Both the position numbers and the translations under genes were made by a program. Under the pieces are notes generated by a model. The model did not search any database and had not been told where the DNA came from. It saw only the letters and a program-made list of their open reading frames with translations. This document shows, piece by piece, positions 1-64,000 of a stretch of DNA of 64,000 nucleotides. The stretch spans positions 41,067 to 105,066 of the forward strand of contig JAWAFC010000002.1 of NCBI GenBank assembly GCA_038890815.1. The letters are read 5' to 3'. Numbering within the stretch: the stretch's first letter is position 1; each line of letters starts with the position of its first letter. The stretch is from Candidatus Micrarchaeia archaeon. Lineage in GTDB: Archaea > Micrarchaeota > Micrarchaeia > Burarchaeales > JACRGF01.

Positions 1-460
1 ATCATTTCGGCAACGATGTCCACACCGTAATCGAGCAGAGCCATGCTGGCGCCCAGCGTGATGGTGTTTTTCATGAGCACATCAACGCCCAGCTCTCGCG
101 CAATGCGTATGAAGGGCACGTTGAACAGCTCAATGTCTGCCCGCCCCACCTTGCTGGCGGCCTCACCGTCCTTCTCGCCATCGTAAATTAACACGCCACC
201 GGGCTTGAGCTCGCGCGCGTTCTCCTCAATCGTCTGAGCATCGAGCGCCACGAGGATGTCGCAACGGTCGCTGTGCGCGTGCACTGGCCGTTCGCTCACC
301 CTGACGAGAAAGGTGTTGTGCCCTCCCCTGATACGGCTGGGGTAGCCGCTGTCGGTGAAAACATGTAAACCTCCGCGTGCGCACGCCTTGGCGAAGGTCA
401 GGCCGATGGAGGCTATGCCATAGCCTGCCTCCCCTCCGATCTTCCAAACTACGTCCGTCA
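1..460 (-). CDS. 2-oxoacid:ferredoxin oxidoreductase, gamma-type domain. Either a PorG/KorC-like subunit or the N-terminal domain of a fused alpha subunit; the 5'-partial gene continues beyond the window start.
   Basis: Reverse-strand translation from ATG (complement 458-460) gives MTDVVWKIGGEAGYGIASIGLTFAKACARGGLHVFTDSGYPSRIRGGHNTFLVRVSERPVHAHSDRCDILVALDAQTIEENARELKPGGVLIYDG... with no stop before position 1. The G-x-G-x-G nucleotide-binding-like motif and overall pattern match the gamma domain of pyruvate/2-ketoacid ferredoxin oxidoreductases. The listed ORF 226-447 is in a different frame and is rejected. Confidence 0.7.
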
Positions 461-532
461 TCTGTCTAAACCCCATTCGCTTAACTCAAACTATGTTTAA
501 ATGCATTCGTGTTCGGCAAAAGGCTAACAAAA

Positions 533-787
533 TTAGATTATCTTCTCGCCCGTATCTTTCTTAAATAGGTGGATGACATTCACGGGACAGGAATCGGCCG
601 CGCTCTTGTTGCACTCATAGTCCTTCTCCTCAATCTCACGCTCCTCCCAGCCATCCTCGCGCTGCCTGCCGTCTTTCAGCACGCTCTTGCCATCCTCGCC
701 CATGCTCCAGAACTCGGGGCACACGGTAGCACAGGCGGCACAACCAATGCAGTTTGGCCGGTCATGCTCAATCCTGTAACCTGGCAT
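533..787 (-). CDS. fdx: Single-cluster [4Fe-4S]/[3Fe-4S] ferredoxin (Pyrococcus Fd-like), the likely redox partner of the adjacent oxidoreductase.
   Basis: 84 aa containing CIGCAACATVCP and a distal C-x9-CP motif (DYECNKSAADSCPVNV), the signature of small archaeal ferredoxins. Co-directional with the oxidoreductase gene and immediately upstream of it. Confidence 0.7.
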   Translation of the reverse strand: MPGYRIEHDRPNCIGCAACATVCPEFWSMGEDGKSVLKDGRQREDGWEEREIEEKDYECNKSAADSCPVNVIHLFKKDTGEKII

Positions 788-811
788 GCCAATACAACGG
801 CTATAAGCCTA

Positions 812-1162
812 TTAAACTTTTCTTTTGAGTTCCTCCATCGCAGCCGCCAGCTCCTCTGATGAGAGCCCTCGCCCCGCCTTACCATCAAGCCGCACCAAAA
901 TTTTTCCTCTCTCGAAAAACAGCACAGTAGGGACAATGCTGATGGAATACTTTTCCCACAGTGGATTGTCCTCCTCATCAATGACGACCTCCAGCCAATC
1001 CCAGCCCTCAAGCTTGGCGGCGCGGAAAACTGGCAGGAAGGCACGGCAGAACGGGCACCATGTAGCATAGAAGAGAGCCGCCACGCGCTCGTGTTTGGCT
1101 AAGAAGTCAGCCAGCTCGGCCTCGCTCCGCACTTCCACCTTGAACACCTCACAGAGATTCAA
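812..1162 (-). CDS. Thioredoxin-family protein
   Basis: 116 aa with a WCPFC active-site motif (CxxC) in thioredoxin-fold context. Confidence 0.65.
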   Translation of the reverse strand: MNLCEVFKVEVRSEAELADFLAKHERVAALFYATWCPFCRAFLPVFRAAKLEGWDWLEVVIDEEDNPLWEKYSISIVPTVLFFERGKILVRLDGKAGRGLSSEELAAAMEELKRKV

Positions 1163-2012
1163 AAGTTTTTTTCATGAGCAGCGCATCGCCCTCAATATTT
1201 GGAGACTCGCTGATGACGATGCCCGCGCACCGGAATTCCTTGAGCACGGCCAACAGCTCCTTATAGCGGAAGTCGCTCTGGGGCAAGTTCACATGCTTGA
1301 GCTCACCCTTGGCGCCGTAGGTGATTCCCTCAACGTGGCAGTGGAGGTCGCGCAAGATGGCTTTGCCGAGAGATCTCTCGAGCGTGTAGAGCACCTCCCT
1401 GAACTCCTCGCGTGTGTTGTGCCTGCCCGTGCGCGCATGGATGTGGGCCCAGTCAACGCACGGCAGCACGCCCTCAACTTGCTCGCACAGGCTGCATATT
1501 TCCTCGAGCGTGCCGAACTGGGAGGGCTTGCCCGTTGTCTCCAGGCGTAGCTGCACTGGTATGTCCCTGTGCCGCAGTTCGGCTACCATCGCCTCCACCT
1601 GCTTTTTCACATTCTTATAGGCCACCTCGGGGGCATCACCCATATAATAAGCTGGATGAAAGGTAATGCTCCGACCGCCACACTCCCACAGCCGCTCAGC
1701 GCCCTCGAGTATTTTGGCGATGCCTGCCCTCAGCTTGCCCTTTTCCTTTGCATTTAGATTTACGAAATAGCTTCCGTGCGCAGTGAGGAAGATGGAGTGT
1801 TGCTCGGCAGTCGCTTTCACCTGCGGAGCGATTTCCCTGCTCACATTAACACTTCTCACGAACTCGAGCTCCAGCGCTCCCAGCCCGAGCTTTGCAACCT
1901 GCGCGATGCCGTGTAGCGTGTCGTGCGGCTGGGTGGAGAGCGGAATGCCCGCAGTGCCGAACAGCAGCGCGCCCGGTGGCGGAGGCAGCCTTTGCATGAA
2001 AGCCTTTTGCAC
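1149..2012 (-). CDS. nfo: AP endonuclease family 2 (endonuclease IV-like TIM-barrel) protein
   Basis: 287 aa. Blocks HGSYFVNLNA, TFHPA, LETTGKPSQFGT, CVDWAHIHA and LHCHVEG parallel the conserved metal-binding blocks of Endo IV (HDSYLINL, NFHPGS, IENTAGQG, CIDTCHAFA, MHLNDAK). Confidence 0.6.
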   Translation of the reverse strand: MQKAFMQRLPPPPGALLFGTAGIPLSTQPHDTLHGIAQVAKLGLGALELEFVRSVNVSREIAPQVKATAEQHSIFLTAHGSYFVNLNAKEKGKLRAGIAKILEGAERLWECGGRSITFHPAYYMGDAPEVAYKNVKKQVEAMVAELRHRDIPVQLRLETTGKPSQFGTLEEICSLCEQVEGVLPCVDWAHIHARTGRHNTREEFREVLYTLERSLGKAILRDLHCHVEGITYGAKGELKHVNLPQSDFRYKELLAVLKEFRCAGIVISESPNIEGDALLMKKTFESL

Positions 2013-2080
2013 ATAGGCTATAAGAGCATTCTTCTTGCGCGAACAGCCGAGGTTTTATTTCCTTATTGTAAATACAATGC

Positions 2081-3229
2081 ATGAAAGGGGTACCGCCGAA
2101 CGTTTTTTTCCTCGGGCTGGTGAGCCTGCTCAACGACATCGCCAGCGAGGCGATTTTCTCAGTGCTGCCGGCCTTCATGTCGGCCGTGCTGCGCATCGAT
2201 TATGCTGCCATCGGGGTGATCGAGGGGGCTGCCGAGAGCGCGGCGAGCCTTCTCAAGCTGGCCGCGGGGTGGGCGAGCGATAGATGGAGAAGGAGAAAGC
2301 CAATTGTGCTGTTTGGGTATGCGCTGTCGGCTTTTGTAAAGCCCCTCTTCGCGCTGACAACGGGTGTGGCCGATGTCGCGGCCATTCGCGTGCTTGACAG
2401 GATTGGAAAAGGAGTGCGCACCTCGCCCCGCGATGCGCTGGTGGCCGACAGCACCCTTAAGAAGTTTAGGGGGAAGGCCTTCGGCTTTCACAGGGCCATG
2501 GATACGCTGGGCGCGGTTGCAGGCCCTCTGCTGGCCTTTGCCTTTCTCTCCTACTTCGGGACGAGCGAGGCGAGCTACCGAAGCATGTTTCTGCTCACAA
2601 TAATACCGGGCCTGGCCAGCCTGTTGTTGTTGTGGTTTTTTGTGAGCGAGAGAAAAGCGAGAGGGGGAAGGGCGGTGCGGCTGCTCGATTTCTCTTTCCT
2701 GAGCGCTGAGGCCAGGGCCTTCATGCTCGCAGTTTTCGTCTTCTCGCTTGCCAACTATTCGTATGCATTTCTGTTGCTGAGGGCTGGCGAGCTTGGAGCG
2801 GGCACTGCCTTCCTGCCGCTCCTCTACCTCCTTTACAACATCGCGTATGCCTCGCTGGCAGTCCCCGCAGGCACGCTGGCAGACAGGATCGGTGGAAAAA
2901 TTGTGCTGGCCACGGGCTGGTTGGCCTTCATCGCCGTTGGGGTCGGATTTGCGCTGGCGGGCGCTTGGTGGCAGGCCTTGCCGCTTTTTGTGCTTTATGG
3001 GTGTTTCAGCGCTGTGCATGAGACAGTTGTCAGGAGCCAACTCTCGCTGATGGTAGCGCCCGCACGGAGGGGTAGCGCGATGGGGGCGCTGAATCTCCTG
3101 CTGGGGATTGGGGCGCTGCCTGCCAGCGCTGTGATGGGCTGGGTGTGGAGCGCATGGGGTGCGAGCGCGGCCTTTGCCCTGAGCGCGGGCATTGCAGCCG
3201 CCGCACTGCTACTGCTTGCCAAGCGATAG
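2081..3229 (+). CDS. MFS-type transporter
   Basis: 382 aa, ~12 predicted hydrophobic helices, and a D-R-x-G-R-R-like loop (ASDRWRRRKP) typical of the MFS loop 2-3 motif. Confidence 0.7.
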   Translation: MKGVPPNVFFLGLVSLLNDIASEAIFSVLPAFMSAVLRIDYAAIGVIEGAAESAASLLKLAAGWASDRWRRRKPIVLFGYALSAFVKPLFALTTGVADVAAIRVLDRIGKGVRTSPRDALVADSTLKKFRGKAFGFHRAMDTLGAVAGPLLAFAFLSYFGTSEASYRSMFLLTIIPGLASLLLLWFFVSERKARGGRAVRLLDFSFLSAEARAFMLAVFVFSLANYSYAFLLLRAGELGAGTAFLPLLYLLYNIAYASLAVPAGTLADRIGGKIVLATGWLAFIAVGVGFALAGAWWQALPLFVLYGCFSAVHETVVRSQLSLMVAPARRGSAMGALNLLLGIGALPASAVMGWVWSAWGASAAFALSAGIAAAALLLLAKR

Positions 3230-4429
3230 AAACAGCCGCATGAAATCGGTGCCGCTGATGGCTTGCTCAGCCTGTCCGCAGTGCTCATCGTAGGCGCACC
3301 GGTTGTCGTTGTTCTCGCCTTTGCGCCACATGGCAAAGGGCACGGGCGAGCTGGCATGTGTTCTGAGCGCGATGGGCGTTTCGTGATCGGGCGACACAGC
3401 CACCACATAGTCCCAGCCAGAGCGCTCAAGGCCCTTAAGTAGGGGCGCGATGATGCGCGCATCCAGGTTCTCAATCGCCCTCACTTTTTTCCCAGCATCG
3501 CCCTCATGGCCCGTCTCATCGGTCGCCTCGATGTGCACGATGACGAGGTCGTGGGAGCGCAGGGCGAGCAGGGCGGCATTCGCCTTGCCCTCATAATTCG
3601 TGTCCAGATAGCCAGTGGCGCCCGGCACGTTGATGACCGACATGCCGGTCAGCACGCCCATGCCCTTGATCAGATCGACCGCGCTGATGACGGCCGCCCG
3701 AAGCCCCCATTTGCGCTCAAAGGGCTCGAAGGCCGGCTTTCTGCCGATGCCCCAGAACCACACGCTATTGGCGTGCGGCTCGCCACGCGCGGCCTTTTCG
3801 CTGTTGAGCGGATGGGCTGACAGGATGCGCTGGGAAGCTGTGATGAGGTTGTTGAGCAGCTCTGCCGTGCGCCGCCCTGCCGGTGAGCGCGCACGCGGGA
3901 GATGTGGCGCAACCTCCTGGCCGGGGATGTCATGAGGGGGGGTGAGCTGCACCGCATCGCTGTAGTGCTGTCTGAGAACGAGCAGATTGCGGTAGCTCAC
4001 GCCCGCATGGAATTCTATCTCGCCTCGCTTGCCTAGCTGCCTGTCTAGCTCTGCGATGAGTTTCTTTCCATCCCTGCTTGGAATGTGGCCGGCGCTGTAG
4101 TCCGCCATGCGTCCCTCCTTCAGCCACACGAGGTTTGTGCGCACGGCGACATCGTGCGGCCCCATGGCAACTCCCATCGCCGCGGCCTCGATGGGCGCGC
4201 GGCCCGTATAGCAGGCCTTGACATCATAGCCGAGAAGACCAAGCGTTGCCACATCGCTGCCGGGCTCGAACCCCTCTGCCACCGTCCGCACAAGCCCACA
4301 TCTCCCTCTGGCGGCTATGCCGTCCATGTGGGGCTTGCGCGCTGCCTGCAATGGAGTGCGACCGCCCAGCTCAGAAAGAGGGCGGTCGGCCATGCCATCG
4401 CCTATAATTAAGACGAATTTTGTCCTCAT
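3209..4429 (-). CDS. apgM: 2,3-bisphosphoglycerate-independent phosphoglycerate mutase, archaeal type (ApgM)
   Basis: 406 aa starting MRTKFVLIIGDGMADRP, with alkaline-phosphatase-superfamily metal-binding blocks (HIEATDETGHEGD, VSPDHETP). Confidence 0.8.
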   Translation of the reverse strand: MRTKFVLIIGDGMADRPLSELGGRTPLQAARKPHMDGIAARGRCGLVRTVAEGFEPGSDVATLGLLGYDVKACYTGRAPIEAAAMGVAMGPHDVAVRTNLVWLKEGRMADYSAGHIPSRDGKKLIAELDRQLGKRGEIEFHAGVSYRNLLVLRQHYSDAVQLTPPHDIPGQEVAPHLPRARSPAGRRTAELLNNLITASQRILSAHPLNSEKAARGEPHANSVWFWGIGRKPAFEPFERKWGLRAAVISAVDLIKGMGVLTGMSVINVPGATGYLDTNYEGKANAALLALRSHDLVIVHIEATDETGHEGDAGKKVRAIENLDARIIAPLLKGLERSGWDYVVAVSPDHETPIALRTHASSPVPFAMWRKGENNDNRCAYDEHCGQAEQAISGTDFMRLFLSLGKQ

Positions 4430-4432
4430 GTG

Positions 4433-5332
4433 CTAAACAAAAGCGCTGAGAAAGTTGAAAACGTTTTCTCCCAGCGCATCCAGATAATAGCCGCCCTCTA
4501 AGACTGCGAACACCGAAGCGCCGCCGGCCTTTTGCCTGATGAGCTCGCCAACCTTTCGATATGTCCTGCTGTCGGATATCCTTGTCAGCTGGCCACAGCA
4601 GTTGTCCTTGCCAAAAGAATCAAAGCCCGCGCTCACGCCTATCACATCTGGCTCGAATGTGATGTCGGCCAGGTTCGCCCTGAACTTCTCGATGTATTCG
4701 GCATCGCGCACGCCTATGGGCAGCTCCACGTTGCGTATGTGCTCATTGCTCTCGCTCTCAAAGCCCGTGCCCGGATAGATGGAGTCGGCGCGCTGGTGGA
4801 TGGAAAAGTAGAAAACGCGCGGCTCGTTGTAGAAAATCTCCTGCGTGCCGTTGCCATGATGTATGTCGAAGTCTACGATGAGGACGCGCCGCGCGCTGCC
4901 ATCCCTGAGCAGATTTGCAACTGCAACCGCCATGTTGTTCAGATAGCAGAATCCGCCGAATTCAACTTTTTTCGCGTGATGGCCCGGCGGGCGCACGAGC
5001 GCGAAGGCAAACTTCTCCTGCAGGCAGGCGCGTGCCGCGCCTAGCGCAGCGCCCGCAGCGAGCCGCGCGATGGCATAGGTATTTTTGTCAATGGGAGTGT
5101 CGGGAAAATATGTGTGGATGAGCGAGGGGTGTGCGAGCTGGTTGAGATAGCGCGAGTCGTGCACGAGCGAGAGCTCTCTCTCGGTGGCGGGCTTGGGCTC
5201 GACAAGCTCAAACGACAGGCCACTGCCGCGCAGGTATTCCAGTATCACCTGTAGGCGCATGGCGCACTCGGGATGACCCCATCCCGTGTCGTGCTGCAGG
5301 AAGCGCGGAGAGTAGAATATTTTCATCGGCAC
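4433..5332 (-). CDS. Histone deacetylase / acetoin-utilization (AcuC) family deacetylase
   Basis: 299 aa with the HDAC-family zinc-binding region (DFDIHHGNGTQ, GGYYLDAL) and PPGHHA. Confidence 0.75.
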   Translation of the reverse strand: MPMKIFYSPRFLQHDTGWGHPECAMRLQVILEYLRGSGLSFELVEPKPATERELSLVHDSRYLNQLAHPSLIHTYFPDTPIDKNTYAIARLAAGAALGAARACLQEKFAFALVRPPGHHAKKVEFGGFCYLNNMAVAVANLLRDGSARRVLIVDFDIHHGNGTQEIFYNEPRVFYFSIHQRADSIYPGTGFESESNEHIRNVELPIGVRDAEYIEKFRANLADITFEPDVIGVSAGFDSFGKDNCCGQLTRISDSRTYRKVGELIRQKAGGASVFAVLEGGYYLDALGENVFNFLSAFV

Positions 5333-5368
5333 ACAAGGTTTAAGTTGTGCGCAAATTTAAACCCTATC
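5333..5368. promoter_or_regulatory. Bidirectional promoter region with TATA-like boxes serving divergent leaderless genes (HDAC-family on minus, secreted glycoprotein on plus).
   Basis: The sequence ggtttaagttgtgcgcaaatttaaaccc lies between the divergent ATGs at 5332 (minus) and 5369 (plus). A/T boxes sit ~25 nt from each start. Confidence 0.4.
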
Positions 5369-6331
5369 ATGCGCGCGCTGCTGCTGCTGGCGATTGTGGG
5401 CATGGCCGCAGCGGCCTGCAGGCCAGGGGAGATTGTTGGCGTGAAGTGCGAGCTGAACGGCACGCTCCACTACAAGGAGTGTGCGGCCGGCGTGTTCGTG
5501 GCGCGTGAGCGCTCCTGCTTTGCTGAGGGGAAAGCGTGCGATGTTGAGACCGTCGGCTGCGTGCCGGCAGCCAACTGCTCTGCCGACATAATCGAAAAAT
5601 GCCCTGATGGGCGCGAGGTCGTGGTGGCTAAGTGCAATATGAGGATGCTGATCACCCACCAGAGGGTGGTGGTGGGCGTGGCACAGCCCACGGGCGAGAG
5701 CTGCGCAGGCTGCGCGCCTGGCTATGCCTGCGAGAGGGTGGAGAACTACACCGCGCTCGCTGAGAACTTCTCTGTCTCGGTATCGCTCAGGCAACTCGAC
5801 GCCAGCGGGAACCCCAGCAGGTACCACCTCTACACGCTGAGGTCCGGCGAGAATGCCAGCCTAAAAGATTTGAGCGTACGGCTGCTGGCGGCCAATGCGA
5901 GCGTGAGCTGCACTGGGGAAGGGGATGCTGTGATCGGAGGAGAAACGGCTTTGCTTGAGGTCAGCTGGGGACCGGTCAAGAGCAACTTGACGCTCGCCGA
6001 GGGGGAGAAGAGCGGCCGCTATTGCGCAAGCTATTACGCCGTGCCACCTTGTGCTGACATAGACCTCGACATCATGATTCCCCTCGGAGGGATTAGGGAG
6101 GATGCCGCATGTCTGCCGCGCGCGCCGCCCCAACAGCCTCCGGCGCCACAAAATGCCACTCAGCCTCTCAACCTCACCCAACCCCCTGCTCCGAACATAA
6201 CACAGCCAATGCTCCCGCCATCCAATGCCACACCGCAGGCCACGCCTGCGCCACAGCCCCCAAAGTGCCTTGGGATGCTGCTTGTGCTCTCGCTCGGAAT
6301 GATGGCGCTTCGGGCCGTAGGGGTGCGCTAG
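5369..6331 (+). CDS. Secreted Cys-rich putative surface glycoprotein with a Pro/Thr-rich stalk and C-terminal hydrophobic anchor
   Basis: From ATG 5369 the product begins MRALLLLAIVGMAAAAC (signal peptide). It has many Cys and more than 10 N-x-S/T sequons. The C-terminus is NATQPLNLTQPPAPNITQPMLPPSNATPQATPAPQPPKCLGMLLVLSLGMMALRAVGVR. The track ORF start at 5273 overlaps the divergent HDAC gene and is rejected. Confidence 0.55.
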   Translation: MRALLLLAIVGMAAAACRPGEIVGVKCELNGTLHYKECAAGVFVARERSCFAEGKACDVETVGCVPAANCSADIIEKCPDGREVVVAKCNMRMLITHQRVVVGVAQPTGESCAGCAPGYACERVENYTALAENFSVSVSLRQLDASGNPSRYHLYTLRSGENASLKDLSVRLLAANASVSCTGEGDAVIGGETALLEVSWGPVKSNLTLAEGEKSGRYCASYYAVPPCADIDLDIMIPLGGIREDAACLPRAPPQQPPAPQNATQPLNLTQPPAPNITQPMLPPSNATPQATPAPQPPKCLGMLLVLSLGMMALRAVGVR

Positions 6332-6435
6332 CGTCTCTGACTCTGTCAGCCTCGTCATCGCCTTACGGCTGCGCGGTTGTTCATGTCTTCATCGACGCAA
6401 TGTATTATAACTCTGGGCAGATATAAAAGCTTCGT

Positions 6436-7071
6436 ATGTGGGGGGAGCTCGAGCTGCTCATCCTGCTCGCCACAGCGGGCGCTGCGGAGGGATGGGCGCG
6501 CACGACGACGAGGGAGATTGCCGGAAAGGCTGGGGCGAGCCAGCAGAGCGCCTCGCGGTGGCTCGCCAGGTTGGAGAGAGCCGGACTGATTGAGAGGCGC
6601 AGGGGGGCGGTGAGGCTCACAGAAAAGGGCAGGGAAAGGCTGCGGGTCGCGCTGGCAAGCCTCAGCACGATTTTTGCAGGAAAGCGCGTGGTGTTGAGGG
6701 GGGTGGTGTTCACGGGGCTGCGCGATGGCAGGTACTACATGTCGCTCGAAGGATACAGAAAGCAGTTCGCCGAGAAACTCGGGTTCGAGCCCTATCCCGG
6801 AACGCTGAATCTCAGAATAGATGAACCTGAGAAGAAAACCCTGCTCGCGCAGCGAAGGGGCATAGAGATCGGCGGTTTCGAGCACAATGGCAGGGTGTTC
6901 GGCGCGCTCAAGGCATTTCGCGCGAGCGTGAATGGCGTTAAGGGTGCGGTGATAATTCCGGAGCGCTCGCACTATGGAAACGATGTGGTGGAAGTGATTT
7001 CCGAGCACTACCTGAGGAAAAAGCTCGGGCTGAGAGATGGTGACAGGGCGGAAGTGGTCGTCAGGGACTAG
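6436..7071 (+). CDS. ribK: CTP-dependent riboflavin kinase with N-terminal winged-HTH domain
   Basis: 211 aa. The N-terminus carries an HTH (TTREIAGKAGASQQSASRWLARLERAGLIERRR). The C-terminal domain has the PYPGTLNLRI motif characteristic of archaeal MJ0056-type riboflavin kinases. Confidence 0.75.
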   Translation: MWGELELLILLATAGAAEGWARTTTREIAGKAGASQQSASRWLARLERAGLIERRRGAVRLTEKGRERLRVALASLSTIFAGKRVVLRGVVFTGLRDGRYYMSLEGYRKQFAEKLGFEPYPGTLNLRIDEPEKKTLLAQRRGIEIGGFEHNGRVFGALKAFRASVNGVKGAVIIPERSHYGNDVVEVISEHYLRKKLGLRDGDRAEVVVRD

Positions 7072-8288
7072 AGGAGGCTCTCGTAGAGCTCGATGGTCTC
7101 GTGAGCTATTTTTTCCCATGTGAATAGCTTTTCCACGCGCCGCCTGCCCGCCTCGCCCATGGCCTTGGCTGCTCCCTCATCTTCAAGCACACGCGTGAGG
7201 GCCGCGGCTATGCTCTCTGGCTTGTCAGGTTCGCACCAGAAGCCGTTCTTTCCATCCAGCACGCTCTCGCGCAGCCCGCCCAGCCCCACCACGACGGGCT
7301 TGCTCATCGCCATGCCCTCGAGCGACACAATGCCAAAAGGCTCATAGCGCGATGGCGCGCACACCACATCGCAGCAGGCATAGAGCAACAGACGCTCCCT
7401 CTCCTCCACCCATTTGTCTATCAGCACCACCTTATCCTTCAGCCCGTGGCGCACGATGAGCGAGCGTATCTCATCGGCCATCTCGCCACGCCCCAGGATG
7501 ACCAGCCTGGCCTTCGGCACTCTGGCGAGCACGAGCGGCATGGCGCGCACGAGGGAATCAACGCCCTTAACAAAGGTGAGCCTGCCAGTGAACAGGATGA
7601 CCTTGTCATCCTCGGCAAAGCCCAGCCGCTGTCTGCAGGCCGCCCTCTCCTCCGGCGGGAAGTTGGCGATGTTGTACTTCTTTTCATCAACGCCATTCCA
7701 CATCACACGGATGCGCGCGCCCGGGAAGTTCAGCACGTGTAGCTCCTCGCGCATGGCATAGCTGACAGTTATGATCATGTCAGCGTGCTGTGCGGTGGTG
7801 TACTCGAGATTGCGTATGGTGGAGGAGCCCCGCCCCCCGCTCCTGCCGTGCTCTGTGGAGTGCACATGGAAAACCATCGGCTTGCCCGTGTTCTTCTGTG
7901 CGATGACCCCGGCGATGGCCGACAGCCAGTCATGGCACACCACAAGGTCGTAGTTCTCTCTCTTCGCGATTTTGTTGACGAAGAGGTTGGCACTCAGGAA
8001 ATTGTAGGTCAGCACGTCACCAAAGAAGCGCAGGCCCTCGCCCCATCTGCGCAATTCCTCATCGACAAAAACGGGCAACACCGCGGTGGCGTCGGCGACG
8101 ATCGGGCGATGCACATCTATCCTCTCGCCGATTTCCTCGAAAGTCGGCAGATTGGCCCCCTCATTCATGGTGAATACCGTGACCTCATGGCCCATGGCTG
8201 CCAGCTGGGCTGTCATCTCCGCGGCATACGTGCCGAGGCCGCCGATGAAGCGCGGCGGATATTCCCACACGAAGTAGGCGAGCCGCAT
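7068..8288 (-). CDS. GT4/GT5-type glycosyltransferase (glycogen/starch-synthase-like)
   Basis: The start is chosen at MRLAYFVWEYPPRFIGGLGTYAAEMTAQLAAMGHEV (complement 8286-8288), which has a TTTAAA box ~25 nt upstream (8311-8320 region). The C-terminal GT-B motif is RYEPFGIVSLEGMAMSKPVV. The 98-codon upstream extension of the track ORF is Arg/Ala-rich with no homology and is rejected. Confidence 0.65.
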   Translation of the reverse strand: MRLAYFVWEYPPRFIGGLGTYAAEMTAQLAAMGHEVTVFTMNEGANLPTFEEIGERIDVHRPIVADATAVLPVFVDEELRRWGEGLRFFGDVLTYNFLSANLFVNKIAKRENYDLVVCHDWLSAIAGVIAQKNTGKPMVFHVHSTEHGRSGGRGSSTIRNLEYTTAQHADMIITVSYAMREELHVLNFPGARIRVMWNGVDEKKYNIANFPPEERAACRQRLGFAEDDKVILFTGRLTFVKGVDSLVRAMPLVLARVPKARLVILGRGEMADEIRSLIVRHGLKDKVVLIDKWVEERERLLLYACCDVVCAPSRYEPFGIVSLEGMAMSKPVVVGLGGLRESVLDGKNGFWCEPDKPESIAAALTRVLEDEGAAKAMGEAGRRRVEKLFTWEKIAHETIELYESLL

Positions 8289-8335
8289 GAGGCATTTTGG
8301 GGATGGGGATTTAAAAAGCACGCGCCAAAGTGCTG

Positions 8336-8501
8336 CATGCCAGAGCTCGTGGGCCTGTGCGCCATCTGCGGGCGGCCCGCCGTGCAGAGCTGCGGCCTGT
8401 GCGGCCGGCCGGCTTGCGAGCGCCACATCAGGGGAGGAGTATGCGATGCCTGCGCGGGTGGCAGGAGGATGCCCGAAAGAGGTCCGGGCCGTTTTCTCTA
8501 G
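8336..8501 (+). CDS. Small zinc-ribbon protein (54 aa), hypothetical
   Basis: MPELVGLCAICGRPAVQSCGLCGRPACERHIRGGVCDACAGG has a CxxC-x7-CxxC-x3-C-x2-H-x5-CxxC pattern. It lies divergent to the glycosyltransferase start. Weak support; it may be fortuitous in GC-rich DNA. Confidence 0.3.
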
Positions 8502-9031
8502 AGCCAAAGCTCGCTGCCGAGCCAGGCGAGCACGATCGAGCGGATCGTCTTGCCAAGCACGACGGCCACCAGGAACTTCCACCAGGGATAGCGCGTGGCG
8601 CCGGCAACGATGCCTGCCAGATCGAATGCTGGGTTTGGGATGAGCGCGAGGAGGAAGAGCGCGAGCGCGCCGTTGTTTTGCCTGAACATCCAGTCGCGCA
8701 ACGCGCGGTAGCGCACGCCCTCCTTTTTCCTAAAAATCCCCTCCGCGCCGTAGCCGGCGAGATAGCCGCTGAGCTCGCCGAGCCCGCTTCCGAGGCCAGC
8801 CGCAATCCCCAGCAGGAATGGATTGGTGTAGTGGCCGAGTATGACAACGACCGCGAGGCCCGGAACGGGCAGGATTACAGTGGCGCTCGTTACCAGCATC
8901 AACACAAAAACGCCGAAATATCCCCATGCCACAAGCTGTTGCTGGGAAAGCTGTGGGCCCAGCCACAGCGCGAGCGCGGTGATGGCCAACGAGATGGAGA
9001 GAGAAGCGATGGCTTTTCTGTCGATGCGCAT
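8498..9031 (-). CDS. DedA/VTT (SNARE-associated Golgi protein) family membrane protein
   Basis: Start at MRIDRKAIASL. Multi-pass hydrophobic profile. The PWWKFLVAVVLGKTIRSIVLAWLG region resembles the DedA C-terminal block. Confidence 0.5.
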   Translation of the reverse strand: MRIDRKAIASLSISLAITALALWLGPQLSQQQLVAWGYFGVFVLMLVTSATVILPVPGLAVVVILGHYTNPFLLGIAAGLGSGLGELSGYLAGYGAEGIFRKKEGVRYRALRDWMFRQNNGALALFLLALIPNPAFDLAGIVAGATRYPWWKFLVAVVLGKTIRSIVLAWLGSELWL

Positions 9032-9077
9032 ACACCTCTTTCGCAACCATAATAAATATTCGGCGCCTTAAAGGCGC

Positions 9078-9845
9078 GTGCGGCCTTTTGAAGTCGTGGC
9101 TGTGGCCTTTCTTGCAGCGCTCGCCGTGCTGCTGCAGCTTTACCGAGGTTTTTTCGGGGTACAGCTCACGAGCCTGATGTGGATTGATCTGGTCGGCGTG
9201 CCCGCGCTGCTGGCCTTTTTCCTTTTCGGGTTCGAGCACGCGCTGTACGTGAGCGTGCTGACCGCGCTGGCCGTGACCTTCGCCACGCCCGAATCCTGGC
9301 TCGGCGCGAGCGCGAAGTTTGCCGCCACAATGTGCATGCTCATTGTGCCAGCCACATACGCGCTGTATCGGAGGAATTTGGATGTGGGCATGATGGCGGC
9401 CATCCTCGTGGTCGGCACAGCCTACTCGCTGACCGCATTTGTGCTGTCGGGCGCGGTGAATCTGGCGAGCCAGGCATGGATAGAGATCACCGACCCACTT
9501 CTTCTCGGCGTGCTGCCCATACTCGCCATAGCGCTGTATGCCGTTGCGTTGCATGCCCTGTGGAGCAGGCAGAGAAGGATGTTGAGCGCGGATGAGTTCG
9601 CCGCCCCGAAAGTGCTTGCCCAGATGCTGGCCATCTCGCTCATCGTGCGAGGGCTGGTGATGATGGCTGTGTACTATTACTATGCCGGCCCACTGTTTCT
9701 CGGGCAGACAACCGAGGCGATAATGCGCGCGCTTCCCTGGGAGAGGATTTTCTTCTGGAGCGCTCTGCAGGGGAGCGTTGAGGCGCTGGTTGCCTGGGGC
9801 ATCGCCTTTCCGGCTGGTTTTCAGAAAAGATACGGAAGCTGGTGA
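9078..9845 (+). CDS. Integral membrane protein, unknown function (GTG start)
   Basis: 255 aa with 6-7 hydrophobic helices, coding-like composition, and no antisense competitor with homology. Confidence 0.45.
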   Translation: MRPFEVVAVAFLAALAVLLQLYRGFFGVQLTSLMWIDLVGVPALLAFFLFGFEHALYVSVLTALAVTFATPESWLGASAKFAATMCMLIVPATYALYRRNLDVGMMAAILVVGTAYSLTAFVLSGAVNLASQAWIEITDPLLLGVLPILAIALYAVALHALWSRQRRMLSADEFAAPKVLAQMLAISLIVRGLVMMAVYYYYAGPLFLGQTTEAIMRALPWERIFFWSALQGSVEALVAWGIAFPAGFQKRYGSW

Positions 9846-10520
9846 TCAGCGCCTGAGCACCCGCACGCCCCCTTCAGAGCCGATGATCGCCAGCGATGTC
9901 TTGCCCGCAAAAATTCCGTTCTCGAGCACGCCGGGAATGGCATTTATCTCTCTCTCAAGTTTGGCTGGATTGCGTATGATGCCAAAGCGCGCATCGAGCA
10001 GGAAATTGCCGTTGTCGGTGACAAAGCGCTCGCCTCGCTCGTTCAGCCTGTAATCCACCGATGCGCCCATGCGCCTGAGCGCGCGCGCGACCGCGCCGGC
10101 CGCAAAACGGATGACCTCCACGGCCACAACGCCATCCAGCCTTTTCACGAGCTTACGCTCATCGGCGATGACCACAAAACGCTTTGCCAGATAATCCACC
10201 ACCTTCTCCCTCGTCACGGCACCACCGCCAAGTCCCTTAAGCAGGTTGAGGTGTGGGTCAATCTGGTCGGCACCGTCCACGGCCAGATCTATCTGCTCGA
10301 CCTCCTCGAGCGTCACCACGCGTAGGCCGAGCCGGCGGGCGAGCTCCTCCGAGCGCAGCGAGGTCGCCACGCAACGCAGCCCCAGCTTCTCCTCCCTCTC
10401 CCTGGCGGCCACGGCCTCAATGAATCGCGCCGCTGTGCTTCCCGTGCCCAGGCCGAGCGCCATGCCTTCCCTGACCAGCTTGACGGCCTCGCGTGCCGCC
10501 ATCGCCTTTGCCTCCTCCAT
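9846..10520 (-). CDS. rpiA: Ribose-5-phosphate isomerase A
   Basis: 224 aa with GLGTGSTA and DGADQIDPHLNLLKGLGGGAVTREK, the canonical RpiA motifs. Confidence 0.85.
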   Translation of the reverse strand: MEEAKAMAAREAVKLVREGMALGLGTGSTAARFIEAVAAREREEKLGLRCVATSLRSEELARRLGLRVVTLEEVEQIDLAVDGADQIDPHLNLLKGLGGGAVTREKVVDYLAKRFVVIADERKLVKRLDGVVAVEVIRFAAGAVARALRRMGASVDYRLNERGERFVTDNGNFLLDARFGIIRNPAKLEREINAIPGVLENGIFAGKTSLAIIGSEGGVRVLRR

Positions 10521-11105
10521 CTATCCACCCCACAACCTGAAGAAAACCACGCAGGAGAGTGGCACGGTGATGTTGTCATCAAGATGCAAGTTAAAACTTT
10601 CCACGAGCGCGGCGAATGCTGCCAGCGCGAGCGGACCTTCCTCAGCGGGCAGGAAGAGCTGGATGAGCGAGGCCACGATGAAAAATGTCACCAGCCCCTC
10701 CCAGCTTTTGGTCGGGTTGTGCGGGAGAGGATGCCCTCCCTTGCCAAATATCGAGGCGAGGCCATCAGCAAAGGCGAGTATGAAAACGCCTGCGGCGATC
10801 TGCTGTGTGCTGTCCAGAAAAGAGAATAGTAGGAGGAGGCCCATGCCATACCAGAAGGCGCCATAGCCGGGTGGATGGCCCGGCCTCTCCACGAGGCGGA
10901 GGAGGGAGTCAAGCACCGGCGTGCGCTCTCCTTTCATGCTCCTATCCACAAGCCACACGCCGGCCATGAAGCCGAGCGACAGCAGCAGGAGGATGGGCGC
11001 CCTGCCCTCCTGGCCGCTGGCGGCAAGTAGCGCGAGCACGACCGCCCCCACGCCGATGTGCAGGAGCTTCCGCCTGAGCTCGAACGTTATCATCATCTCA
11101 CCCAT
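10521..11105 (-). CDS. CTP-dependent polyprenol/dolichol kinase-like membrane protein (SEC59/COG0170-like; CTP-transferase-1 superfamily)
   Basis: Start at MGEMMITFELRRKLLHIGVG (complement 11103-11105). It has the K-S/T-W-E-G motif (NPTKSWEG) of the CdsA/DolK family and a multi-pass TM profile. The long Arg/Cys-rich N-terminal extension in the track ORF is rejected. Confidence 0.5.
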   Translation of the reverse strand: MGEMMITFELRRKLLHIGVGAVVLALLAASGQEGRAPILLLLSLGFMAGVWLVDRSMKGERTPVLDSLLRLVERPGHPPGYGAFWYGMGLLLLFSFLDSTQQIAAGVFILAFADGLASIFGKGGHPLPHNPTKSWEGLVTFFIVASLIQLFLPAEEGPLALAAFAALVESFNLHLDDNITVPLSCVVFFRLWGG

Positions 11106-11593
11106 GCCTCGGTGATGCGCTCGGCAACCGCATAGCCAAGCACACCGACCACCATGCCGGCCACCACATCGCTGAGGAAATGCACGCCCAGATAGAGCCG
11201 CGAGAAAGCAGTGAAGAGCGCGAGCAGGTAGTAGGGCAGGAATGCGCCCGTGCCTATGGTGGCAGCAAGAAAGAAGAAAACGAGCACGGCATGGCCGCTC
11301 GGAAAGGAATAGTCTGGCGGGCGCGGACAGGAGACTTTCGGTACCACCGCATCGGGCAGGCTGGCATCGCACGGCCGCAGCTCGGCATAGGCGTTCTTCA
11401 GCGCGAGCGTGGCAAACAGCAACAACACAAGCCCAACGAAGATGGTGAGCAGGCGTCGCTTCTGAGAGAAAAATGGAATTGTGGCGATGAAAAGCAGCAG
11501 GGTGAGTGGATACACATGCTCGTGCACGAGGAGAGAAGGATAGGTGAGCAGCGGGTGATCGAGCGAGGCAAACCACGATGTCACTGCATCCAT
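11093..11593 (-). CDS. PAP2-family lipid phosphatase (polyprenyl-diphosphate / phosphatidate phosphatase-like)
   Basis: Start at MDAVTSWF. The PAP2 signature blocks KxxxxxxRP (KNAYAELRP), PSGH (FPSGHAV) and SRxxxxxHxxxD (SRLYLGVHFLSDV) are all present. Confidence 0.7.
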   Translation of the reverse strand: MDAVTSWFASLDHPLLTYPSLLVHEHVYPLTLLLFIATIPFFSQKRRLLTIFVGLVLLLFATLALKNAYAELRPCDASLPDAVVPKVSCPRPPDYSFPSGHAVLVFFFLAATIGTGAFLPYYLLALFTAFSRLYLGVHFLSDVVAGMVVGVLGYAVAERITEAWVR

Positions 11594-11654
11594 GCACAGG
11601 CTTTCCTGCCGAACGCATAAAAACATATTTTAAGGAGAATGGGGAGAGAAGCGC

Positions 11655-12605
11655 ATGCGATTGTTGGCGCTTTTTGTGCTGGCGTTGTCAGCGCTGTCCG
11701 TGCTCGCGGCCCAAGAGTTTGACGCTGTCGTTGTGGGCGTGAGCGGGGCGGCCACGCTCAGGGGCAGCGACGAGCTCAGCGTATACAATTGCAAGCTGCC
11801 CACGCAGGCGCCCCCCAGGATAGAGTTCGACATAGCCAGGCCTGCTCAGTGCGGCGAGGCATTTGTGGTGAATTATGAGAGGTATGACTTTGACCGCAGG
11901 CAGTTCGTGCCGGGAGGACAGCTGTGTATAGTGCCGCCCGCCGCCAACTGTAAGGCAACGGTGCCGATAAAGCTTGGCGGAAGCGGGCGGGGCGAGATTG
12001 AGCTCAAACTCCTCCGCCTCACCGCAACGTGCCAGGGCATCGAATATGCGAGGGAATTCACATTCAGAATAATCCACCAGCCCGATCCGGTCGAGCAGGG
12101 CGTGATGGCGAGCATGGCAGAGGCCAACGCCACAGCGGAGCGGGCGAGGGCTGTGCTGGCTGAGTGTGGCCAGTGCTGCGCCGGAGCTGGCGAGGGCGAG
12201 CTGGCAGCCGTGAGTTCCGCCCTCGCAAGGGCCGCGACCGCGCTCACGGCATGCGATATGGCGGATGCCACGAGCCAGGCGGGGTTGGCAGCACAGAGCG
12301 CGCAGGCCGCGCTGGCGCTCGCCGAAGCCAGGCTGGCCGATTGCCGTGCGAGTGGCGGCATCACCATCACGACACCGAACGTGACTGAGAATGTGACTGA
12401 GAATGTGAGCTGCGCCAACACCTGCCTTCCTGATGAGGAGCAGCTCCCTGACTGCTCATGCATCAAGAAGCCAATCAGCATCGTAGCCGGGAACATCACG
12501 GGGAATGCCACAGTCGCAAATGCCACCACGCCCCCAGCTCGGCCGAGGCCCTGCGGGCTGTTCGCCCTCCTCCTGCTGGCTTGCTTGGCAGTGCTGAGAG
12601 GATAG
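11655..12605 (+). CDS. Secreted Cys-rich putative glycoprotein with C-terminal hydrophobic anchor
   Basis: Signal peptide MRLLALFVLALSALSVLAAQEF, many Cys, tandem NVTENVTENVS sequons, and the C-terminus NITGNATVANATTPPARPRPCGLFALLLLACLAVLRG. Confidence 0.55.
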   Translation: MRLLALFVLALSALSVLAAQEFDAVVVGVSGAATLRGSDELSVYNCKLPTQAPPRIEFDIARPAQCGEAFVVNYERYDFDRRQFVPGGQLCIVPPAANCKATVPIKLGGSGRGEIELKLLRLTATCQGIEYAREFTFRIIHQPDPVEQGVMASMAEANATAERARAVLAECGQCCAGAGEGELAAVSSALARAATALTACDMADATSQAGLAAQSAQAALALAEARLADCRASGGITITTPNVTENVTENVSCANTCLPDEEQLPDCSCIKKPISIVAGNITGNATVANATTPPARPRPCGLFALLLLACLAVLRG

Positions 12606-12606
12606 C

Positions 12607-12909
12607 ATGGGCATACTCGATCTGTTGCTGGGCAAAAAGGAAACTACGAGAGGGCTGTGGTGTCTGCGCTGCAAGTCCTACATCCCTGAGGGAAGCGAGG
12701 AGTGCCCGCGCTGTCATGCCAAAGTCAGCGAGATGTTCAAAATAACCTGCCCGAACTGCAAGAAGGAGATCGCTTGGAATGCAAAGCTCTGTCCGCACTG
12801 TGGAAAGAGTTTCATCGAAACAGAGCAGACCTTCAGGTGCCCGGTATGCGGCTATGAGGCTGGATATAGGATGAACCAATGTCCTGTGTGCAACACGCCG
12901 TTAGTTTAG
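12607..12909 (+). CDS. Multi-zinc-ribbon (double zinc ribbon-like) protein
   Basis: 100 aa with four CxxC pairs (CLRC..CPRC, CPNC..CPHC, CPVC..CPVC). It starts 1 nt after the stop of the upstream secreted-protein gene. Confidence 0.55.
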   Translation: MGILDLLLGKKETTRGLWCLRCKSYIPEGSEECPRCHAKVSEMFKITCPNCKKEIAWNAKLCPHCGKSFIETEQTFRCPVCGYEAGYRMNQCPVCNTPLV

Positions 12910-13583
12910 CTCCCTTTCCTCAGATAAGTTCTGAAGAAATACAGCGAGGCGATGACTGTCGCCACGGCTGCGATGGTTATGGCGGGCGCTGCCATCTGGC
13001 TGAAGGACTCAAGCGCGAAGGCCACGGATTTTGGGGGCGCGCCGGCCACGGCCGTCTTGGCGCTCACCGCAAACGCGCTCGCCCTCTCCGAATCATTCTG
13101 TGCAAGCGCCAGCACAGCAAGCCTTACATAGCCCTCTGCTTCCTCCGTGTCGAGCCCCTGCCTGCTCGCTCTCACTATGCTGTCATTGGCCTCAGCGATG
13201 AGCCGGAGCGCCAGCGCGTGCTGTGAGGGTGAGGGAAGAGGCTTGGCATTGCCCACCTCAATCCTCTGGGGCTGGCCCGACTGCCGAGCGAAGCCATCGG
13301 CGCTGCAATCGCACTTCCATGTGTGATTGCCAGCGGACAGAAACACCGAGCGTGTGAAGGAGGGTGAGCGCACGTCGTAGGAAGAGGAGTCCACAACGAT
13401 GTCGCACTTCCCGCCCGGCACCGCCCCACCCGCATAGCGGTAGCTGCATGTGAGCGAAACCCAGCCCGGCGAAGGCAACGAGGATGGCACGGCCTGCTGG
13501 AACAGCGTCGTGGGCACGTCAACCGGGGCATGCTCTGCGAAGGACAGCGCGATGCACGCCAGCGCGAGCAGAATTTTCAGCAC
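12906..13583 (-). CDS. Secreted/membrane-anchored protein, unknown function
   Basis: Sec-type signal peptide MLKILLALACIALSFA, N-x-S/T sequons, and a single C-terminal TM helix followed by RKGS. Confidence 0.45.
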   Translation of the reverse strand: MLKILLALACIALSFAEHAPVDVPTTLFQQAVPSSLPSPGWVSLTCSYRYAGGAVPGGKCDIVVDSSSYDVRSPSFTRSVFLSAGNHTWKCDCSADGFARQSGQPQRIEVGNAKPLPSPSQHALALRLIAEANDSIVRASRQGLDTEEAEGYVRLAVLALAQNDSERASAFAVSAKTAVAGAPPKSVAFALESFSQMAAPAITIAAVATVIASLYFFRTYLRKGS

Positions 13584-13618
13584 GCTCGTTTTTTATTTGT
13601 CCCGCTTAAAAAATTTCG

Positions 13619-14109
13619 TGTTCGCGGGCATAGACCTGGCGGCGAAAGAGAAAAATCCTTCCGCAGCCTGCCTGCTGGGCAGGAGGGTGCAATGCGCCAC
13701 GCTCCACTCCGACAGGGAGATAATTGCATGGGCGGCGGCCGCAAGGCCCGCGCTCATCGCGCTTGATGCGCCGCTCTCTCTTCCAAGCAAAGGGAGCCTG
13801 CGGGAAGTTGAGAGGGAGTTGATCGCGCGCGGCCTGCGCGTTTTTCCAATTCGGGGGGCCATGCGCGCGCTGGCGAGAAGGGGGATGAGGCTGAGAAGAA
13901 AGCTCGCTGCCCTCGGCATACGGGTCATCGAGGTGCACCCGCGCTCCTCCCTGCTGGCACTCCGTCGACTCGGTCAAAACATCCGCTTTCCTGCGGCCTG
14001 CAGGAGCGAGCACGAGAGGGATGCCTGGCTGGCCGCACTCACGGCAAAGCTTTTTGCCAAAGGGAAGTGTGAGGTGATAGGCAGGGCATTCGCACTGCCC
14101 AGTGCCTAG
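13619..14109 (+). CDS. DUF429-like (RNase-H-fold, predicted nuclease) protein; start uncertain (GTG 13619 proposed)
   Basis: VFAGIDLAAKEKNPSAACLLG...IALDAPLSLP resembles the DUF429 N-terminal catalytic block. A TTTTATTTG/TTAAAAAA box at 13591-13613 directly precedes the GTG. The track ORF starting at 13450 overlaps a convergent gene. Confidence 0.4.
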
Positions 14110-14219
14110 GGCGAGATTTGAACTCGCGACTTCCAGATTTCCCGTCATCGCCCGGGGCTCGGCACTCACATCGCGTGCGATATGAGTCTGGCGCTCTAAC
14201 CAGGCTGAGCTACCTAGGC
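14103..14219 (-). tRNA. tRNA-Met (CAU), elongator-type (G1:C72), with ~41-nt intron at canonical 37/38 position. Could alternatively be tRNA-Ile2 (CAU).
   Basis: Hand-folded. Acceptor GCCUAGG/CCUAGGC with discriminator A; D arm GCUC-AGCCUGGUUAG-AGCG; anticodon stem CCAGA/UCUGG with loop CUCAUA+intron; T arm GCGAG-UUCAAAU-CUCGC. No encoded CCA. Confidence 0.75.
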
Positions 14220-14251
14220 AAAAAACAAGTTGGAATTAACAATAAATAAAC

Positions 14252-14662
14252 TCATCGCTCAAGGGCGAAGGATATCTGCTCGTATTCTCCGCCCGCGCGG
14301 GCGAGCAGGCGGGTGGTTGTGATTTTTCGCGTGGAGTGCGCCCCACACCCGAACTCGCGCGACCACATCCGCATGCTGACGCGGAGGCAGGCGCCCAGCC
14401 TATTCGCGATGCCGCTGAGCTTTGCCTCGGCCTCCGCCCATCTGCCGGCTGCAAGCTCATCGAAAACCCCTAACCCATGCGCCACTTCAATGGCATCATC
14501 GAGAAGCTGGCTGTCGTAGAGAAAGGCATGTCTCTGCGCGAGCGCGCCCTGGGTGAGCGAGAGAAATGGCATGAGGAGCACGATGGCCAGCAGGATGCTG
14601 AGCAGGGCCTCAAGCATGAGCGCAAAACCCCTATCCGCAAACGATGAGCGCATCGAGCTCAC
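14252..14662 (-). CDS. Prepilin-like protein with class III (type IV pilin) signal peptide
   Basis: N-terminus MSSMRSSFADRG|FALMLEALLSILLAIVLLMPF has a basic residue-Gly cleavage context followed by a hydrophobic helix. It is last in a tandem of four such genes. Confidence 0.5.
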   Translation of the reverse strand: MSSMRSSFADRGFALMLEALLSILLAIVLLMPFLSLTQGALAQRHAFLYDSQLLDDAIEVAHGLGVFDELAAGRWAEAEAKLSGIANRLGACLRVSMRMWSREFGCGAHSTRKITTTRLLARAGGEYEQISFALER

Positions 14663-15032
14663 CTGCGACGAGCACTATGCGGCGAATGCACCGGCCGCTT
14701 GCCCCACGCTGGCTCTCGAGGCTTGCGGTGACATTCAGGCGCGCCAGCTTTGCGCCGAATGCCGCCAGCTTGGCCTTATCGATCCTGTTGGGATGCACGA
14801 CCGGCGGCAGCATCTCGCTCTCAGCTGCCTCTGCCTTGACGAGGCGGTCGGCCACGGACAGCAGCAATGCCTCTCTCTCCCAATCCTGCACCGAGGCCGC
14901 CGAGCGCTCATAGAATAGGAAGAGAACGGCAGATACGATGTGGAGCAGCAACAGCACGGCTAGGCTGGCGAGCAGCGCGTCGCTGGCGAGCAGCGCGCCC
15001 TTAGACTTTCTGAAGGAAATATAAGCTCGCAT
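14631..15032 (-). CDS. Prepilin-like protein with class III signal peptide
   Basis: N-terminus MRAYISFRKSKG|ALLASDALLASLAVLLLLHIV; overlapping neighbours give an operon arrangement. Confidence 0.5.
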   Translation of the reverse strand: MRAYISFRKSKGALLASDALLASLAVLLLLHIVSAVLFLFYERSAASVQDWEREALLLSVADRLVKAEAAESEMLPPVVHPNRIDKAKLAAFGAKLARLNVTASLESQRGASGRCIRRIVLVAGELDALIVCG

Positions 15033-15324
15033 TCAGCGCACCCAGCACTTTCGTTGAGGCGGCCTTCCCCCTGACATAGCAGCTGACCTGGTCCACGGGT
15101 GTCGTGCAATTTCCGAGATCGAATGAATGCGAGAACTGGCGAGCATTTGTCGCCAGCGCATCCTGAATGGCAGCGCTGCGAATGGAGATTGCCTTCGCCT
15201 CGAGCGCGGCGTGCTTTTCCGAAAGGCTCCGCGCGCTCGCGCTCAGGCTGCTGATCAACAGGAAGAGGAAGGCCAGATAGGCGGCCAGCACGACCATCGC
15301 CTCGACCGAAGACTGCCCTCTCAA
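15001..15324 (-). CDS. Prepilin-like protein with class III signal peptide
   Basis: N-terminus MRG|QSSVEAMVVLAAYLAFLFLLISS, with Gln at +1 and Glu at +5, reminiscent of type IV pilins. Confidence 0.55.
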   Translation of the reverse strand: MRGQSSVEAMVVLAAYLAFLFLLISSLSASARSLSEKHAALEAKAISIRSAAIQDALATNARQFSHSFDLGNCTTPVDQVSCYVRGKAASTKVLGALNASLYFLQKV

Positions 15325-15782
15325 TAACTCACCACTACCCCCGCGGGGATGAAGGAGGTGAAATTTGCCTCTGGCGAGCGCAACACGATGATGATGTCGC
15401 TCATGAGCGTGAGGCGGCGCGCATGCGGCTCAGCCACGATGAGGCGTGCGCACGCCTCGAGCGGCACGCCCTCGGCACCGCACCACAGGCTCGCATTGAA
15501 GCCATGAAAATCGCCCTGAGTGAGCGTGTGCTCTAGCGAGCGGAGGCGCCAGGCGAGCGCAGCCGAGATGTCGTGGGAAGCCGACAACGCTCGTGCATCC
15601 TGCCGAATGCCATCGAGCAGCGCATGCTTGGCGTCCATCTCGGCGGCATGGGCGCGCTCGATGAGCAGTAGCTCCCACTCGGCAGAGCGCGCCATGCGCA
15701 CGTTATTGAGATAGCTGTGGGAGGCGGCGAGCAGCGCGCTCAGCGCGATGGCGACAAGGAGAAAACTGAAAAAACCTCTCAC
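15321..15782 (-). CDS. Prepilin-like protein with class III signal peptide (first gene of the tandem)
   Basis: N-terminus MRG|FFSFLLVAIALSALLAASHSY. An A/T-rich box (ggatataaaatg, 15800-15812) lies upstream. Confidence 0.5.
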   Translation of the reverse strand: MRGFFSFLLVAIALSALLAASHSYLNNVRMARSAEWELLLIERAHAAEMDAKHALLDGIRQDARALSASHDISAALAWRLRSLEHTLTQGDFHGFNASLWCGAEGVPLEACARLIVAEPHARRLTLMSDIIIVLRSPEANFTSFIPAGVVVSY

Positions 15783-15835
15783 GCAAAGCTAGGCGGGAAA
15801 GGATATAAAATGCTTGTGAGCCAAATTTACGAGGC

Positions 15836-15910
15836 AGCGGGGTAGGGTAGCCTGGAGTGCCCGCTGGGCTCATAACCCAGAGATCGGTGGTTCAAATCCA
15901 CTCCCCGCTA
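15836..15910 (+). tRNA. Initiator tRNA-Met (CAU)
   Basis: 75 nt, no intron. A1:U72 terminal pair and three consecutive G:C pairs (GGG/CCC) at the bottom of the anticodon stem, which are archaeal initiator hallmarks. T arm GGUGG-UUCAAAU-CCACU. Confidence 0.8.
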
Positions 15911-16351
15911 TCGTCTTTCTCTCTCCTCGAGCAGCGCGATGAGGCGGGCAAGTTGCTCGCTGTTCTTAGCGAGCAGCGCGGCGATGAGCCCTTCCTTGTC
16001 CTCTATCTTTCTGAGCGCGCGCCCGGCGCAAATCCTCACCCACTCTCGCTCATCCTCGAGCGCCAGAATGAGCGCGGCCACGCCTGCGGGCGCACGCAGC
16101 TCGCCGAGCAGATAACAGGCGGCCAGGCGCTCGCGCGGTCCGCCCGAGCGGATGAGCTCCTTGGCCACTTCCACCGAGGCTGGCGCGAGGCGGGCGAGCT
16201 TTCTCAGCGCGCGCTCCACTTCCGGCCTTTTTTCCCACCCTTCGCGCGGGGGGTCTTCTATGAAGGCGAGCAGCGAGCCGAAAATCACACGCGCCTTCTT
16301 GAACTTGCTCTCATCGAGCGCACGTTCGCCCTTGGCGGCAGCCAGCCGCAA
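15908..16351 (-). CDS. HEAT-repeat (PBS-lyase HEAT-like) protein
   Basis: 147 aa with repeated ...RxxAxxALGxxGxxxAVxALxxALxDE... units. It lies 12 nt downstream of the large membrane/coiled-coil gene. Confidence 0.55.
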   Translation of the reverse strand: MRLAAAKGERALDESKFKKARVIFGSLLAFIEDPPREGWEKRPEVERALRKLARLAPASVEVAKELIRSGGPRERLAACYLLGELRAPAGVAALILALEDEREWVRICAGRALRKIEDKEGLIAALLAKNSEQLARLIALLEERERR

Positions 16352-16362
16352 TTCCTCGGTTG

Positions 16363-19300
16363 TCAGCTCCTCCCCTCCAGCAGCGCTGCAATCTCCCTCG
16401 CTGCCTCGCTCATCGCGATGAGCACAAACCCCATATCCTCCTGCGGCTTTATCAATGTTATGAGGATGGCCATGCGACCGGCTGCGAGCAACACGAGCCG
16501 GCCCTCTTTCGTGGCGATGATGACATCTTTGACCGCCCCGCGGTGCAGCTCGCTCGAGACCATCTCGGACTTCGCCGCAATGCGGGCCGCCATGGCTGCT
16601 ATGCTCTCGGCATTCATCTCTAGCGGCAGCGTGCTGGCTATCATGAGCCCATCTCGCCGCACCACGGCCGCGGCCTCAATCTTCTGCGAGGCCACGAGCC
16701 GCTGCAGTATGACCTCGAACTGGAACTTTGAGACGGGTGCGGGCCTGAGGCGCACGAGCGCGTTGTTTTCTATGACAAAGCTTTCGGCCGGGTGCTCGGC
16801 CAAATATCGCTCTATGGCCCACTTCCTCCATTTTTCGGGCACGGCCACCAGCATCGACTCAGTGACGGTATCCTGTCTGCGCAACAGGGAGGCGATGTGC
16901 GCGCTCCAGGCAGGCCAGTTGGACAGCATGGCGAGCTTTTCGCGCAGGCTCGCCAGCGCGCCCTCGGCGGCCGACAGCGCGGCCTCTATCTGCTCGCGCA
17001 CGCCTTCGACGCTGTCGAGGGCAGACAGAGCTGCGCGCAGGCGCTCCAGGTCGATGGCATACAACGTCTCGTGCTCGATGCCTACATCAATGCCTTCGGC
17101 AAGACACCTGTTGATCAGCCCATCGGCTTCCTTCAATGTCTGCTCGAGCGAGGCCAGCCTGCCCTGTAGCGCCTCAAATGCCTCAAGTCTTTCGGCCATG
17201 CCCTTCTCGAGCGCTGTGGCCCTCTCGACAGCGGCGTCTATGTCTTTCGCGACCGGTTCACGCGCCTTGAGCGCGGCGCGCAACCTCTCAAGGTTGATCG
17301 ACCTCGCGGCTGTTTCCTCCCGCCATGCGCTGAGACCGACTTTTTTTGCTTTGGCGATCATTTCCTCTACGCGGCTCAGCGCTGCAGCCGCCAGCGCGAT
17401 GCGGTCGGCCTGATTGCGAAAATCTTCAATGACATCGCCGATGTGCGCCTCCAGCCTCTCAAAGGAATTCTCTGTGGCCGTCAGCAGCTCATCGGCGGCC
17501 GCGAACTTCCCGGCCCTGAATAGCTCGCGCACGCGGGCCATCGCGCCCTCCAGATCGAGCGCGCCGACTTCCTTCGCCTCTGCGCTCAGGTCTAACCCAA
17601 GCTTTGCTCCCTGCGCGAGCATGTGTTGGATCACATCGATGCGCTTGGCCAGAATGTCGCGCCTTTCGGTGAGGCCCCTGAAGGCCTCGAGCTTGTCACG
17701 CAAGAGAGGTTTGACCTTGTCATAGCGCGAGGCCTCGGCCTCGAGCGACTTCGCCGCTTCATCGAATGCCCTGCGGCCGGCGGCATCGATGATGTCGGGC
17801 AGCGCGGCCTCTATTTCCGACAGCGTCCTTTCCTCGGCAGTCGTATCCAACCAGCCGCGCGCGGGCTCCAGCTCCTTCCTATCGCCCTCAATGGCCCTGT
17901 GCAGCGCCTCGGCCTTCTCCCGGATCTTGGCGGCCACATCGGACTTGCAATAGCCGCACACATCGCTCACCACGCTTATTGAGCGGCCACATTCCGGGCA
18001 CCGGAATGTCCTGCCCAGCAAGAGCTTGCGCTCCTCGCCTTTCTTCGTCGCAGCCTGGGCGAGCGAGGTCAGCTCGGCCAGCTTTTGGCTGAGGATGGTT
18101 TCGGCTTTGGCCAGCTCATCGGCGCTCCACGCTCTCTTCGCCTCCTCCAGCGCAGCGCTGGCTGGCGAGGCCGTGAGAGCCTTTTGTTCCTCCCTTATGT
18201 CAGCTCCGATTTTTTCTGCCACCTCAAGCGCCGAGCGCGCGGCCGTCTCGGCCTTCTGCACTTTCTCGGCAAGGCCTAACAGCCTCTCCTGCGCGGCCAG
18301 CTTTGCTTCAAGTGCGGCCTTCGCCCTGTCGACCGCGCTGCGCGCCCTTTGCAATTCTATGTTGGCCTGGGCGAGGTTGGCAGCTCTGCAGGCCGCCTCG
18401 CAGGCATCGAGAATGGCGAGCGCGCCACGCGCGGCCTTCTCTTCGGCATCGAACACAAAGCCCTGCCGGCGCGGCTCACGTGTACGCTCGAGCAGCAGCT
18501 CGAGCGACTCGCGCGCGCTCTTGGCCGCCTCGAGGATCTGCGCTTCGTACATGACGGCGCGCACGCCAGTCGGCAGAGGCTTCTCGTAATACCGCGGGCC
18601 CAGCACCGCGCCCTTACAGAAGTCCGCAATCAGGAAGTATAGGGAGAGGAGGCCCAGAAAGATGGAGAACGAGCCAGTGGTTTTGATTAGATCGGCGTTC
18701 AGCGCTTGTAGGAGATCGCTCTCGGCCGTGAGAGGTTGCGGGGGAGGAGCAGTGAGGTAGATGGCCGCAAGCCCGAGGATGGTGAGGCTCATTCCGATTG
18801 CCAGGTAGGCGCCTCTCTGCGTGCCCCCGTGGCCCGCAAATGCATAGATGGCCTCCTTGATGTCCTTTCTGGTGCGCACGGCATTCACGAGAGCGAGGAT
18901 GAACGAAATTCCGCTCCACACTAGCCACAGCGCGACAAGCATGGCTGCGGCAACGATGCCTATGGCCACATGGAAGTTGGAGAGCGAGATGAGGGAGGAC
19001 AGCATGCCCGAGTAAATCCCCTTGACGAGGATGAGCAGGGGCGAGGCCATGGGCTCAAGGCGCGTGAGCGAGAGCTGGGGTTTGCTGAGCCCTTGCGCCC
19101 ACGCCAGCCAGCCTTCGGCTGGCTCGCGGACATCCCTGATGAGGTATACGATTTCGCTCTCGCCCGCCCGCCCCCCGATGTTGCTTTGCCTCCAGCTGAC
19201 AACGAAAGGTGGGCGTGCCGAGATGCCGGTGTAATTCATTCCAAACTCGATTTGGGATAGCTCGGATGCCAAGGGCACGGTTTCGATGAGTGTGAGGTCG

Positions 19301-20130
19301 GAGAATGCCGAGCCTTCGGACATGGAGAGGGTCAGGCGCACGAGCACTGTGTAGCGCTCTGGGGGCTTTGGTGCGCGAGGGGGTGCAGCTTCTGCCGTCC
19401 GGATGCTCGCGATGAATGTCCTCCTGGCATCCTCGAGCAGGTTGAGGCCGATCGGAACCGGCGCGCATACCCCGAGCGCGCTCAGCGAATTGGTCGAGAT
19501 GCCAGCGGCCGAGGCTCTGGCGCGCTCGAAATCGCCCGCTATCCTGTTAAGCTCGCCGAGCGAGGGGCTCGTCTGCACCGTCCTCAGGTCGGCATACAGC
19601 GCGCTCAGAGCCTCATCGAGCCCATGTGAGGCGCGCGAGAACTCGAGCACCGCATGGACGAGCGCATCGCCATAGAGCGCGAGCTTTGCCGCGCACTCTG
19701 GTGATGCGGCGCAGGCCGCCCTGCAGGCCGCGCGGTCCGCACAGGGTGTCTGCACGCCGGCCGCTTTTCGGCAGGCCATCTCGGCAGGCCCGTCCGGCGT
19801 TTGGGAAAAGCGCGAGGCATTGAATGCCGTGAGCAGGCGGTGCGTCTCGGCGAGCTTTGCAGGGTCGAGGAGAAATGACTCGGTGAAGTTGAACCCCTCT
19901 TCCCGCGCCTCAATGACGCCCGATACGAGCACCTGCCTGCTCAGGCTCATCTGCGGTGTGATGTTGTAGGGCTCGAAAAAAAATGAAAACCAGTCCGGCG
20001 CGCCATCCCCGTCGGCATCGCCGCTTGTCCAGTTGGCCAGCACTTCCCGCTCGGGCGCGATGAGCTCACGCCTCTCGAGGCAGCCTGCGAGAAACACGAG
20101 CAGCACGACGAGCGCGAGTTTTTTGCGCAT
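16363..20130 (-). CDS. Large (1255 aa) membrane protein. It has an N-terminal lipoprotein-like signal, an extracellular domain, ~4 TM helices, ~500 aa of coiled coil with an embedded zinc ribbon, and a C-terminal Roadblock/LC7 domain.
   Basis: N-terminus MRKKLALVVLLVFLAGC. TM segments sit around residues 395-520. Long heptad-like Ala/Glu/Lys/Leu-rich segments follow. The zinc ribbon is CPECGRSISVVSDVCGYC. The C-terminus ...AAVVRRDGLMIASTLPLEMNAESIAAMAARIAAKSEMVSSEL...RLVLLAAGRMAILITLIKPQEDMGFVLIAMSEAAREIAALLEG matches the Roadblock/LC7 fold pattern. Confidence 0.65.
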   Translation of the reverse strand: MRKKLALVVLLVFLAGCLERRELIAPEREVLANWTSGDADGDGAPDWFSFFFEPYNITPQMSLSRQVLVSGVIEAREEGFNFTESFLLDPAKLAETHRLLTAFNASRFSQTPDGPAEMACRKAAGVQTPCADRAACRAACAASPECAAKLALYGDALVHAVLEFSRASHGLDEALSALYADLRTVQTSPSLGELNRIAGDFERARASAAGISTNSLSALGVCAPVPIGLNLLEDARRTFIASIRTAEAAPPRAPKPPERYTVLVRLTLSMSEGSAFSDLTLIETVPLASELSQIEFGMNYTGISARPPFVVSWRQSNIGGRAGESEIVYLIRDVREPAEGWLAWAQGLSKPQLSLTRLEPMASPLLILVKGIYSGMLSSLISLSNFHVAIGIVAAAMLVALWLVWSGISFILALVNAVRTRKDIKEAIYAFAGHGGTQRGAYLAIGMSLTILGLAAIYLTAPPPQPLTAESDLLQALNADLIKTTGSFSIFLGLLSLYFLIADFCKGAVLGPRYYEKPLPTGVRAVMYEAQILEAAKSARESLELLLERTREPRRQGFVFDAEEKAARGALAILDACEAACRAANLAQANIELQRARSAVDRAKAALEAKLAAQERLLGLAEKVQKAETAARSALEVAEKIGADIREEQKALTASPASAALEEAKRAWSADELAKAETILSQKLAELTSLAQAATKKGEERKLLLGRTFRCPECGRSISVVSDVCGYCKSDVAAKIREKAEALHRAIEGDRKELEPARGWLDTTAEERTLSEIEAALPDIIDAAGRRAFDEAAKSLEAEASRYDKVKPLLRDKLEAFRGLTERRDILAKRIDVIQHMLAQGAKLGLDLSAEAKEVGALDLEGAMARVRELFRAGKFAAADELLTATENSFERLEAHIGDVIEDFRNQADRIALAAAALSRVEEMIAKAKKVGLSAWREETAARSINLERLRAALKAREPVAKDIDAAVERATALEKGMAERLEAFEALQGRLASLEQTLKEADGLINRCLAEGIDVGIEHETLYAIDLERLRAALSALDSVEGVREQIEAALSAAEGALASLREKLAMLSNWPAWSAHIASLLRRQDTVTESMLVAVPEKWRKWAIERYLAEHPAESFVIENNALVRLRPAPVSKFQFEVILQRLVASQKIEAAAVVRRDGLMIASTLPLEMNAESIAAMAARIAAKSEMVSSELHRGAVKDVIIATKEGRLVLLAAGRMAILITLIKPQEDMGFVLIAMSEAAREIAALLEGRS

Positions 20131-20180
20131 CGTTCCCTAATCGGATTCTGATTTTAAATACTGTCGGAGATTAGTTTTGC

Positions 20181-20290
20181 GCGGGGGTGCCGGAGCCTGG
20201 TCAATCGGGCAGGCCTTAGGATTCGATGGCTGAAGGATGAGAAAGCCTGTGCGCTTAGGCGCTGCAAGAGTTCAAATCTCTTCCCCCGCA
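20181..20290 (+). tRNA. tRNA-Leu (UAG) with ~23-nt intron at 37/38 and long variable arm
   Basis: Acceptor GCGGGGG/CCCCCGC+A; anticodon stem CAGGC/GCCUG with loop CUUAGG[intron]A; variable arm UGCGCUUAGGCGCUGCA; T arm AAGAG-UUCAAAU-CUCUU. No CCA. Confidence 0.75.
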
Positions 20291-20295
20291 CTCCT

Positions 20296-20448
20296 TCACT
20301 TCTTTGCGCGGATTTCCCTTCGCTTCGGGCGAAGCCAGCGATAGCCACACTTGCGGCACTTCTCCGCGCCACGCTTGTTGCGCGCCTTGCACTTCCTACA
20401 AATCCAGATCTGAGCGAGAAAGGCATCCGCGAGAGCGTGCTTGCCCAT
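20296..20448 (-). CDS. rpl40e: 50S ribosomal protein L40e
   Basis: The 50-aa product MGKHALADAFLAQIWICRKCKARNKRGAEKCRKCGYRWLRPKRREIRAKK carries the L40e zinc-ribbon signature C-x2-C...AEKCRKCGY..LRPK. The longer track ORFs here are N-terminal over-extensions. Confidence 0.8.
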   Translation of the reverse strand: MGKHALADAFLAQIWICRKCKARNKRGAEKCRKCGYRWLRPKRREIRAKK

Positions 20449-20493
20449 AACATCACAAGCAAAAGAATTAAGCCAAATAAGTTTTATAACACT

Positions 20494-20583
20494 GCCCCAG
20501 TAGCTCAGCGGTAGAACGGCGTTCCGCCAGAGAGCGCTCGCCTTGTAAGCGAGATGTCGGGAGTTCAAATCTCCCCTGGGGCT
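20494..20583 (+). tRNA. tRNA-Thr (UGU) with a ~16-nt non-canonical intron in the D-loop/D-stem junction
   Basis: Acceptor GCCCCAG/CUGGGGC+U; anticodon arm CUCGC-CUUGUAA-GCGAG; T arm GGGAG-UUCAAAU-CUCCC. About 16 extra nt (ACGGCGUUCCGCCAGA, containing the GGCG-UUC-CGCC hairpin) sit between D-loop and D-stem 3' strand. A TATA-like gttttataac lies at 20481-20490. Confidence 0.65.
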
Positions 20584-20877
20584 TACAGCCCGATCAGCCT
20601 GCTCGCAGGCCTGAACAGCTTTATGTACGTCGCGAGAGCAAACAAGCTCAATGCGAGGATGAGGATGAGCACATCGATGGCTTTTCCGGCTATTCCACGC
20701 CTCTGCAGGGCAAACCGCGCGCCTATGGAAACGTGGAGAAGGAAGGTGGCGAGGAGCGGGAGGTCAATGCTCGTGTGAATTTCGAGCGAGAGCTTTGGGT
20801 CGATGACCGCTCTCGTCATGCCATAGCCCGTTGCAAAGTAGGCGAGGACGAAGAGCAGCAGCATCCAGCCGCTCATC
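20583..20877 (-). CDS. Small (98 aa) membrane protein, hypothetical
   Basis: Start at MSGWMLLLFVLAYFATGYG, with TTTTAAAG ~20 nt upstream on the minus strand and three hydrophobic segments. The track ORF N-terminal extension is rejected. Confidence 0.4.
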
Positions 20878-20906
20878 CTCTGAAGCTTTAAAAGAACGGC
20901 GCACAC

Positions 20907-21638
20907 ATGCATTTCATGGCGGGCGAGGTTAAAAAAATGGATTGGTTTCTTCCCGCAACGCTCGCCTTTCTCGCAATACTGGCCGCCTACTTCCTGCCCA
21001 CCCTTCTGCCCAGGCCCTTCCTGCCGGCAAAGCACTATGCTGCTGCTCAGCTCATCGAGCTTCCTCGGCCAGCGCGTTCAAACATCTCGTTTGAGGATGC
21101 TCTGCTGGCTCGCAGGTCTGTGCGCGACTACACGGATGAGAGCATTTCGCCCAGCGAGCTGGCCGCGCTGCTGTTTGCCGCACAGGGAATGAGTGGGGAG
21201 GGCAAAAGGACAGCGCCATCTGCCGGAGCGCTCTATCCGCTCGAGCTGTATGTGCTCGTTTCGCGCGTGGAGGGCATTGCGCCAGGCGCCTATCATTATA
21301 ACAGCGCGAATAACTCGCTCGAGCTGGTCGCAGCCGGAGACTACAGGGAGAGAATTGCCCGCGCAGCAGCCGACCAGCCTTGGGTGGGAAACGCTGCAGT
21401 GGTGGTGGTGTTTGCAGCGCTCATGCACAGAACAACGGCAAAATACGGCGCGAGGGGCGTGCAGTATGTGTGGATTGAGGCGGGCCATGCCAGCCAGAAC
21501 CTCCTGCTCCAGGCCGCCGCCCTGGGGCTCGGCGCGGTGCCCATCGGGGCATTCAATGAGGATGAGGTGAGGCACCTGCTCAACCTGAGCGCGGACGAGG
21601 AGGTCATCTATCTCAACATCGTGGGCAGACCCGCATAG
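20907..21638 (+). CDS. Nitroreductase-family (SagB-type dehydrogenase-like) protein with N-terminal TM segment
   Basis: 243 aa. RSVRDYTDE, ALYPLELYV and GHASQNLLLQAAALGLGAVPIGAF match nitroreductase-fold blocks. Confidence 0.6.
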   Translation: MHFMAGEVKKMDWFLPATLAFLAILAAYFLPTLLPRPFLPAKHYAAAQLIELPRPARSNISFEDALLARRSVRDYTDESISPSELAALLFAAQGMSGEGKRTAPSAGALYPLELYVLVSRVEGIAPGAYHYNSANNSLELVAAGDYRERIARAAADQPWVGNAAVVVVFAALMHRTTAKYGARGVQYVWIEAGHASQNLLLQAAALGLGAVPIGAFNEDEVRHLLNLSADEEVIYLNIVGRPA

Positions 21639-21669
21639 ATTTAAAAATATATAAGATGAATAAGGGGCG

Positions 21670-21870
21670 ATGGTGAGGGTAAACCTGCTCACATATTTGG
21701 TCATCTTCACTTTCGTCATACTGGTCTATCTGATAGGGCTGTATGTAACGACACCACCCACAGAGCTCGGCGTGCTCCAGCTGATCTTCGGAGCTCAGCT
21801 GGCCATATTCATCGTGCTCGTGGCCGTCTTCGCCGAGCTCTCGGCGCACGAACCCGCAAGGAAAAAGTGA
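21670..21870 (+). CDS. Small (66 aa) two-helix membrane protein, hypothetical
   Basis: Strongly hydrophobic. It lies immediately upstream (4-nt gap) of the acetyltransferase gene. Confidence 0.35.
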   Translation: MVRVNLLTYLVIFTFVILVYLIGLYVTTPPTELGVLQLIFGAQLAIFIVLVAVFAELSAHEPARKK

Positions 21871-21874
21871 CCTC

Positions 21875-22378
21875 ATGCGGCGGCTCGAGCGCTTTGCCTC
21901 CGTCAGCAGGAACTCGCTGTGGGACTGGCCAAAAGTCAAAAATCCGCTCATTGTCGTGCTGAACTTCCTTGTCATACAGATATGCAAGTATCTGCCTTCT
22001 CTCGCTCTCAAAAATATGCTTTACAGGGCAATTGGCGTGCGCGTCGGCAAAAACGCCGCGCTCGGGCTTGGGGTACAACTTGACATCTTCTTCCCAGAGC
22101 TCATCGAGATAGGCGACAACGCCATCATAGGTTATAATGCTACCTTGCTGGCACACGAGTTTTTGGTTGACGAGTTCAGAGTGGGACGAGTAAAAATAGG
22201 TGCGGGCGCGCTCATCGGAGCATGCTCGGTGGTGCTGCCCGGTGTGGAAGTGGGCGAGGGCGCTGTTGTAAGTGCACTGTCGCTCGTAAACAAAGATGTT
22301 CCAAGAGGATGGTTTTGTGGGGGGGTGCCGATAAGGAAAATAAAGAAGTTGACAATTAATAAGCAATTACAATCTTGA
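21875..22378 (+). CDS. Hexapeptide-repeat (left-handed beta-helix) acetyltransferase
   Basis: 167 aa with tandem [LIV]-G-x-x-x-x hexapeptides (IGDNAIIGYNATLLAHE, IGAGALIGACSVVLPGVEVGEGAVV), typical of maltose/galactoside O-acetyltransferase-like enzymes. Confidence 0.65.
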   Translation: MRRLERFASVSRNSLWDWPKVKNPLIVVLNFLVIQICKYLPSLALKNMLYRAIGVRVGKNAALGLGVQLDIFFPELIEIGDNAIIGYNATLLAHEFLVDEFRVGRVKIGAGALIGACSVVLPGVEVGEGAVVSALSLVNKDVPRGWFCGGVPIRKIKKLTINKQLQS

Positions 22379-22417
22379 GAAAAATTATTGCAAAATTAAA
22401 TTTCAAGCTTTTATAGA

Positions 22418-22675
22418 CTAATATTCGGATATTTCAGTTATCACATAAGCGCTTCCTTTTATTCTGCCTTTTTTAAACTTGAATTTTGCATTTTCAGCAG
22501 GTGTTCCTCGCGCAAGCTCGGTGAGCCAGTATTTTAGGTCTTTGACTTGCATGGGAAAAGCTTCACCAATTGCTATTTCAGCTGTCCTTATCGTCCTGAC
22601 TCCTTGCTCACTCGCCTCCTCGAGCAGTTTCGCCAAAATCTCTTTAACAATGTTAAGTTCTTCCATCCCGCTCAC
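22418..22675 (-). CDS. Hypothetical protein (85 aa) in a low-GC patch
   Basis: Coding-like, no recognised motif, convergent with the acetyltransferase. Oligo-T tracts between them act as terminators. Confidence 0.4.
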   Translation of the reverse strand: MSGMEELNIVKEILAKLLEEASEQGVRTIRTAEIAIGEAFPMQVKDLKYWLTELARGTPAENAKFKFKKGRIKGSAYVITEISEY

Positions 22676-22711
22676 TGGGCGAATAGGTTTTAAGGAGGAT
22701 TTAAAATACTT

Positions 22712-23530
22712 TCACTTGCCACGTCCGAACCTTCCTCTTGGTTTGGGCAACTTTAGGTTCGGATAGATTTTTTGGAGGATTTCTGGGGTTGGAAAAACAG
22801 CGTAACCTAGATTGGAGAGCACGAAGCGCATTGTGCCCGCCCTCATGATGATATCGGAATCTCCAACGCCAGACAGCGCTTGTGCAAGCGCTGCAAAACC
22901 CTTCCTTTTTCCAGCAGTGAGCGCATTGGCCTTTCCTTGCACCTCGCTGGAGATCCCCAAAAACTCAAACCCTTTCCTCTGGGCGCTTTCGGCCACGCTG
23001 GCAAAGGCCGCCGCCTTTTCCTCCGGCCTAGTTCTGGCATCAAAGCTCGTCTTCTTTATGCTTATCCATCCTCTGTAGTTGGCCGTAAAGAAGACGCCTT
23101 CACCCAGATCGACCTCCCATTTCAGAGAGGGAAACTGTGCCGCCGGAAAAGCCGACTTGACAAGTGAGGGAGTGAGGCTCACCTCCACGCCCGCATATTC
23201 AAAGAGTTTTTTGAGAAAGCGTGCCTCGCAGGCCGGAAATTTTTCTTCCCCGCTGGCACGGGAGAGGGCTTCTCTTACCTCAGAGGGCCGGATTTCCTTT
23301 AGAGTGGCCACCACCCCTTCCAGCCCTCTCTTTGCGCCGAGTACTCTATTAGCGTAATCGTCGATTTCAGCCAGATTGATTCCGACAAACTCGAATGCCT
23401 TTTCGGCACACTCGGCGCACACAGTTGCGAGGAAAAGCGCAACGTCCTCATTCTTGGCGGCTGTTTCGATGCGGAAGTTCGCTTTCCAGTCTCCTGCCTT
23501 GGCCTGGAATGCGATCTCGTCCATCGTCAA
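22712..23530 (-). CDS. Hypothetical protein (272 aa), translationally coupled to the upstream wHTH gene
   Basis: No recognised motif. The ATGA overlap with the upstream gene suggests an operon. GC is lower than the surroundings. Confidence 0.45.
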   Translation of the reverse strand: MTMDEIAFQAKAGDWKANFRIETAAKNEDVALFLATVCAECAEKAFEFVGINLAEIDDYANRVLGAKRGLEGVVATLKEIRPSEVREALSRASGEEKFPACEARFLKKLFEYAGVEVSLTPSLVKSAFPAAQFPSLKWEVDLGEGVFFTANYRGWISIKKTSFDARTRPEEKAAAFASVAESAQRKGFEFLGISSEVQGKANALTAGKRKGFAALAQALSGVGDSDIIMRAGTMRFVLSNLGYAVFPTPEILQKIYPNLKLPKPRGRFGRGK

Positions 23531-23772
23531 GCCTGCTTGAGGTAGTATCCCGCAGCCTTTTCTCTTGCCTTTCTCACTACAATGCCTTTCTGTACAAGGC
23601 TTGTCAAGGCATTGGACACTTGTCCCTTAGGACGGTTGCATTTCTTCTGCACATCGTCCGCGGTCTTCATCTTGTCCTCGCTCGTCGCTCCAAGCTCCTG
23701 GAGGGCCTTGACGATGATTTGTTCTATTGGTGTAAGTTCGGCCATGCTACCACCTTGCTCTGTTTTCCACAA
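23527..23772 (-). CDS. Small winged-HTH DNA-binding protein
   Basis: MAELTPIEQIIVKALQELGATSEDKMKTADDVQKKCNRPKGQVSNALTSLVQKGIVVRKAREKAAGYYL has a MarR/TrmB-like recognition helix plus wing. The alternative start at 23745 would give 72 aa. Confidence 0.55.
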   Translation of the reverse strand: MWKTEQGGSMAELTPIEQIIVKALQELGATSEDKMKTADDVQKKCNRPKGQVSNALTSLVQKGIVVRKAREKAAGYYLKQA

Positions 23773-23787
23773 ATTAGATTTTTATTA

Positions 23788-24486
23788 TTACCTTCCACAC
23801 CTGAGAATATCGATAAGCTCGCCCGGGAAGCCGGCATGGGCCATCTTCCTGCACACGATGTCGATGTCATATTTGATGCGCAGTATTCTCGCCACGCCGC
23901 TGTCCAGATCTATCAGCGCGGCGCTGGCCCTGTTGTCTCCGTCGCGTGGCTGGCCCACACTACCCGGATTGACCACAGTCCTTCCGTTGAGCGCGGTGGA
24001 ATTCACCAGCGGGCGATGGGTATGGCCAAAGAGGATGAATTCCGCATCTATGCCAGCAAGCTCTGCCGCCAGCGCTTTGTCGCTACCCTTCTCGATGGAC
24101 TGATAGAGCGGGTCGCGGGGTCCGCCGTGCACTGCATATAAGCTCCTGCCACCAATGCTCACCGCAAGCTTGAGCGGAAGGCTCCCGAGAAAATTGATCT
24201 CGGCAACATCCAGCATGCTGTGTGAGTAGCTGCGCGTTGCCTCGGCCAGACGCTCCAGTTTCTCTGAGGAGCACCTGCATGCCACGTTGTTGGCAAGTGC
24301 GTGATCGTGGTTGCCGCGGACAATGTAGCGCGTGCTCCGCCTTACCCACTCCACGCATTCCTTTGGATCCGGGCCGAAATCGACCAGGTCGCCGAGGCAG
24401 AGAACCTCATCGTAGCGCACGGTTGATGCAATGGCTTCGAGCGCTTCGTAGTTGCCGTGAATGTCGCTGATAACCAGGAGCTTCAT
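23788..24486 (-). CDS. Calcineurin-like metallophosphoesterase (YfcE/MJ0936-like)
   Basis: MKLLVISDIHGNYEAL...GDLVDFGPDP...RGNHD...GHTHRP form the classic metallophosphoesterase motif series. Confidence 0.75.
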   Translation of the reverse strand: MKLLVISDIHGNYEALEAIASTVRYDEVLCLGDLVDFGPDPKECVEWVRRSTRYIVRGNHDHALANNVACRCSSEKLERLAEATRSYSHSMLDVAEINFLGSLPLKLAVSIGGRSLYAVHGGPRDPLYQSIEKGSDKALAAELAGIDAEFILFGHTHRPLVNSTALNGRTVVNPGSVGQPRDGDNRASAALIDLDSGVARILRIKYDIDIVCRKMAHAGFPGELIDILRCGR

Positions 24487-24636
24487 GGGGAAAATTTCTG
24501 GAAAGCTAATAAAGTTTTTTCGGAAAATTGCTTCATGTTAACAAGGGCCGATGTGAACGCGCTGGTTTTCACAGCCACAATGGCTGCCTCCTTTTTGCTG
24601 TTCATCCTACTTCTGAGAGCGCTATTCGGCTAAGCC

Positions 24637-25030
24637 TTATCAGAACCAATCGATGACTTCGTCGCTCGTAATAGGAACCTACGGTTCCTATTACCTCCCT
24701 TTTTATTTGCGCGAGGCTCGCTCCTCGTCGAATCGTTGGTTCCGATACCTCCAAACCGCGGGAACCTACGGTTCCCCCAGTTCCAGGTTCCTCCTGACCC
24801 CTCCCTTTTCCATCAATGCTTTTATCCGAGGGGGGAAGGTCAAGGACGAAGGGGGGATACTTCCCCCCTTTGTCTTATCAGAACCGCCAGCGCGGTTCCG
24901 ATACCTCCAGCAACCATTTTCCACCAATGCTTTATCCGAGGGGGGAAGGTCAAGGACGAAGGGGGGAAACCTCCCCCCTTTGTCTAGGGAAGGTCAAGGA
25001 CGAAGGGGGGATACTTCCCCCCTTTGTCTA
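24637..25030. repeat. Hairpin-rich composite repeat element, copy A (~394 bp), with an internally triplicated ~48-bp unit. It abuts the 3' end of tRNA-Thr(GGU).
   Basis: It shares modules with copy B at 33673-33980: ttatcagaaccaa..cg...cttc.tcgctcg.aataggaacc(tac/gta)ggttcctattacctccctttttatttgcgcgaggctcgctcctcgtc...tcgttggttccgat; atcagaaccgccagcgcggttccgatacctccagcaacc; and gaggggggaaggtc[a/t]aggacgaaggggggatacttcccccctttgtct (three copies in A, one in B). Confidence 0.75.
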
Positions 25031-25152
25031 AGCCCCTGGCGAGGATTGAACTCGCGACCTTGTGCTGTATGGCTTCTCGTTGGATGCTACCATGCACACG
25101 CTCTTTCGTGGAACCCGCTTTCCGCGTGGCTCTACCACTGAGCTACAGGGGC
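25031..25152 (-). tRNA. tRNA-Thr (GGU) with two introns: ~29 nt between D-arm and anticodon stem (non-canonical) and ~21 nt at 37/38
   Basis: The 122-nt gene hand-folds to a 72-nt mature tRNA. Acceptor GCCCCUG/CAGGGGC+U; D arm GCUC-AGUGGUA-GAGC; anticodon stem UGUGC/GCACA with loop AUGGUA[intron]A; T arm GCGAG-UUCAAUC-CUCGC. Confidence 0.65.
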
Positions 25153-25155
25153 GTT

Positions 25156-26463
25156 TTATTTAGTTGCAAAAGGGTTTTTGAATTCTATTGTGGCGCTACG
25201 ATCCCGGCCTACAGAGATGGCATAGATCGGCACGCCGGTCAAACGGCCCACGCGCTTTACATAGGCGCGCAACTCGGGAGGCAGCGCGCCGAATCCTTTT
25301 CTGGCGAGCCGTTGCCATTCCTCGTGTGATAGCTCTCGCCAGCCCGGCATCTCTTCATACACCGGCCTGCATTTGGCGAATTCCCGTGGGCTCGATGGAA
25401 CGCTGAACAGCCTCTTTCCTTCAAGCTCATAAGCCGTGCACATCTTGATTTTCTCAAGGCCGCCGAGCACATCGAGCTTGGTTATCACAAGGCCTGTCAA
25501 GCCATTCACGCGGGCGGCATACCGCAGCGAGACGATGTCAAGCCAGCCACACCTCCGTGGTCTGCCCGTGGTGGTGCCGAACTCAACACCTTTTGTGCGG
25601 ATCCACTCGCCGGTCTCATCGGTCAGCTCGGTGGGCACAGGGCCTTCGCCAACTCTTGAGAGGTAGGCCTTTGCCACACCAATAATCTCGTTGATGGCTG
25701 TGGGCGGAACGCCTGCCCCCGTACAGGCTCCGCCGGCAGTTGTGTTGCTGCTCGTGCCGAATGGATACAGGCCGTGGTCGATGTCGAGCATCGTGCCCTG
25801 CGCACCCTCAAACAGCACCCGCCGACCTCGTGCGAGCGCGGCGCACAGCTCGGCGCTCGCGTCACCGACGTATTTTTTCAGTCTCTCCCCGATGGCCGCG
25901 TATTCCCGGAAGATCTCCTCCTCGCTCGGAGCGATCGTCTCGCCGTAGGCCGCCAGCACCCTTTTTTTTATCTCGTACAACGTGGCCAGCTTTTCCTTGA
26001 ACACCTCCCTGTCCACGAGCTCGCACATACGTATGCCCAGGCGTGCAACCTTATCGGCATACGTTGGGCCTATGCCACGCATTGTGGTGCCCGCGCGCCA
26101 CTTTCCCTTTAGCTTCTCCTCAATGCCATCGAGCTGCTTGTGAAAAGGCAGCACAACGTGCGCGCGCTCGCTGATGAGCAGGTTTGGCTCGATGCCCTCC
26201 TCGCGCAGCTTGGCGAGCTCGACCTCGAGCAACAACTTCGGATCCACCACCACGCCGTTGCCAATGATCACCCTCTTCCCACGTATGGCGCCGCTCGGCA
26301 TGATGTGGAACTTGTGCTCGTGACCGCCAACCACAACGGTGTGGCCGGCATTGCTGCCGCCGTTGAACCGCACCACGATGTGTGCGCGCTCGGCGTAGTA
26401 GTCAACTATTTTGCCCTTGCCCTCATCACCCCACTGCGCGCCGACTACGACAACTCCGCTCAT
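25156..26463 (-). CDS. purA: Adenylosuccinate synthetase
   Basis: Start at MSGVVVVGAQWGDEGKGKIVD (P-loop-like GDEGKGK), then GNGVVVDP and GTTxRGIGP blocks. The 7-codon upstream extension in the track ORF is less likely. Confidence 0.85.
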   Translation of the reverse strand: MSGVVVVGAQWGDEGKGKIVDYYAERAHIVVRFNGGSNAGHTVVVGGHEHKFHIMPSGAIRGKRVIIGNGVVVDPKLLLEVELAKLREEGIEPNLLISERAHVVLPFHKQLDGIEEKLKGKWRAGTTMRGIGPTYADKVARLGIRMCELVDREVFKEKLATLYEIKKRVLAAYGETIAPSEEEIFREYAAIGERLKKYVGDASAELCAALARGRRVLFEGAQGTMLDIDHGLYPFGTSSNTTAGGACTGAGVPPTAINEIIGVAKAYLSRVGEGPVPTELTDETGEWIRTKGVEFGTTTGRPRRCGWLDIVSLRYAARVNGLTGLVITKLDVLGGLEKIKMCTAYELEGKRLFSVPSSPREFAKCRPVYEEMPGWRELSHEEWQRLARKGFGALPPELRAYVKRVGRLTGVPIYAISVGRDRSATIEFKNPFATK

Positions 26464-26500
26464 ACAAAAAGCTTTAACGCCCAAGCTTTAAACAATTGTC

Positions 26501-27091
26501 ATGCCCAGGGCGTCCAAAGTCCGCGTCAGGCTCAACCCTCTGCTCGCCGGGTTGGCGAGGGGCCCGCAGGTAATGCTGCCAAAAGACATCGGGCTTGTTC
26601 TGGCATACACGGGCGTGGGCAGGAACAGCACTGCGGTGGATGCCGGTACGGGCAGCGGATTTTTGGCCATAAGCCTGGCGAATGTCTGCCGCAGAGTGGT
26701 CACCTATGAGTGGAGGGAGGAATTCGTAGAGCTGGCAAGACGGAATATAGAAAAAAGCGGGCTGGCGAATATAGAGCTCAAGCATGCGAATGTTTTCGAT
26801 GGCATTGCTGAGAGGGAAGTTGACCTCGTCACCCTCGATCTGGCTAACCCAGAGCGGGCACTGCCGCACGCTGCCTGCGCGCTGAGGCAAGGGGGCTTTG
26901 TGGTGGCCTATGTGCCGCACGCCGAGCAGGCGAGCGCTTTTGTGAGAGCAGTCAGGGCAAGCGGGAGCTTTGAGGAGCCTTTTGTCCTCGAGGCCATCGT
27001 ACGCGAGTACCTCGTCAGAGAGGCTGGCTTCAGGCCTGAGAACAAGGGCATCACGCACACGGGCTATCTGTGCTTTGCGAGAAAGAGATGA
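26501..27091 (+). CDS. trmI: tRNA (adenine-N1)-methyltransferase TrmI/Gcd14-like SAM-dependent methyltransferase
   Basis: 196 aa with the SAM-binding motif VDAGTGSGFLAISLA and a DLANPE block as in archaeal TrmI. Confidence 0.6.
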   Translation: MPRASKVRVRLNPLLAGLARGPQVMLPKDIGLVLAYTGVGRNSTAVDAGTGSGFLAISLANVCRRVVTYEWREEFVELARRNIEKSGLANIELKHANVFDGIAEREVDLVTLDLANPERALPHAACALRQGGFVVAYVPHAEQASAFVRAVRASGSFEEPFVLEAIVREYLVREAGFRPENKGITHTGYLCFARKR

Positions 27092-27095
27092 TGGC

Positions 27096-27521
27096 ATGCT
27101 GGTCGTCAGGAGAGCGGTGAAAAAGGATTTTTCACGCATTCGCGCGCTCGATGTGCTGTGTGAGGGCGTGCGGCTGGCCGACGGCGAGCACACTTGGAGG
27201 GAGTGGATAGCGCACGCTGATGTGTGGGTTGCTGAAAAGGGCAGGAAGCTGCTCGGCGCGGTAGTGCTTTTTCCGACAAAGCGCGGCGACTGGTATCTCC
27301 ACAAGATTTTCGTACACCCTCGCCATAGGCACATGGGAATTGGAAGCGCGCTGCTCGCCAAGGCGCTGCCCGCCCTGAGGGGGAAGAGGATTTTCCTCAC
27401 CGTTTATCCGGGCTTTCCGGGCGCCGTGCACCTCTACAAGAAGTTCGGCTTCAGAATAAAGAGGCTGGAGAGAGGCTACTACAGGAAGAGCGAGCCGAGA
27501 TATGTCATGGAGAGGGCATAG
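27096..27521 (+). CDS. GNAT-family N-acetyltransferase
   Basis: Start at MLVVRRAVKKDF, 5 nt after the trmI stop. The acetyl-CoA-binding motif is HPRHRHMGIGSALLAKA (Q/R-x-x-G-x-G/A). Confidence 0.6.
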   Translation: MLVVRRAVKKDFSRIRALDVLCEGVRLADGEHTWREWIAHADVWVAEKGRKLLGAVVLFPTKRGDWYLHKIFVHPRHRHMGIGSALLAKALPALRGKRIFLTVYPGFPGAVHLYKKFGFRIKRLERGYYRKSEPRYVMERA

Positions 27522-27527
27522 CCTGCC

Positions 27528-28109
27528 CTACCTCTCCCTGAACCTCTTTTCGACAGTGCTCCAGTCAATGGCCTCGAAGAAAGCGGCGATGTAGTCGGCT
27601 CGCCTCAGCCCGTAGTCGAGCATGTAGGCGTGCTCAAAGACATCCATGACGAGGAGGGGCGCGCAGCCCGCGAGATGCCCAACGTCGTGCTCGCCTATCC
27701 ATGTATTGAAGAGCCTGTCTGTCTCCCTGTCATAATACAGGATGGCCCAGCCGATGCCGCGCATGCCGCCCACGCCCTTGAAGTCCTTCTCCCAGCTCTC
27801 GAGGGAACCGAAGTCCTCGACAATCTTTTTGGCAAGCCTCGCGCCTGCCTCGAGTTTCTTCCCCCCTTTTGCCATGTTTTCAAAATACAGCTCGTGCAGC
27901 CTCATGCCGTTGAACTCCCAGCCGAACCTGCGCCTGAGCTCGGCATACTCGGGCGTGCCAGGCGCGAGCGAGGCCAACGCCTCGGCTAGCTTGTTGGTAT
28001 TCGCCACATAGCCCTGGTAGAGAGTGAAGTGGTTTTTTAGCAGGGCGTCGCTGAAGCCTTTTGTTCCAAGCAGGTGCTCAAAATTTTTTGCCTCGTATGC
28101 CATCGTCAC
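27528..28109 (-). CDS. sod: Fe/Mn superoxide dismutase
   Basis: 193 aa; metal ligands sit in the conserved blocks (H in LHxxKHH-like FTLYQGYV..., DVFEHAYMLDY with D-x-W-E-H-A-Y-Y-like motif). Confidence 0.8.
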   Translation of the reverse strand: MTMAYEAKNFEHLLGTKGFSDALLKNHFTLYQGYVANTNKLAEALASLAPGTPEYAELRRRFGWEFNGMRLHELYFENMAKGGKKLEAGARLAKKIVEDFGSLESWEKDFKGVGGMRGIGWAILYYDRETDRLFNTWIGEHDVGHLAGCAPLLVMDVFEHAYMLDYGLRRADYIAAFFEAIDWSTVEKRFRER

Positions 28110-28112
28110 ACC

Positions 28113-28676
28113 CTATATCTTGCCCACCAATTCCAGGCCAGGCTTAAGAGTTTTTTGGCCCGGCCTCCACGAGACTGGACATACCTCTCCCTTGTGTTCT
28201 CTGACATACCTCGCTGCCTGAAGCTTTCTCAGGATTTCTTCGGTGTTCCTGCCTATCGCGTTTGAATGCATCTCAAAAGACTTTATCACGCCATCCGGAT
28301 CGATGATGAATGTGGCGCGCACTGAGATGCCTTCCTCCTCAATATAAGTGCCGTATTCCCTGCACACCCTGCCACCCGGGTCTGCGAGCATTGGGAACTT
28401 GACTTTCTTTATGGCCGGGGAAGTATCGTGCCAGGCTTTGTGCACGAAGACCGTATCGGTGCTGATACTCAACACCTCGGCCCCCAGCTTTTTGAACTCG
28501 TCATAGTAATGCGCGGCCTCCTCGAGCTCGGTGGGACAGATGAAGGTGAAGTCCGCTGGATAGAAAATCAGCACGACCCACTTTCCTCTGTAGTCCGATA
28601 GCCTTATCGTCTTTTCCTTCCCATCGTGAAACGCCTTCAGTTCAAACTCTGGCGCCTTCTGGTCTACCCTCAACAT
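28113..28676 (-). CDS. Peroxiredoxin (Prx/AhpC-TSA family), likely 2-Cys
   Basis: The FTFICPTELE peroxidatic-Cys motif. Start proposed at MLRVDQKAPEF (complement 28674-28676), 25 nt from the palindromic A/T box. It sits directly upstream of sod on the same strand. Confidence 0.75.
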   Translation of the reverse strand: MLRVDQKAPEFELKAFHDGKEKTIRLSDYRGKWVVLIFYPADFTFICPTELEEAAHYYDEFKKLGAEVLSISTDTVFVHKAWHDTSPAIKKVKFPMLADPGGRVCREYGTYIEEEGISVRATFIIDPDGVIKSFEMHSNAIGRNTEEILRKLQAARYVREHKGEVCPVSWRPGQKTLKPGLELVGKI

Positions 28677-28688
28677 GTCATCACCCAT

Positions 28689-28737
28689 TATCCTTTTGAA
28701 GTTAAAATTTTTAACTTTTTGGTTCGAAAAAAATACT
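28689..28737. promoter_or_regulatory. Divergent promoter region with a perfect palindromic A/T box gttaaaatttttaac (28701-28715) between the prx-sod operon and the Lrp/AsnC regulator gene
   Basis: The palindrome is ~25 nt from both the Lrp ATG (28738) and the proposed Prx start (28676). Confidence 0.4.
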
Positions 28738-29166
28738 ATGGATAGGAGAGATCTGATCATATTGAAAGCTCTTGTGGATAATGCGAGGGTCTCCTACACT
28801 GAGCTGGCCAGACGGCTACGCATCACCGAGGCTGCCGTGCGCAAGAGGGTGAAGAGGCTTGAGGCGGAGGGTGTGGTGCAGCGCTACACCGCGGTGGTGG
28901 AGCCTGTGCTGCTGGGCTTTGCCGCCGTGGCGATCGTTGGCGTGGACACGAGGCCGGACGCGCTGCTGCGGACGCATGAGGCACTGAAGCGGATTAAGAA
29001 CGTCAGATACTCGGCGCTCTCGACTGGCGACCACATGCTGTTGTTCGAGGCGTGGTGCAGAGATCAGGCCGAACTGGGCCGCCTAGTCAGGCGCGTCGCG
29101 CGCATGCCCGGCGTGACGCGCGTGTGTCCCGCCGTGCTGATGAAAAGGCGAGAGATGGCTGAGTGA
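28738..29166 (+). CDS. Lrp/AsnC-family transcriptional regulator
   Basis: MDRRDLIILKALVDNARVSYTELARRLRITEAAVRKRVKRLEAEGVV is the canonical Lrp HTH. The C-terminal RAM domain is present. Confidence 0.8.
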   Translation: MDRRDLIILKALVDNARVSYTELARRLRITEAAVRKRVKRLEAEGVVQRYTAVVEPVLLGFAAVAIVGVDTRPDALLRTHEALKRIKNVRYSALSTGDHMLLFEAWCRDQAELGRLVRRVARMPGVTRVCPAVLMKRREMAE

Positions 29167-29384
29167 ATGCAGGGGGAGTAAGGCGAGTCCACGCCTCAAA
29201 GCAGCATCCTTTTGATGCTCCTTCACGCACTACTATGTGTAGCTTTCGGCGTTTAAAAACTCTGCATCACTATAGTGCGGTGACGAGGACGGACTCGTCC
29301 ATTGCCGAAGACTATAAAGCGAAGGAGGGACAGCGCGCTTCCGGAAAATTCGAGGTATGCGAAAGTATTAATAATGCATAGTGC

Positions 29385-29645
29385 TTGCTTATATTAGTGA
29401 AAACTAATATACTCCGAGCAGTCGCTGATTCCACGCGGCTTGAGCTACTTAGAAAAATAAGCGACGGAGAAGTGTGCGCATGCGCTCTGCCGAATTGCGT
29501 TGGCGTTAGCCAGTCCGCGGTTTCCCAACACCTCAAGGTTTTGTTGGACGCGGGTTTGGTGAAAAGGCGCAAGGAGGGAGTGAAGAGGTTGTATTCGCTT
29601 TCTTCGTTGGGCAGAAAAGTTTGGAAAGACATTTCGAGGTGGTAG
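29385..29645 (+). CDS. arsR: ArsR/SmtB-family transcriptional regulator (TTG 29385 per ORF track; GTG 29397 is a plausible leaderless start)
   Basis: LRAVADSTRLELLRKISDGEVCACAL...VSQSAVSQHLKVLLDAGLVKRRKEG matches the ArsR HTH with a CxC metal(loid)-sensing site. A TATA-like gtattaataatgc lies at 29365-29377, and a 22-bp palindrome tatattagtg-aaaa-ctaatata spans 29390-29411 over the start. Confidence 0.7.
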   Translation: MLILVKTNILRAVADSTRLELLRKISDGEVCACALPNCVGVSQSAVSQHLKVLLDAGLVKRRKEGVKRLYSLSSLGRKVWKDISRW

Positions 29646-29646
29646 C

Positions 29647-29874
29647 GTGAGAGTGGAAATTCTTGGTGGCGGTTGCGCCAACTGCAAGAAACTTGAAGAA
29701 AACGTGAGGGCCGCGCTGGCAAAAAAAGGAGTCAATGCAGAGGTAGTTAAAGTGACTGACTTCGGCGAAATAGCGTCTTACGGCGTCCTGCGCACGCCTG
29801 CACTGGCGATAGATGGCAAAGTAGTGGCGGAAGGAAGAATTCCCTCCGTTGAAGAAATAGCAAAGATGTTGTGA
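29647..29874 (+). CDS. Small thioredoxin-fold (redox-active disulfide protein 2-like) protein
   Basis: 75 aa with a GGCANCKK CxxC motif and thioredoxin-fold length. It is sandwiched in the ars-like operon. Confidence 0.6.
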   Translation: MRVEILGGGCANCKKLEENVRAALAKKGVNAEVVKVTDFGEIASYGVLRTPALAIDGKVVAEGRIPSVEEIAKML

Positions 29875-30839
29875 AGCGAATGGGCGCGCTCGAAGACTTT
29901 GGTGCATGGGTTGTTTACGGCGTACTTGGCATGGCCCGTGACAATCCGTTTGCCGAAGCGCTGAATTTTTTCATCTACGACAACATCAAGATATTCCTGT
30001 TGTTGTTCGGAATAACTTTTGTCGTCGGTATAATCCGCAGTTTCATTACGCCCCAGAAAATAAGGGATTTTCTCGCCAGCAGGAAAAACGGGTCGGGAAA
30101 CGTCTTGGCCGCGTTGCTTGGAATACCCACTCCCTTCTGTAGTTGCTCGGTGATTCCGTTGTTCATCGGCTTCATTCGCGCCGGCGTTCCCCTCGGAATA
30201 ACCTTTTCTTTTCTCATCGCGTCTCCGCTCATAAACGAAGTGGCGGTAGTTCTCTTGCTTGGCTTGGTGGGGTGGGAAGTGACGGCGCTTTACATTGGCA
30301 TCGGGTTTGTCGTCGCCGTCGTGGCTGGATTTGTTTTGGGAAAGCTCGGCTTGGAAGACCAGATAGAAGTTTTTGTCAAAGCGTCCCAAGTCAAGTCTGC
30401 TGGCGACGAAAAACGTTTGACGTGGAGAGAACGCGCGCGTACTGCTCTCGAAGAAAGCAAGACCATTACTAGGCAAGTCGCGCCGTACATAATCGTCGGC
30501 ATTGCAGTGGGCGCTCTTATTCACGGCTATGTGCCGCAGGAATTTTTTCTGCAGTACGCCGGCCCCGGCAATCCTTTCGCTGTGCCCGTAGCCGTGTTGA
30601 TAGGAATTCCCCTGTACTCCAATGCCGCAGGAACAATTCCAATTATTCAGGCACTGATGACAAAGGGAATGGCGACGGGAACTGCGTTGGTGCTCATGAT
30701 GTCCATCACCGCCCTGTCTTTTCCACAGTTGCTGATTCTGCGGAAAGTCGTGAAAACAAAACTCCTTGTTTACCTGGTTGTGATATTGGCGGTTTCTTTC
30801 ATGCTGATAGGATACTTGTTTAACGCAATACTACAATGA
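29871..30839 (+). CDS. arsP: ArsP-type permease (organoarsenical efflux permease family, COG0701)
   Basis: 322 aa, ~8 TM helices, and the TPFCSCSVIP motif corresponding to the conserved TPFcSCS signature of ArsP. Confidence 0.65.
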   Translation: MKRMGALEDFGAWVVYGVLGMARDNPFAEALNFFIYDNIKIFLLLFGITFVVGIIRSFITPQKIRDFLASRKNGSGNVLAALLGIPTPFCSCSVIPLFIGFIRAGVPLGITFSFLIASPLINEVAVVLLLGLVGWEVTALYIGIGFVVAVVAGFVLGKLGLEDQIEVFVKASQVKSAGDEKRLTWRERARTALEESKTITRQVAPYIIVGIAVGALIHGYVPQEFFLQYAGPGNPFAVPVAVLIGIPLYSNAAGTIPIIQALMTKGMATGTALVLMMSITALSFPQLLILRKVVKTKLLVYLVVILAVSFMLIGYLFNAILQ

Positions 30840-30851
30840 CGGTGGTTTTAG

Positions 30852-30937
30852 TGCAGGGGGAGAGATTTGAACTCTCGAAGGCCCTGAGGCCACAGGGTCT
30901 TAAGCCCCGCGCTTTTTCCTGGCTCAGCCACCCCTGC
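30852..30937 (-). tRNA. tRNA-Leu (UAA), no intron
   Basis: 86 nt. Acceptor GCAGGGG/CCCCUGC+A; anticodon arm CGGGG-CUUAAGA-CCCUG; long variable arm (GGCC-UCA-GGCC hairpin); T arm GAGAG-UUCAAAU-CUCUC. Confidence 0.75.
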
Positions 30938-30953
30938 AAAAAATGAGCGCTTG

Positions 30954-31685
30954 TTAGCCATACATGGGCCCGAGCTCGCCGGTCTCCCTGTATTTCTGGT
31001 GGGCTGTCTTGGCGTGCTCGAGAATCTCCTTTATCTTTGTCTCGATGTTCCTAGCCTCGGCTATCAGCTCCTTGGTCTCGATGGGCAGGCCCGTGATGTC
31101 GCGCACGGCATCGAGCACCATGGCGGCACCTCTCGGATCTAAATACTCTGGCTTTGCCTCTGCGAGCAGCGAGATGGCGGGGAAGCCCTGGATGGCGGCC
31201 TCGGCCATGAGCACGCCAGACACGCCGGTTGTCGCGCCCTCTTTGATAAGCCGCACGCCGGCCGCCTCCAAACGCCTGAGCAGTTCCCTGTTGGTGGCTA
31301 TGCCAAACACCTCATCTTGCTCTCCCCTGATGCCTATGCCACCTACCGAGATGATCTCCCTCACCCCCCGCCTCTTGCTCCAGGCCAGAATCTCGTGGGC
31401 CAGCTCATGCACCGTACTGAGGGGCACGATGAACTCGCTGAAAAGCACAATGAGATTGAGCTTCTTGCTCTTGTAGATGCGCGCTGGGTGCAGCGGCTGG
31501 TACTCGTGTACGGCTGCGATGGGCGGAAAGCGCTCGCTGGCGATGTAGCCCAGCAGCTCCATGTCAAACTTCTCCACAAGGTAGGAGGCCGCAATCGTCC
31601 CCACGAGGCCGATGCCCGGAAAGCCCTCGATGAGCAGTGGCCTGTTGAGATCAAACTTGCTCGTCTCGATAATCCGCACTGGCAT
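30954..31685 (-). CDS. PAC2-family protein (proteasome-assembly-chaperone-like, COG1938)
   Basis: 243 aa. The N-terminal LIEGFPGIGLVGTIAASYLVEKFDMELLGYIASERFPP matches the PAC2/PbaA family N-terminal block. Confidence 0.55.
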   Translation of the reverse strand: MPVRIIETSKFDLNRPLLIEGFPGIGLVGTIAASYLVEKFDMELLGYIASERFPPIAAVHEYQPLHPARIYKSKKLNLIVLFSEFIVPLSTVHELAHEILAWSKRRGVREIISVGGIGIRGEQDEVFGIATNRELLRRLEAAGVRLIKEGATTGVSGVLMAEAAIQGFPAISLLAEAKPEYLDPRGAAMVLDAVRDITGLPIETKELIAEARNIETKIKEILEHAKTAHQKYRETGELGPMYG

Positions 31686-31716
31686 GGTGGAGAATTGGGC
31701 AAGGATTTATAAAAGG

Positions 31717-33486
31717 CTAAGCCAGCAGGTGCAGGCCGAGCGATAGTTTGAACACGCCGAGCGAGAGGGGAGCGAGGATGAGGAAATACACGAGCGCCTT
31801 GCGTGGGGAGCCCTCCTGAAAAGCCACAAGCAAGCCGGACAGGAAAGCATAGATAATGAGGTAGGCCTGCACGGCATCGAGCGTGGCCGAGAAGAGCGTG
31901 AGGCGCTCAGTAGCCGGCAGCGCGGAGAAGAGCGCGCCTGCTGACAGATTGAGCTCTGCCACCATGTTGGCAACGAGCGCGAGTATGAAGGGAACGAGCA
32001 CACTGCCTCCTATCAGCATCGTGTACTTCTGCATGGCCAGCAGCGCCGCGCGCTCCCTCACGAGCGCGGCAAAGCCCATGATGTCTTCGGCCGTCTCGCG
32101 CACGGCATGTTCGAAAGCCGCACCGGCCGACCAGCCAGCCGCGAGAAGGTGTGTTGCACGTGAGAGCAACAGCGAGTCATTGCGTTCGCCTATCTCAAGC
32201 ACAGCCCGCTCAAGCGGCATGCCCGACCTGACCTGGTTGAGGGCCATGCGGAACTCCTCGCTGAGGGGCCCGAAGCCAGAGCCGGCAATGCTCTCGAGAA
32301 TTCTCTCTACCGAAACACCCCTGGGAAACGAGGAGGCCTGAAACAGCGCATCGGGCAGAAACCTCTCAAGCTCTTTTGTGCGCTGCTCGAGCCTGTAGGA
32401 AAGAGAGAGATAGGTGAGGGCTGGCAGTGCCAGGGGAATTGGGGAGTAGGCCCGCATCGCTGGAGCAGACAGCGAAAGCGCAAGCAGAAGGAGAAAGCAC
32501 AGTATGCCTACGGCGAGGGAGAGGAGGATGAGGCGCTTAGCTCCAAAATGGGCGAAAGGGGCAGGGACCACGGCATCGAGGCGAGCCATTTCCTCCTCGG
32601 AAAGGGGGGATGAAAGGGAGCTGTGCAGAAAGGGTGGGGCTTTCATGCGTATCGCCATGATGACAAGCAGGCCGAGCAAGGGAAAGACCACGAGATAGGC
32701 GAGCCAGATATCGCTCGCGGTGAAAATGGGCGAAAAAATCGCCGAACCCACCACAACGTATGCCTGAAAGAGTGCGGGAATGACGCACGCCACGGCGAGA
32801 AAAAGCAGGCCGAGAAATGACAGCGCAGCCGCATACTCACGCGCGCCAGCTTTCTGAACATCGATGAGCTCATCGGCCAGCCGCTTGAGGGCCTCACCCT
32901 GCCCGCCATGCTGATAGGCTGCCACGAGGTGGGCGACAGCGCGCCTAAATGCCAGCGAGCCCACGCGGCCGGCCAGCCTGCGCAGGGCATCGGGAAAGGT
33001 GGCCCCACCTTTCTTTACCTCATTGAGCACGAGCGCGAGCTCGGCCGAGGTCTGGTAGCGCATGCGCGCCGCGCGCTCGATGGCCTTCTCGAAAGGCGTA
33101 TTGAGCGAAAGCTCGGCGGCCAGAAAACGAAGGAGGAAAGGAAGCTCTGCCTCCAGCTGCGCAGCCCGCCTTTTCGCCTGAAATGCTGGCAAGGATTTGA
33201 GCACGAGGAAGATGAGGGAGAAGGATAGCAGGGAGAGCGACAGGGATGTCGGCGCATCGCGCAAGAGGAAGTAAAACGCGCCGAAGAGAACAGAGGCAAG
33301 GAAAAGCGAGAGTAGGAGGGAACGGAAGAGATAAGAGCGCGCGGGGATGCCCATGCCTGCCTGCTCAAGCTGCGACTGTAGGCACGCGGTTTCCTGCCTA
33401 GTGAAAAGCCAGCTCACGCGAGGTTTTAAATTGGCGGTAAATTTATGCTTGACTGCGATTATCGAAAAACGAGCTCTTCCCTGCAT
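31717..33486 (-). CDS. Type II secretion system F-domain membrane protein (FlaJ/TadC-like platform protein); start uncertain (33486 or ~33354)
   Basis: Two T2SS-F-like repeats (e.g. ...ALRRLAGRVGSLAFRRAVAHLVAAYQHGG...), ~9 TM helices, and a length typical of archaeal FlaJ/TadC homologues. No adjacent secretion ATPase is in the window. Confidence 0.55.
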   Translation of the reverse strand: MQGRARFSIIAVKHKFTANLKPRVSWLFTRQETACLQSQLEQAGMGIPARSYLFRSLLLSLFLASVLFGAFYFLLRDAPTSLSLSLLSFSLIFLVLKSLPAFQAKRRAAQLEAELPFLLRFLAAELSLNTPFEKAIERAARMRYQTSAELALVLNEVKKGGATFPDALRRLAGRVGSLAFRRAVAHLVAAYQHGGQGEALKRLADELIDVQKAGAREYAAALSFLGLLFLAVACVIPALFQAYVVVGSAIFSPIFTASDIWLAYLVVFPLLGLLVIMAIRMKAPPFLHSSLSSPLSEEEMARLDAVVPAPFAHFGAKRLILLSLAVGILCFLLLLALSLSAPAMRAYSPIPLALPALTYLSLSYRLEQRTKELERFLPDALFQASSFPRGVSVERILESIAGSGFGPLSEEFRMALNQVRSGMPLERAVLEIGERNDSLLLSRATHLLAAGWSAGAAFEHAVRETAEDIMGFAALVRERAALLAMQKYTMLIGGSVLVPFILALVANMVAELNLSAGALFSALPATERLTLFSATLDAVQAYLIIYAFLSGLLVAFQEGSPRKALVYFLILAPLSLGVFKLSLGLHLLA

Positions 33487-33672
33487 TCAGAGCGCATCCG
33501 CAACAGCAAAAGATCGTGGCGCAATCCATTTAAACCTCGCCCGTGTAAAATGTTCGGTCAGCGGCCATAGGGGAGGGGCCAGACCCGAACCCATTCCGAA
33601 CTCGGCAGTGAATCCCTCCCACGATGTCGCTTGTACTGCCATGCGGCGGGAAAGCGCATTGCTGCTGGCCAT

Positions 33673-33980
33673 TATCAGAACCAACCGACGGCTTCCTCGC
33701 TCGCAATAGGAACCGTAGGTTCCTATTACCTCCCTTTTTATTTGCGCGAGGCTCGCTCCTCGTCATATCGTTGGTTCCGATCGGAACCGCCAGCGCGGTT
33801 CCGATACCTTCAAACCGCGGAAGGGCTCCGCCCCTCCCCAGTTCCAGGCTCCTCCTGACCCACCCCAATCAGAACCGCCAGCGCGGTTCCGATACCTCCA
33901 GCAACCCCTTTTCTATCCTTTATCCCCGAAGAGGGGGGAAGGTCTAGGACGAAGGGGGGATACTTCCCCCCTTTGTCTAG
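33673..33980. repeat. Hairpin-rich composite repeat element, copy B (~308 bp), in the same orientation as copy A
   Basis: See copy A. It shares >80% identical modules in the same order, with a single copy of the terminal ~48-bp unit. It lies in the intergenic space between two minus-strand genes. Confidence 0.75.
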
Positions 33981-33982
33981 GG

Positions 33983-34489
33983 TCATTGCGCTTTCAGCTG
34001 CAATTCTCCGACCGCTATGCGAACCTCTTCCGGCATTATTGTGAAATGGTGGCGGATGAAGAGAACGCCCTCGAAGCTCTCGTTTGTGTTGAATTGCCTG
34101 TTCTCGCCCGCCTCGTTTCGGCAAGGCACGGGCACAAGGTCGGTGGCTCCTGCTTGTGGGATGGACTTGTTCATCTTTGTCCATTCAGCAGCGGGGAGCA
34201 GACGCACATCGCGCGCCTTGCTCGAGCAGTACAGGCCCGTCACGACTATCTCGCCTGGCATGGCATTCCTCACCCTCAGCGTGAGGTAGCCGTCCGTTGA
34301 TAGCTTGGCTGAACAGCTCAAGCCTGGCGGCAACAGGCACTCCTGCGAGATATTTTTGTCGGCCACTCCGGCGCACTCGCTCAGGCTATCGGCGAGCGAG
34401 CCATTCAGACAGACAAAACTACCCTGAGGCGCTCCGGTGCATCCAAGCAGGATGCCAAGCAGCAGCACAGCGGCCAGCCCTCTCATCAT
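33983..34489 (-). CDS. Secreted lipoprotein-like protein, unknown function
   Basis: Signal MMRGLAAVLLLGILLGC (lipobox-like LLGC), with several Cys and N-x-S/T sequons. Confidence 0.45.
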   Translation of the reverse strand: MMRGLAAVLLLGILLGCTGAPQGSFVCLNGSLADSLSECAGVADKNISQECLLPPGLSCSAKLSTDGYLTLRVRNAMPGEIVVTGLYCSSKARDVRLLPAAEWTKMNKSIPQAGATDLVPVPCRNEAGENRQFNTNESFEGVLFIRHHFTIMPEEVRIAVGELQLKAQ

Positions 34490-34791
34490 TCAACCAACTC
34501 CCCTCTCAGCACAAGGAACATCTCTATGGCTGCTATTATTAGCACGGCCTTGGGAACCGCCCAGGTCAGCGGAAGCCCGGCTTGCCTGTTAGTCACCAAT
34601 ACTCCCTCGATAAAGTTCTCAAACGCGAGCGCGAAGCACACGAGGATGAGCGCGGCGAGCGCGCGCGCTTCCCTTTTCTTTGACAGCGCGTCGATGTAAG
34701 CACGCAACAGCAAAAGGGTAATGGCCGTCCACAGCACTGCAGAAAGCCACAGCGTGCCCACAATGATATCGCTCACGCTTATCCTTTGCAA
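34486..34791 (-). CDS. Small (101 aa) membrane protein, hypothetical; ATGA-coupled to the downstream lipoprotein gene
   Basis: Three hydrophobic helices and a 4-nt overlap with the next gene. Confidence 0.35.
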   Translation of the reverse strand: MQRISVSDIIVGTLWLSAVLWTAITLLLLRAYIDALSKKREARALAALILVCFALAFENFIEGVLVTNRQAGLPLTWAVPKAVLIIAAIEMFLVLRGELVE

Positions 34792-34827
34792 ACATGCTTT
34801 TTAAAATCTCGCACCTATCTTCATTCG

Positions 34828-36087
34828 ATGAAATCATCTGCCATTTCGGGTTTCTACAAGTTGAGCGTCGAGGAGAGAGTCAGGCTGGTGAAAGAGTTCG
34901 CTGGCCTGAGCGAGGCCGAAGTGGCCCTGCTCAGGAACGCGCTGTCCATTGAGACGGCCAACCGCATGATAGAGAATGTCGTGGGCCTTCACGCCCTTCC
35001 CATCGGCATTGCCACATACTTCACCATTAACGGCCGTGAGCTGCTTATCCCGATGGTGATCGAGGAGCCGAGCGTGGTGGCCGCGGCCTCGCACGCCGCG
35101 AAGCTTGCCAGGCCCGGCGGGGGCTTTCAGGCCGAGGCCGATGCCTCCCTCATGATCGGGCAGATCCAGCTGGTGGGCATCGCCGATGCCGAAGGAGCAG
35201 TGGCAGACATCACGGCGCGCGCGAGCGAGCTACTGGCAAGCCTGCAGGATGTCGATGCGGTGCTTGTGAAACATGGTGGCGGACCGAGGGAGTTGAGCGC
35301 GCGCGTGCTCGATACCGCCAGAGGGAGAATGGTGGTGGCAGAGCTGACTGTCGATGTGCGCGATGCCATGGGCGCGAACGCCGTCAATACAATGTGCGAG
35401 AGGCTCGCGCCACAGCTCGAACGCATAACGGGCGGCCGGGCCAGGCTCCGCATACTCACCAACCTTGCCGTAAGACGGCTCGCGCGGGCGCGCGCTGTTT
35501 GGAAGAAGGAGGTTATTGGCGAGGATACCGTGGAGGGGATTCTCGATGGCTGGGCGTTTGCTCAGGCCGATGTCTTCAGATGCGCCACTCACAACAAGGG
35601 CATAATGAATGGCATCGATGCGGTAGCCTTGGCCACGGGCAATGACTGGCGCGCGCTCGAGGCGGGCGCGCATGCCTATGCCGCAAGGAGCGGAAAATAT
35701 GCGCCGCTCACGAGGTACGAAAAGGATGCCCAGGGCAACCTCATAGGCTTCATAGAGCTGCCCATTGCGGTTGGGGTTGTTGGGGGAGCCACGCGAACAC
35801 ATCCCCTGGCGCAGCTTGCGCTCAAAATTATGGGCGTGAGCACCGCGCGTGAGCTCGCCATGGTGATGGCGTGCGTTGGGCTCGCGAATAATTTCGCCGC
35901 GCTGCGCGCGCTGGCCACCGAGGGAATACAGAAAGGACACATGGCGCTGCATGCACGCAACATCGCCATCATGGCTGGCGCACAGGGGAGCGAGATCGAT
36001 GCCGTTGCAGAGGTGTTGGTGTCAGAAGGGAATGTGCGCGTGGACAGGGCAAAGGAGGTTCTCGCACAGCTGAGAAAGGGGCGATGA
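34828..36087 (+). CDS. hmgA: Hydroxymethylglutaryl-CoA reductase (class-II-like, ~420 aa)
   Basis: Start at MKSSAISGFYKLSVEERV. It has an ENVVGLHALPIG block (E-N-V-I/V-G catalytic motif) and DAMGANAVNTMCE (DAMGxN). Its length and N-terminus resemble class II enzymes. Confidence 0.75.
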   Translation: MKSSAISGFYKLSVEERVRLVKEFAGLSEAEVALLRNALSIETANRMIENVVGLHALPIGIATYFTINGRELLIPMVIEEPSVVAAASHAAKLARPGGGFQAEADASLMIGQIQLVGIADAEGAVADITARASELLASLQDVDAVLVKHGGGPRELSARVLDTARGRMVVAELTVDVRDAMGANAVNTMCERLAPQLERITGGRARLRILTNLAVRRLARARAVWKKEVIGEDTVEGILDGWAFAQADVFRCATHNKGIMNGIDAVALATGNDWRALEAGAHAYAARSGKYAPLTRYEKDAQGNLIGFIELPIAVGVVGGATRTHPLAQLALKIMGVSTARELAMVMACVGLANNFAALRALATEGIQKGHMALHARNIAIMAGAQGSEIDAVAEVLVSEGNVRVDRAKEVLAQLRKGR

Positions 36088-36088
36088 G

Positions 36089-37759
36089 GTGCTGACAAAA
36101 CGAGATGTCGTATTGCTGGCTGTAGTGGTTTTCTTCGCCCTTGCCATGGCCTCAATCGATTTTGGGGAGATTGATGCGCGCACCTATCCCCATCTCCTCC
36201 GCATTGAGAAGGGGGAGGGCGCAAATGGTTTTCATGCAGCGCTCGCGGCACTCAAAGGAAGCGGGAGGACTTTACTCAAGAATGTCGCACTGATTCTGCC
36301 TGCCGTGCTGACAGCCATGTCGACGGCATTCGTTTTTCTCACGCTGCTGCCCATCGGCAGATTTCATGCCTTTTTTGCAGCCGTGCTGTATGCATCCTCC
36401 CCACTTGTGCTCGCGAGCTCCACCTCGGGCGTGTTGCTCCCAGAGACATTTGCCCTATTTTTTTACACGCTTTCGGCCCTCCTCTTTCTCTCCTCGCTGA
36501 GGGTGCCCGCGCTCGCGCTCTCCGCCGGCCTGGCATCGCTGGCCGCCGCAATCCTCTCTCCCGATTTCATCTATGCTGCCCTGGCGCTGTTCGTTGCCGG
36601 CCTCCTCCACTCCGCCCTCCACAAGCACTTCCCCCTGCAGCCAGCACTGCTCGCTCTGCCATTCCTCGCTTTTCCGGCCCTTGCCACTCTCCCACAGCTA
36701 TCATTTTCGTCCACGCTCGATCCCTGGAGTTTGCTCACATTCGGCATTGCAGTGTTTCCCCTCGTGCGGTCCGGGCGCATTGAGAGAGAGGAGGTATTCT
36801 TTGGCGTGCTCGCCCTTCTCTCTCTCATACTGGCATGGCATGCCCGTGCGCTCGCACCGACGGGCCTTGCGCTCGCGGCGGGATTTGCGGCAGGCTCGGC
36901 TTTCACATCACAGCGTCATCCGCTCACGGGGCTGGCGGTGCTCGCCTTTTTTGTCTTTCTGTCAATCACCACCGCCTTTGTTGAGCCAGCGCGCGCGCTC
37001 GCTCTCGCCACTGTTCTCACTGTGCTGATCGCTCTCGGCGCATGGATGTACAGGGAGAAAGTGCCCCCCTTCTACGCCATCTCGCTGGCCATGCTGCTCG
37101 CGCTTTTCCACGGCCTGCTTGCTGCACAATTCTCGAAGCAGGCTATCGGGCCCGAGACAAAAGCAGCCATTGCCTGGAGCGCCAACCTGCCCTCCGGTGC
37201 GCGCGTCGCGCTGTGGGGCGACGAAACCGCTTTCGAGTTCGAAAGTGGCCTGCGCGCGCTCGGGGACAGGAATGCGCTGGCGCGCTATCTGCTGTCAAAC
37301 GCTACCACGACCGAACTTGCGCGCGCCGGAGTCACCCATCTCATCATCCCCTTCAGCGTGTTCGATGATTTCGGCGCGTTGCGCGAGGCTGCGCGCTCCA
37401 CGGCACGCCTTGATGCCTTTGCCCCCACAGGCCAATACGTTGTGTTGGGCAACCGCCTTTATGCTGTATTCTCCTCCAAAACGGGCTGGATGTTCTATCC
37501 TGCCGATCCAGACACGGGCAATCTCATAGAGGGCGAGATCCTGCTCGAGAGTGGCGGTAGCCTGCCGACAGGGCGGCTCCTCCTGCTCAAGGCCTCCAAC
37601 ACCAGCGGGCTGGCTCCCGCTGACAGGTTCATCTATCCACGCGCGGGCCTTGAGATCAATCTGCTCAAGCTCTTCTTTCCCGATAGTTTCGGTAAGGCTG
37701 CTGGCGTGAGAGAGCTCAGCCGGGAACAAGGATTGCTCATACTGGAGGTGAGTGAATGA
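36089..37759 (+). CDS. Polytopic membrane protein (556 aa), possibly a GT-C-fold glycosyltransferase; function unassigned
   Basis: About 13 TM helices in the N-terminal 370 aa, followed by a soluble C-terminal domain. It sits between hmgA and the AglH-like gene with 1-4 nt spacing. Confidence 0.45.
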   Translation: MLTKRDVVLLAVVVFFALAMASIDFGEIDARTYPHLLRIEKGEGANGFHAALAALKGSGRTLLKNVALILPAVLTAMSTAFVFLTLLPIGRFHAFFAAVLYASSPLVLASSTSGVLLPETFALFFYTLSALLFLSSLRVPALALSAGLASLAAAILSPDFIYAALALFVAGLLHSALHKHFPLQPALLALPFLAFPALATLPQLSFSSTLDPWSLLTFGIAVFPLVRSGRIEREEVFFGVLALLSLILAWHARALAPTGLALAAGFAAGSAFTSQRHPLTGLAVLAFFVFLSITTAFVEPARALALATVLTVLIALGAWMYREKVPPFYAISLAMLLALFHGLLAAQFSKQAIGPETKAAIAWSANLPSGARVALWGDETAFEFESGLRALGDRNALARYLLSNATTTELARAGVTHLIIPFSVFDDFGALREAARSTARLDAFAPTGQYVVLGNRLYAVFSSKTGWMFYPADPDTGNLIEGEILLESGGSLPTGRLLLLKASNTSGLAPADRFIYPRAGLEINLLKLFFPDSFGKAAGVRELSREQGLLILEVSE

Positions 37760-38772
37760 ACCTCGATTTTGGCATTTCGCTGACAGTTGTGTTCGCGCTG
37801 TCCTTTTTCACCGTCCTTCTCACCACACCGCTGCTGGCGCGCAAAATAGCCGCGGCCGGACTGCTCGCGCCAGATCTCAACAAGCGCGGCAGGCCCGCCG
37901 TTCCGAGAATAGGCGGCGTGGCGGTGATCTTCGGCTTCGCTCTCGCCACACTGCTCTCGCTGCAGCTCTCTACCCACCTCCTCAACGTCCCCCTCATGCT
38001 GGCGAGCATCGCAACCGTGCTTCTCATTGCGTTGCTCGGTCTTCTCGACGATATCTTGCGCATTCGCGATGTCTGGCGTGTGGTGCTGCCTGCATTCGCC
38101 GCACTCCCCCTCATGGCCGTGAAGGCCGGCACGAGCGTACTCACCATTCCTCTCATCGGTCCGGTGGAGACCGATCTTGGCGTTTTTGTGCTGCCCTTTC
38201 TGGGACCTGTTGATGTCAACCTATATGTTCTCCTTCTCATCCCGATCGGCGTGGTGGCCTCAAGCAATCTCATCAATCTCCTAGCCGGTTTCAACGGCCT
38301 TGAGGCCGGAAGCGGCGCGATCGTCAGCGCCTCGCTCCTGGCCACCCTTCTGCTCCTACCACCAAACCCGGGCACTGCCGTGGCCGGTTTCTTGCTCGCG
38401 GCCATGCTCGGTGCTTGCCTCGCTTTCCTGCCGTTCAACTGGTTTCCGGCGCGCGTTTTTCCCGGCAATGTGCTCACCTATGCCATAGGCGCGCTCATCG
38501 TGGCCGCCGTGGTTTCCGCTAACTTCGAGCGTGCGGGCGTCATCGCGCTCACCCCGCAGATTGTAGAATTCTTTCTCAAGGCGCGCTCACGCTTTCAGGC
38601 CGAGAACTTTGGCAGGCCCGACAAGCAGGGGAGGCTGCACTACAGCGGCAAGATATGTTCGCTCACACATCTCATCATGCGGCTCTTCAAGCCAACCGAG
38701 CCGCAGCTCGTGGTCGTGCTCCTGCTGCTACAAGCGCTTTTCGGCCTGCTGGCCATGGCCAGCGTGCTCTAG
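37756..38772 (+). CDS. UDP-HexNAc:polyprenyl-phosphate HexNAc-1-phosphate transferase (MraY/WecA/AglH family)
   Basis: 338 aa, ~10 TM helices, a DDxxD-like GLLDDILRIRD motif and an NLINLLAGFNGLEAG block conserved in the PNPT family. Confidence 0.7.
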   Translation: MNLDFGISLTVVFALSFFTVLLTTPLLARKIAAAGLLAPDLNKRGRPAVPRIGGVAVIFGFALATLLSLQLSTHLLNVPLMLASIATVLLIALLGLLDDILRIRDVWRVVLPAFAALPLMAVKAGTSVLTIPLIGPVETDLGVFVLPFLGPVDVNLYVLLLIPIGVVASSNLINLLAGFNGLEAGSGAIVSASLLATLLLLPPNPGTAVAGFLLAAMLGACLAFLPFNWFPARVFPGNVLTYAIGALIVAAVVSANFERAGVIALTPQIVEFFLKARSRFQAENFGRPDKQGRLHYSGKICSLTHLIMRLFKPTEPQLVVVLLLLQALFGLLAMASVL

Positions 38773-39491
38773 CGCCCGCGCGTGACCAAATCTATTATGC
38801 TGATTATCTGATTGAGATATTCATAGTCGTGAATGCGACCGATATCCATCCAGTACTCATCAAAAACATAGCCATACACGGGCCTGCCGGCCGCCAGCAT
38901 GGCCGGGAAAACATCTTTGGCGAAGTCCTTGCCCGGCGATATGAAATCGAACACCTCGGGCTCAAGCACATACACGCCAGCATTGATGAGGTTGGTGAGG
39001 ATGGGCTTTTCCTGAAACTTCGTTATGCGCCCATGCTTGTCGACTTCCGCTATCCCGTACTCCAGCGGCATTCCCTGCCTTTTGAGCCCGAGCGTGGCCA
39101 CCGCCCTTTTCTCCCGATGCCATCTTACCATCTTCTGCAAATCAACTGTGGTGAGGTGGTCACCCATCACCACAACAAACGTATCCTTAACCTCTTTTCT
39201 CGCTGGATAGATTGAGCCCGCGGTATTCATGGGCCTTTTCTCCTCAATGTAGGAGATGTTCACGCCCCACCTACTGCCGTTTCCGAAATGCTCGCGGATG
39301 CATTCCCCGAGATAGCCTATGGTCAGCGTGATGTTGGTTATTCCGTTTGCCTTCAGGTTCTCCACCACGAATTCGAGGATGGGCCTTTTGCCAAGCGGCA
39401 ACATTGGTTTGGGAATTGTGTATGTGTATGGCCGCAGCCGCGTGCCTTCCCCGCCACACAACACAAATGCCCTCGTATCATGCATTGACAT
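38769..39491 (-). CDS. Sugar-phosphate nucleotidyltransferase (short G1P thymidylyl/uridylyl-transferase-like)
   Basis: Start at MSMHDTRAFVLCGGEGTRLRPYTYTIPKPMLPLGKRPIL (G-x-G-T-R-L-x-P-x-T motif). The Cys/Trp-rich upstream extension in the track ORF is rejected. Confidence 0.65.
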   Translation of the reverse strand: MSMHDTRAFVLCGGEGTRLRPYTYTIPKPMLPLGKRPILEFVVENLKANGITNITLTIGYLGECIREHFGNGSRWGVNISYIEEKRPMNTAGSIYPARKEVKDTFVVVMGDHLTTVDLQKMVRWHREKRAVATLGLKRQGMPLEYGIAEVDKHGRITKFQEKPILTNLINAGVYVLEPEVFDFISPGKDFAKDVFPAMLAAGRPVYGYVFDEYWMDIGRIHDYEYLNQIISIIDLVTRGR

Positions 39492-40233
39492 CGCCTCTGT
39501 GAGCATCCAGCCACTTGCCCGTGAACACGAATCCATGCACCAGCCCTGCCTTTGCCAGCTCGGGCAACACATCGCGCTCCAGCGAGCCGCTCTTTGGCAA
39601 GAAGTCAAATATCCTTGGCTCAAGCACATATACACCCGCATTCACCAGCCTGCTCGGCTCTTTTCCGGGTGGAGGCTTTTCCACAAAACCCTTGACGCGC
39701 ACTCCCTCGAGCTCCACCGCACCGTAGCGTGAGGCATTCTTCACCTCAGTCAGCGCCATCGTGACCAACGGCCTCTCTCTGGCATGCTGCGCGAGCATGC
39801 TCATGAGATCGAAATCACACAGCGTGTCCGCATACAGCAGCAGGAAGGTGTTTTTCACAACGCTCCTCGCCAGCGCCAGCGCGCCGGCCGTGCCACGCGG
39901 GCTTTCCTCAAACAGGAACCTGATGCTCGGTACGGCATCGCCCGCACTTTCGACCAATGGGCTGTTCCCCACCACAATGACCTCTTGCACGCCGAACCCG
40001 CCGAGCCAGGCGAGGATGCGCGACAACACCGCTCGCTTTCTGTCTGATGGTCTAACACCCTTTCCCCCTGCCAATATGACTGCGGTAGCCGGCATACTCT
40101 CGGCGAGCGCAGCCCTGAGGAGCATCTCTATGGCATGCGAGCGTGACTTGACTCTCTCACCGTCCACCATAGCGTCTATGCGCGCCAGCAGCGCTGGATC
40201 TATGCTGATGGCGATCTTTTCCTTTTGTTTCAT
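39478..40233 (-). CDS. Ribbon-helix-helix (CopG/Arc-like) domain fused to a sugar-phosphate nucleotidyltransferase domain
   Basis: The N-terminal ~45 aa KEKIAISIDPALLARIDAMVDGERVKSRSHAIEMLLRAAL has the beta-alpha-alpha RHH pattern. It is followed by AVILAGGKGVRP...VGNSPLVE...GTAGAL...LLYADTLCDFDL of the NTP-transferase fold. Confidence 0.55.
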   Translation of the reverse strand: MKQKEKIAISIDPALLARIDAMVDGERVKSRSHAIEMLLRAALAESMPATAVILAGGKGVRPSDRKRAVLSRILAWLGGFGVQEVIVVGNSPLVESAGDAVPSIRFLFEESPRGTAGALALARSVVKNTFLLLYADTLCDFDLMSMLAQHARERPLVTMALTEVKNASRYGAVELEGVRVKGFVEKPPPGKEPSRLVNAGVYVLEPRIFDFLPKSGSLERDVLPELAKAGLVHGFVFTGKWLDAHRGDVNA

Positions 40234-40261
40234 ACCATTTCATACTTTGAAAGAAATACTT

Positions 40262-41620
40262 TTAAAGGAGTCGTCTCACCCTCGTCGCCCACTCCTGCAT
40301 GAGCGCGTTGGCCCTCTCCGCGCTCTTTGCCTCTGCGAACACCCTTATGTAATTCTCTGTGCCGGATGCGCGCGCGATCACCCAGCCATCCCTGACATCA
40401 AGTCGAGCACCATCGATTGTGGTGAGCCTGCCCCTCCCAGCCATCTCCTCGGCAATGCGCGCGACGGCCTCGGCCTTCTTTTGTGGGGGGACCTCAATTT
40501 TCGTCTTGGCATTGTAGTAGCGCGGCAATTCAGCGAGCAGCTCCGACAGCCTTTTCCCCTCCACAGCCATGCGCTCCACGATCTTTGCCGCACTATAGAA
40601 ACCATCTTTCCCCCAACTGTGTTCGGGCCATACGACTCCCCCCACCTCCTCACCGCCGATTACTGCACCGATCTCGCGCATCCTCTCACTTATGTATGGC
40701 GCGCCCACCTTGCAGTAGACAGTTTCCTGACCAAATTTTTTTGCGATGTCCTCAACCGCCCTGGTTGTCGACACTGTCGAGACCACGGGCCCCCTATGGC
40801 TTTCCAGTTTTATGCGCGCACAAAGCGCAAAAACCCTATCACCTATGACATAGTTGCCGCGCTCATCGACCATGACAACTCTATCGCAATCGCCATCCCA
40901 AGCCATGCCGGCATCGGCACCCGCCTCCCTGACAGACTCGATCAGATCCTTTATGTTGGCTTCGGTTGGCTCGCTGGCCCTGCCCGGAAAAAATCCATCC
41001 GGCTGACTGTTCAATGCCTCAACCCGGCATCCTAGCCTTCTGAAGAGGGTGGGCCCGATGCCGCATGCCGTGCCATTGCCACAATCCAATATCAGGCTTA
41101 GTCTGGCCCTCGCAATCGCCTTGCGGTCAACGGCCGCGGCCACCGCACGAATGTATTCGCCCTGCGCGCTCCCATCCGCTCTCTCGCCTCCAACCTCCCC
41201 CCACGTGACGTGTTTTCTCCTGCCCTCAAAAATTCTCTCTATCTCCTCCCCCCGCTCTCTCGAGACTGCCATGCCCTGCCCATCAACAAACTTGAGCGCG
41301 TTCCACTCGGGCGGATTGTGCGAGGCCGTGATGATGACCGCGCCGGCCGTGCCCCCCTGTCTCACCCTCCACTCCACGAGTGGCGATGGCGCAATGCCAA
41401 GCCTCACAACATCGTTGCCCGCGCTCAGCAGGCCTGCCAGCACGGCATGCTCGAGCACCTCGCCCGTCACCCTCGTATCCCTGGCCACAAGTATTGTGCC
41501 CTTGCCGGCCCACTCGGCAAATGCATTGCAAAGGCCGGCCACAAAATCGGGCGTCAGCTCATCGTAGAGCCGCCTCACGCCATTGGTGCCGAAATATTTT
41601 GCCACGAAGCCTAAACACAA
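40262..41620 (-). CDS. Phosphoglucomutase/phosphomannomutase (alpha-D-phosphohexomutase family)
   Basis: 452 aa with the TASHNP active-site serine loop (ITASHNPPEWNALKF), a GDGDCDR metal loop (WDGDCDRV), and a sugar-binding GEE...S block. Confidence 0.8.
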   Translation of the reverse strand: MCLGFVAKYFGTNGVRRLYDELTPDFVAGLCNAFAEWAGKGTILVARDTRVTGEVLEHAVLAGLLSAGNDVVRLGIAPSPLVEWRVRQGGTAGAVIITASHNPPEWNALKFVDGQGMAVSRERGEEIERIFEGRRKHVTWGEVGGERADGSAQGEYIRAVAAAVDRKAIARARLSLILDCGNGTACGIGPTLFRRLGCRVEALNSQPDGFFPGRASEPTEANIKDLIESVREAGADAGMAWDGDCDRVVMVDERGNYVIGDRVFALCARIKLESHRGPVVSTVSTTRAVEDIAKKFGQETVYCKVGAPYISERMREIGAVIGGEEVGGVVWPEHSWGKDGFYSAAKIVERMAVEGKRLSELLAELPRYYNAKTKIEVPPQKKAEAVARIAEEMAGRGRLTTIDGARLDVRDGWVIARASGTENYIRVFAEAKSAERANALMQEWATRVRRLL

Positions 41621-41631
41621 ACAACCTTTTT

Positions 41632-42003
41632 ATGTCTGAGCGAGACAATCTCCCTATGGCCGAGCTGCTCAGGAGAATAAGAAATTTCCTTGCCGAGCAA
41701 TGGTGGAGGTTTCTCATCGGCATTTCCTTCCTCACCCTCATCAACTTCATCCTGCTCGTGCTGACCGCCAGCGATAAGCTCAAGGCGCTTACGGGCGTGC
41801 GCTTCACTGCCGAGGTGGTGCTGCTTCTCGTTCCGCTCGCCATCATTGCGGTGTGGCTGTGGGGGCTCATTCTCGAGAAGTACATCAAATTCCCACAGCA
41901 GCAGGAGAGGGAGGCCTGGAAGAGAAGCCCCATCTGGCAGGAGACCCATCGCAAGCTCGATGAGATACTGGCCAGGCTTGCCAGGCTGGAGAGAAAGCGA
42001 TGA
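41632..42003 (+). CDS. Small (123 aa) two-helix membrane protein, hypothetical, leading the nucleotide-sugar operon
   Basis: ATG at 41632 with an A/T box (gaaatatttt) ~35 nt upstream. Its stop overlaps (ATGA) the start of the UDP-xylose synthase gene. Confidence 0.4.
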   Translation: MSERDNLPMAELLRRIRNFLAEQWWRFLIGISFLTLINFILLVLTASDKLKALTGVRFTAEVVLLLVPLAIIAVWLWGLILEKYIKFPQQQEREAWKRSPIWQETHRKLDEILARLARLERKR

Positions 42004-42920
42004 GAGTCCTTGTGACAGGCGGAGCTGGCTTCATAGGCTCACACCTGTGCGAATTTCTCTCAAAGAGGCATGAGGTGTGGTGCCTTGACAACCTGCTCAC
42101 GGGCAGCAGGGACAACATCGCGGGCCTCGATGTGAATTTTGTTCGGCATGACATCACACGAGCGCCCCCTCGCGGCATCCCGGCTCCCCAACTCATCTTC
42201 CATCTCGCCTCGCCCGCCAGCCCGCGGGACTATCAGGCGCGGCCAATCGAAACGCTCCTCGCAAATGCTCTCGGCACAAAACACATCCTCGACTACGCTC
42301 TCGCTTGCGACGCCCGTGTGTTGCACGCCAGCACGAGCGAGGTGTATGGAGACCCACTACAGCACCCACAGACAGAGAGCTATTGGGGTAACGTAAATCC
42401 CATTGGCCCGCGCTCCTGCTATGATGAGGGCAAACGCTTTGCCGAAGCGCTGTGCATGGCCTATCACAGGCAAAGGGGTGCAGACGTCGTCATCGCACGC
42501 ATCTTCAACACATACGGTCCGCGCATGAGACCGGACGATGGCAGGGTAGTGCCCAATCTCATTGTTCAGGCGCTTGCCGGCCAGCCCCTCACAATTTATG
42601 GAAGTGGCAGGCAGACGCGCTCCTTCTGCTACATTCAGGATATGGTGGAAGGACTTGTCAGGCTCGCCTTCAGCAATCTTTCGGGCGATGTGTTCAACAT
42701 CGGAAACCCAAAAGAGCATTCCATACTTGAGCTGGCAAAAATAATCCTCGCAGAGACAGGCTCAAAATCTAAAATAGTCTTCAGGCCACTGCCAATAGAC
42801 GACCCACGCAGGAGGAGGCCCGACATCACAAAGATAGCGCGTGCGATAGGGTGGAGGCCGGTCACGCCGCTGAGGGCGGGGCTGCGCGCCACCATAGCAT
42901 GGTTCAAGGAGAGGATGTGA
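42000..42920 (+). CDS. uxs: UDP-glucuronate decarboxylase (UDP-xylose synthase)
   Basis: MRVLVTGGAGFIGSHL Rossmann start plus the highly diagnostic TSEVYGDPLQHPQTESYWGNVNPIGPRSCYDEGKRFAE block. Confidence 0.8.
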   Translation: MRVLVTGGAGFIGSHLCEFLSKRHEVWCLDNLLTGSRDNIAGLDVNFVRHDITRAPPRGIPAPQLIFHLASPASPRDYQARPIETLLANALGTKHILDYALACDARVLHASTSEVYGDPLQHPQTESYWGNVNPIGPRSCYDEGKRFAEALCMAYHRQRGADVVIARIFNTYGPRMRPDDGRVVPNLIVQALAGQPLTIYGSGRQTRSFCYIQDMVEGLVRLAFSNLSGDVFNIGNPKEHSILELAKIILAETGSKSKIVFRPLPIDDPRRRRPDITKIARAIGWRPVTPLRAGLRATIAWFKERM

Positions 42921-43849
42921 TGGCGAGAATACTCATCACTGGCGGGGCTGGCTTTATTGGCAGCAATCTCGCGCACGTGCTGTGTAAAAAGAACGATGTC
43001 GTTGTGCTTGATGATTTCTCCACCGGGAGGAGGGAAAACCTTGAGGGCGCTGACATCGAGCTCGTTGTGGGAAGCGTGTGCGATCTAAATGCCGTCAGGC
43101 GCGCCTGCCAGGGCGTAGATTTCGTGCTACACCAGGCTGCCCTTCCCAGCGTGCCACGTTCGGTGACGGACCCGCTCGCGACCAATGCAGCAAACGTCAC
43201 AGGCACCCTGAATGTGCTCATCGCAGCGCGCGATGCCGGCGTTAAGCGCATAGTGTATGCCTCCTCCTCAGCCGTTTATGGTGAGCAGAAGGCGAGAAGG
43301 AAAAGCGAGCGCCTTTCCCCTAATCCGATCTCCCCGTATGCCGCCAGCAAGCTTGCTGGCGAGCTTTATTGCAGAGTTTTTTTCCAGACCTACGGCCTCG
43401 AGACCGTGTGTCTGCGCTATTTCAATGTTTTTGGCCCGCGCCAGAATCCAACCGGCGAATATGCCGCGGTTGTTCCGAGGTTTATCAGCGCGCTACTGCG
43501 CGGCGTTCCCCCAGTGATTTACGGCGATGGCAGACAGTCGCGCGACTTCACATATGTGGACAATGTTGTGCAGGCCAACATCTTGGCTATGAAGGCAAAG
43601 GGCGCTGCAGGGAAAGTTTTTAACATCGCGTGTGGAAAAGCCTACAGCGTGCTCACCCTGCTTCACACGCTCGAAAAAATCATTGGGAAAAAATCCACTC
43701 CAAAATTCCTCCCTCCGAGACAGGGCGATATCCGCCACTCGCTGGCCGACATCGAGTTGGCGCGGCGCGTGCTCGGTTATAGACCGACAGTTGGCTTTGA
43801 GGAGGGCTTGAGAAAAACTGTTGCATGGTTTGAGGCGAGGGATGTCTGA
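42920..43849 (+). CDS. NAD-dependent nucleotide-sugar 4-epimerase (WbpP/Gne-like, SDR family)
   Basis: Start at MARILITGGAGFIGSNL, with SSSAVYG and the YAASKLAGE catalytic YxxxK. The track ORF start 42851 would overlap the previous gene. Confidence 0.7.
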   Translation: MARILITGGAGFIGSNLAHVLCKKNDVVVLDDFSTGRRENLEGADIELVVGSVCDLNAVRRACQGVDFVLHQAALPSVPRSVTDPLATNAANVTGTLNVLIAARDAGVKRIVYASSSAVYGEQKARRKSERLSPNPISPYAASKLAGELYCRVFFQTYGLETVCLRYFNVFGPRQNPTGEYAAVVPRFISALLRGVPPVIYGDGRQSRDFTYVDNVVQANILAMKAKGAAGKVFNIACGKAYSVLTLLHTLEKIIGKKSTPKFLPPRQGDIRHSLADIELARRVLGYRPTVGFEEGLRKTVAWFEARDV

Positions 43850-45184
43850 ATGAACTATGCAAGCCTCAGGAAAAAAATCAGCGAGAAGAGCGCGCTCGTG
43901 TGCGTGGTTGGCCAGGGCTACGTTGGTATTCACCTTTCGGTCGCTTTTGCGCGCGCCGGCTTCCGCACAACAGGCTTTGACATAAGCGAAAAGCGCATTG
44001 CCGAGCTGTCACGCTGTTATGACAGCGCCGGGGAAGTCGGCGAGGACACGCTCCGCGAGCTGCAGGCGAGCGGAAAGCTCGCCTTTACCACGAATCCAGC
44101 TTCCATCAGCGAGGCTGATTTTATCTTGCTCGCCCTCCCCAGCCTCCTCACAAAGAAAAAGGAGCCGGACCTATCAGCTATTCGCGCTGCAAGCGAAACT
44201 GTCGGAAAGCATATGAAGCGCGGCGCGGTTGTCGTGCTCGAGTCAAGCGTCTACCCTGGTGTGACTGAGGAAGAGGTTCTTCCGCGCCTGGAGGAGCTCT
44301 CTGGCATGAGAGCTGGCATCGATTTCTCTGTAGGCTATTCGCCGGAGCGTGTGAATCCGGGCGACCCAGAACATTCGTTAGAGAAAATTGTGAAGGTGGT
44401 TGCCGGCCTGGATGACGAGACGACCGATCTCCTTGCTTTTCTCTATGGCCACATAACAAAGGCTGGCACATTCAAGGCCAAAAACATCAAGACTGCCGAG
44501 GCTGCCAAAATCATCGAGAACATTCAGCGCGACCTCAACATTGCGCTCATGAATGAGTTCGCCATCATCTTTGAGCGCATGGGCCTTAGCATATGGGATG
44601 TGTTAGAGGTTGCGAAGACGAAATGGAACTTCATACCATTTAAGCCAGGCCTTGTGGGCGGTTATTGCGTACCCGTCAATCCCTATTACCTCGTATACAA
44701 GGCGCGAAGGCTCGGCTATCGCCCAAGAGTCATGCTTGCCGGCCGAAGCACGAACGACTCCATGCCAAAACACATTGTCAGTTTGACAGAGAAGGCGCTT
44801 GCGAGGGTGGGGAAAAAAACAAAGGGCTCGCGCGTGCTGGTGCTTGGCCTGAGCTTTAAGGAGAACGTACGTGATCCGAGGTTTTCCCCTGTCAAGGAGG
44901 TTATTAAGGGTCTGAAGAGAAAAGGCTGTGCTGTGCTCGCGCATGACCCCCTCCTCTTTAAGTTTGATGTGGAGAAGGAATTTGGAGTAAAAAATCTTGA
45001 TAATTTTGGGATGGCTAGTGGTGTGGATGCAATAATTCTTGCTACAGGTCACAACGAATTTAGGAAAATACCTCTGAGCGAGCTGAGGCGAATCTGCAAC
45101 GAAAAGCCTGTGTTGGTTGACACGAGGAATTTCTTCAGCGAAAAGGAAGGGGAATCGGCCGGATTCATAGTAGTGCGACTATAG
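43850..45184 (+). CDS. UDP-N-acetylhexosamine 6-dehydrogenase (WbpO/TviB/WecC-like nucleotide-sugar dehydrogenase)
   Basis: 444 aa. It has the N-terminal Rossmann VCVVGQGYVGIHLSVAFA, a catalytic-Cys region, and the C-terminal VLVLGLSFKENVRDPRFSP block typical of the UDP-Glc/GDP-Man dehydrogenase family. Confidence 0.7.
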   Translation: MNYASLRKKISEKSALVCVVGQGYVGIHLSVAFARAGFRTTGFDISEKRIAELSRCYDSAGEVGEDTLRELQASGKLAFTTNPASISEADFILLALPSLLTKKKEPDLSAIRAASETVGKHMKRGAVVVLESSVYPGVTEEEVLPRLEELSGMRAGIDFSVGYSPERVNPGDPEHSLEKIVKVVAGLDDETTDLLAFLYGHITKAGTFKAKNIKTAEAAKIIENIQRDLNIALMNEFAIIFERMGLSIWDVLEVAKTKWNFIPFKPGLVGGYCVPVNPYYLVYKARRLGYRPRVMLAGRSTNDSMPKHIVSLTEKALARVGKKTKGSRVLVLGLSFKENVRDPRFSPVKEVIKGLKRKGCAVLAHDPLLFKFDVEKEFGVKNLDNFGMASGVDAIILATGHNEFRKIPLSELRRICNEKPVLVDTRNFFSEKEGESAGFIVVRL

Positions 45185-45203
45185 GTCAAGCGCAATCCAT
45201 TGA

Positions 45204-47072
45204 CTAAAATTCAATTTTAAAGGCATCGCTCCATAGCTCAAGCTCAAGCAGCGCCCACAGCTTGTAGGAATACGCGGCCCTACCTTTCCTGTGCTCATTG
45301 AGCATCCTGAACACTTCGTCCTTGCTGAACAGTTTTGCGCATACTCTACCTTCTGCTATTTTTTGCTCAAGGAACTCGCCAACCTCTTTCTTGAACCATG
45401 GACCGAGCGGAATTCCGAACCCACGTTTTTTCCTTTCCAGAATCTCCAGCGGAAGCCACGGCTTAAGGGCGCGCTTGAACACATGTTTAGTCTCGAGCCC
45501 ACGGAGCTTAAGGTCGCTAGGAATTGTCGCGGCAAACTCAACAAACTCGTGATCGAGCAATGGTGCTCTCGCCTCAAGACTGTGCGCCATGCTCGTTCTG
45601 TCTACTTTTGCAAGAATATCATCGGGCAAATAGGTATTGAAATCTGCGTACATCATCTTGTCCAGTTGTGTCTTTGCATTGCGCTTTGCAAAACAGGCCG
45701 TAATCGATTTCTGGGACGCCGCCTTTTTTAAGCTTGCGAGCCTGCCCTCTTTATACAGCCTTTCTCTTTCCTCGTTGCGATAGAACGACACAAGCTCGGC
45801 ATATCTCTCCGGAAGTGGGAGTCGTGCGAGGGCTTCGAACTTCTCTGCGCGCTGCGCGAGCAGGTGCATCCCAACAAAAGAGAGTGCTTTTTTTGCGGCC
45901 GCCACGCCGATAGCTCTGAGTGGTTGTGGGATTTTTGCATATCCTCTAAGCAACATATCAATAACATACCTATCATAGCCAGCGAAATTCTCATCGCCAC
46001 CATCCCCAGACAACACAACCGTCACATAGCGTCTCGCAAACTCTGAGACCATATAAGTCGGAACTGCACTTGCATCTGCGAAAGGCTCGTCTAAGTACCA
46101 TGCAATTTTTGGAAGATTTTTTATCACGTCTTTTGGATAGAGAATCTTCTCATAATGCTTTGTCCCTAGATGCTCGCTTACCTCTCTTGCGAAAGAGAGT
46201 TCGCTGTAGTCACTTTCCTCGAATCCGATGGTGAAGGTCTTGACATCCTCCGTAGCAACTTTCGTCATCGCAGCGACAACCGCGCTGGAATCTATCCCTC
46301 CCGAAAGAAAGGCGCCGAGCGGAACATCGCTTATAAGGCGCATGCTCACGCTCTCTTTGAGCCTCGAAATAATTTCATTCTCCCAAGCCTCCATACTCAT
46401 CTTCAGGGGTCTGTACCATATATCCCAATATCTATGCAACTCCATCCCTTTTTTTGTCACCAATGCATAATGTGCTGCCTGAAGTTTCTTGGCACCTAAA
46501 AAAATCGTTCTCGGCGCTGGAATATACTGCAGTGCTAAGAACTCGTCGAGCGCGCGCCAATCAATAACCTTACTGATCACGCCACTTTCACTCAGCGCCT
46601 TAAGCTCGGATGCAAAATAAAAAACTCCATCGCGCCACGAATAATAAAGTGGCTTTTTCCCTAATCTATCTCTAGCCAAAAAGAGCATCTTTCTCTTTGC
46701 GTCCCACAGTGCGAATGCAAACATCCCACGCAGACGGGACAGGCAGGCTGTCCCCCACTCCTCATATGCATGAACAATTGTCTCTGTATCGCTCTTTGTT
46801 GTAAAGCGATGTCCACGTAGTTCAAGCTCTTTACGGAGTTGTTGGTAATTGTATATCTCCCCATTGAAAACGATATGGACATCCCCATCCTCATTGCTCT
46901 GTGGTTGATGGCCAGTCTTAAGATCTATAACACTTAGCCTACGCATGCCAAGCGCAACGTTTCGCTCAGCAAATATACCCCAGTCGTCTGGCCCACGGTG
47001 ACGTAAGAGCGCTAGCATACGCTTCAGAATGTTTGCGTCGCCAGGACCCAGAAAACCCGCGATGCCACACAC
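45204..47072 (-). CDS. asnB: Asparagine synthetase-like glutamine amidotransferase (AsnB/WbpS-type), paralogue 1
   Basis: 622 aa. The N-terminal MCGIAGFLG has Cys2 as the Ntn nucleophile. The central ...SGGIDSS... PP-loop ATP-pyrophosphatase motif is LSGGIDSSAVVA. Confidence 0.8.
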   Translation of the reverse strand: MCGIAGFLGPGDANILKRMLALLRHRGPDDWGIFAERNVALGMRRLSVIDLKTGHQPQSNEDGDVHIVFNGEIYNYQQLRKELELRGHRFTTKSDTETIVHAYEEWGTACLSRLRGMFAFALWDAKRKMLFLARDRLGKKPLYYSWRDGVFYFASELKALSESGVISKVIDWRALDEFLALQYIPAPRTIFLGAKKLQAAHYALVTKKGMELHRYWDIWYRPLKMSMEAWENEIISRLKESVSMRLISDVPLGAFLSGGIDSSAVVAAMTKVATEDVKTFTIGFEESDYSELSFAREVSEHLGTKHYEKILYPKDVIKNLPKIAWYLDEPFADASAVPTYMVSEFARRYVTVVLSGDGGDENFAGYDRYVIDMLLRGYAKIPQPLRAIGVAAAKKALSFVGMHLLAQRAEKFEALARLPLPERYAELVSFYRNEERERLYKEGRLASLKKAASQKSITACFAKRNAKTQLDKMMYADFNTYLPDDILAKVDRTSMAHSLEARAPLLDHEFVEFAATIPSDLKLRGLETKHVFKRALKPWLPLEILERKKRGFGIPLGPWFKKEVGEFLEQKIAEGRVCAKLFSKDEVFRMLNEHRKGRAAYSYKLWALLELELWSDAFKIEF

Positions 47073-47081
47073 ACAAAACCC

Positions 47082-48032
47082 TCAACCATTCTCCCTAAAC
47101 CATCTCACAAACTTCTTGATACCTTCATCAATTGACGTACGCGGCTCATATCCAAGCATCCGTCGCGCTTTCGAGATGTCCGCATACGTTATTGGAACAT
47201 CACCGGGCTGAGGAGGAAGATGCGTGATCTTTGCTTTTTTCCCAACATTTTTTTCTATGAGCGTAATAAGCTCGTTGAGCGAAACAGTTCGTGAGCCACC
47301 TAAGTTAAATATCTCGAAACTGAATGGCTTTTCGAGTGCAGCGAGTATTCCCTGTACGATGTCATCTATGTAGGTATAGTCTCTTTTCATGCTACCGTCC
47401 CCAAAAACTGGAATCTCTTTTCCTTCGCTGATGAGGCGAACGAACTTGTGGATAGCCAAATCTGGCCTCTGGCGCGGGCCATAAACTGTGAAAAGGCGTA
47501 GCACTGTCACAGGTATGCCATACAGATGGCTGTAGGTGAAACAGAACAGTTCTGCCGCGCGCTTGCTTGCAGCATACGGTGAGATGGGCTGGGCTATGGG
47601 ATCTTCCTCACTGAACGGCACTTTGTTGTTTATGCCGTACACGCTGCTGGAGGAGCCGAAAATGAATGTTTTGAGTTTCGCGTTTTTGCATGCCTCAAGC
47701 AAGCTGATGGTTCCATTCACGTTTACATCCGCATATTCGAGTGGCCTTTCTAGCGAAGGGCGCACACCTGCCTTCGCTGCGAGGTGGATGACTGCTTCCG
47801 GTTTTGCCTGCGCGACAAGACTCTTCATTCTTTTTGTATCGCGAATGTCAGCCCGGACTAGTTTGAAAAGTCTGTTTTTCTTAAGCGCAGCGATGTTTCT
47901 TTCTTTTATTCTGCGGTTATAGAGGAAGGAATCAAAGTTGTCTACTCCTATGACGTTGTTTCCTCTACTAACCAGCGCCTCACACACATGCGAGCCGATG
48001 AAGCCTGCTGCACCAGTAACTAAAATCCTCAT
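47082..48032 (-). CDS. NAD-dependent epimerase/dehydratase (UDP-glucuronate 4-epimerase-like SDR)
   Basis: MRILVTGAAGFIGSHV with the YAASKRAAE YxxxK catalytic motif. Confidence 0.7.
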   Translation of the reverse strand: MRILVTGAAGFIGSHVCEALVSRGNNVIGVDNFDSFLYNRRIKERNIAALKKNRLFKLVRADIRDTKRMKSLVAQAKPEAVIHLAAKAGVRPSLERPLEYADVNVNGTISLLEACKNAKLKTFIFGSSSSVYGINNKVPFSEEDPIAQPISPYAASKRAAELFCFTYSHLYGIPVTVLRLFTVYGPRQRPDLAIHKFVRLISEGKEIPVFGDGSMKRDYTYIDDIVQGILAALEKPFSFEIFNLGGSRTVSLNELITLIEKNVGKKAKITHLPPQPGDVPITYADISKARRMLGYEPRTSIDEGIKKFVRWFRENG

Positions 48033-48060
48033 GAGAAAATTTTGGCGATGAAATTAAAAA

Positions 48061-49014
48061 CTATCCTCTTCCGATGTCAGACCGTCTTCCAAAAACGAAC
48101 ATAAGTATCCCAATGCAGAAAAAGACCCCCTGCAGGAGTTTGAGCGCCAGCGCCGGAATATACTCCCAGTCTCTTCTTTTTAATGCCAGCAGGGCAAACC
48201 AAAGCGCGATGATGTCGAATGGAAGCGAGAGCAGCGCGAGCAATGGATGCGAAAATACTGTGAAAGCTACCAATGCGGCGAACGATACTAACAAGCCAGG
48301 CAGTCGGACGAACTCCAGCCTTCTTGTCTTTATCATGTAAATCGGTGCAGTCCTGCCATACCACAGCGCGCTCTTGACGAATTCACTAAATGATTCTGGC
48401 ACATTAGAGTACTGAATTGCCCTGCGCTCCAAGACCTCAATTAAACCCTTTTTCTTACAATATGCTTTCAGCCTTTCTCTGAGCTCCATGTCTTCGCCCA
48501 CCCCCAATTTTGCAAACCCACCGACATCGAAAAACACCGTTCGGCGTATCGCGCCGGCTGCAGACATCGTCCCATCAAAAGGTCCTGCAAACGATGGGTA
48601 ATGAAAATATTGCTGCTTAAGGTAAAGCCTCTCAAACCAAGTATGCACGACAAACTGGTAACGCGTCATGACACCAGCTACACGTGGATCTTTGAAATGT
48701 CTCAATACACGAAAGAAGTAAGCTCTGTTGTATCCATCAAAGTCGGCGTCACAAAAAGTAAGAAAAGGGGCATTTGTGGCCCTCGCACCCTGATTTCGTG
48801 CGCCCGCTGGGCCGGTCTTTTCTTTTTGGTGCAGTACTTTACAGCCAAACTTTCTTGCAACTGTAACTGTACCATCGGTGCTTCCACCATCAACTACGAT
48901 GATCTCCTTGTCCGGATACGGATTTTTTGTCAGATTGTACAATAGCTTCTCGAGTTTCTTTTCCTCATTAAGTGCTGGGATGATTATTGCAACTTTCCCA
49001 AAACTCTTTTTCAC
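48061..49014 (-). CDS. Family-2 glycosyltransferase with C-terminal TM helices (Dpm1/AglJ-like)
   Basis: The N-terminus VAIIIPALNEEKKLEKLL...IIVVDGGSTDGT...DADF has the GT2 DxD context. Two or three C-terminal hydrophobic helices follow. Confidence 0.65.
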   Translation of the reverse strand: MKKSFGKVAIIIPALNEEKKLEKLLYNLTKNPYPDKEIIVVDGGSTDGTVTVARKFGCKVLHQKEKTGPAGARNQGARATNAPFLTFCDADFDGYNRAYFFRVLRHFKDPRVAGVMTRYQFVVHTWFERLYLKQQYFHYPSFAGPFDGTMSAAGAIRRTVFFDVGGFAKLGVGEDMELRERLKAYCKKKGLIEVLERRAIQYSNVPESFSEFVKSALWYGRTAPIYMIKTRRLEFVRLPGLLVSFAALVAFTVFSHPLLALLSLPFDIIALWFALLALKRRDWEYIPALALKLLQGVFFCIGILMFVFGRRSDIGRG

Positions 49015-50177
49015 TCAATCAACTCTCTATACAGCTCATGATGCTTTTTTGCAGTCATGCGAATATCATGATGTTTTCTCGCATAAGCAAATGCTCTCGT
49101 TCCGATTTTTCTATTGAGTTTGGTATCTTCAAGCAGCATGCGGGTGGTCTCAATCAATTTATTGAAATCTCCTTTTGCATGAAAACCGATTTTCTCCTTG
49201 CACAAGACCTCATCCGGGTCAACATTTAGCGAAACAACGGGAGTTTTCCTCAGCCAAGCCTGAATAAACGTATTGGGAAAACCAGCGCTATCGCTTGTAT
49301 CGACAAGCACACTTGCTCTGGCAATAATGGCGTTAACTTTTTCTAAAGATTGAAATGGAAGTATTTCGACATTTTCCGTTTTCTTAGCGAGCTCGAGCGT
49401 TTTCGCGAAAATGTTGTAAGTCTTTCCCATTATATCTTTCTCCTGTATTGCTCCGACCATGACAAACTTATAATGTGGGAATTTTTGCGCGAGCTCGATA
49501 AACTGCATTGGAAATTTATAGTCAGCAGTCCTCCCTACCCACACTGCAAACGGAGGATCGGATTTTTTTGGGAGACTTTTCGGTACCGGGTGGCCAGAAG
49601 GAATGATACGAATATCCGCATTAGGCATGCATTGAGCCATTGCTTTGCGGAGGTATTCTGCAGTAGCAATAATTACATTGGCGTTTTTGAGCCCATAAAG
49701 ATAAAGTCTTTTTTTAATTGTATTTCTGAAAAACCCCCTCCACATATTTCCAGACAGCGTACAGTCATCGATGTGCGCGATGGAGAAGACAAAAGGTCTG
49801 GCATTCTTCTTTGCATGATGCGCGAAATAACCCGTTGCGATGTTGCTCCCCCTCTGGTGATAAATGTCCGCTTTAAAGGAGTTGAGCACGCGCGTGAAGA
49901 AAGGGTGAGAATAAGTAAGAAAGGAATTGAGCGCGAAGAAGGGAGCCGCTTCCACCAAATCCCATAGCGAGCGCTTGAAAGTCCTCACCTTGTGGAGTAT
50001 CTGTCCCTTCCTAACAATTGTTTCTGGCTGCCCCTCGTCATCAACCAAATAGTGTGTTTGCCAACCAAGCCTTTGTAACTCCTTCCCGATCAAGTAAAGC
50101 TGTATCTCAGCGCCCCCCACTCTTCTGCTCACGAGCGGATGACCCATTGTATAGTAGCAAACGCTTTTCCCGCTCAT
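49011..50177 (-). CDS. Family-4 (GT-B) glycosyltransferase
   Basis: 388 aa with a GT-B fold pattern and a C-terminal E-x7-E-like region. The ATGA overlap with the downstream GT2 gene indicates an operon. Confidence 0.6.
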   Translation of the reverse strand: MSGKSVCYYTMGHPLVSRRVGGAEIQLYLIGKELQRLGWQTHYLVDDEGQPETIVRKGQILHKVRTFKRSLWDLVEAAPFFALNSFLTYSHPFFTRVLNSFKADIYHQRGSNIATGYFAHHAKKNARPFVFSIAHIDDCTLSGNMWRGFFRNTIKKRLYLYGLKNANVIIATAEYLRKAMAQCMPNADIRIIPSGHPVPKSLPKKSDPPFAVWVGRTADYKFPMQFIELAQKFPHYKFVMVGAIQEKDIMGKTYNIFAKTLELAKKTENVEILPFQSLEKVNAIIARASVLVDTSDSAGFPNTFIQAWLRKTPVVSLNVDPDEVLCKEKIGFHAKGDFNKLIETTRMLLEDTKLNRKIGTRAFAYARKHHDIRMTAKKHHELYRELIE

Positions 50178-51856
50178 CTCTTGCTCACCATGATGTTTCC
50201 CATTACGAGATGTCTAAGCCCAGACCGCTCCATTGTGTAAAGCGCATCTGTAGGCGAGCACACCATCGGCTCACCATGGAGGTTGAAGCTCGTGTTCAGC
50301 ACGCCACCGATTCCTGTCTCTTTTTCAAAATATTCCAGTATCCTGTAGTAGTCAGGATTGCTCCAATTTTCGAGTATTTGTGGCCTGAGTGTGAAATCGG
50401 CGGGATGCATGGCCGCGACAAGCTCCTTGCGCGCGAGCGGCTTCGAGCGGAAGGCCATTATCATGTAAGGTGCAGGAATCTTTTTCGGATTGATAAGATA
50501 GTCATCTGCTCTTTCCGCGGACAGCGTGGGCGCAAATGGCATCCAAAAGTCCCTGCTCTTTATCTGCTCGTTGATGATGCGTACGGTCTCCCATGTGCTT
50601 GGGTTTGCGAGAATTGCCCGGTTCCCGAGACTCCGTGCACCCCATTCCATTCTGCCGGAGCAGCGTGCGACTATCTCGCCCTCAGCAAGTAGGCCCGCGA
50701 TTTCTTTGGCGATATTCTTACATCGTCTTACATCGTAGTTTTTCCCGAGACGCGCGAGTGCCTCCTTGATTTCTTTTTCGCCGAACTCCATCCCTAAGTA
50801 GAGGTCCTTTAGTGGTGTAGTAGGCGCGTCCTGTCCAGCCAATTCCTTGTAGGCGTAGAATACCGCACCGAAGGGCGTACTTTCGTCTCCGCATGATGGC
50901 AACGGGTAGAGTTCCTCCACTTCTGGAAGTTCGCTGATGAGCATGTTAGCCTTGACGTTCATGAAAACGCCACCTGAGAGAATAACACGCCTTACGCCTG
51001 TTTTTTTTACTGCAGCTCTCACCCACCTCACAAGCAGGTCTTCTGTCAGCCGCTGCACACTCGCTGCAATGTTATCGAACCTCTCGTGTTTGAGCATTTC
51101 ATCTAGATAGAAGAGCGAGCGCTGTGTGTTAAAAGCCGACTTGAACGAGAGCTCGTTCTCATCTAACCAAATCATGGGCTTAAACACCCTCTCATAAGTC
51201 TTTTTGTAATACTCTTTCGCATAGGGCGCGAGGCCCATGAGTTTGTACTCATGCTCGAGTGGCTTCATTCCCATATAGATTGTTGTCGCGGCGTACACAA
51301 GGCCAATTGAGGCCTCCAGCGGTGTTGCGGCGATCCTTCTGATTCTTCCCTCGCGCGCAATGTTGACCGTCGCGCACAGGCCATCTCCCTCGCCATCGAG
51401 CGTGAGCACGAGGGCTTCCTCGATTCCATCAGTCATGCCAAAATAGCCCGCATAGGCATGACAGGTATGGTGGTCTATGAAATGGATTTTACTCTCCGGA
51501 ACGCCAAGTCTTTTCAAGAGGATTTTTTTAACTGCCTTTCTGCCAGCCGCGCTCCTTCTTTTCCGAATAAAGTGAACAAGTGGGAGGGCAATGACGCGAA
51601 GAATCGGGTGGGCGTAGTCTATTGTTGCCCAAATGCTTCTTGCGGCGCTCGGCATGCCAAGTGCAACCCCACGTGCCTTTTCGTAGTCGGAATGATTTTC
51701 TGTCGAAACGACCGCAACCGCATCCAATTCTTCGCCCGTGATCCCCTCGCTTTCAAGAACCCATTTCCACGAATTTGCGGGTACTGCGTCCTCATTTTTC
51801 CTGCGCGTAAACCTTTCCTCGCTCACCGCCCTAACTATTTTTCCGTCTTTGAGCAA
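50174..51856 (-). CDS. NodU/CmcH-family carbamoyltransferase (COG2192). The annotated TTG start truncates a conserved N-terminus; an in-frame ATT at complement 51899-51901 may be the true start.
   Basis: ...LLKDGKIVRAVSEERFTRRKNEDAVP matches the family N-terminal block. The 14 codons upstream in-frame (IYILGIVFGHNSTVA) match the family consensus M-Y-I-L-G-I...H-D-S-A-A, with ATT in place of ATG. Confidence 0.7.
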   Translation of the reverse strand: MLKDGKIVRAVSEERFTRRKNEDAVPANSWKWVLESEGITGEELDAVAVVSTENHSDYEKARGVALGMPSAARSIWATIDYAHPILRVIALPLVHFIRKRRSAAGRKAVKKILLKRLGVPESKIHFIDHHTCHAYAGYFGMTDGIEEALVLTLDGEGDGLCATVNIAREGRIRRIAATPLEASIGLVYAATTIYMGMKPLEHEYKLMGLAPYAKEYYKKTYERVFKPMIWLDENELSFKSAFNTQRSLFYLDEMLKHERFDNIAASVQRLTEDLLVRWVRAAVKKTGVRRVILSGGVFMNVKANMLISELPEVEELYPLPSCGDESTPFGAVFYAYKELAGQDAPTTPLKDLYLGMEFGEKEIKEALARLGKNYDVRRCKNIAKEIAGLLAEGEIVARCSGRMEWGARSLGNRAILANPSTWETVRIINEQIKSRDFWMPFAPTLSAERADDYLINPKKIPAPYMIMAFRSKPLARKELVAAMHPADFTLRPQILENWSNPDYYRILEYFEKETGIGGVLNTSFNLHGEPMVCSPTDALYTMERSGLRHLVMGNIMVSKR

Positions 51857-51921
51857 AGCTACTGTGCTGTTGTGGCCGAAGACTATCCCTAAAATATAAA
51901 TAGTTCCACCCGGTACTTATT

Positions 51922-53097
51922 ATGTGTGCGAGGTTTAAAAAAATGATTCGCGTTTTTTTCAACCTGTCTCCGCGCCACAGGGTTCGCTTCCGCGAGACTG
52001 TCTGGCATCCACCTCCAGGAGTTATCTATGTGAACAAAATCCCTCCCACCTGGAAGGATACAAACATCAGCCCGGCAGATCCACTGCGAGAGCGTGCTAC
52101 AAATCTTTTGAAAAAAGTTATTGATATTTTCCGTATTCCGAACATCCGCCTCGCCCGTCCGAACCTCCCATGCGACCTTATCCATGCACCCGGCCAGCTT
52201 TTGCTCAATCGCCAGCAGTGGGTGACAGAGATTGACAACCCTGCGGTTCTCACTCTTTATAATCTCAACACGCTCTACTCACGAATAGGTCAGTTTTGGA
52301 TAAAGCGATTTCTCCGCTCACGCCACTGCGGAGGGGTTATTGCTATTAGCCAGGCGGCAAAAAAAAGCCTTGCGAATGTTCTACGTGATGATGAAATAAA
52401 CTCAAAAACTTCTGTTGTTTATCCTTTCGTACGTCTCTCGCCCTTTAGGAAAAAGCCGAGCGAGCACATCCGTCTCCTGTATGTGAGCACTAGTTTCTTC
52501 CGCAAGGGGGCGCGCGAGCTCCTCAAGGCATTCGAGAGGCTTAACAAGATGTTCCCCAATAAGCTTTCGCTCACTCTTGTCACAAACGCCCCCAAGGAAT
52601 ACATCTCACGCTATTCACGTTTTCCCAACATCCGTCTCCTTCCCGCAAACATTCCGAAGGAAATTCTTTATCGCGACTTTTTTTCGGATGCCGACATTTT
52701 TGTTGTTCCGACTTACCAGGACAGCTTCGGCCTCGTCAATCTCGAGGCCATGAGCGCCGGCCTGCCAGTTGTTGCTACTGATCTTTTCGCACTACCCGAG
52801 ATGGTAGAAGACGGTAGAAACGGCTTCCTGCTACCGTGCCCCATACCTTATTTTAGGCCGGATTACACACCGAATCCTGCCGTATGGTCATTGAACTTGG
52901 AGGAGTACTGCAGCCGAAAGGAGTTTCCGGAAATAGTCAATGGGCTGATCGAAAAGTTGACCATACTCATTGAGGACGAAAAACTCAGGAGGCAAATGGG
53001 CGAACGCTCACTGAAAGCTGTTAAGGAAGGAAAGTTCAGCGAGAAAGTTCGCGCGGCCTCACTTATTCAAGCTTACCGCCGCGCGTTGGGTGAGTGA
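51922..53097 (+). CDS. Family-4 glycosyltransferase; start uncertain
   Basis: The C-terminal GT4 signature [39 protein letters not shown] (E-x7-E) is present. The N-terminal ~35 aa of the track ORF may be a 5' over-extension. Confidence 0.65.
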
Positions 53098-53098
53098 A

Positions 53099-55033
53099 TT
53101 GTGCGGAATAGGTGGAATCTACTGTTTCAATGGTGGAAAAGTACGAAAGGCCGCTCTTAAAAGTATGATCTCGGTCCTGCGCCACAGGGGGCCGAACGGC
53201 TGTGGTGTGAGGGTCTTCGACTCGGCAGGCCTTGCTCATACACGCCTAAGCATTATCGACCTTTCGAAGCGCGCCACACAGCCAATGAGCAATGAGGATG
53301 GCAACTTATGGATCGTGCTTAATGGCGAAGTATACAACTACCGTAAGCTCAGAAGCGAGCTCACGCAAAAAGGCCACCGTTTCAGGAGCGCGAGCGACAC
53401 TGAGGTCATTCTCCATCTTTATGAAGAAGAGGGCGAGCGTTGCTTGTCACGCCTACGCGGAATGTTCGCATTCGCGCTTTACGACAGAAGAAAGAACGAA
53501 ATGTTTCTCGCACGCGACAGGATAGGCGAGAAGCCTCTCGTATATGGGATTTTCAATAACGTTCTATATTTCGCCTCGGAGATTCCCGCCATTCTCAATG
53601 CTTCCGGCTGTCCTAGAGAAATCGACCTTGAGGCTCTCCATCATTACTTCTCTGATTCTTGGTATCATCCCCCCGCGCCCTACACGATCTTTAAGGGAAT
53701 TAGGAAGCTGCCAGCTGGTTGCTTCGCGCGCGCCACAAGAGAGGGACTCTGCATCAGGAAATATTGGTCTCTCGACTTTGGCAGAAAAAGCAAGGCAAGT
53801 GAGGCCGAGTTGTGCAGAAGCCTGCGCAATAGGTTGCGCGAGGCAGTGAGATTGCAACTCGAGAGCGATGTGCCAGTTGGCATCATGCTGTCTGGTGGCA
53901 TCGACTCTTCCTCCATAGTGCTGGCCATGCGCGAGCTTGGGGTGCAGACCATCCGCTCTTTTGCTGTTGGCTTCAGCAAGGATGACGAGGAGCTACAGCG
54001 TGCGCGCCTCGCAGCAAAATTTTTTGGCACAAAACATACCGAGCTCATAATAAAGGCCGATGATATCTCACGCTTGCCAGAGATGATCGCGCTTTATGGA
54101 GAGCCCATCAGTCTGTTGCCTGCGTTCTACACGTTCGAGCTCTCAAGGCTCATGAATCGACATGTCACGGTTGTGCTCACTGGCAACGGCGGCGATGAGC
54201 TCTTCGGAGGATACGACTACTATAACAGAGTGCGCCTACTCTCTATTCTCTCACGTATTGATTTCCTTTTACCGCATTCTCTGTTTGGACTAGCCGGCAG
54301 AGCGCTCGGCGCGCTCTTTACAAAAGGCTTTCTTTCCGAAATCGCATTGGGCTTGCGTATTCTTGGTAGCAGTTTTTTCAAGAGAAAGGGCTTGTCGGCT
54401 CGCGAGGATGGCGAGCGGCTCCGCCGTTCTCTCTACTCCCCGGCAGTGCGTGAAAAACTGGCACGCTCGGATACTGGAAGACTGCTCGATGACGCTTTCG
54501 CCGAACCGCAGTGCGGAAGCTACTTTGATCGTGTGCTATACGCAGACCTGACCGTAGGCAACTCGCACTCCGTAGTGGTCTCAAGCGACGTGGGCGGCAT
54601 GGCACACGCGCTTGAGATGCGCTCCCCTTTTCTCGACCCAGGGCTTCTTGAGTTCTCCTCCATCCTGCCTGAACGAATGAAAGTTCGTTCTCTTTTTGAC
54701 CCCTCACAGAACAAGTACATCCTCAAGAAAGCTATTGAGAGCGATGTGCCCGCGGAGATCGTATCTGCAAAAAAAATGGGCTTCGGGTTCAACATTCCTT
54801 GGCGTGCCTGGATGAAAACGAAGTGGAGGCGCACCATACATAGCCTGTTGTTTGATGGCTCGCTTGCCCGCTCGGGTCTGTTCGACATGAACTTCGTTAA
54901 AAAAATTTTTGAAGAGAATTCAAGCGGAAGAGCAGACCACTCTAGACTACTTTTTGCTCTAGTTGTCTTCTCGATCTGGTACAAGCTCTTTATTGAGCGC
55001 GTTTCTGTGAAAAGACTAAAACTTAAATTCTGA
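53099..55033 (+). CDS. asnB: Asparagine synthetase-like glutamine amidotransferase, paralogue 2 (TTG start placing Cys at position 2)
   Basis: From TTG 53099 the product begins (M)CGIGGIYCF. The track start at GTG 53090 would place the catalytic Cys at position 5, which is incompatible with Ntn amidotransferases. The PP-loop is MLSGGIDSSSIV. Confidence 0.75.
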   Translation: MCGIGGIYCFNGGKVRKAALKSMISVLRHRGPNGCGVRVFDSAGLAHTRLSIIDLSKRATQPMSNEDGNLWIVLNGEVYNYRKLRSELTQKGHRFRSASDTEVILHLYEEEGERCLSRLRGMFAFALYDRRKNEMFLARDRIGEKPLVYGIFNNVLYFASEIPAILNASGCPREIDLEALHHYFSDSWYHPPAPYTIFKGIRKLPAGCFARATREGLCIRKYWSLDFGRKSKASEAELCRSLRNRLREAVRLQLESDVPVGIMLSGGIDSSSIVLAMRELGVQTIRSFAVGFSKDDEELQRARLAAKFFGTKHTELIIKADDISRLPEMIALYGEPISLLPAFYTFELSRLMNRHVTVVLTGNGGDELFGGYDYYNRVRLLSILSRIDFLLPHSLFGLAGRALGALFTKGFLSEIALGLRILGSSFFKRKGLSAREDGERLRRSLYSPAVREKLARSDTGRLLDDAFAEPQCGSYFDRVLYADLTVGNSHSVVVSSDVGGMAHALEMRSPFLDPGLLEFSSILPERMKVRSLFDPSQNKYILKKAIESDVPAEIVSAKKMGFGFNIPWRAWMKTKWRRTIHSLLFDGSLARSGLFDMNFVKKIFEENSSGRADHSRLLFALVVFSIWYKLFIERVSVKRLKLKF

Positions 55034-56528
55034 TTGCACCTCTCGCTATTTTCAGTAGTTCGGCGGGTTCCACTGCCCTGAAAAGAAAAAGTAGCAGGCC
55101 GTAGGCAAGTGTGGCGACCAGACCAAAAAACAGTAATATCCTCCAGCTGGATTCGAAACCGGCGAGAAGCTGTGAGAGCACGAGCAGGCAGATGAGAGAG
55201 GCCACGGCTGGCTTGAGCAGAAGTTGTACGTCGAACGGAATGTCCGCGTGCCTGAGCGCGTAGGCTGTAATAACTCCTGCAGACAGGAACTTCATTGCCA
55301 GTATGGATGCCACTATTCCCATTAGGCCGAACACCGGAATAAGCGTTACATAGAGGAGGACCTGAAGAACGGTGGTAGCGAAGTTTATTCGTGCGGATAT
55401 GTCAATCCTTCCTGTGCCTGTCAGTAGCATGTCTGCAGCCTGAAAGAGTGTGAAGGCAATTGTCAGAGGCGACAGATAGACAAGAAGCGTGCTGGCCTCC
55501 GCATACTGAATCCCATAAACTAATTTCACAAAGCCCGGTGCGAGTAGGGCTATGCCCAATACTGCCCAAAAAGAAAAGGCGAGCCCATACTGTAGTGTCT
55601 TTTTGTACATTACCGCTTTCTTCTCAGGTTTCCTTGCATAAGAAGAAACAAAAACAGCCGAGCTGAACGGGAACACTGAGTTAGGGAAGTTTGCCCACGA
55701 AAAGGCTGTTCGAAAAATGCCAATAGCAGAGGCAGGCAAGAAGAGCGCCGTTATCGGCGCGTCGATAAACATAGAAATAAGATAGTTAAACGTAACAAGC
55801 GTGCCATAAGCGAAATATCTCCTTACAACCTTCGGCATACCCTCAATCGTTGTCTCGAAATTCGGGAAAAGAACCCTTCTCTTTGCATAAAGCAGCGCAA
55901 TCGCGAGTGTCAGGCTCGCTGCAGCTGACAGCACGAAAGCCCAGAGCACGCTCACAAAACCCCCAAATGCAAAGAAAAAGATGAACGGAAGGATTGCCCT
56001 TAGCCCAAAGTGTGTCGCGGTTGTCAGGAAAGTGTAAAACGATTTTCTGAGAGCCGAGAACACCGTAGCATAAAACCCAGACAATGAGTAGAGTGCAGTA
56101 AGAAGAGCGCTCACCTTAATTGGTTCCGAAAGGGACGGATTCTTGAGGCCGAGGGCTATCCATGGCGCTAGGAGAAAAAGGAGTGCTGCAGCGAGCGCCG
56201 ACAGCATCCACTTAGATTTCTCGAAGAACCTGAAGTACGCCCACGCACGCTCGCCGTGTCTCTGGGGGATAAAGTAGAGGGCTGCCATTCCGATGCCGAA
56301 CTCGGTGAAGAACAACCACAGGCTCGAGACTGCTATCACTAGGGAGAGCAGGCCGAACCCCTCGCTTCCCAACAGCGTAGGAAAAAACCACACGTATACG
56401 AGGCTTGTCACTACTGTGGAGTACTGCGCTGCGACCGCGAAAACGTTCTCACGCGCCACTACCAAATACCATGGGGGTTTTTTCTTCATTGCCTCACGGG
56501 CATCTTCCACACATGAAAATGAACCCAT
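55023..56528 (-). CDS. Wzx-like oligosaccharide flippase (MOP/polysaccharide biosynthesis protein family)
   Basis: Start at MGSFSCVEDA (complement 56526-56528), 2 nt after the stop of the upstream gene. About 14 TM helices, with the family architecture. Confidence 0.65.
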   Translation of the reverse strand: MGSFSCVEDAREAMKKKPPWYLVVARENVFAVAAQYSTVVTSLVYVWFFPTLLGSEGFGLLSLVIAVSSLWLFFTEFGIGMAALYFIPQRHGERAWAYFRFFEKSKWMLSALAAALLFLLAPWIALGLKNPSLSEPIKVSALLTALYSLSGFYATVFSALRKSFYTFLTTATHFGLRAILPFIFFFAFGGFVSVLWAFVLSAAASLTLAIALLYAKRRVLFPNFETTIEGMPKVVRRYFAYGTLVTFNYLISMFIDAPITALFLPASAIGIFRTAFSWANFPNSVFPFSSAVFVSSYARKPEKKAVMYKKTLQYGLAFSFWAVLGIALLAPGFVKLVYGIQYAEASTLLVYLSPLTIAFTLFQAADMLLTGTGRIDISARINFATTVLQVLLYVTLIPVFGLMGIVASILAMKFLSAGVITAYALRHADIPFDVQLLLKPAVASLICLLVLSQLLAGFESSWRILLFFGLVATLAYGLLLFLFRAVEPAELLKIARGAIRI

Positions 56529-56530
56529 CA

Positions 56531-57229
56531 CTATTTTTTCCCTACATACAAAAGCTCGGAGCCGTTTCCTGGGAGAAAAGGGCCTCCCGGAAGCAAGTAG
56601 CTCAACATGAACATGCGGTAACTGAAAGATTCGCACACAACTGTTTTGAACCCGCTTATCTCAAGTGCTTGCCTAAGCGACAGTCTTGTAAACGGCTTTA
56701 CGTGCGTGGGGTCCGACCAAAAGCTGAATCCCACTTTTTCAATGTCCGGAGTCCGAATGATGATTATGCCGTCCCTTTTTAGTCGGCTGTGGAGACCTTT
56801 AAGCACTGAAACAGGGTCATCCAGATGCTCCAGAACATGGTTTAGGATTAGCACGTCCACAGAATTTTTTGCCAAAGGAATCTTTTTCCGCACGTCAGCC
56901 TGACAGAAAACAATCCCTTTTGCTTCTAGTTTTTTTCTGTATGTCGCATCGATATCCACCGCAATCTTTTCCTTTATCCTCCGGTCCATCAGAGAGAGCG
57001 CCCAGCCATCGCCAGGCCCAATCTCCACAACCGACAGGCCTGGTTTGTTGCAGTACCGGTCAATAAAAAATTTCAGAAATACCGCGTAGTGGTTTTTTTG
57101 TCCAATTTGTGAGACAGCCTTCCTTTCCAACAAGTAGGTAATCCACCTGGAAAGCAATCCCTTCTTTTCCCGATATCTCTCTGCGACCTTTAGGTATCCC
57201 ATTGAATTCGCCTTACCTCCTTTTTTCAT
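56531..57229 (-). CDS. Class I SAM-dependent methyltransferase
   Basis: VVEIGPGDGWALSLM glycine-rich SAM motif I, followed by DVLILNHVLEHL (motif II/III). Confidence 0.6.
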   Translation of the reverse strand: MKKGGKANSMGYLKVAERYREKKGLLSRWITYLLERKAVSQIGQKNHYAVFLKFFIDRYCNKPGLSVVEIGPGDGWALSLMDRRIKEKIAVDIDATYRKKLEAKGIVFCQADVRKKIPLAKNSVDVLILNHVLEHLDDPVSVLKGLHSRLKRDGIIIIRTPDIEKVGFSFWSDPTHVKPFTRLSLRQALEISGFKTVVCESFSYRMFMLSYLLPGGPFLPGNGSELLYVGKK

Positions 57230-57959
57230 GGCGCGTCCCGCCAGGAGGAAGTACCCCCTCCATCATCCTGTTCGCCGCGCGGTAGCTCTCTATTGTGCCT
57301 ATGTCGAGCCAGTAGTCTGGGTCATACACGAAGCCAGCGAGCCTGCCTTCCCTTGCGAGCTTTGGGAATACCACCTCCTCCACCTTTGCTTTCCTGTGCG
57401 GGAGGAGCTCGAGCACACTCTTGCTAAGGACATAATAGCCAGCATTGGCTAGGTTGCTGGGCGCTTCCTCCTTCCTCGGCTTCTCCACAAACTTCGTGAC
57501 TAAGTCGTCCTTAAGCTCGGCAATGCCGAACCTGCTTACCTCATGCCACGGAACCCTGAACAGCGCTATTGTAGCGAGCTTTTCTTTTTTCCTATGGAAT
57601 TTCACCATCTCTCCAATGTCTATATTCGTAACATTGTCCCCGTACGCCACGACAATATCCTCGTTTATCTCCTTTTCCACGCACACAGCCCTCAGGTCGC
57701 CACCTGTTTCCCATCCAAGCGTCTGTACTGTCTCGATCACGATGTTGTCACGGGGAGTGTGCCTGAGATAATTTTCCAGCGTCTCGCGCATGTGCGACAC
57801 TGCTACATAAATTGTTTTGATTTCCCTACAGGTAAGGAGGTTATCGATAACGTAGTCGATGACTGGTTTCCCTCCAACGGGCAGAAGTGGTTTTGGGATA
57901 GCATATGTCAGTGGGCGAAGCCTCGTCCCTTTCCCTGCAGCCAATATTACAGCCTTCAT
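57213..57959 (-). CDS. Sugar-phosphate nucleotidyltransferase (glucose-1-phosphate thymidylyl/uridylyl-transferase-like)
   Basis: Start at MKAVILAAGKGTRLRPLTYAIPKPLLPVGGKPVIDYVIDNL. The track ORF start at 58043 would overlap the upstream ugd gene. Confidence 0.7.
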   Translation of the reverse strand: MKAVILAAGKGTRLRPLTYAIPKPLLPVGGKPVIDYVIDNLLTCREIKTIYVAVSHMRETLENYLRHTPRDNIVIETVQTLGWETGGDLRAVCVEKEINEDIVVAYGDNVTNIDIGEMVKFHRKKEKLATIALFRVPWHEVSRFGIAELKDDLVTKFVEKPRKEEAPSNLANAGYYVLSKSVLELLPHRKAKVEEVVFPKLAREGRLAGFVYDPDYWLDIGTIESYRAANRMMEGVLPPGGTRHEKRR

Positions 57960-57963
57960 CTTT

Positions 57964-59280
57964 TCACCCAACGCTTTTCCTCCCAATCCCCCTGTAGCAA
58001 AGACCGGCAAGTGCTTTTCTTGGTAGCACGTCTCTTCCTTCAATCACGACCGCTGGCTTGCTGGCCATAAGCGAAAAGTCCTTTTGAGAAAGCCGCTTAT
58101 ATTCTTTCCATGCTGTAAGGATGATGCATGCATCAGAACCCTTCAACGCAGCATGCGCGCTTTCGGCATATGCAATTTTTTCACCGAAGGTATTTTTCGC
58201 GTTCTCCATTGCTTTTGGATCATGCGCTATGACCGAAGCGCCCTCCTTTAGCAGCGCAGGGATCACTTTCAGAGATGGCGCCTCCCTCATGTCGTCAGTA
58301 TTCTCTTTGAAGGCAAGGCCTAGCACCGCGATGCGCTTCCCGCGCAAAGTCCCGAGCGCTTCCTTTGCCAGCTCGATTGTTTTGAGCGGCTGCTGTGCAT
58401 TCACATCCAGCACGGCCTGGATTATCCTTGGCTCAACGCCTACGCTCCTGGCTGTGTGCGCAAGTGAGGCAACATCCTTTGGAAAGCAGCTTCCGCCGAA
58501 GCCAACGCCAGCATTCAAGAAGGCCCGTCCGATCCTCCTGTCGAGACCCATGCCATCAGCAATATCATATACATCAATTCCGAGCTTCTGGCAGATGTTC
58601 GCAATCTCATTGATAAAGGAAATTTTTGTGGCAAGAAAGGCGTTGCTTGCGTACTTTATCATCTCGGCAGTCCGCCAGTCAGTCTGCAGGAAAGGACACT
58701 TGAAACGTGTGTAGAGCTTGCGCATCGCAGTGACATCCATTTTATTCTGCGCTCCGACGACAATCCTGTCCGGGTTGAAGAAATCGAAAACTGCATTTCC
58801 TTCTCTGAGAAACTCCGGGTTGGCACACGCGCCGAAGCCATCACCGAATTTTTTTCCGCTCGTCTTCTCAATTATCCCAACAATTTTTTCTGTAGTGCCC
58901 GGTGGGACTGTGCTCTTGACAACAACTACCGGGCGTTTTTTGCTTTCCGCGAGCGCCCTGCCAATGTTCGAGGCTGCCTCCTCAACAAACCGCAGGTCTG
59001 TCGAGCCATCCGCTCTGCTCGGTGTGCCTACGCAGATGAAGACTATCTCCGACTCAGCAATCGCGCTTTTTCCATTGGTCGTTGCCGATAGCTTTTTTCT
59101 CTTAACATTTTTTCTGATCAGCACGTCGAGGCCAGGCTCGAATACGGGCGCGCGTCCGCTGTTGATGGCATTTACCTTTTCTTTGTCAACATCAATGCAC
59201 GTTACGTGGTTGCCCAGCTCGGCTAGTCCAGCAGCCTGCACAGAGCCGACATAGCCAACGCCGACAACAGCGATTCTCAT
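57964..59280 (-). CDS. ugd: UDP-glucose 6-dehydrogenase
   Basis: MRIAVVGVGYVGSV Rossmann start, the catalytic Cys region GFGGSCFPKD, and the C-terminal VLGLAFKENTDDMREAPS block. Confidence 0.8.
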   Translation of the reverse strand: MRIAVVGVGYVGSVQAAGLAELGNHVTCIDVDKEKVNAINSGRAPVFEPGLDVLIRKNVKRKKLSATTNGKSAIAESEIVFICVGTPSRADGSTDLRFVEEAASNIGRALAESKKRPVVVVKSTVPPGTTEKIVGIIEKTSGKKFGDGFGACANPEFLREGNAVFDFFNPDRIVVGAQNKMDVTAMRKLYTRFKCPFLQTDWRTAEMIKYASNAFLATKISFINEIANICQKLGIDVYDIADGMGLDRRIGRAFLNAGVGFGGSCFPKDVASLAHTARSVGVEPRIIQAVLDVNAQQPLKTIELAKEALGTLRGKRIAVLGLAFKENTDDMREAPSLKVIPALLKEGASVIAHDPKAMENAKNTFGEKIAYAESAHAALKGSDACIILTAWKEYKRLSQKDFSLMASKPAVVIEGRDVLPRKALAGLCYRGIGRKSVG

Positions 59281-59335
59281 ATAATGTCTTTGGCATGTAA
59301 TTATTAATGTACATTTCTACTAAGCTAAGAAAAGC

Positions 59336-60517
59336 ATGCGCATCTGCATGGTATCAACCGATTTTCCATATGCCACCGCTAGGGGCGTGATCACCCAAGG
59401 CGGAGGTGGGGCCTGCATCGCCCAGCTAGTGGAGGCACTCCTTCGAAGAGGGCATAAGGTTACTGTAGTCACGCGAGCCGAAGAAAGCGGCCCCGTAAAG
59501 GAATTGTTTAACATTCCAATTATACGCACGCGTTTCGCCTGGCTAGGCTTCCGTGAGAGCAAAATAACCCACTCGCTGTTTTCCTTGCCAGCGCTCTTTC
59601 GCGTGCTGGCAAGCGGACACTTCGATCTTATTCACGCTCACAATCCAGCAGCCGCGCTTCCATCTATCCTCGCTGCCCGTTGGTTCTGCCTCCCCTTACT
59701 TCTCACCATGCACGGCCCCTGGGCGAGTGTGAGGCAGCGTGCTGTCATCAGATGGCTTGCGCGCAGAATAGAGCACATAGCACTGCTAGGGGCTGACCAT
59801 ATCACTGCCGATTCACACGCGTTACTGAACGAACTTGTGGCAATTCATCACCTCTCACGCTCGAAATTCACCTGCATCCCAAACGCTGTGGACACCACAA
59901 TGTTTTCTCCGGAAAAGATGACGCAGTCTGCCGCACGACGAAAACTTGGCCTCCCCGCAAAAGGAAAGGTTGTTTTGTTTACTGGCAGGTTTGTGGCAGA
60001 GAAGGGCTTGCCCGATCTCCTCGAAGCAGCATCCATACTTTTGGGGAAAGGCGAAAAATTCACCCTACTCTTAATTGGTGGCGGTTTTGATGAGCATGTC
60101 GTCAGGGATTGGTTAGCACGGCACAATGGCTTCCGCAACCACATCATCGTTAAGCCTTACGTCGCGTACGAGAACATGCCAATAGCGTACATTGCCAGCG
60201 ATGTGTTTGCACTTCCTTCCCTAGCCGAAGGCATGTCACGTTCTCTGATGGAGGCCGTAGCGTGCGGCAGGCCAGTTATCGCGACAGATGTAGGAGGTAA
60301 TCCCGAGATAGTGCAGAGGGAATTTGGCATGCTGGTTCCGCCGCGAAACCCACCGGCTCTGGCCGAAGCCATCCACGTACTCCTCGCAGACGAGAAAAAA
60401 AGGAAAAAGATGGGAATGGCGGCGAGGGCTTTTGCCCAAAAACACCTGAGCATCGCTGCAAGGGTGCGCGCCTTCGAAAAAATCTACGAAAAACTGGTGG
60501 CGGGATGTGCGGAATAG
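59336..60517 (+). CDS. Family-4 glycosyltransferase
   Basis: The GT4 C-terminal motif EGMSRSLMEAVACGRPVIATDVGGNPEIV. Confidence 0.65.
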   Translation: MRICMVSTDFPYATARGVITQGGGGACIAQLVEALLRRGHKVTVVTRAEESGPVKELFNIPIIRTRFAWLGFRESKITHSLFSLPALFRVLASGHFDLIHAHNPAAALPSILAARWFCLPLLLTMHGPWASVRQRAVIRWLARRIEHIALLGADHITADSHALLNELVAIHHLSRSKFTCIPNAVDTTMFSPEKMTQSAARRKLGLPAKGKVVLFTGRFVAEKGLPDLLEAASILLGKGEKFTLLLIGGGFDEHVVRDWLARHNGFRNHIIVKPYVAYENMPIAYIASDVFALPSLAEGMSRSLMEAVACGRPVIATDVGGNPEIVQREFGMLVPPRNPPALAEAIHVLLADEKKRKKMGMAARAFAQKHLSIAARVRAFEKIYEKLVAGCAE

Positions 60518-62262
60518 CCGGCTACTGTGGCGAAGGGGACAGACAGCTCGTGCGGAAGATGCTCAAGACTATTTCCTACAGGGGACCTGACGATGAGGGG
60601 GTGTATGTTGATGACCGCGCCGGCCTAGGCAACCGGCGCCTCAGCATCATCGATCTCAAGACAGGCAGACAGCCCATTTCGAACGAGGACGGGAGCGTGT
60701 GGATTGTATACAACGGCGAGCTATACAACCACCTCCTGTTGCGCGCCGAGCTCGAAGCCAGGCGCCATCGCTTCGTCACTCGCAGCGACACTGAGGTGTT
60801 CGTACATGCTTATGAAGAGTGGGGTCCTGCCTTTGTCGAACGGCTTCGCGGTATGTATGCGTTCGCGCTGTGGGACAGTAGGAAAAAACAACTTCTCCTC
60901 GCAAGAGATGAAGCTGGCGTCAAACCACTTTACTACTCGCTCCGCAATGGAACCCTCTACTTCGGCTCCGAAATTAAGTGCATGTTGGAAAACAAAGACC
61001 TTCCGCACGCCCTTTATCTCCCTGCGGTTGACTGCTATTTCTCCTTTGGAAGCGTTTTCGGAAGCCAGACGATGTTCGAGGGAATAAAAAAGCTAGAGCC
61101 CGGGACGTACGCTCTCTACAGCGCGCGCGCAAAACGCCTGACATTCAAGCGCTTTTGGCGCCTGCGTTTTGCCCCTTCTATTCGCTCGCTTCACGAAGCA
61201 TCAGAGCGCCTGTTCGACCTTCTTAAGGAAAGTGTGGAGCTCCAGCTGATGTCCGATGTTCCACTAGGCGCCTTTCTTTCTGGCGGCATTGACTCGAGTG
61301 GGGTGGTCGCATTCATGTCAAAAGCGCTTCAGAGACCAGTCAGGACATTCACCATCGGCTTTGACGAGGAGAGCGACGAGCTTACATTCGCCAGGGAGGT
61401 AAGCGAGCTTTTCGGAACGCATCACAGGGAAAAAATTGTTGAGGATGATGATGCGGTCAGATTGCTTCCAGTGCTTCCATATTATTTCGACGACTTGACG
61501 GGCGATGCAGCTGCTGTGCCGACATTTTTTGTCGCAAAGCTAGCCCACCGCTTTGTTAAGACAGTGCTCACGGGCGAAGGGGGCGACGAGCTGTTCGCCG
61601 GCTATAACCGCTATAAGATATTCTCACCATGGTTCGACTTTATCCCAAAAAGCATCCGCTTATATTTTTTTGAAAGCGTGGTGAGTATTTTTCAAGATGC
61701 GCACAAGAGAGCTTTTTACTCCCCTCGCCTCCTCGCCGCAAAGCGTGATTGGTCTGCTGTTTTCCTGCGCCCGTATTTTGAAGGGAAGGTGGGTGGCCTT
61801 GACCAAGCTCTCGCCTTTGGCTTTGAGCAAGTCCTGCCAAATCAGCTGCTTGCTAAAGTTGATAGAGCTGCTATGGCGAATTCGCTCGAGGCACGTGTGC
61901 CGCTGCTCGACAAAGAACTTGCTACATTTTCAGGGAGATTATTCCCTAGCCTGAAAATGAGCGGAATCCAGGGAAAATTCGTGCTGCGAAAAGTTATGGA
62001 GCGGATTCTCCCAAAACGCATTATCCAGAGACCAAAACATGGATTTGACGTTCCATGGCAAAGATGGTTCTCGGGAGAAGTCGGTGAATTCGCAGAACAA
62101 GTTTTTGATGAGGGAACAAACAACTTACTCCTCGCTTCAGCGGTTAAAAAAGAAATGCGTCGTGCCTCCTTCTCTGGGAAAGGCAAGAAGCCGCTCATGC
62201 GCGCCTGGCATATCCTACTGTTTGAGCTGTGGATGAGAAGGTGGTTTCCGGATGAGTACTGA
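60505..62262 (+). CDS. asnB: Asparagine synthetase-like glutamine amidotransferase, paralogue 3
   Basis: MCGIAGYCG N-terminus and the FLSGGIDSSGVVA PP-loop. Confidence 0.8.
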   Translation: MCGIAGYCGEGDRQLVRKMLKTISYRGPDDEGVYVDDRAGLGNRRLSIIDLKTGRQPISNEDGSVWIVYNGELYNHLLLRAELEARRHRFVTRSDTEVFVHAYEEWGPAFVERLRGMYAFALWDSRKKQLLLARDEAGVKPLYYSLRNGTLYFGSEIKCMLENKDLPHALYLPAVDCYFSFGSVFGSQTMFEGIKKLEPGTYALYSARAKRLTFKRFWRLRFAPSIRSLHEASERLFDLLKESVELQLMSDVPLGAFLSGGIDSSGVVAFMSKALQRPVRTFTIGFDEESDELTFAREVSELFGTHHREKIVEDDDAVRLLPVLPYYFDDLTGDAAAVPTFFVAKLAHRFVKTVLTGEGGDELFAGYNRYKIFSPWFDFIPKSIRLYFFESVVSIFQDAHKRAFYSPRLLAAKRDWSAVFLRPYFEGKVGGLDQALAFGFEQVLPNQLLAKVDRAAMANSLEARVPLLDKELATFSGRLFPSLKMSGIQGKFVLRKVMERILPKRIIQRPKHGFDVPWQRWFSGEVGEFAEQVFDEGTNNLLLASAVKKEMRRASFSGKGKKPLMRAWHILLFELWMRRWFPDEY

Positions 62263-63124
62263 CCATCACAAACGCCTCGAAGCCGCGCTAACACGTATTT
62301 ATGCATCCATTTCGCGCAGGCCATCTCGCTCGTACTACGAGAGCCAGCTTAGAAACTGGCGCGATGAAATTGTAAGCCATGAGCTCATCGCAGCACAACT
62401 CCTTCAGCAACTCCAGAAATGGACAAGCTCCAAAACATATTGCCGTATATTGGATGTAGGATGCGGCACGGGCGATTTGGTCCTTGCTTTTGCAAAGAAC
62501 ACTTCCGCAACAGGCATCGACATAGATCACCAGTTCATTAAGGCTGCAAAACTTAAAGCAGTTTACCTCAGAAGGAAAAAAGCGCGTTTTTTTGTTGCAA
62601 GAGCAGAGAACCTGCCGTTTCCAGACAATTATTTTGATCTAGTTGTTTGCAAAACAACTCTCGAGCATGTAAACGATGTGGAAAAAGCCATTTCCGAAAT
62701 GGTTCGTGTACTTAAACCAGGTGGCTGGATGTATATAGAGGCGCCAAACTATTTCTGGATTTGGGAGGGACATTATGGGCTTTTTATGTTTCCTCTTCTT
62801 CCCAAATCACTTTTCAAGTTATATGCACGCTTGGTCGGTAAAGATCCAGCATTTATTCAGTACATCAATTACCTAACTCCTTGGCAGCTCGAGCATTTGA
62901 TGAAAAAGTTTGGGTTATGGTTTAAAAATCTCTCACCGGAGAGATACCGACGAATCATGACGCACCCTGAAGAGCTCTCAAAGGACTCTAAGCCAAGACA
63001 TTTTTGGCTTCTCAGAATACTTTCGCGGATCGGACTCTCACAACTTTTAAGTGCACTCATGTTATCGCTTAAATTCTATCCATCGCTTATCTACCTCGCG
63101 CAAAAGCCAAAAGGGGCAAACTGA
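62252..63124 (+). CDS. Class I SAM-dependent methyltransferase
   Basis: ILDVGCGTGDLVLAF (motif I) and DLVVCKTTLEHV (motif II). Confidence 0.6.
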   Translation: MSTDHHKRLEAALTRIYASISRRPSRSYYESQLRNWRDEIVSHELIAAQLLQQLQKWTSSKTYCRILDVGCGTGDLVLAFAKNTSATGIDIDHQFIKAAKLKAVYLRRKKARFFVARAENLPFPDNYFDLVVCKTTLEHVNDVEKAISEMVRVLKPGGWMYIEAPNYFWIWEGHYGLFMFPLLPKSLFKLYARLVGKDPAFIQYINYLTPWQLEHLMKKFGLWFKNLSPERYRRIMTHPEELSKDSKPRHFWLLRILSRIGLSQLLSALMLSLKFYPSLIYLAQKPKGAN

Positions 63125-64000
63125 TGGAGTGTGTGATCACCGGCGGTGCCGGTTTCATCGGCTCGCATCTTGCCGATGCGTTGATCGCAAAGGGCCGTAC
63201 TACAGTAATCGTTGATAATTTAGTTGAAGGAAAGAGAGAAAACATAAACCCAATGGCGCGTTTTTTCAAAGTCGATCTCTTACGTACCGAGCTTTTCCGC
63301 ATTTTTAAAGGAGCTGACAGCGTTTTCCATTTTGCAGCCGACCCGTTTGTCCGCCGGAGCACCGAAAATCCTGAGCTGAGCTTCCGGCAGAATGTGCTCA
63401 CAACCTTCCGCGTGCTCGAGGCCTGCAGAAAAGCTGATGTAAAGCAAATCGTTTTTGCGTCGTCAAGCGTTGTTTACGGAGAAGCAAAACAGATTCCAAC
63501 TCCAGAAGACGCCCCTCTTGAACCTATCAGCAACTACGGCGCTAGCAAACTTGCGGGCGAGGCCTACTGCTCTTCCTACGCTCATTCCTATGGTATACGC
63601 GCTACCGTTCTGCGCTATGCCAATATTTTCGGTCCACGCGCCCGCCATGGCGTGATGTGGGATTTCTACTGGAAGCTGCGGCACAATCCCGCCAGACTTG
63701 AAATCCTCGGAGATGGAAAGCAGAAAAAAAGCTATCTCTTTGTGAGTGATGCTATTTCCGCTACACTAATCGCCGCAGAAAGACAGAAGCGGATTTTTGA
63801 AATATTCAATGTCGGAAGCGAGGAGGCAATTACTGTGAATAGGATTGCACGCGTTGTGTGCCGTGAACTTGGTGTGCGCCCGCGTTTCGTCTATACAGGT
63901 GGAAGGCGCGGCTGGCCCGGTGACATTCCGTGCATGTTGCTTAGCATTGACAAGCTAAAGCGCTTGGGCTGGAGGTCGAAAGTCCCATTCGTGGAGGGGG
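63124..64000 (+). CDS. NAD-dependent nucleotide-sugar epimerase/dehydratase (GalE-like SDR), 3'-partial at window end
   Basis: MECVITGGAGFIGSHL and the YGASKLAGE catalytic motif. The reading frame is open to position 64000. Confidence 0.7.
   Translation, partial: MECVITGGAGFIGSHLADALIAKGRTTVIVDNLVEGKRENINPMARFFKVDLLRTELFRIFKGADSVFHFAADPFVRRSTENPELSFRQNVLTTFRVLEACRKADVKQIVFASSSVVYGEAKQIPTPEDAPLEPISNYGASKLAGEAYCSSYAHSYGIRATVLRYANIFGPRARHGVMWDFYWKLRHNPARLEILGDGKQKKSYLFVSDAISATLIAAERQKRIFEIFNVGSEEAITVNRIARVVCRELGVRPRFVYTGGRRGWPGDIPCMLLSIDKLKRLGWRSKVPFVEG

Follow-up and report, generated by a model that had tools for sequence, protein, structure and literature searches.

How Micrarchaeota and other DPANN archaea fasten their surface glycoproteins to the membrane has yet to be settled. 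The locus analysed here raises this question in a specific form, as two of its predicted secreted proteins end in a Cys, a short hydrophobic helix and a basic residue, an arrangement that a sequence-only reading of the DNA had taken for a possible undescribed C-terminal sorting signal resembling the substrates of archaeosortases. The questions are therefore whether the tail is a sorting signal and, if it is one, to which kind it belongs. The whole stretch of DNA that was analysed, 64,000 nucleotides long, is referred to as the window; its source is a hot-spring archaeon of the Micrarchaeia (DPANN). The coordinates of the features are collected in Table 1.

Table 1. Positions in the window of the two tail-bearing genes, the parts of their products, the intervening block and the neighbouring gene used for contrast
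Feature	Position	Strand	Remarks
Family-1 gene	5369..6331	+	320 aa from NCBI start; longer ORF begins at 5273
Family-1 signal peptide MRALLLLAIVGMAAAAC	5369..5419	+	Last residue is the lipobox-like Cys
Family-1 Pro/Thr/Gln/Asn-rich stalk with N-x-T sequons, residues 253-299	6125..6265	+	pLDDT <50
Family-1 signature Cys, residue 300	6266..6268	+	Lys before it; [KR]-C or K-T-C in 6/6 members
Family-1 hydrophobic segment LGMLLVLSLGMMAL	6269..6310	+	14 residues; Gly at +2 after Cys
Family-1 basic end RAVGVR and stop codon	6311..6331	+	
Block between the tail genes	7068..11626	-	GT4 glycosyltransferase, DedA/VTT, PAP2, 191-aa membrane protein, RpiA
DedA/VTT protein	8498..9046		Weak match to undecaprenyl-phosphate transporter model
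RibU-like 7-TM protein, 255 aa	9078..9845	+	Sole PDB sequence match RibU, E 0.45
191-aa membrane protein	10521..11096		
PAP2, polyprenyl-diphosphate phosphatase-like	11093..11626		Best model undecaprenyl-diphosphatase, 53.7 bits against a 250-bit cutoff
Family-2 gene, QXG98_01190	11655..12605	+	316 aa
Family-2 sequon-rich stalk, residues 237-299	12363..12551	+	3 sequons in last 30 residues
Family-2 signature Cys, residue 300	12552..12554	+	In R-P-C-G
Family-2 hydrophobic segment GLFALLLLACLAVL, then R-G and stop codon	12555..12605	+	14 residues
Neighbouring secreted 225-aa protein with ordinary C-terminal anchor	12906..13583	-	Contrast; no Cys at the anchor

The first protein (family 1) is an orphan, Cys-rich, all-beta predicted secreted glycoprotein with the Cys tail. 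It is identical to the NCBI protein QXG98_01145, as the second tail-bearing protein (family 2) is to its NCBI counterpart, and both are encoded on a 151,933-bp contig. The C-terminus of the family-1 protein reads ...TPAPQPPKCLGMLLVLSLGMMALRAVGVR and is followed by the stop codon at 6329-6331. In the AF2 model, two beta domains are followed by disorder at residues 253-300 and a helix at residues 303-315, and the hydrophobic segment has a mean Kyte-Doolittle hydropathy of 2.35. The last 30 residues of the stalk consist of P, T, S, N and Q to 73% and contain two sequons, and the stalk alignment shows indels and low identity. A Foldseek search of the ectodomain against the PDB returned nothing at E <0.1.

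The family-2 protein is likewise an orphan secreted glycoprotein by prediction, with a beta-sandwich, a three-helix bundle, a disordered stalk and the Cys tail. The AF2 model placed strands at residues 24-142, helices at 145-232, a stretch with pLDDT <50 at 237-301 and a helix at 301-315. The C-terminus reads ...TTPPARPRPCGLFALLLLACLAVLRG, then stop. Foldseek comparison of its ectodomain with the PDB revealed a generic beta-sandwich/helix likeness only (TM 0.15-0.25). Both AF2 models were obtained from shallow alignments (mean pLDDT 67-70) and have in common a stretch of 50-65 residues at pLDDT <50 that leads into the terminal helix; both proteins begin with a signal-like hydrophobic segment. 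Neither full protein matched any model in Pfam or NCBIfam. Families 1 and 2 are stalked orphan surface proteins, and the three-part tail that had been noticed in the two of them, with its Cys at the boundary, was confirmed: the proteins are unrelated and no orthologue has lost the Cys. The Pro/Thr-rich linker carrying N-x-T was also borne out (2-3 sequons within 30 residues ahead of the Cys in both window proteins), but the helix, read earlier as about 17 residues long, is an uncharged run of 14 residues in both.

Close relatives of the window proteins are few. Among 5.8 billion proteins, only two were found for each, with 61-79% identity. In the family-1 orthologues [KR]-C-L-G is invariant while the preceding linker has both indels and substitutions, and in the three orthologues of family 2 the string [KR]-P-C-G-L-F-A-L-L is invariant; in the helix after the Cys, hydrophobic residues are exchanged for hydrophobic residues. 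An exhaustive HMMER profile search of 1.84 billion representatives yielded three more distant family-1 members, all three of which have the tail. Their C-termini read ...LEEPKCLPFFICLSALLLAFSWRE (P0007), ...GIPFKCLGIFFAAGVLVAVFCGKRWV (P0008) and ...TQPPKTCPIAFALATLTIAAFASKQK (P0009), the last belonging to a protein with 27% identity to the window protein and a different middle region. No further conserved column was present in the approximately 50 residues preceding the family-1 Cys, and the tail is thus retained down to 27% identity and across replacement of the middle domain. Metagenome scans and viral scans with both window families gave no match, and a scan of a genome collection gave matches from the JAWCPB01 MAG only, which were already known.

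The gene for P0009 led to a third family. It lies on a 4.3-kb contig (L007), where the neighbouring gene encodes an unrelated protein of 413 amino acids with a signal peptide, 12 sequons and the C-terminus ...EQPKKQSTCLLGAMLFSIPIVLIVSRWWK (family 3). Both secreted proteins on this contig are therefore tail-bearing and unrelated to each other, so that two unrelated tail families are represented on L007, as in the window genome. No homologue of the family-3 protein was found by searching. According to the sequence-only reading, the idea of a sorting signal would fall if only the two window proteins carried the motif and no archaeosortase-like gene existed; a third unrelated family carries it as well.

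In all, 10 tails from three unrelated families (6 + 3 + 1) follow one common design: [KR]-x(0,3)-C, a Gly or Pro at most three residues further on, 13-16 uncharged residues, and an end of 2-6 residues whose first residue is Lys or Arg. The distance from the Cys to the C-terminus is 16-22 residues in the 10 tails, and in every one of them the Cys is the invariant residue of a short signature immediately N-terminal to the TM segment. The signatures read C-L-G (4 tails), C-G-L (3), C-L-P, C-P-I and C-L-L-G. Over the 30 residues that lead up to the Cys, P, T, S, N and Q make up 43-73% in all tails, with 1-3 N-x-S/T sequons, so each stalk is glycosylatable. The basic end is weak, having 1-2 K/R and no Arg cluster. 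When the tail profiles of families 1 and 2 were scored against each other, only 1-12 bits were obtained, indicating that what the families have in common is a design and not a strongly conserved sequence. Such scores are far below what libraries of 10^9 proteins require, and a database-wide search for the tail is accordingly not feasible. The tail-bearing proteins number two in the 84 kb formed by the window and 10 kb on each side, and ten in all searchable databases.

The best explanation, which we hold with moderate confidence, sees in the tail a tripartite C-terminal protein-sorting signal of the Cys type that is specific to this lineage and carried by surface glycoproteins of Micrarchaeia. 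A class of C-terminal sorting signals that are tripartite and built around an invariant Cys has been described by Haft; their Cys is predicted to be lipidated, whereupon an intramembrane protease of CPBP/Rce1-like type, dedicated to the signal, cuts the protein, and all Cys-type signals described have been assigned to CPBP proteases (bioRxiv 10.1101/2023.06.07.544157). The sorting-signal interpretation of the sequence-only reading thus gains from the anatomy, the recurrence and the conservation beyond the linker, whereas the word "undescribed" was an overstatement, as the class was already on record. It also follows that the enzyme to be sought is of the CPBP family and is not an archaeosortase.

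Lipidation, cleavage and the nature of the enzyme are proposed here by analogy, and the route would be as follows. The protein would be exported by Sec via its N-terminal signal peptide, and its sequon-rich stalk would be N-glycosylated, with AglB/STT3 and lipid-carrier genes being encoded nearby. The short C-terminal hydrophobic segment would then hold the protein transiently in the membrane with the basic end in the cytoplasm, and the Cys, at the outer membrane boundary, would be lipidated through its thiol. Cys-lipidating chemistry is plausible in DPANN, in which lipobox lipoproteins and AliA, a candidate enzyme for it, are reported to be common (PMC12462473). An intramembrane protease, CPBP/Rce1-like if the analogy with MYXO-CTERM/myxosortase and CGP-CTERM/MrtA holds, may cut just after the Cys, near the Gly or Pro within three residues. 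The helix would thereby be removed, and the glycoprotein would stay lipid-anchored by its C-terminus.

The genes around the tail genes agree with part of this route. The block that separates them also includes RibK and, together with both tail genes, is syntenic in three related genomes; a gene for an STT3/AglB protein of 892 amino acids lies just beyond the window end. The theme of the block is glycan lipid-carrier genes, without a protease, and the gene context fits N-glycosylated envelope proteins. Multi-TM proteins were listed from the window as 14 stop-to-stop ORFs, one of which runs antisense to the family-2 gene and is spurious. Those assigned were MFS, DedA, PAP2, an ArsP permease, a T2SSF-like protein, a glycosyltransferase-4 family protein and a flippase. 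In a protein of 1255 amino acids with a membrane part, Roadblock/LC7 was the only domain found, and a 317-aa ORF (48061..49014) with about three TM segments, which was checked by motifs only, had none of the three CPBP motifs. Further multi-TM window proteins without family assignment are 191, 101 and 556 amino acids long, and the 255-aa protein, whose likeness to RibU is weak, is also unassigned. The CPBP motif triad was absent from all multi-TM window ORFs, and no CPBP protease, archaeosortase or rhomboid was found among them by family models or by this triad; none of the three was annotated within 10 kb of either window end (84 kb in total), and MrtA (NF040590) was likewise not found in these 84 kb.

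That no processing enzyme was found in this stretch would agree with the helix being a plain C-terminal TM anchor that is retained, its juxtamembrane Cys being engaged in an intermolecular or ectodomain disulfide or lipidated without cleavage. An intermolecular disulfide could dimerize the protein covalently or tie it to a different envelope protein. We regard a retained anchor, the main rival, as somewhat unlikely. The short, Arg-poor basic end speaks for it, and so does the composition of the proteins, which are Cys-rich (5-7% Cys) and presumably disulfide-bonded; every Cys in them is conserved, and conservation of the tail Cys is therefore not unique. The Cys counts point in different directions. 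Family 2 has 14 ectodomain Cys, which leaves the tail Cys as the odd one out and unpaired, against a disulfide. Family 1 has an N-terminal Cys, 15 or 21 further Cys and the tail Cys; if the N-terminal Cys belongs to a lipobox, the ectodomain number is odd and the tail Cys could pair, as it could in family 3 with five Cys plus that of the tail. Cys parity, tried as a way to recognize a free thiol in the tail, held for family 2, was ambiguous for family 1 and failed for family 3, and because of this mixed outcome it was not used as strong evidence.

The length and the design of the tail argue against the retained anchor. The gene at 12906..13583, which is conserved in the three genomes, encodes a neighbouring secreted protein whose Cys-less anchor has an uncharged run of 21 residues and a cytoplasmic tail of eight residues (RTYLRKGS), compared with a hydrophobic segment of 13-16 residues in the Cys tails, which is short for a permanent membrane span. 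In addition, a Gly or Pro follows the Cys at the helix start in 10/10 tails, and the same boundary design recurs in three unrelated families. Were the tail a plain anchor, it would be of local interest only.

Another reading keeps the lipid and dispenses with the known enzymes. Micrarchaeia, and perhaps other DPANN archaea, might possess a C-terminal Cys-lipidation pathway of their own, without a CPBP protease or an archaeosortase, in which, for example, AliA-type machinery would act on an inverted C-terminal lipobox; proteins like those of family 1 would have a lipid tether at each end. The archaeal N-terminal lipobox handled by AliA/AliB resembles the tail in having a Cys, to be lipidated, on the outer edge of a hydrophobic export segment and small residues flanking it; the orientation is reversed, however, as the Cys of the Micrarchaeia tail precedes the helix at the C-terminus. 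At the other end of the family-1 proteins, an N-terminal Cys is invariant in 6/6 members, within AAAC, FSAC, YGAC or FAQC. Compared with the lipobox [LVI]-[ASTVI]-[GAS]-C, position -3 is atypical, and this lipobox-like Cys may be a lipoprotein site. Lipobox-like N-termini occur in the window, with family 1 among them. We consider such a separate pathway quite unlikely; if it existed, it would represent a new way to build the host-contact surface of these ectosymbionts.

The tails could also have no common function, being a by-product of Cys-rich proteins that have C-terminal anchors, with shared ancestry accounting for the likeness within each family. With a Cys content of 5-7%, a Cys near an anchor is not very improbable in any one protein, and the low scores between the tails of different families and the small number of sequences would agree with such a view. 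The window was scanned with the strict pattern [KR]-x(0,3)-C-(12-17 uncharged residues, mean hydropathy >1.8)-[KR]-x(0,6)-end, using 529 stop-to-stop ORFs with a minimum length of 60 codons. The result showed that only two of the 529 ORFs, namely those of families 1 and 2, contain it, that the other 527 do not, and that no match occurs in any of 50 codon-shuffled windows. Moreover, three unrelated families agree in the boundary position, the Gly or Pro, the short segment and the preceding basic residue, and the tail is kept at 27% identity, where the linker can no longer be aligned. A by-product without a common function is thus very unlikely.

That the tail is the substrate of an archaeosortase (ArtA-E-like) with a non-canonical signature is highly improbable, for despite a tripartite C-terminal layout and a glycosylated stalk that resemble those of PGF-CTERM substrates (PMC6098224), which is where the sequence-only reading had drawn its parallel, the tails lack PGF, PEF and VPXXXP signatures and match no PGF-CTERM-type model, no window membrane protein scanned with family models matched an archaeosortase/exosortase model, the enzymes have been described from some of the Euryarchaeota (PMC6098224), and the Cys-type signals described all belong with CPBP proteases.

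If the tail is a Cys-type sorting signal, as we favour, the recently recognized class of Cys signals and CPBP proteases would reach a second archaeal lineage and DPANN. A simple sequence rule would then be available for the lipid-anchored surface proteome of host-dependent cells, and the protease and the lipid transferase would become genes to seek in very small genomes. In the study of the S-layer of Ca. Micrarchaeum harzensis, no anchoring motif was identified and the mechanism was left open (bioRxiv 10.1101/2021.04.28.441871), and no literature linking Micrarchaeota or DPANN to any Cys-type C-terminal sorting signal was found.

Several known signals invite comparison. A GPI-like signal was ruled out, given that the tails have no hydrophilic spacer and do have a basic end, and the tails do not have the topology required for a class III (prepilin) cleavage site. 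PGF-CTERM, processed by archaeosortase A and exemplified by the S-layer glycoprotein of Haloferax volcanii, is an archaeal tripartite C-terminal signal that follows a glycosylated stalk; processing takes away its helix and adds a prenyl-derived lipid (PMC6098224). It differs from the Micrarchaeia tails in that its signature is Pro-Gly-Phe and not Cys, and that the enzyme acting on it is homologous to exosortases and has a Cys/Arg/His active site.

MYXO-CTERM (TIGR03901), the signal recognized by the myxosortase MrtX, is closer in kind, sharing with the tails an invariant signature Cys, the three-part layout and, in some cases, another Cys close by. Its Cys-dependent cleavage by the CPBP/Rce1-like myxosortase has been demonstrated experimentally (PMC11980579). 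Unlike the tails, it is bacterial (Myxococcota), involves outer-membrane and type II secretion steps and is longer (34 positions). It was nevertheless the best curated model when 14 distinct isolated tails were scanned against NCBIfam as 16 sequences, two having been re-scanned in a shorter form: one orthologue tail scored 15.4 bits (E 0.019) against a cutoff of 20, and its shorter version 11.2. The other 13 of the 14 distinct tails had no TIGR03901 match, and no curated CTERM model reached its cutoff in the scan.

The Micrarchaeia tails are nearest to CGP-CTERM (TIGR04288), the signal paired with MrtA, in size and host domain. CGP-CTERM is archaeal, about 20 aa long, restricted to Thermococcales and marked by an invariant Cys-Gly-Pro, and the upstream stretch rich in P/T/S/N/Q and of sequon type is, according to Haft, found in CGP-CTERM and in archaeosortase substrates too (bioRxiv 10.1101/2023.06.07.544157). 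In both CGP-CTERM and the tails, a Cys opens a signature that abuts a short hydrophobic segment without a spacer, a basic end follows, the whole occupies about 20 residues at the extreme C-terminus behind 30 glycosylatable residues, and the signal is found on unrelated surface proteins; the tripartite layout that defines CGP-CTERM (about 20 aa, signature abutting the TM segment, basic residues) is thus also that of the tails. The differences are that the invariant Gly-Pro after the Cys is absent from the Micrarchaeia tails, that these have a basic residue before the Cys and an end with 1-2 K/R in place of an Arg cluster, and that the hosts are Micrarchaeia (DPANN) and not Thermococcales. TIGR04288 gave no match at E up to 10 to the full proteins or to the 14 distinct isolated tails. 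The tails fall outside every named family and yet have the anatomy of the class. They are probably a lineage-specific addition to a class that is already known, the C-terminal sorting signals with a Cys, and represent no categorically new mechanism. They would be the first Cys-type candidate found for DPANN.

The G+C content of the window is ~0.54-0.63 across positions 1-44000 and lower, ~0.48-0.51, across 44000-64000. Genes for glycan biosynthesis make up the low-GC part as a block that holds GT4 transferases, three asparagine-synthase-like genes, a UDP-glucose dehydrogenase gene, a flippase gene and methyltransferase genes, and is followed just beyond the window end by the AglB/STT3 gene. 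The block may represent a variable or acquired glycosylation island.

Searches with the 556-aa multispanning protein showed no match in Pfam or NCBIfam and no meaningful PDB sequence match. Its gene runs into the beginning of a glycosyltransferase-4 family (PF00953) gene (37756..38772), and the protein may be an unrecognised membrane enzyme of the glycosylation pathway. Neither a family match nor a PDB match was obtained for the 191-aa membrane protein, whose gene is kept in three genomes between the RpiA and PAP2 genes, adjoining family 2 (a secreted protein with a Cys-type C-terminal tail). The stretch ...DGLASIFGKGG...PTKSWEG in this protein may resemble polyprenol or dolichol kinases.

Coordinates of the genes and N-terminal motifs considered (window positions except where L007 is named)
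Feature	Position	Strand	Remark
Family-1 N-terminus	5369-5419	+	lipobox-like, AAAC
CTP-dependent riboflavin kinase gene	6436-7071	+	2 kb from 7-TM gene
255-aa 7-TM protein	9078-9845	+	
191-aa membrane protein	10521-11096	-	
Double zinc-ribbon gene, 100 aa	12607-12909	+	
Four small tandem genes, 107-153 aa	14252-15782	-	
1255-aa protein	16363-20130	-	lipobox-like N-terminus, LAGC
T2SSF-like membrane protein	31717..33486		
168-aa protein	33983-34489	-	lipobox-like N-terminus, LLGC
556-aa protein	36089-37759	+	~10 TM segments
527-aa TPR plus AAA ATPase protein	L007 533-2116	-	

The 255-aa 7-TM protein likewise had no family match, and its sole PDB sequence match was RibU (3p5n; E 0.45). The riboflavin kinase gene is nearby, and the 7-TM protein is probably a riboflavin transporter rather than a sorting enzyme.

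Three proteins begin with a lipobox-like sequence, among them the 1255-aa protein, which carries a Roadblock/LC7 domain at its end, and family 1, the secreted Cys-rich protein in which the N-terminal Cys is invariant (6/6 members). This organism is likely to produce N-terminal lipoproteins.

The zinc-ribbon gene begins 2 nt beyond the family-2 stop in each of the three related genomes, and the two genes may be co-transcribed. On L007, a contig from Logan SRR22387921, the TPR/AAA ATPase gene lies together with a distant family-1 member and family 3, a further secreted tail protein.

The window also encodes a T2SSF-like membrane protein, and a T2SSE ATPase gene is present downstream of the window. 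The N-termini of the four small tandem proteins consist of a basic residue, Gly/Ser and a hydrophobic stretch, in this order; the four appear to be archaeal type IV pilin-like proteins.

Follow-up and report, generated by a model that had tools for sequence, protein, structure and literature searches.

A lineage-restricted operon of four overlapping genes with class III signal-peptide features in a Micrarchaeia archaeon, putatively encoding minor pilin-like proteins

When the 64 kb stretch of DNA (the window, 64,000 nucleotides) was inspected, four overlapping genes, A to D, were observed on the minus strand between a tRNA(CAU) gene (14103-14219) and an initiator tRNA-Met gene (15836-15910). 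Gene A (15321-15782), the first of the operon, encodes a pilin-like protein of 153 aa that begins MRG/FFSFLLV (a slash marks the predicted cleavage site). Gene B (15001-15324) encodes 107 aa (MRG/QSSVE) from a TTG start that overlaps the stop codon of A (TTGA), with GGTGA 5-9 nt upstream. Gene C (14631-15032) encodes 133 aa (MRAYISFRKSKG/ALLASD). Gene D (14252-14653) encodes 133 aa from an ATG at 14653 (MRSSFADRG/FALMLEALLSILLA) or, alternatively, 136 aa from a GTG at 14662 (14252-14662). The ATG appears the more likely start; AGGTGA lies 6 nt upstream of it and is kept in two related loci, L002 and L005. The A/B, B/C and C/D overlaps are 4, 32 and 23 nt, respectively (32 nt for the last with the other D start).

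The tRNA(CAU) gene is of the elongator type (minus strand; Rfam 60.8 bits), co-directional with the operon and 32 nt past the D stop codon. It has an intron of ~42-44 nt at the canonical position 37/38, directly after the anticodon CAU, and was missed by ARAGORN. The tRNA and its intron are conserved in L002, L005 and L014, and judged by the GCC... acceptor stem it is probably an elongator Met rather than a tRNA-Ile2(CAU). The initiator tRNA-Met(CAU) lies on the plus strand, divergent from the operon (ARAGORN; Rfam 60.1 bits), and shows an A1:U72 pair and three G:C pairs (GGG/CCC) at the base of the anticodon stem. Both tRNA genes are thus as the initial annotation had described them, with their intron and initiator features, ARAGORN agreeing for the initiator only. 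Elsewhere in the window, a gene that ARAGORN called tRNA-Trp at 20494 was reassigned as tRNA-Thr(UGU).

The 53 nt between gene A and the initiator tRNA (15783-15835) form a putative divergent promoter region with the conserved sequence GGGAAAGG-ATATAAAA-TGCTT. Its TATA box (15803-15810) lies between the A start codon, at a distance of 20 nt, and the 5' end of tRNA-iMet, at 25 nt. The TATA-bearing element is kept in L002, L005, L007 and L009, and a weaker TATA-like element is present in L008. Gene A is probably leaderless. At the other end of the operon, the spacer between D and the tRNA (TTTATTTATT...TTTTTT) could act as both terminator and TATA box.

A-D are real genes under purifying selection. 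Their GC3 (0.73-0.77) is similar to that of the neighbouring genes, and when they were compared with two orthologous loci, dN/dS was 0.18-0.40 (0.28-0.40 for A, 0.19-0.23 for C and 0.22-0.28 for D). All six frames of the window were also scanned with a regular expression of our own that approximates the FlaFind criteria. The scan recovered A-D and four further ORF entries at three places, which were judged not to be real genes as they are of low GC3, internal or antisense. A-D are therefore four adjacent positives, far beyond chance, and no other real gene of the window combines a [KR]-G leader with a hydrophobic helix behind it. The FlaFind/PilFind-type prediction proposed in the initial annotation was, in this approximated form, positive for all four proteins. 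We note that the A leader has only three residues and that its +2 Phe presumably falls outside the strict FlaFind residue set.

Archaeal class III signal peptides are recognised near the N-terminus by G, A or S at -1 preceded by a charged -2 residue, and the EppA type has Gln at +1 and Glu at +5 (PMC4371748). In all four proteins of the window and all of their orthologues, [KR][GA] is found among the first 3-20 residues and provides both the -1 and the -2 residue. In A-D, the mean Kyte-Doolittle value over +1 to +20 is 1.8-2.5 and positions +7 to +20 are free of charge, as in the unbroken hydrophobic H-domain of ~20 residues that follows the cleavage site of such proteins. Judged by sequence, A-D all bear class III (prepilin-type) signal-peptide features. 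The earlier description of four overlapping, co-directional ORFs with class III-like N-termini was thus borne out by the ORFs, their dN/dS and their conserved motifs.

The B family has the signature [KR][GA]/QxSxE, with Gln at +1, Ser at +3 and Glu at +5. These residues are kept in orthologues from nine other loci (10 sequences in total), except that Ser is replaced by Thr in L020. QxSxE is the motif of archaeal EppA substrates and of PF04021 (PMC4371748). The initial annotation had read the +1 Gln and +5 Glu as mimicking bacterial pilins; this reading was not upheld, as QxSxE is the archaeal EppA/DUF361 motif and only the +5 Glu is common to bacteria. Four of the 10 B family members match PF04021 (Class_IIIsignal) below threshold (best E-value 0.038). 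The gathering threshold was not reached, and the window's own B, which has the +1 Gln but Val rather than the Leu of the QxSxExxxL motif at +9, gave no match to PF04021. An AF2 model of B (pLDDT 68.9) shows a helix at residues 2-59 and a β-hairpin. In all B members the external domain contains a Cys pair, whose place in the alignment is the same in most.

Relatives of A are rare (only 4 among 1.84e9 representative proteins) and all begin M[KR]GF. The A signature is M[KR]G/ without an acidic residue; in the window's own A, positions +1 to +8 lack one. In the AF2 model of A (pLDDT 89.7), helices at 2-65 and 73-88 are followed by a β-sheet of 5-6 strands. A W-C...C pair is conserved in the family and most members have a C-terminal N-x-S/T sequon; the external domain is variable, with a CxxC insert present or absent. 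In the case of C, a C-terminal Cys pair and an Asp are invariant; the Asp stands at +6, or at +5 in distant relatives. Scanning GTDB genomes with C recovered no relative beyond the one already known. D has Phe at +1 and Glu at +6. All four families keep Cys pairs in their external domains, where A, B and C also have recurrent N-x-S/T sequons. When B and D were aligned using hhalign, the first 21 residues alone aligned, so the two families are not detectable paralogues.

Database searches with these families were largely negative. Pfam and NCBIfam, applied to the four proteins and every family member, returned nothing above threshold, and PF04021 in the B family was the sole recurring weak match. 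A had no match in either database, C had no meaningful Pfam match and D had none in any of its 6 members. Neither the four proteins nor their families matched the bacterial N_methyl domain (PF07963 / TIGR02532), and no significant sequence match to pilin families was obtained for A, C, D or the window's own B. Profile searches of PDB sequences with B and with D found no pilin, and Foldseek of the A model against PDB gave nothing with E < 0.1.

The gene order A-B-C(-D) was found in at least seven other archaeal contigs (L002, L005, L007, L008, L011, L014, L016, L020). A metagenome scan seeded with a five-sequence A alignment added three more loci, none of which adjoins T4P machinery. The family-specific N-terminal motifs are kept at 22-40 % identity, and the leader features are invariant down to ~22-29 % identity. 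From these sequences, the module appears as a conserved unit of four unrelated, lineage-restricted families.

The position between two tRNA genes had led the initial annotation to propose a tRNA-bounded exchangeable cassette of the kind seen for surface-structure loci. Apart from the flanking tRNA genes themselves, a phage-type integrase near the module in the distant locus L011 and a LAGLIDADG gene in L016 could speak for a mobile island inserted at tRNA genes. However, the GC of the module (0.61) equals that of its flanks, no att-like direct repeats of the tRNA ends were found, and there is no integrase in the window region, L002 or L005. The comparison of genomes suggested in the initial annotation also went against a cassette. 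In three taxa separated by dS of 0.6-1.6, this site is occupied by the same genes, which are under purifying selection, the double tRNA bracket is limited to the window and two close relatives, and the module occurs without the bracket in L011, L014, L016, L019 and L020. We consider a mobile island highly improbable. The flanking tRNA-Met genes are local scenery and not a cassette boundary.

No ATPase, platform or peptidase gene adjoins the module in any context seen. In the window, the module has a 1255-aa transmembrane / coiled-coil / Roadblock-LC7 protein close by, and the distant L014 also has a membrane protein with a Roadblock domain in its vicinity; a HEAT protein is a neighbour in the window and in L011. 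Together with the lack of significant homology or fold match to pilins, this context would suit uncleaved bitopic signal-anchor proteins in a membrane or surface complex without a link to type IV filaments, possibly with the Roadblock-LC7 and HEAT proteins. This explanation is doubtful. An invariant [KR]-[GA] directly before the helix and a family-specific, conserved acid at +5/+6 within an otherwise hydrophobic helix are hard to explain by membrane anchoring, and the QxSxE of B is a recognised signature of prepilin-peptidase substrates. In addition, the Roadblock, DUF429 and PAP2 neighbours resemble general synteny; each is encoded on the opposite strand or separated from the module by a tRNA gene, and L011 and L016 lack them.

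Candidate assembly machinery is encoded on the same contig. A FlaJ/TadC-like platform protein of 589 aa (31717-33486, minus strand) has two T2SSF stretches (PF00482, 2.6e-17) and a sub-threshold ArlJ/FlaJ match; its gene was confirmed at 15.9 kb from the module, where the initial annotation had placed it at about 16 kb. It is a candidate for the cognate assembly platform. A FlaI/TadA-like ATPase (T2SSE), a candidate partner of the platform, is encoded at L010:17433-18890, which corresponds to window position 69684-71141; the L010 contig is 100 % identical to the window where the two overlap. The statement that the window holds no secretion ATPase or prepilin peptidase was correct for the window ORFs scanned (all except a few small or unassigned ones), but the contig does carry an ATPase, 5.7 kb past the window end. 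Pilus machinery, for which the initial annotation had suggested searching the genome, is thus present as an ATPase and a platform on one contig. The scanned window ORFs included neither a T2SSE ATPase nor an A24 peptidase, the neighbouring precomputed Pfam lists showed no A24 peptidase, and no prepilin peptidase was found in the ~84 kb of contig examined. We asked whether a 255-aa membrane protein (9078-9845) might be a hidden prepilin peptidase, and rejected this, as it has no Pfam match and shows no visible peptidase-type Asp motif. AglB/STT3 is also encoded on this contig.

Among known systems, the Epd pilins of Methanococcus maripaludis (EpdA-E) were compared with the module. B has the same [KR]G/QxSxE motif, and in both cases several small pilin-like genes lie in one operon; in the Epd system, minor pilins are essential for piliation (PMC4371748; PMC4858521). 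In contrast, +1 Gln is found only in B; the residue at +1 is Phe or Ala in A, C and D. PF04021 is matched below threshold only and not by the window's B, no EppA gene was seen, and the pilin operon is detached from the machinery. Epd-like T4P are defined by EppA and two platform genes with a single T2SSF domain each (PMC6668835), whereas a single platform protein with two T2SSF stretches is encoded here, so the system falls outside that definition.

Micrarchaeota are reported to carry Methanococci-type T4P and a FlaK-like peptidase (PMC5498576). Ca. Mancarchaeum acidiphilum Mia14, of the same phylum, has two T4P systems and one FlaK-like peptidase, with a proposed role in host contact, but its pilins are described inside loci that also hold machinery (PMC5498576). 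Protein A has no detectable homologue outside a handful of metagenomic sequences, and the module is therefore not demonstrably a Mia14 gene set. The Ups/Aap pilins of Sulfolobales and PilA of Haloferax, which are PibD substrates, likewise combine a class III signal (charged -2, G/A at -1) with a hydrophobic α1 and N-glycosylation (PMC4371748). They differ in the +1/+3 residues (A/V/L-S types), share no sequence similarity with A-D and are major pilins.

The bacterial minor pilin sets GspH-I-J-K and FimU-PilV-W-X were compared as well. All similarities are below significance and may reflect analogy rather than homology. The leaders of A-D follow the archaeal -2 K/R rule, and the acidic residue of C and D is at +6. 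When set against the bacterial prepilin motif G/[FM]xxxE, D has the +1 Phe but its Glu at +6, and B has the +5 Glu but a +1 Gln.

We propose, with a probability of roughly 60 %, that the locus is a lineage-restricted operon of four class III signal-peptide proteins that are co-translated as minor pilin-like subunits for a surface filament. Where several small proteins with class III signal peptides occur together, they are routinely interpreted as minor pilins (PMC4858521). The gene overlaps, the internal SD-like motifs and the conservation of four unrelated families as a unit fit a stoichiometric accessory set better, and the choice of minor over major status is a matter of operon logic only.

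The initial annotation had instead read the genes as one major and three minor pilins. In such a self-contained subunit set, the major pilin would be either the short EpdE-like B or the first gene, A. B is the smallest of the four and shares the KGQx motif with EpdE, the major pilin of M. maripaludis; A adjoins a strong conserved TATA box, and the window contains no other pilin-like gene. Nothing, however, marks any of the four as the major subunit, and none is distinguished in conservation. Overlapping, coupled genes argue for similar stoichiometry, and archaeal major pilins are commonly stand-alone genes (PMC4858521). A major pilin could also be encoded outside the 64 kb that were inspected. 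We regard a self-contained set with its own major pilin as unlikely.

For the preferred accessory set, we infer cleavage, glycosylation, complex formation, minor-pilin status and function as follows. Transcription of the operon would start from a BRE/TATA element that also serves tRNA-iMet in the divergent direction, with A translated from a leaderless start. B, C and D, each overlapping the preceding gene and having a GGTG(A) Shine-Dalgarno core, would be translationally coupled. Each preprotein would insert by its N-terminal hydrophobic helix, N-in and C-out, and a prepilin peptidase of the PibD/FlaK/EppA type, encoded elsewhere, would cut after the invariant [KR]-G. The external domains would be disulphide-bonded, and those of A-C also N-glycosylated. 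Mature A-D may then bundle via their α1 helices into a ~1:1:1:1 accessory (minor-pilin) complex, with the acid-less A at the distal end. The complex would serve to prime or cap a filament resembling a type IV pilus, for whose assembly the FlaI/TadA-like ATPase and FlaJ/TadC-like platform of the same contig would be responsible. In an episymbiotic DPANN cell, the likely role of such a filament would be attachment to a host or a surface.

A more specific proposal is offered only tentatively. A-D may be the archaeal counterpart of the GspHIJK / FimU-PilVWX initiation/tip complex of four minor pilins in bacteria, restricted to Micrarchaeota-like DPANN, with the acid-less A capping the filament and its variable external domain serving as a host-recognition tip.

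A-D had been annotated only as "hypothetical", with no Pfam families, and each family now has a diagnostic N-terminal signature. Our analysis also corrects an attractive but unsupported notion, namely that tRNA genes delimit an exchangeable surface cassette at this site. Attachment to host archaea characterises the lifestyle of DPANN archaea such as Micrarchaeota, and little is known of the molecules that mediate this contact. The module offers specific candidates for the proteins that prime a pilus or form its tip in DPANN. If the tip-complex proposal is true, it would represent a dedicated attachment device of an episymbiont, built from families without detectable relatives elsewhere.

Between two tRNA-Met-type genes of this Candidatus Micrarchaeia (DPANN) metagenome-assembled genome, ORF calls combined with Rfam and ARAGORN recovered four overlapping minus-strand genes: A (15321-15782, 153 aa), B (15001-15324, 107 aa), C (14631-15032, 133 aa) and D (14252-14653, 133 aa from an ATG). 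The observation made in the initial annotation was thereby confirmed, and its interpretation is partly supported. B begins with a TTG, which sits in TTGA and overlaps the stop codon of A. A 136-aa D starting from the GTG at 14662 is less likely, since that GTG falls within the AGGTGA preceding the ATG. Protein B is entered at NCBI as MEM4389268.1 (locus tag QXG98_01225) and labelled 'hypothetical protein'. The tRNA(CAU) on one side (14103-14219, minus strand; Rfam, 60.8 bits) was missed by ARAGORN and carries an intron, which the Rfam alignment shows as about 42-44 nt inserted after position 37. The tRNA-Met(CAU) on the other (15836-15910, plus strand) was found by both programs and is the initiator, as judged from A1:U72 pairing and from GGG/CCC at the base of its anticodon stem.

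The GC3 of A-D (0.73-0.77) is the same as that of neighbouring genes. When the four were compared with their orthologues in the related contigs L002 (GCA_038870455.1) and L005 (JGI 3300010938), amino-acid identity was 54-79 % and dN/dS was 0.18-0.40 at a dS of 0.6-1.6. All ORFs in the six frames of the window were scanned with a FlaFind-like pattern ([KR][GA], a permitted +1 residue and about 20 uncharged hydrophobic residues), and A, B, C and D were picked out, which upholds the prepilin-type N-termini first noticed on all four. The few other matches in the window were judged low-GC3, internal or antisense, and so no real genes. A-D are real genes and their prepilin-like pattern is not due to chance.

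Each family keeps its own N-terminal signature at all loci. With the predicted cleavage site written as a slash, these are M[KR]G/[FLV]... for A (no acidic residue from +1 to +8), [KR][GA]/QxSxE for B (Glu at +5; T for S in contig L020), [KR][GA]/... for C (Asp at +5 or +6) and KG/[FV]xxxLE for D (Glu at +6). Archaeal prepilin processing requires a charged residue at -2 followed by G, A or S at -1 (PMC4371748). A reading of A-D as bitopic membrane proteins that stay uncleaved, perhaps partnered with neighbouring Roadblock/HEAT proteins, was considered unlikely. Returning to processed prepilins, substrates of the second archaeal peptidase, EppA, conserve +1 Gln and +5 Glu (KGQI, KGQV and KGQL in EpdB-E; PMC4371748), so the B motif is of the archaeal EppA/DUF361 type and does not mimic bacterial T4P pilins as had been proposed. 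Four of 10 B members matched PF04021 (Class_IIIsignal), all below threshold (best E-value 0.038); no other family was matched by more than one or a few of them, and the B of the window gave no match to PF04021. These weak matches are consistent with the EppA/DUF361 nature of the motif. In a profile-profile comparison of B with D only the first 21 residues aligned, with Gly and Glu in register. What the four families have in common is the leader and the beginning of α1; no other likeness was detectable among them.

The A-B-C-D order is kept in L002 and L005. The far more distant contigs L011 (GCA_027346825.1; 213, 103, 141 and about 127 aa for A to D) and L014 and L016 (about 248, 104, about 160 and 137 aa) also carry all four, and the short contigs L007, L008 and L020 carry A-B or A-B-C. 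Distant homologues share as little as about 22-29 % identity with the window proteins. Among 1.84 billion representative proteins, protein A had just four relatives, and a search of 5.8 billion proteins gave nine matches for the B family, the window's own protein included; the families are therefore narrowly distributed. None of the four was assigned by Pfam or NCBIfam.

A Cys pair after the helix is kept within each family. A-family proteins outside the window clade (L007, L008, L009, L011, L014 and L016) are 199-249 aa long and contain four Cys in total, with a CxxC within an insert of about 46 residues that has been lost from A in the window, L002 and L005; the insert could represent variable tip chemistry or metal binding. 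Recurrent N-x-S/T sequons occupy equivalent places in A, where they are close to the C-terminus, and in B and C, and the oligosaccharyltransferase AglB/STT3 (892 aa) is encoded just beyond the window end. Both features agree with an N-in, C-out topology and an exposed domain. AlphaFold2 modelled A (five-sequence alignment; pLDDT 89.7) as helices 2-65 and 73-88 with a five- to six-stranded sheet, and B (eight sequences; pLDDT 68.9) as helix 2-59 with a β-hairpin, an arrangement that resembles the 'lollipop' of type IV pilins. Foldseek gave no match in the PDB. The predicted fold appears compatible with a type IV pilin; fold searches give no proof.

The 53-nt spacer between the A start codon and the 5' end of the initiator tRNA holds a GGGAAAGG-ATATAAAA-TGCTT element that is conserved in L002, L005 and also the distant L007 and L009; a weaker TATA-like element occurs in the corresponding spacer of L008. 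The TATA box lies 20-25 nt from the A start codon, a distance that would fit a leaderless mRNA for A, and about 25 nt from the initiator tRNA, so the predicted promoter region is probably divergent. Each of B, C and D overlaps the gene before it, and a conserved GGTG(A) core lies 5-9 nt ahead of its start codon; both observations suggest translational coupling and similar stoichiometry. The D stop codon is followed by 32 nt (TTTATTTATT...TTTTTT) and the co-directional intron-bearing tRNA. The initial annotation had seen one major and three minor pilins here. Sets of small proteins with class III signal peptides were read as minor pilins in large comparative surveys (PMC4858521), and M. maripaludis cannot form pili without several of its minor pilins (PMC4371748). 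That one of A-D is the major pilin was thought quite improbable.

The window, L002 and L005 share the arrangement of initiator tRNA, A-D, tRNA(CAU) and DUF429 gene. In L014 the homologue of the intron-bearing tRNA is on the far side of DUF429, and A has no tRNA upstream of it; in L016 a different tRNA and a LAGLIDADG endonuclease gene (5934-6880, between that tRNA and the module) lie upstream; and no tRNA was found near the module in L011, L019 and L020. The GC content of the window locus is that of its flanks, and no integrase or att-like repeat was found there. On sequence comparison, the tRNA bracket appears to be lineage-specific synteny and no cassette boundary. The suggested tRNA-bounded exchangeable cassette was not supported, and it is very hard to credit that A-D are a mobile one. 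In L011 (7709-13148) the module adjoins genes for a phage-type integrase, a ParE toxin and a DUF87/HerA-like ATPase of 652-670 aa, and some distant copies may lie in mobile regions, unlike the window copy. The DUF429 gene (13450-14109, plus strand) ends 7 nt within the 3' end of the convergent tRNA(CAU), its TAG stop being part of the CCTAGG palindrome in the acceptor stem; this 7-nt overlap is identical in L002 and L005.

A FlaJ/TadC-like platform gene (31717-33486; PF00482 in two stretches) has unrelated genes on both sides. A Logan contig that matches the right end of the window at 100 % identity continues with AglB, and a 485-aa T2SSE ATPase, best matched by FlaI- or TadA-family models, is encoded past the window end (equivalent to 69684-71141). 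An absence of pilus machinery from the genome, which would speak against pilins, does not apply, as the platform is in the window and the ATPase on the same contig. The window ORFs scanned and the precomputed annotations of neighbouring regions contained no A24 prepilin peptidase. The cultured Micrarchaeon Mia14 is reported to have two T4P systems (one of Methanococci type) with a single FlaK-like peptidase, and key T4P components are common to many Micrarchaea (PMC5498576). Directly beside the platform gene is a stand-alone 5S rRNA gene (33557-33670, plus strand, 63 bits); Rfam found no 16S or 23S rRNA in the window.

Other features were also recorded. A 1255-aa protein (16363-20130, minus strand) combines a lipobox-like signal with a transmembrane block, a coiled coil of about 600 aa and a zinc ribbon, and carries a Roadblock/LC7 domain at its C-terminus; a 147-aa HEAT-repeat protein (15908-16351, minus strand) follows it. 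A 610-aa Robl_LC7 protein lies 2.4 kb from the module in the distant L014, and a HEAT_PBS protein near it in L011. Two secreted proteins with Sec-type signals adjoin the locus, one of 225 aa (12906-13583, minus strand) with a C-terminal transmembrane anchor and one of 316 aa (11655-12605, plus strand); both lack Pfam matches, are conserved and syntenic in L002 and L005, and may be cell-surface components. The ARAGORN call of tRNA-Trp(cca) at 20494-20583 (plus strand) was rejected, as the Rfam alignment and the sequence gave the anticodon loop CUUGUAA and hence tRNA-Thr(UGU) with U73; its D-loop insertion of about 19 nt (AGAACGGCGTTCCGCCAGA) is probably a non-canonical intron. GC falls from about 0.60 to 0.45-0.52 over about 44000-64000, where the window and the overlapping contig L010 form a glycan-biosynthesis island (three AsnB-like asparagine-synthase paralogues, a carbamoyltransferase, a Wzx-like flippase, glycosyltransferases and sugar epimerases), followed by AglB/STT3 just past the window end. 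The island may be an N-glycan locus that was acquired horizontally or evolves fast.

We favour, at a probability of roughly 60 %, that A-D are a co-translated, prepilin-peptidase-processed set of pilin-like proteins acting as accessory or minor subunits of a type IV pilus-like filament. Each would be processed by a prepilin peptidase, and together they would prime or cap a filament that the dispersed ATPase and platform would assemble, with a probable role in host or surface attachment. The set is previously unannotated and lineage-restricted; archaeal type IV pilin-like gene sets as a kind are well known. It would gain greater weight if A-D turned out to form a pilus tip complex specific to DPANN archaea.

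Follow-up and report, generated by a model that had tools for sequence, protein, structure and literature searches.

The reverse strand of the window (the whole 64-kb stretch of DNA analysed here) carries at 16363-20130 a single intact open reading frame under purifying selection all along its length. Its 1255-aa product is predicted to join a lipobox signal peptide and ectodomain, through a membrane region, to a long cytoplasmic stalk that ends in a Roadblock/LC7 domain. Sequence searches place the protein in a Micrarchaeota-specific, phylum-wide family of transmembrane Roadblock proteins, and we tentatively read it as a membrane-anchored dimeric Roadblock scaffold serving a type IV pilus-like surface structure. 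The gene and its parts are:

16363..20130 (-): membrane-tethered Roadblock stalk protein gene; complete ORF, ATG start, 1255 aa, stop codon 16363-16365
20181..20290 (+): tRNA with intron (Rfam tRNA, 40.6 bits), bounding the unit upstream
20151..20160 (-): TATA-like box TATTTAAAAT, ~25 nt 5' of the ATG
20080..20130 (-): signal peptide with lipobox L-A-G-C (Cys17), residues 1-17
19051..20079 (-): ectodomain, residues 18-360; beta-sandwich with strands in 19-71 and 260-358
19402..19869 (-): Cys-rich helical bundle inserted in the sandwich, residues 88-243
18601..19041 (-): membrane region, residues 364-510, from AF2 helices, hydropathy and loop charge
16936..18600 (-): cytoplasmic alpha-helical modular stalk, residues 511-1065 (~550 aa)
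17947..18000 (-): C4 zinc ribbon CPEC...CGYC, residues 711-728, within the full stalk unit
16729..16935 (-): pre-Roadblock domain, WPxW...IPxxWRxWAxxKYxxEH, residues 1066-1134 (~65 aa)
16366..16728 (-): Roadblock/LC7 domain of the long (MglB/RB) type with a C-terminal helix, residues 1135-1255

An intact gene under purifying selection

The coordinates, strand and length of the frame are exactly those of the first-pass annotation, and its translation is a 100% match to an NCBI protein from a Micrarchaeia MAG. An artefact, either genes fused through frameshift errors or a non-coding frame in GC-rich DNA, is favoured only by the general possibility that a very long ORF in a MAG is a chimera, and by the many spurious opposite-strand ORFs that overlap 16363-20130. 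Against this, an independent MAG (L002, the 80% relative) encodes a 1260-aa ortholog that is collinear end to end and frameshift-free. Comparison of the two genes gave a dN/dS of 0.17 overall and 0.09-0.26 across all nine segments, with the lowest values, and hence the strongest constraint, in the pre-Roadblock and Roadblock regions (0.09-0.13). The domain order is also common to 48 cluster representatives from many assemblies, and the N-terminal half was modelled by AF2 at pLDDT 92. These observations rule out the artefact, which we regard as vanishingly improbable. Upstream, the box TATTTAAAAT, picked out by eye, probably serves as promoter for a transcript with a short leader or none; the intron-containing tRNA beyond it was overlooked by ARAGORN and by a default Rfam pass.

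Signal peptide, ectodomain and membrane topology

The lipoprotein-like signal peptide seen in the first reading has the lipobox LAGC, whose G16 and C17 are nearly invariant family-wide, being kept in at least 90% of 48-62 members. The ectodomain model (AF2, 62-sequence alignment as input; pLDDT 91.8, pTM 0.78) is a beta-sandwich bearing a DxDxDGxxD motif at residues 38-46 that resembles a Ca-binding motif in sequence; a PDB fold search returned no match for the module. All five of the N-x-S/T sequons (5/5) and six Cys lie within residues 26-360, in agreement with the sequon-rich extracellular domain described before. In 96% of family members the ectodomain is acidic; its median Cys count is 6, and sequons occur at 0.97 versus 0.31 per 100 aa. 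The inserted bundle holds C120, C130, C136, C140, C146 and C222 and is missing in the class of ~600-650 aa. This bundle is also found in other sequon-rich surface proteins.

AF2 placed four helices in the membrane region, and about four TM helices had been proposed; family hydropathy and loop charge point instead to three passes. An amphipathic helix (364-383, family mean KD 0.96) comes first, followed by predicted TM passes at 386-418, 439-458 and 483-510. Net charge is positive in loop 419-438 (88% of members) and in the post-TM segment (85%), and negative in loop 459-482 (88%). Together with the distribution of sequons and Cys, the evidence favours three TM passes and one amphipathic helix, N-out/C-in, as the predicted topology; four TM helices would put the Roadblock domain outside the cell.

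A modular stalk leading to a Roadblock domain

The region once taken for ~500 aa of continuous coiled coil is made up of modular helical units with turns. It comprises ~2.5 copies: a partial unit (526-671), a full unit of ~273 aa (676-946) and a second partial unit (955-1093). Stalks of the family range from one ~110-aa sub-unit up to seven or more (110 to >1100 residues), and differ in length stepwise via unit duplication. AF2 predicted a helical stalk at low to moderate confidence, and the cytoplasmic model as a whole is poor (pLDDT 59). The CPECG...CGYC zinc ribbon reported earlier is present, with CPEC at 711-714, CGYC at 725-728 and all four Cys invariant in the stalk-unit alignment; matches of Pfam Zn-ribbon models to 711-728 were sub-threshold only. 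The longest member (P0013) has three zinc-ribbon copies.

Between stalk and Roadblock lies the pre-Roadblock domain, detected in 51 members, in which W1075, L1094, P1098 and R1102 are nearly invariant. No PDB sequence matched it, and the order of its secondary-structure elements is winged-helix-like in a low-confidence model. Profile searches bore out the C-terminal Roadblock/LC7 domain: Pfam Robl_LC7 matched residues 1139-1224 (E=1.9e-13, 50.4 bits, cut-off 23), and a family C-terminal profile searched against the PDB retrieved 9jue_D (2e-21), 7f8m_A (1e-18) and 7yh1_D (2e-13); the closest relatives of known structure are archaeal Roadblock proteins. Further matches were CvnB5 (3leq, 1e-9) and dynein LC7 (~1e-3), with MglB (E=0.04-0.06) and LAMTOR2 among the weak ones. 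The Pfam model recognises 16 of 48 members; calls in the 32/48 others come only from a family-specific iterated profile, which could drift. Nearly all members retain the pre-Roadblock and Roadblock regions. P0007, from a near-complete genome, has everything from the ectodomain through TM region and stalk to the pre-Roadblock domain, and lacks the terminal Roadblock.

Distribution of the family

An exhaustive search yielded 70 cluster representatives, 48 of them sharing the full layout, and every named member is from Micrarchaeota. Motif scanning across 185,579 species genomes gave 17 archaeal matches, of which 17 carry the family gene and 16 are titled Micrarchaeota, Micrarchaeia or Micrarchaeum; no other archaeal phylum was matched. 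Six bacterial matches were dismissed as chance. Size classes of ~600-650 aa (short), ~750-810 aa and 1640-1760 aa were found. Neither Pfam nor NCBIfam matched the architecture beyond Roadblock, and the literature searched held no description of it. The impression that this combination is undescribed therefore stood up in these resources, whereas the protein is no one-off.

Gene neighbourhood

Downstream of the big gene lie:

15908..16351 (-): HEAT-repeat protein, 147 aa, TTG start; HEAT_2 E=1.8e-7, above cut-off
15836..15910 (+): tRNA-Met, between the two-gene unit and the pilin cassette
15803-15810: TATA-like TTTTATAT, upstream of pilin-like gene A
15321..15782 (-): pilin-like gene A, 153 aa; same-order orthologs in L002, L003, L004 and L012
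15001..15324 (-): pilin-like gene B, 107 aa; canonical class-III N-terminus MRGQSSVEAM...
14631..15032 (-): pilin-like gene C, 133 aa
14252..14662 (-): pilin-like gene D, 136 aa, or 133 aa from an internal start at 14653

The adjacent HEAT-repeat gene is probably co-transcribed with the big gene, and its TTG start is supported by the 80% relative, which has ATG at that position. The spacer between the two, given as 12 nt in the first-pass annotation, is 11 nt and includes a conserved CCGAGGA; the pairing is not family-wide, the HEAT partner occurring, among the loci surveyed, in the window and L002 only.

Four ORFs downstream of the big gene have class-III (prepilin-type) N-termini, as the earlier mention of a prepilin context implied. 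The ortholog of gene B in L004 gave a weak Pfam Class_IIIsignal match, and that of gene C in L003 matched DUF7263 slightly below cut-off (E=9.6e-6). The window, L002, L003 and L004 share orthologs of genes A-B-C-D in one order, even though identity between their big proteins is only 29-33% and the remaining flanks are dissimilar. In L012 and L023 the cassette stands beside short-class genes in convergent orientation, while MRGQ-type pilin genes of other kinds adjoin the family gene in L009 and L003. Overall, pilin genes are adjacent (within ~2.5 kb) in 7 of 24 loci, six with the A-D cassette and one with other pilins; the other 17 have no pilin neighbour, and genes of the 1640-1760-aa and ~750-810-aa classes are surrounded by housekeeping genes. 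This evolutionary conservation of the prepilin context gives substance to the surface-structure scaffold suggested at first. Wherever cassette and big gene are adjacent, a tRNA or opposite-strand gene lies between them; they are therefore not one operon and form separate transcription units. The window also contains a T2SSF (PilC/FlaJ-type) platform gene, at a distance of 11.6 kb. In line with the earlier remark that no GTPase is nearby, no credible ORF of the 64-kb window has a canonical Walker A, and no small GTPase or pilus ATPase was found near family genes (24 loci, 343 kb).

Proposed function and alternatives

In the scaffold that we tentatively favour, the ectodomain would be exported via the lipobox signal peptide and three TM helices would bring the chain back to the cytoplasm. 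The C-terminal Roadblock would pair into a dimeric platform, as other Roadblock domains do, and could dock a cytoplasmic partner such as a small GTPase, another NTPase or a standalone Roadblock subunit; stalk length would determine how far beneath the membrane docking takes place. With the ectodomain contacting an extracellular component, the protein would couple the outer pilin side to inner positioning or regulation; the HEAT protein would be a lineage-specific accessory, probably co-translated. The system served would most likely be a type IV pilus-like structure because the orthologous four-gene cassette is adjacent in divergent lineages, and plausibly one for host contact by ectosymbionts. 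If so, the protein may connect a surface filament with the cell interior in tiny symbiotic Micrarchaeota. Weighing against this reading are the 17/24 pilin-free loci, the separate transcription of the cassette, the lack of a pilus ATPase or GTPase nearby, the 16/48 Pfam Roadblock matches, the Roadblock-less P0007 and the cytoplasmic pLDDT of 59.

The pilin-free loci would suit a pilus-independent transmembrane receptor. Its ectodomain, whose fold is distinct and conserved and includes a Ca-binding-like motif and a Cys-rich bundle, would detect a ligand in the environment or on a host surface and signal via the three-helix bundle and stalk to the Roadblock, there regulating a small GTPase encoded elsewhere in a conservon- or Ragulator-like manner. 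Roadblock proteins are known as GTPase regulators or platforms, and among 749 MglB homologues from prokaryotes 328 have no GTPase encoded next to them (PMC4316618), so the missing neighbour does not exclude one elsewhere. We nevertheless think this rather unlikely: HAMP, kinase and other signalling domains were not detected, no GTPase lies in the 343 kb surrounding family genes, a duplicated-unit stalk of 110 to >1100 residues is hard to square with conformational signalling, and the conserved cassette, in six loci and two orientations, is left unexplained. That cassette is likewise not accounted for by a structural tether or spacer of cell envelope and cytoplasm, comparable to ArlX and anchored by its ectodomain in an S-layer or pseudo-periplasm, in which the stalk is a ruler or cytoskeletal strut and the Roadblock, with no NTPase to bind, is simply a knob for dimerisation or oligomerisation. 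A phylum-wide gene, typically a singleton amid housekeeping genes, with stepwise unit duplication in its stalk, one member lacking Roadblock with all other parts kept and no GTPase nearby would fit such a tether. The pre-Roadblock and Roadblock regions are, however, the most constrained and are present in nearly all members, as would be expected of a site of specific interaction more than of a generic knob, and we judge the tether unlikely.

Comparison with known systems

Archaeal T4P loci often encode Roadblock/LC7 (arCOG02603), Zn-ribbon and coiled-coil proteins (Makarova, Koonin & Albers 2016; PMC4858521), and for the two T4P systems of cultivated Micrarchaeota a role in interaction with the host has been proposed (PMC5498576). 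The arCOG02603 proteins share with our family an archaeal Roadblock linked genomically to type IV pilin-type genes (PMC4858521). They are small, soluble and single-domain, whereas here the Roadblock ends a 1255-aa protein with lipobox, ectodomain, predicted three-TM region and stalk, and the neighbour is a four-gene pilin-like cassette without ATPase or platform genes. Roadblock domains are dimeric platforms that bind GTPases (PMC10933270), and in bacteria the polarity of T4P is under MglB control (PMC9481161). This protein, the Roadblock GAP of the small GTPase MglA in Myxococcus and Thermus, aligns over its full length and has the same long Roadblock with C-terminal helix; MglAB sets type IV pilus polarity. 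Yet MglB is a soluble homodimer of ~160 aa whose gene usually lies no more than four genes from mglA, while no P-loop GTPase was found in the 64-kb window or near the 23 related loci.

Eukaryotic Ragulator/LAMTOR also holds a Roadblock-fold platform at a membrane and recruits cytoplasmic partners, there the Rag GTPases, but it is a five-subunit complex whose lipid anchor is provided by LAMTOR1, and it has neither a transmembrane segment nor an ectodomain or stalk; beyond the shared fold, the resemblance would be one of analogy. The Streptomyces conservon couples a membrane sensor to a Roadblock protein and includes CvnB5 (3leq), matched at E=1e-9. It consists of four proteins, the histidine-kinase-like sensor CvnA, the Roadblock CvnB, CvnC and the GTPase CvnD, whereas kinase, DUF742 and GTPase are all absent here. 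ArlX (FlaX) is a membrane-anchored coiled-coil scaffold in the crenarchaeal archaellum motor, itself a machine related to type IV pili. Its one TM helix is N-terminal, and it has no ectodomain, Zn ribbon or Roadblock domain; what it shares with the protein described here is a membrane anchor and a long cytoplasmic helical region, which serves as a scaffold in ArlX and may do so here.

A single gene and its Micrarchaeota family

The open reading frame at 16363-20130 (minus strand) opens with an ATG and codes for a protein of 1255 residues. A TATA-like TATTTAAAAT, read directly from the sequence, precedes this start codon by about 25 nt; a scan of the window for bacterial promoters and terminators was uninformative, the host being an archaeon. 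The protein is identical to an entry from a Candidatus Micrarchaeia MAG, annotated there solely as 'roadblock/LC7 domain-containing protein', and a second MAG carries a 1260-aa ortholog (80% identity) with the same neighbours. The first-pass annotation had noted that the frame could be a fusion of several genes. This was not borne out, because the ortholog from the independent MAG is collinear throughout and a codon-level comparison with it gave low dN/dS in all nine segments, helical region included (0.09-0.26 per segment, 0.17 overall). The frame is therefore a single real gene, and that it is an artefact is extremely improbable.

An exhaustive HMMER search with residues 1-560 against 1.84 billion cluster representatives recovered 70 proteins at E<=0.001, 32 of them below 1e-10. 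Word-indexed searches, with either the full-length query or a 48-sequence profile, returned only the target itself and its 80% relative, and a profile search of genome contigs with the two-sequence alignment found no related loci. The whole layout is common to 48 of the 70 proteins, the other 22 being mostly fragments: a signal peptide with a G-C lipobox, an ectodomain, membrane helices, a helical cytoplasmic segment, a domain of ~65 residues and a C-terminal Roadblock or Roadblock-like domain. Members fall into length classes of about 600-650, 750-810, 1060-1260 and 1640-1760 residues, and all those with a named source are from Candidatus Micrarchaeota, Micrarchaeia or Gugararchaeum.

We also took one genome per species, 185,579 in all, and searched them with a degenerate DNA pattern encoding WRxWAxx[KR]YxxEH, a motif of the ~65-residue domain; this gave 23 matches. 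All 17 archaeal matches encode a family member, and the titles of 16 of these genomes name Micrarchaeota, Micrarchaeia or Micrarchaeum. Six matches were bacterial and were dismissed as chance, no family member being encoded there. The target belongs to a family restricted to Micrarchaeota, whose members the databases name by the Roadblock domain alone. The combination had been suspected not to be a described family, and our literature search agrees, having found no paper on a membrane-integral Roadblock protein or on this family.

Roadblock and pre-Roadblock domains

Residues 1139-1224 match the Pfam Roadblock/LC7 model (PF03259) along positions 3-88 of 91, with E=1.9e-13 and 50.4 bits where the cut-off is 23, and NCBIfam added nothing beyond Pfam. 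A profile built from the last 190 residues matched Roadblock structures over their full length, namely 9jue_D (2e-21), 7f8m_A, 7yh1_D, an Asgard protein (PMC10933270), and CvnB5; dynein LC7 and MglB were matched more weakly. With family-profile matches to solved Roadblock proteins at 2e-21 to 1e-9, the domain proposed in the first-pass annotation is confirmed, and the C-terminus is of the long 'RB' type with a C-terminal helix. An AF2 model of residues 500-1255, built from two sequences, reached a pLDDT of 59, at which a Foldseek search is meaningless. The Roadblock region scored below 50 because the alignment held only those two sequences; its secondary-structure order fits alpha-beta-beta-alpha-beta-beta-beta(-alpha). 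Across the family, the Pfam model matches 16 of the 48 members at E<=0.001. We term the remainder 'Roadblock-like' because their C-terminus is detected solely by a family-specific iterated profile.

The preceding domain of ~65 residues (WPxW...IPxxWRxWAxxKYxxEH) was found in 51 members, with W1075, L1094, P1098 and R1102 nearly invariant, and has no counterpart in Pfam, NCBIfam or PDB. In the low-confidence model its order is helix-strand-helix-helix-hairpin, that of a winged helix, and we tentatively describe it as winged-helix-like. The 1720-aa protein P0007 of Ca. Gugararchaeum adminiculabundum (locus L008, 10001-15163) has seven stalk sub-repeats and this domain at 1418-1482, and ends in an E/K/A/P-rich low-complexity segment and another helical unit with no detectable Roadblock.

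Ectodomain and membrane topology

After its N-terminal hydrophobic signal the target carries F-L-A-G-C17, which fits the lipobox pattern [LVI][ASTVI][GAS]C; G16 and C17 are kept in at least 90% of the family. The protein is a predicted archaeal lipoprotein. Four membrane-region helices were predicted by AF2, at 364-383, 386-419, 439-458 and 481-510, in line with the approximately four transmembrane helices originally counted, but only three of them are supported as passes, the helix at 364-383 being amphipathic (mean hydropathy 0.96, with TM-like values in only 17% of members). Given an exported N-terminus, four passes would leave both the zinc ribbon and the Roadblock on the outer side of the membrane. 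Net charge is positive for loop 419-438 in 88% of members, negative for loop 459-482 in 88%, and positive for the segment beyond the last helix in 85%. In 96% of members the ectodomain is acidic, and it has a median of six cysteines and a sequon density three times that of the C-terminal part. Family-wide hydropathy, loop charges and the distribution of sequons and cysteines therefore support a topology with the N-terminus outside, three passes and the C-terminus inside. The ectodomain/3-TM module has no counterpart in Pfam, NCBIfam or PDB; as modelled, it is a well-predicted fold without a solved relative.

Two further features of the ectodomain were observed. A 'G[SR]E[DN][IV]GKT' string is conserved at about residues 140-170 in short-class members (loci L012, L014, L017, L018, L021, L028 and L031). 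It mimics Walker A and aligns near G323-Y329 of the target; we rejected such 'G.E..GKT' strings as P-loops, since they are located in a predicted extracellular beta-sandwich and are probably mimics only. A Cys-rich bundle (FNxSR...C...TGxDxPC...C..AC...C) is the only part shared with the HMMER matches P0047, P0052, P0057, P0062, P0067, P0069 and P0070, which are otherwise unrelated sequon-rich proteins with Sec signals and C-terminal anchors; this suggests a mobile extracellular domain.

A modular stalk with a zinc ribbon

Residues ~511-1065 are helical in the AF2 model, as helices of 8-58 residues with turns between them and a beta zinc ribbon. The first-pass annotation had described a continuous coiled coil of ~500 aa interrupted by a zinc ribbon. 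Its helical nature stands, but in this model the helices are broken by turns and the ribbon, which does not bear out a canonical uninterrupted heptad repeat, and the stalk resolves into units of ~110 and 273 aa. BLAST detected no significant internal repeats in the target; they showed only through the longest paralogues, in which units of ~273 residues, each with a zinc ribbon, stand in tandem. P0013 has three ribbons 273-274 residues apart, its copies matching one another at E=2e-63 to 3e-24. On the target, the unit profile aligns partially at 526-671, fully at 676-946 (with CPEC...CGYC) and partially at 955-1093. The ~750-aa class has a single sub-unit of ~110 residues and P0007, P0013 and P0016 have seven. 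This mapping by iterated profile carries the usual caution for helical repeats, although first-pass single-sequence matches were already significant.

The zinc ribbon recognised earlier from its CPECG...CGYC string holds up as a C4 ribbon, its two CxxC knuckles (C711-x2-C714 and C725-x2-C728) being at ribbon spacing and invariant in 8 aligned stalk units. Pfam Zn_ribbon_3, DZR and DUF7560 were sub-threshold on the target (E~0.07-0.1). Against PDB sequences the unit returned coiled-coil noise and generic zinc ribbons, with no HP0958-like match.

Gene neighbourhood

The big gene and a HEAT-repeat gene form a two-gene unit between tRNA genes on the opposite strand.

15836-15910, opposite strand to the unit: tRNA-Met
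15908-16351, minus strand: HEAT repeats (Pfam E=1.8e-7)
20181-20290, plus strand: intron-containing tRNA (focused Rfam search only: 40.6 bits, cut-off 29)
20296-20445, minus strand: 50-codon ORF (MGKHALADAFLAQIWICRKCKARNKRGAEKCRKCGYRWLRPKRREIRAKK) between two tRNA genes

The spacer between the big gene and the HEAT gene is 11 nt and bears a conserved CCGAGGA. The HEAT gene has no Met codon; its start is fixed because the TTG at 16351 is an ATG at the identical position in the 80% relative. The HEAT protein had been proposed as a partner, and it is indeed adjacent in the window and in the close relative (L002), but it is not a family component, HEAT_2 being limited to these two loci and absent from L003-L010. 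Neither ARAGORN nor the Rfam pass over the whole window detected the tRNA at 20181-20290. Intron-containing tRNAs and a free-standing 5S rRNA mark the window as archaeal. The 50-codon ORF, which we take to resemble the small zinc ribbon ribosomal protein L40e, coincides with a 50-aa gene called at the same place in L002.

Four small genes with class-III prepilin-type N-termini and their own TATA-like box lie downstream, and are listed here with other features of the window.

Downstream of the unit: pilin-like genes A (153 aa), B (107 aa), C (133 aa) and D (136 aa)
14103-14219, minus strand: intron-containing tRNA, 117 nt (Rfam 60.8 bits, not ARAGORN), directly after gene D
12906-13583, minus strand: 225-aa protein with signal peptide, sequons, C-terminal TM anchor and a stalk-like 'RQGLDTEEAE...' helix-turn motif
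12607-12909, plus strand: 100-aa multi-zinc-ribbon (DZR-type) protein adjoining the 225-aa protein
31717-33486, minus strand: T2SSF (PilC/FlaJ-type platform) protein, 589 aa (E=2.6e-17), 11.6 kb from the big gene and without an adjacent ATPase

The class-III motif (a short charged N-terminus, [KR]G, Glu/Asp near +5 and a hydrophobic helix) is present in B, C and D, with a variant in A, in all of the window, L002, L003 and L004. Pfam matches were weak (Class_IIIsignal, E=0.01; DUF7263, E=9.6e-6). By their N-termini, A-D are putative archaeal type IV pilin-like proteins with predicted prepilin peptidase processing. The 225-aa and DZR-type proteins are both kept beside the cassette in L002; double-zinc-ribbon proteins have been reported in archaeal type IV pilus (T4P) loci.

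Our survey covered 24 distinct family loci amounting to 343 kb. The genes A-B-C-D have orthologs in unchanged order across the window, L002, L003 and L004, where the big proteins are 29-33% identical and the other flanking genes differ. The cassette also lies ~1.6 kb from short-class genes, in convergent orientation, in L012 and L023, and other pilin genes with a class-III N-terminus (MRGQ-type) flank the family gene in L009 and L003. The prepilin context seen in the window thus recurs. In all, pilin-like genes lie within ~2.5 kb at seven of the 24 loci, with no ATPase or platform gene adjacent; the other 17 have no pilin gene and housekeeping genes around the family gene, several offering <1.2 kb on the relevant side. 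At L003, the locus of the 33% relative, there is no HEAT gene; instead, the opposite strand carries a TPR gene, and a standalone Roadblock gene, a candidate heterodimer partner, lies upstream.

L003, 2215-2580, plus strand: standalone Roadblock, 121 aa, immediately upstream of the big gene
L003, 2624-3082, minus strand: additional canonical pilin gene (MNAKGQAAAEYL...), likewise directly upstream
L004, 36-761, minus strand: KaiC/RecA-like ATPase, 241 aa (PF06745, Walker A GTPGTGKT), 1.5 kb upstream of the family gene

The L004 ATPase matches the archaellum/pilus accessory ArlH in size and family. The earlier remark that no GTPase is nearby extends to the family: no ORF with the G1+G3+G4 motif set of small GTPases was found in the 343 kb, and canonical Walker A is absent from every credible ORF of the 64-kb window. 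Such an absence is unusual for about 70 genes.

At 44000-64000 the GC content drops from ~0.60 to 0.45-0.52. This surface-glycan biosynthesis island, which may be horizontally acquired, holds several GT1/GT2/GT4 glycosyltransferases, three asparagine-synthase paralogues, a carbamoyltransferase, epimerases, UDP-glucose dehydrogenase and a Polysacc_synt flippase.

Proposed role and alternatives

Architecture and distribution are well established as well as unusual: domain order, topology, modular stalk, phyletic restriction and recurrent pilin neighbourhood are observed. For function, the basis is the gene neighbourhood, at about a quarter of the loci, together with analogy. We propose a pilus-linked transmembrane scaffold, in which the Roadblock end would dimerise and dock a cytoplasmic partner, as Roadblock domains generally do (PMC10933270), the stalk would set the distance of this platform from the membrane, and the ectodomain would contact an external component, most plausibly the adjacent pilin-like proteins. 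Such a scaffold fits three published observations: Roadblock/LC7, zinc-ribbon and coiled-coil proteins often accompany T4P loci in archaea (PMC4858521), MglB governs T4P polarity in bacteria (PMC9481161) and Micrarchaeota T4P systems are thought to mediate host contact (PMC5498576). Taken as a whole, we hold this reading tentatively, as a real possibility.

The protein could instead be a receptor independent of pili, its GTPase encoded elsewhere; orphan MglB homologues are common (328/749; PMC4316618), and we consider the receptor reading rather doubtful. That it is a structural tether or ruler, with the Roadblock a mere dimerisation knob, would accommodate the one member without a Roadblock and seems to us unlikely. 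A further reading, which we regard as improbable, is a single-polypeptide prokaryotic counterpart of a Ragulator-type platform, a transmembrane ruler specific to the phylum: the unit-duplicated stalk would set the depth of a GTPase/NTPase-docking Roadblock dimer, and the protein would physically connect an external host-contact pilus or pseudopilus, made of the four adjacent minor-pilin-like proteins, with the inner organisation of these ultra-small DPANN cells.

In eukaryotes, membrane identity under GTPase control depends centrally on Roadblock/longin platforms, as does cell polarity in bacteria. To our knowledge, archaeal Roadblock proteins are abundant yet almost entirely uncharacterised, and the prokaryotic examples known to us are small soluble proteins. 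A membrane-tethered Roadblock with an ectodomain whose predicted fold has no solved relative and a stalk varying about tenfold in length would be a new deployment of the module. The family is characteristic of Micrarchaeota, ectosymbionts that depend on a host and about whose cell biology and host-contact apparatus little is understood. Its recurrent linkage to the four-gene pilin-like cassette provides a concrete hypothesis, one that is testable in those few Micrarchaeota that have been cultivated. New family definitions could be built on the N-terminal module and on the pre-Roadblock domain.

Comparison with known systems

MglB systems usually have a cognate MglA-like small GTPase within about four genes (PMC4316618), whereas the target has none in the 64-kb window or the 24 loci; judged by its coupled GTPase, it is not an MglB-type system. 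The Streptomyces conservon comprises the sensor kinase-like CvnA, the Roadblock CvnB, the DUF742 protein CvnC and the GTPase CvnD. No HATPase, DUF742 or GTPase domain was found in the target protein or its neighbours, and it is not a conservon. Roadblock proteins of arCOG02603 sit in archaeal T4P loci; here pilin-like genes stand within ~2.5 kb in 7/24 loci with no adjacent ATPase or platform. The resemblance to Ragulator and ArlX is one of functional analogy only, while the Roadblock domain itself is, by its profile match, a member of PF03259.
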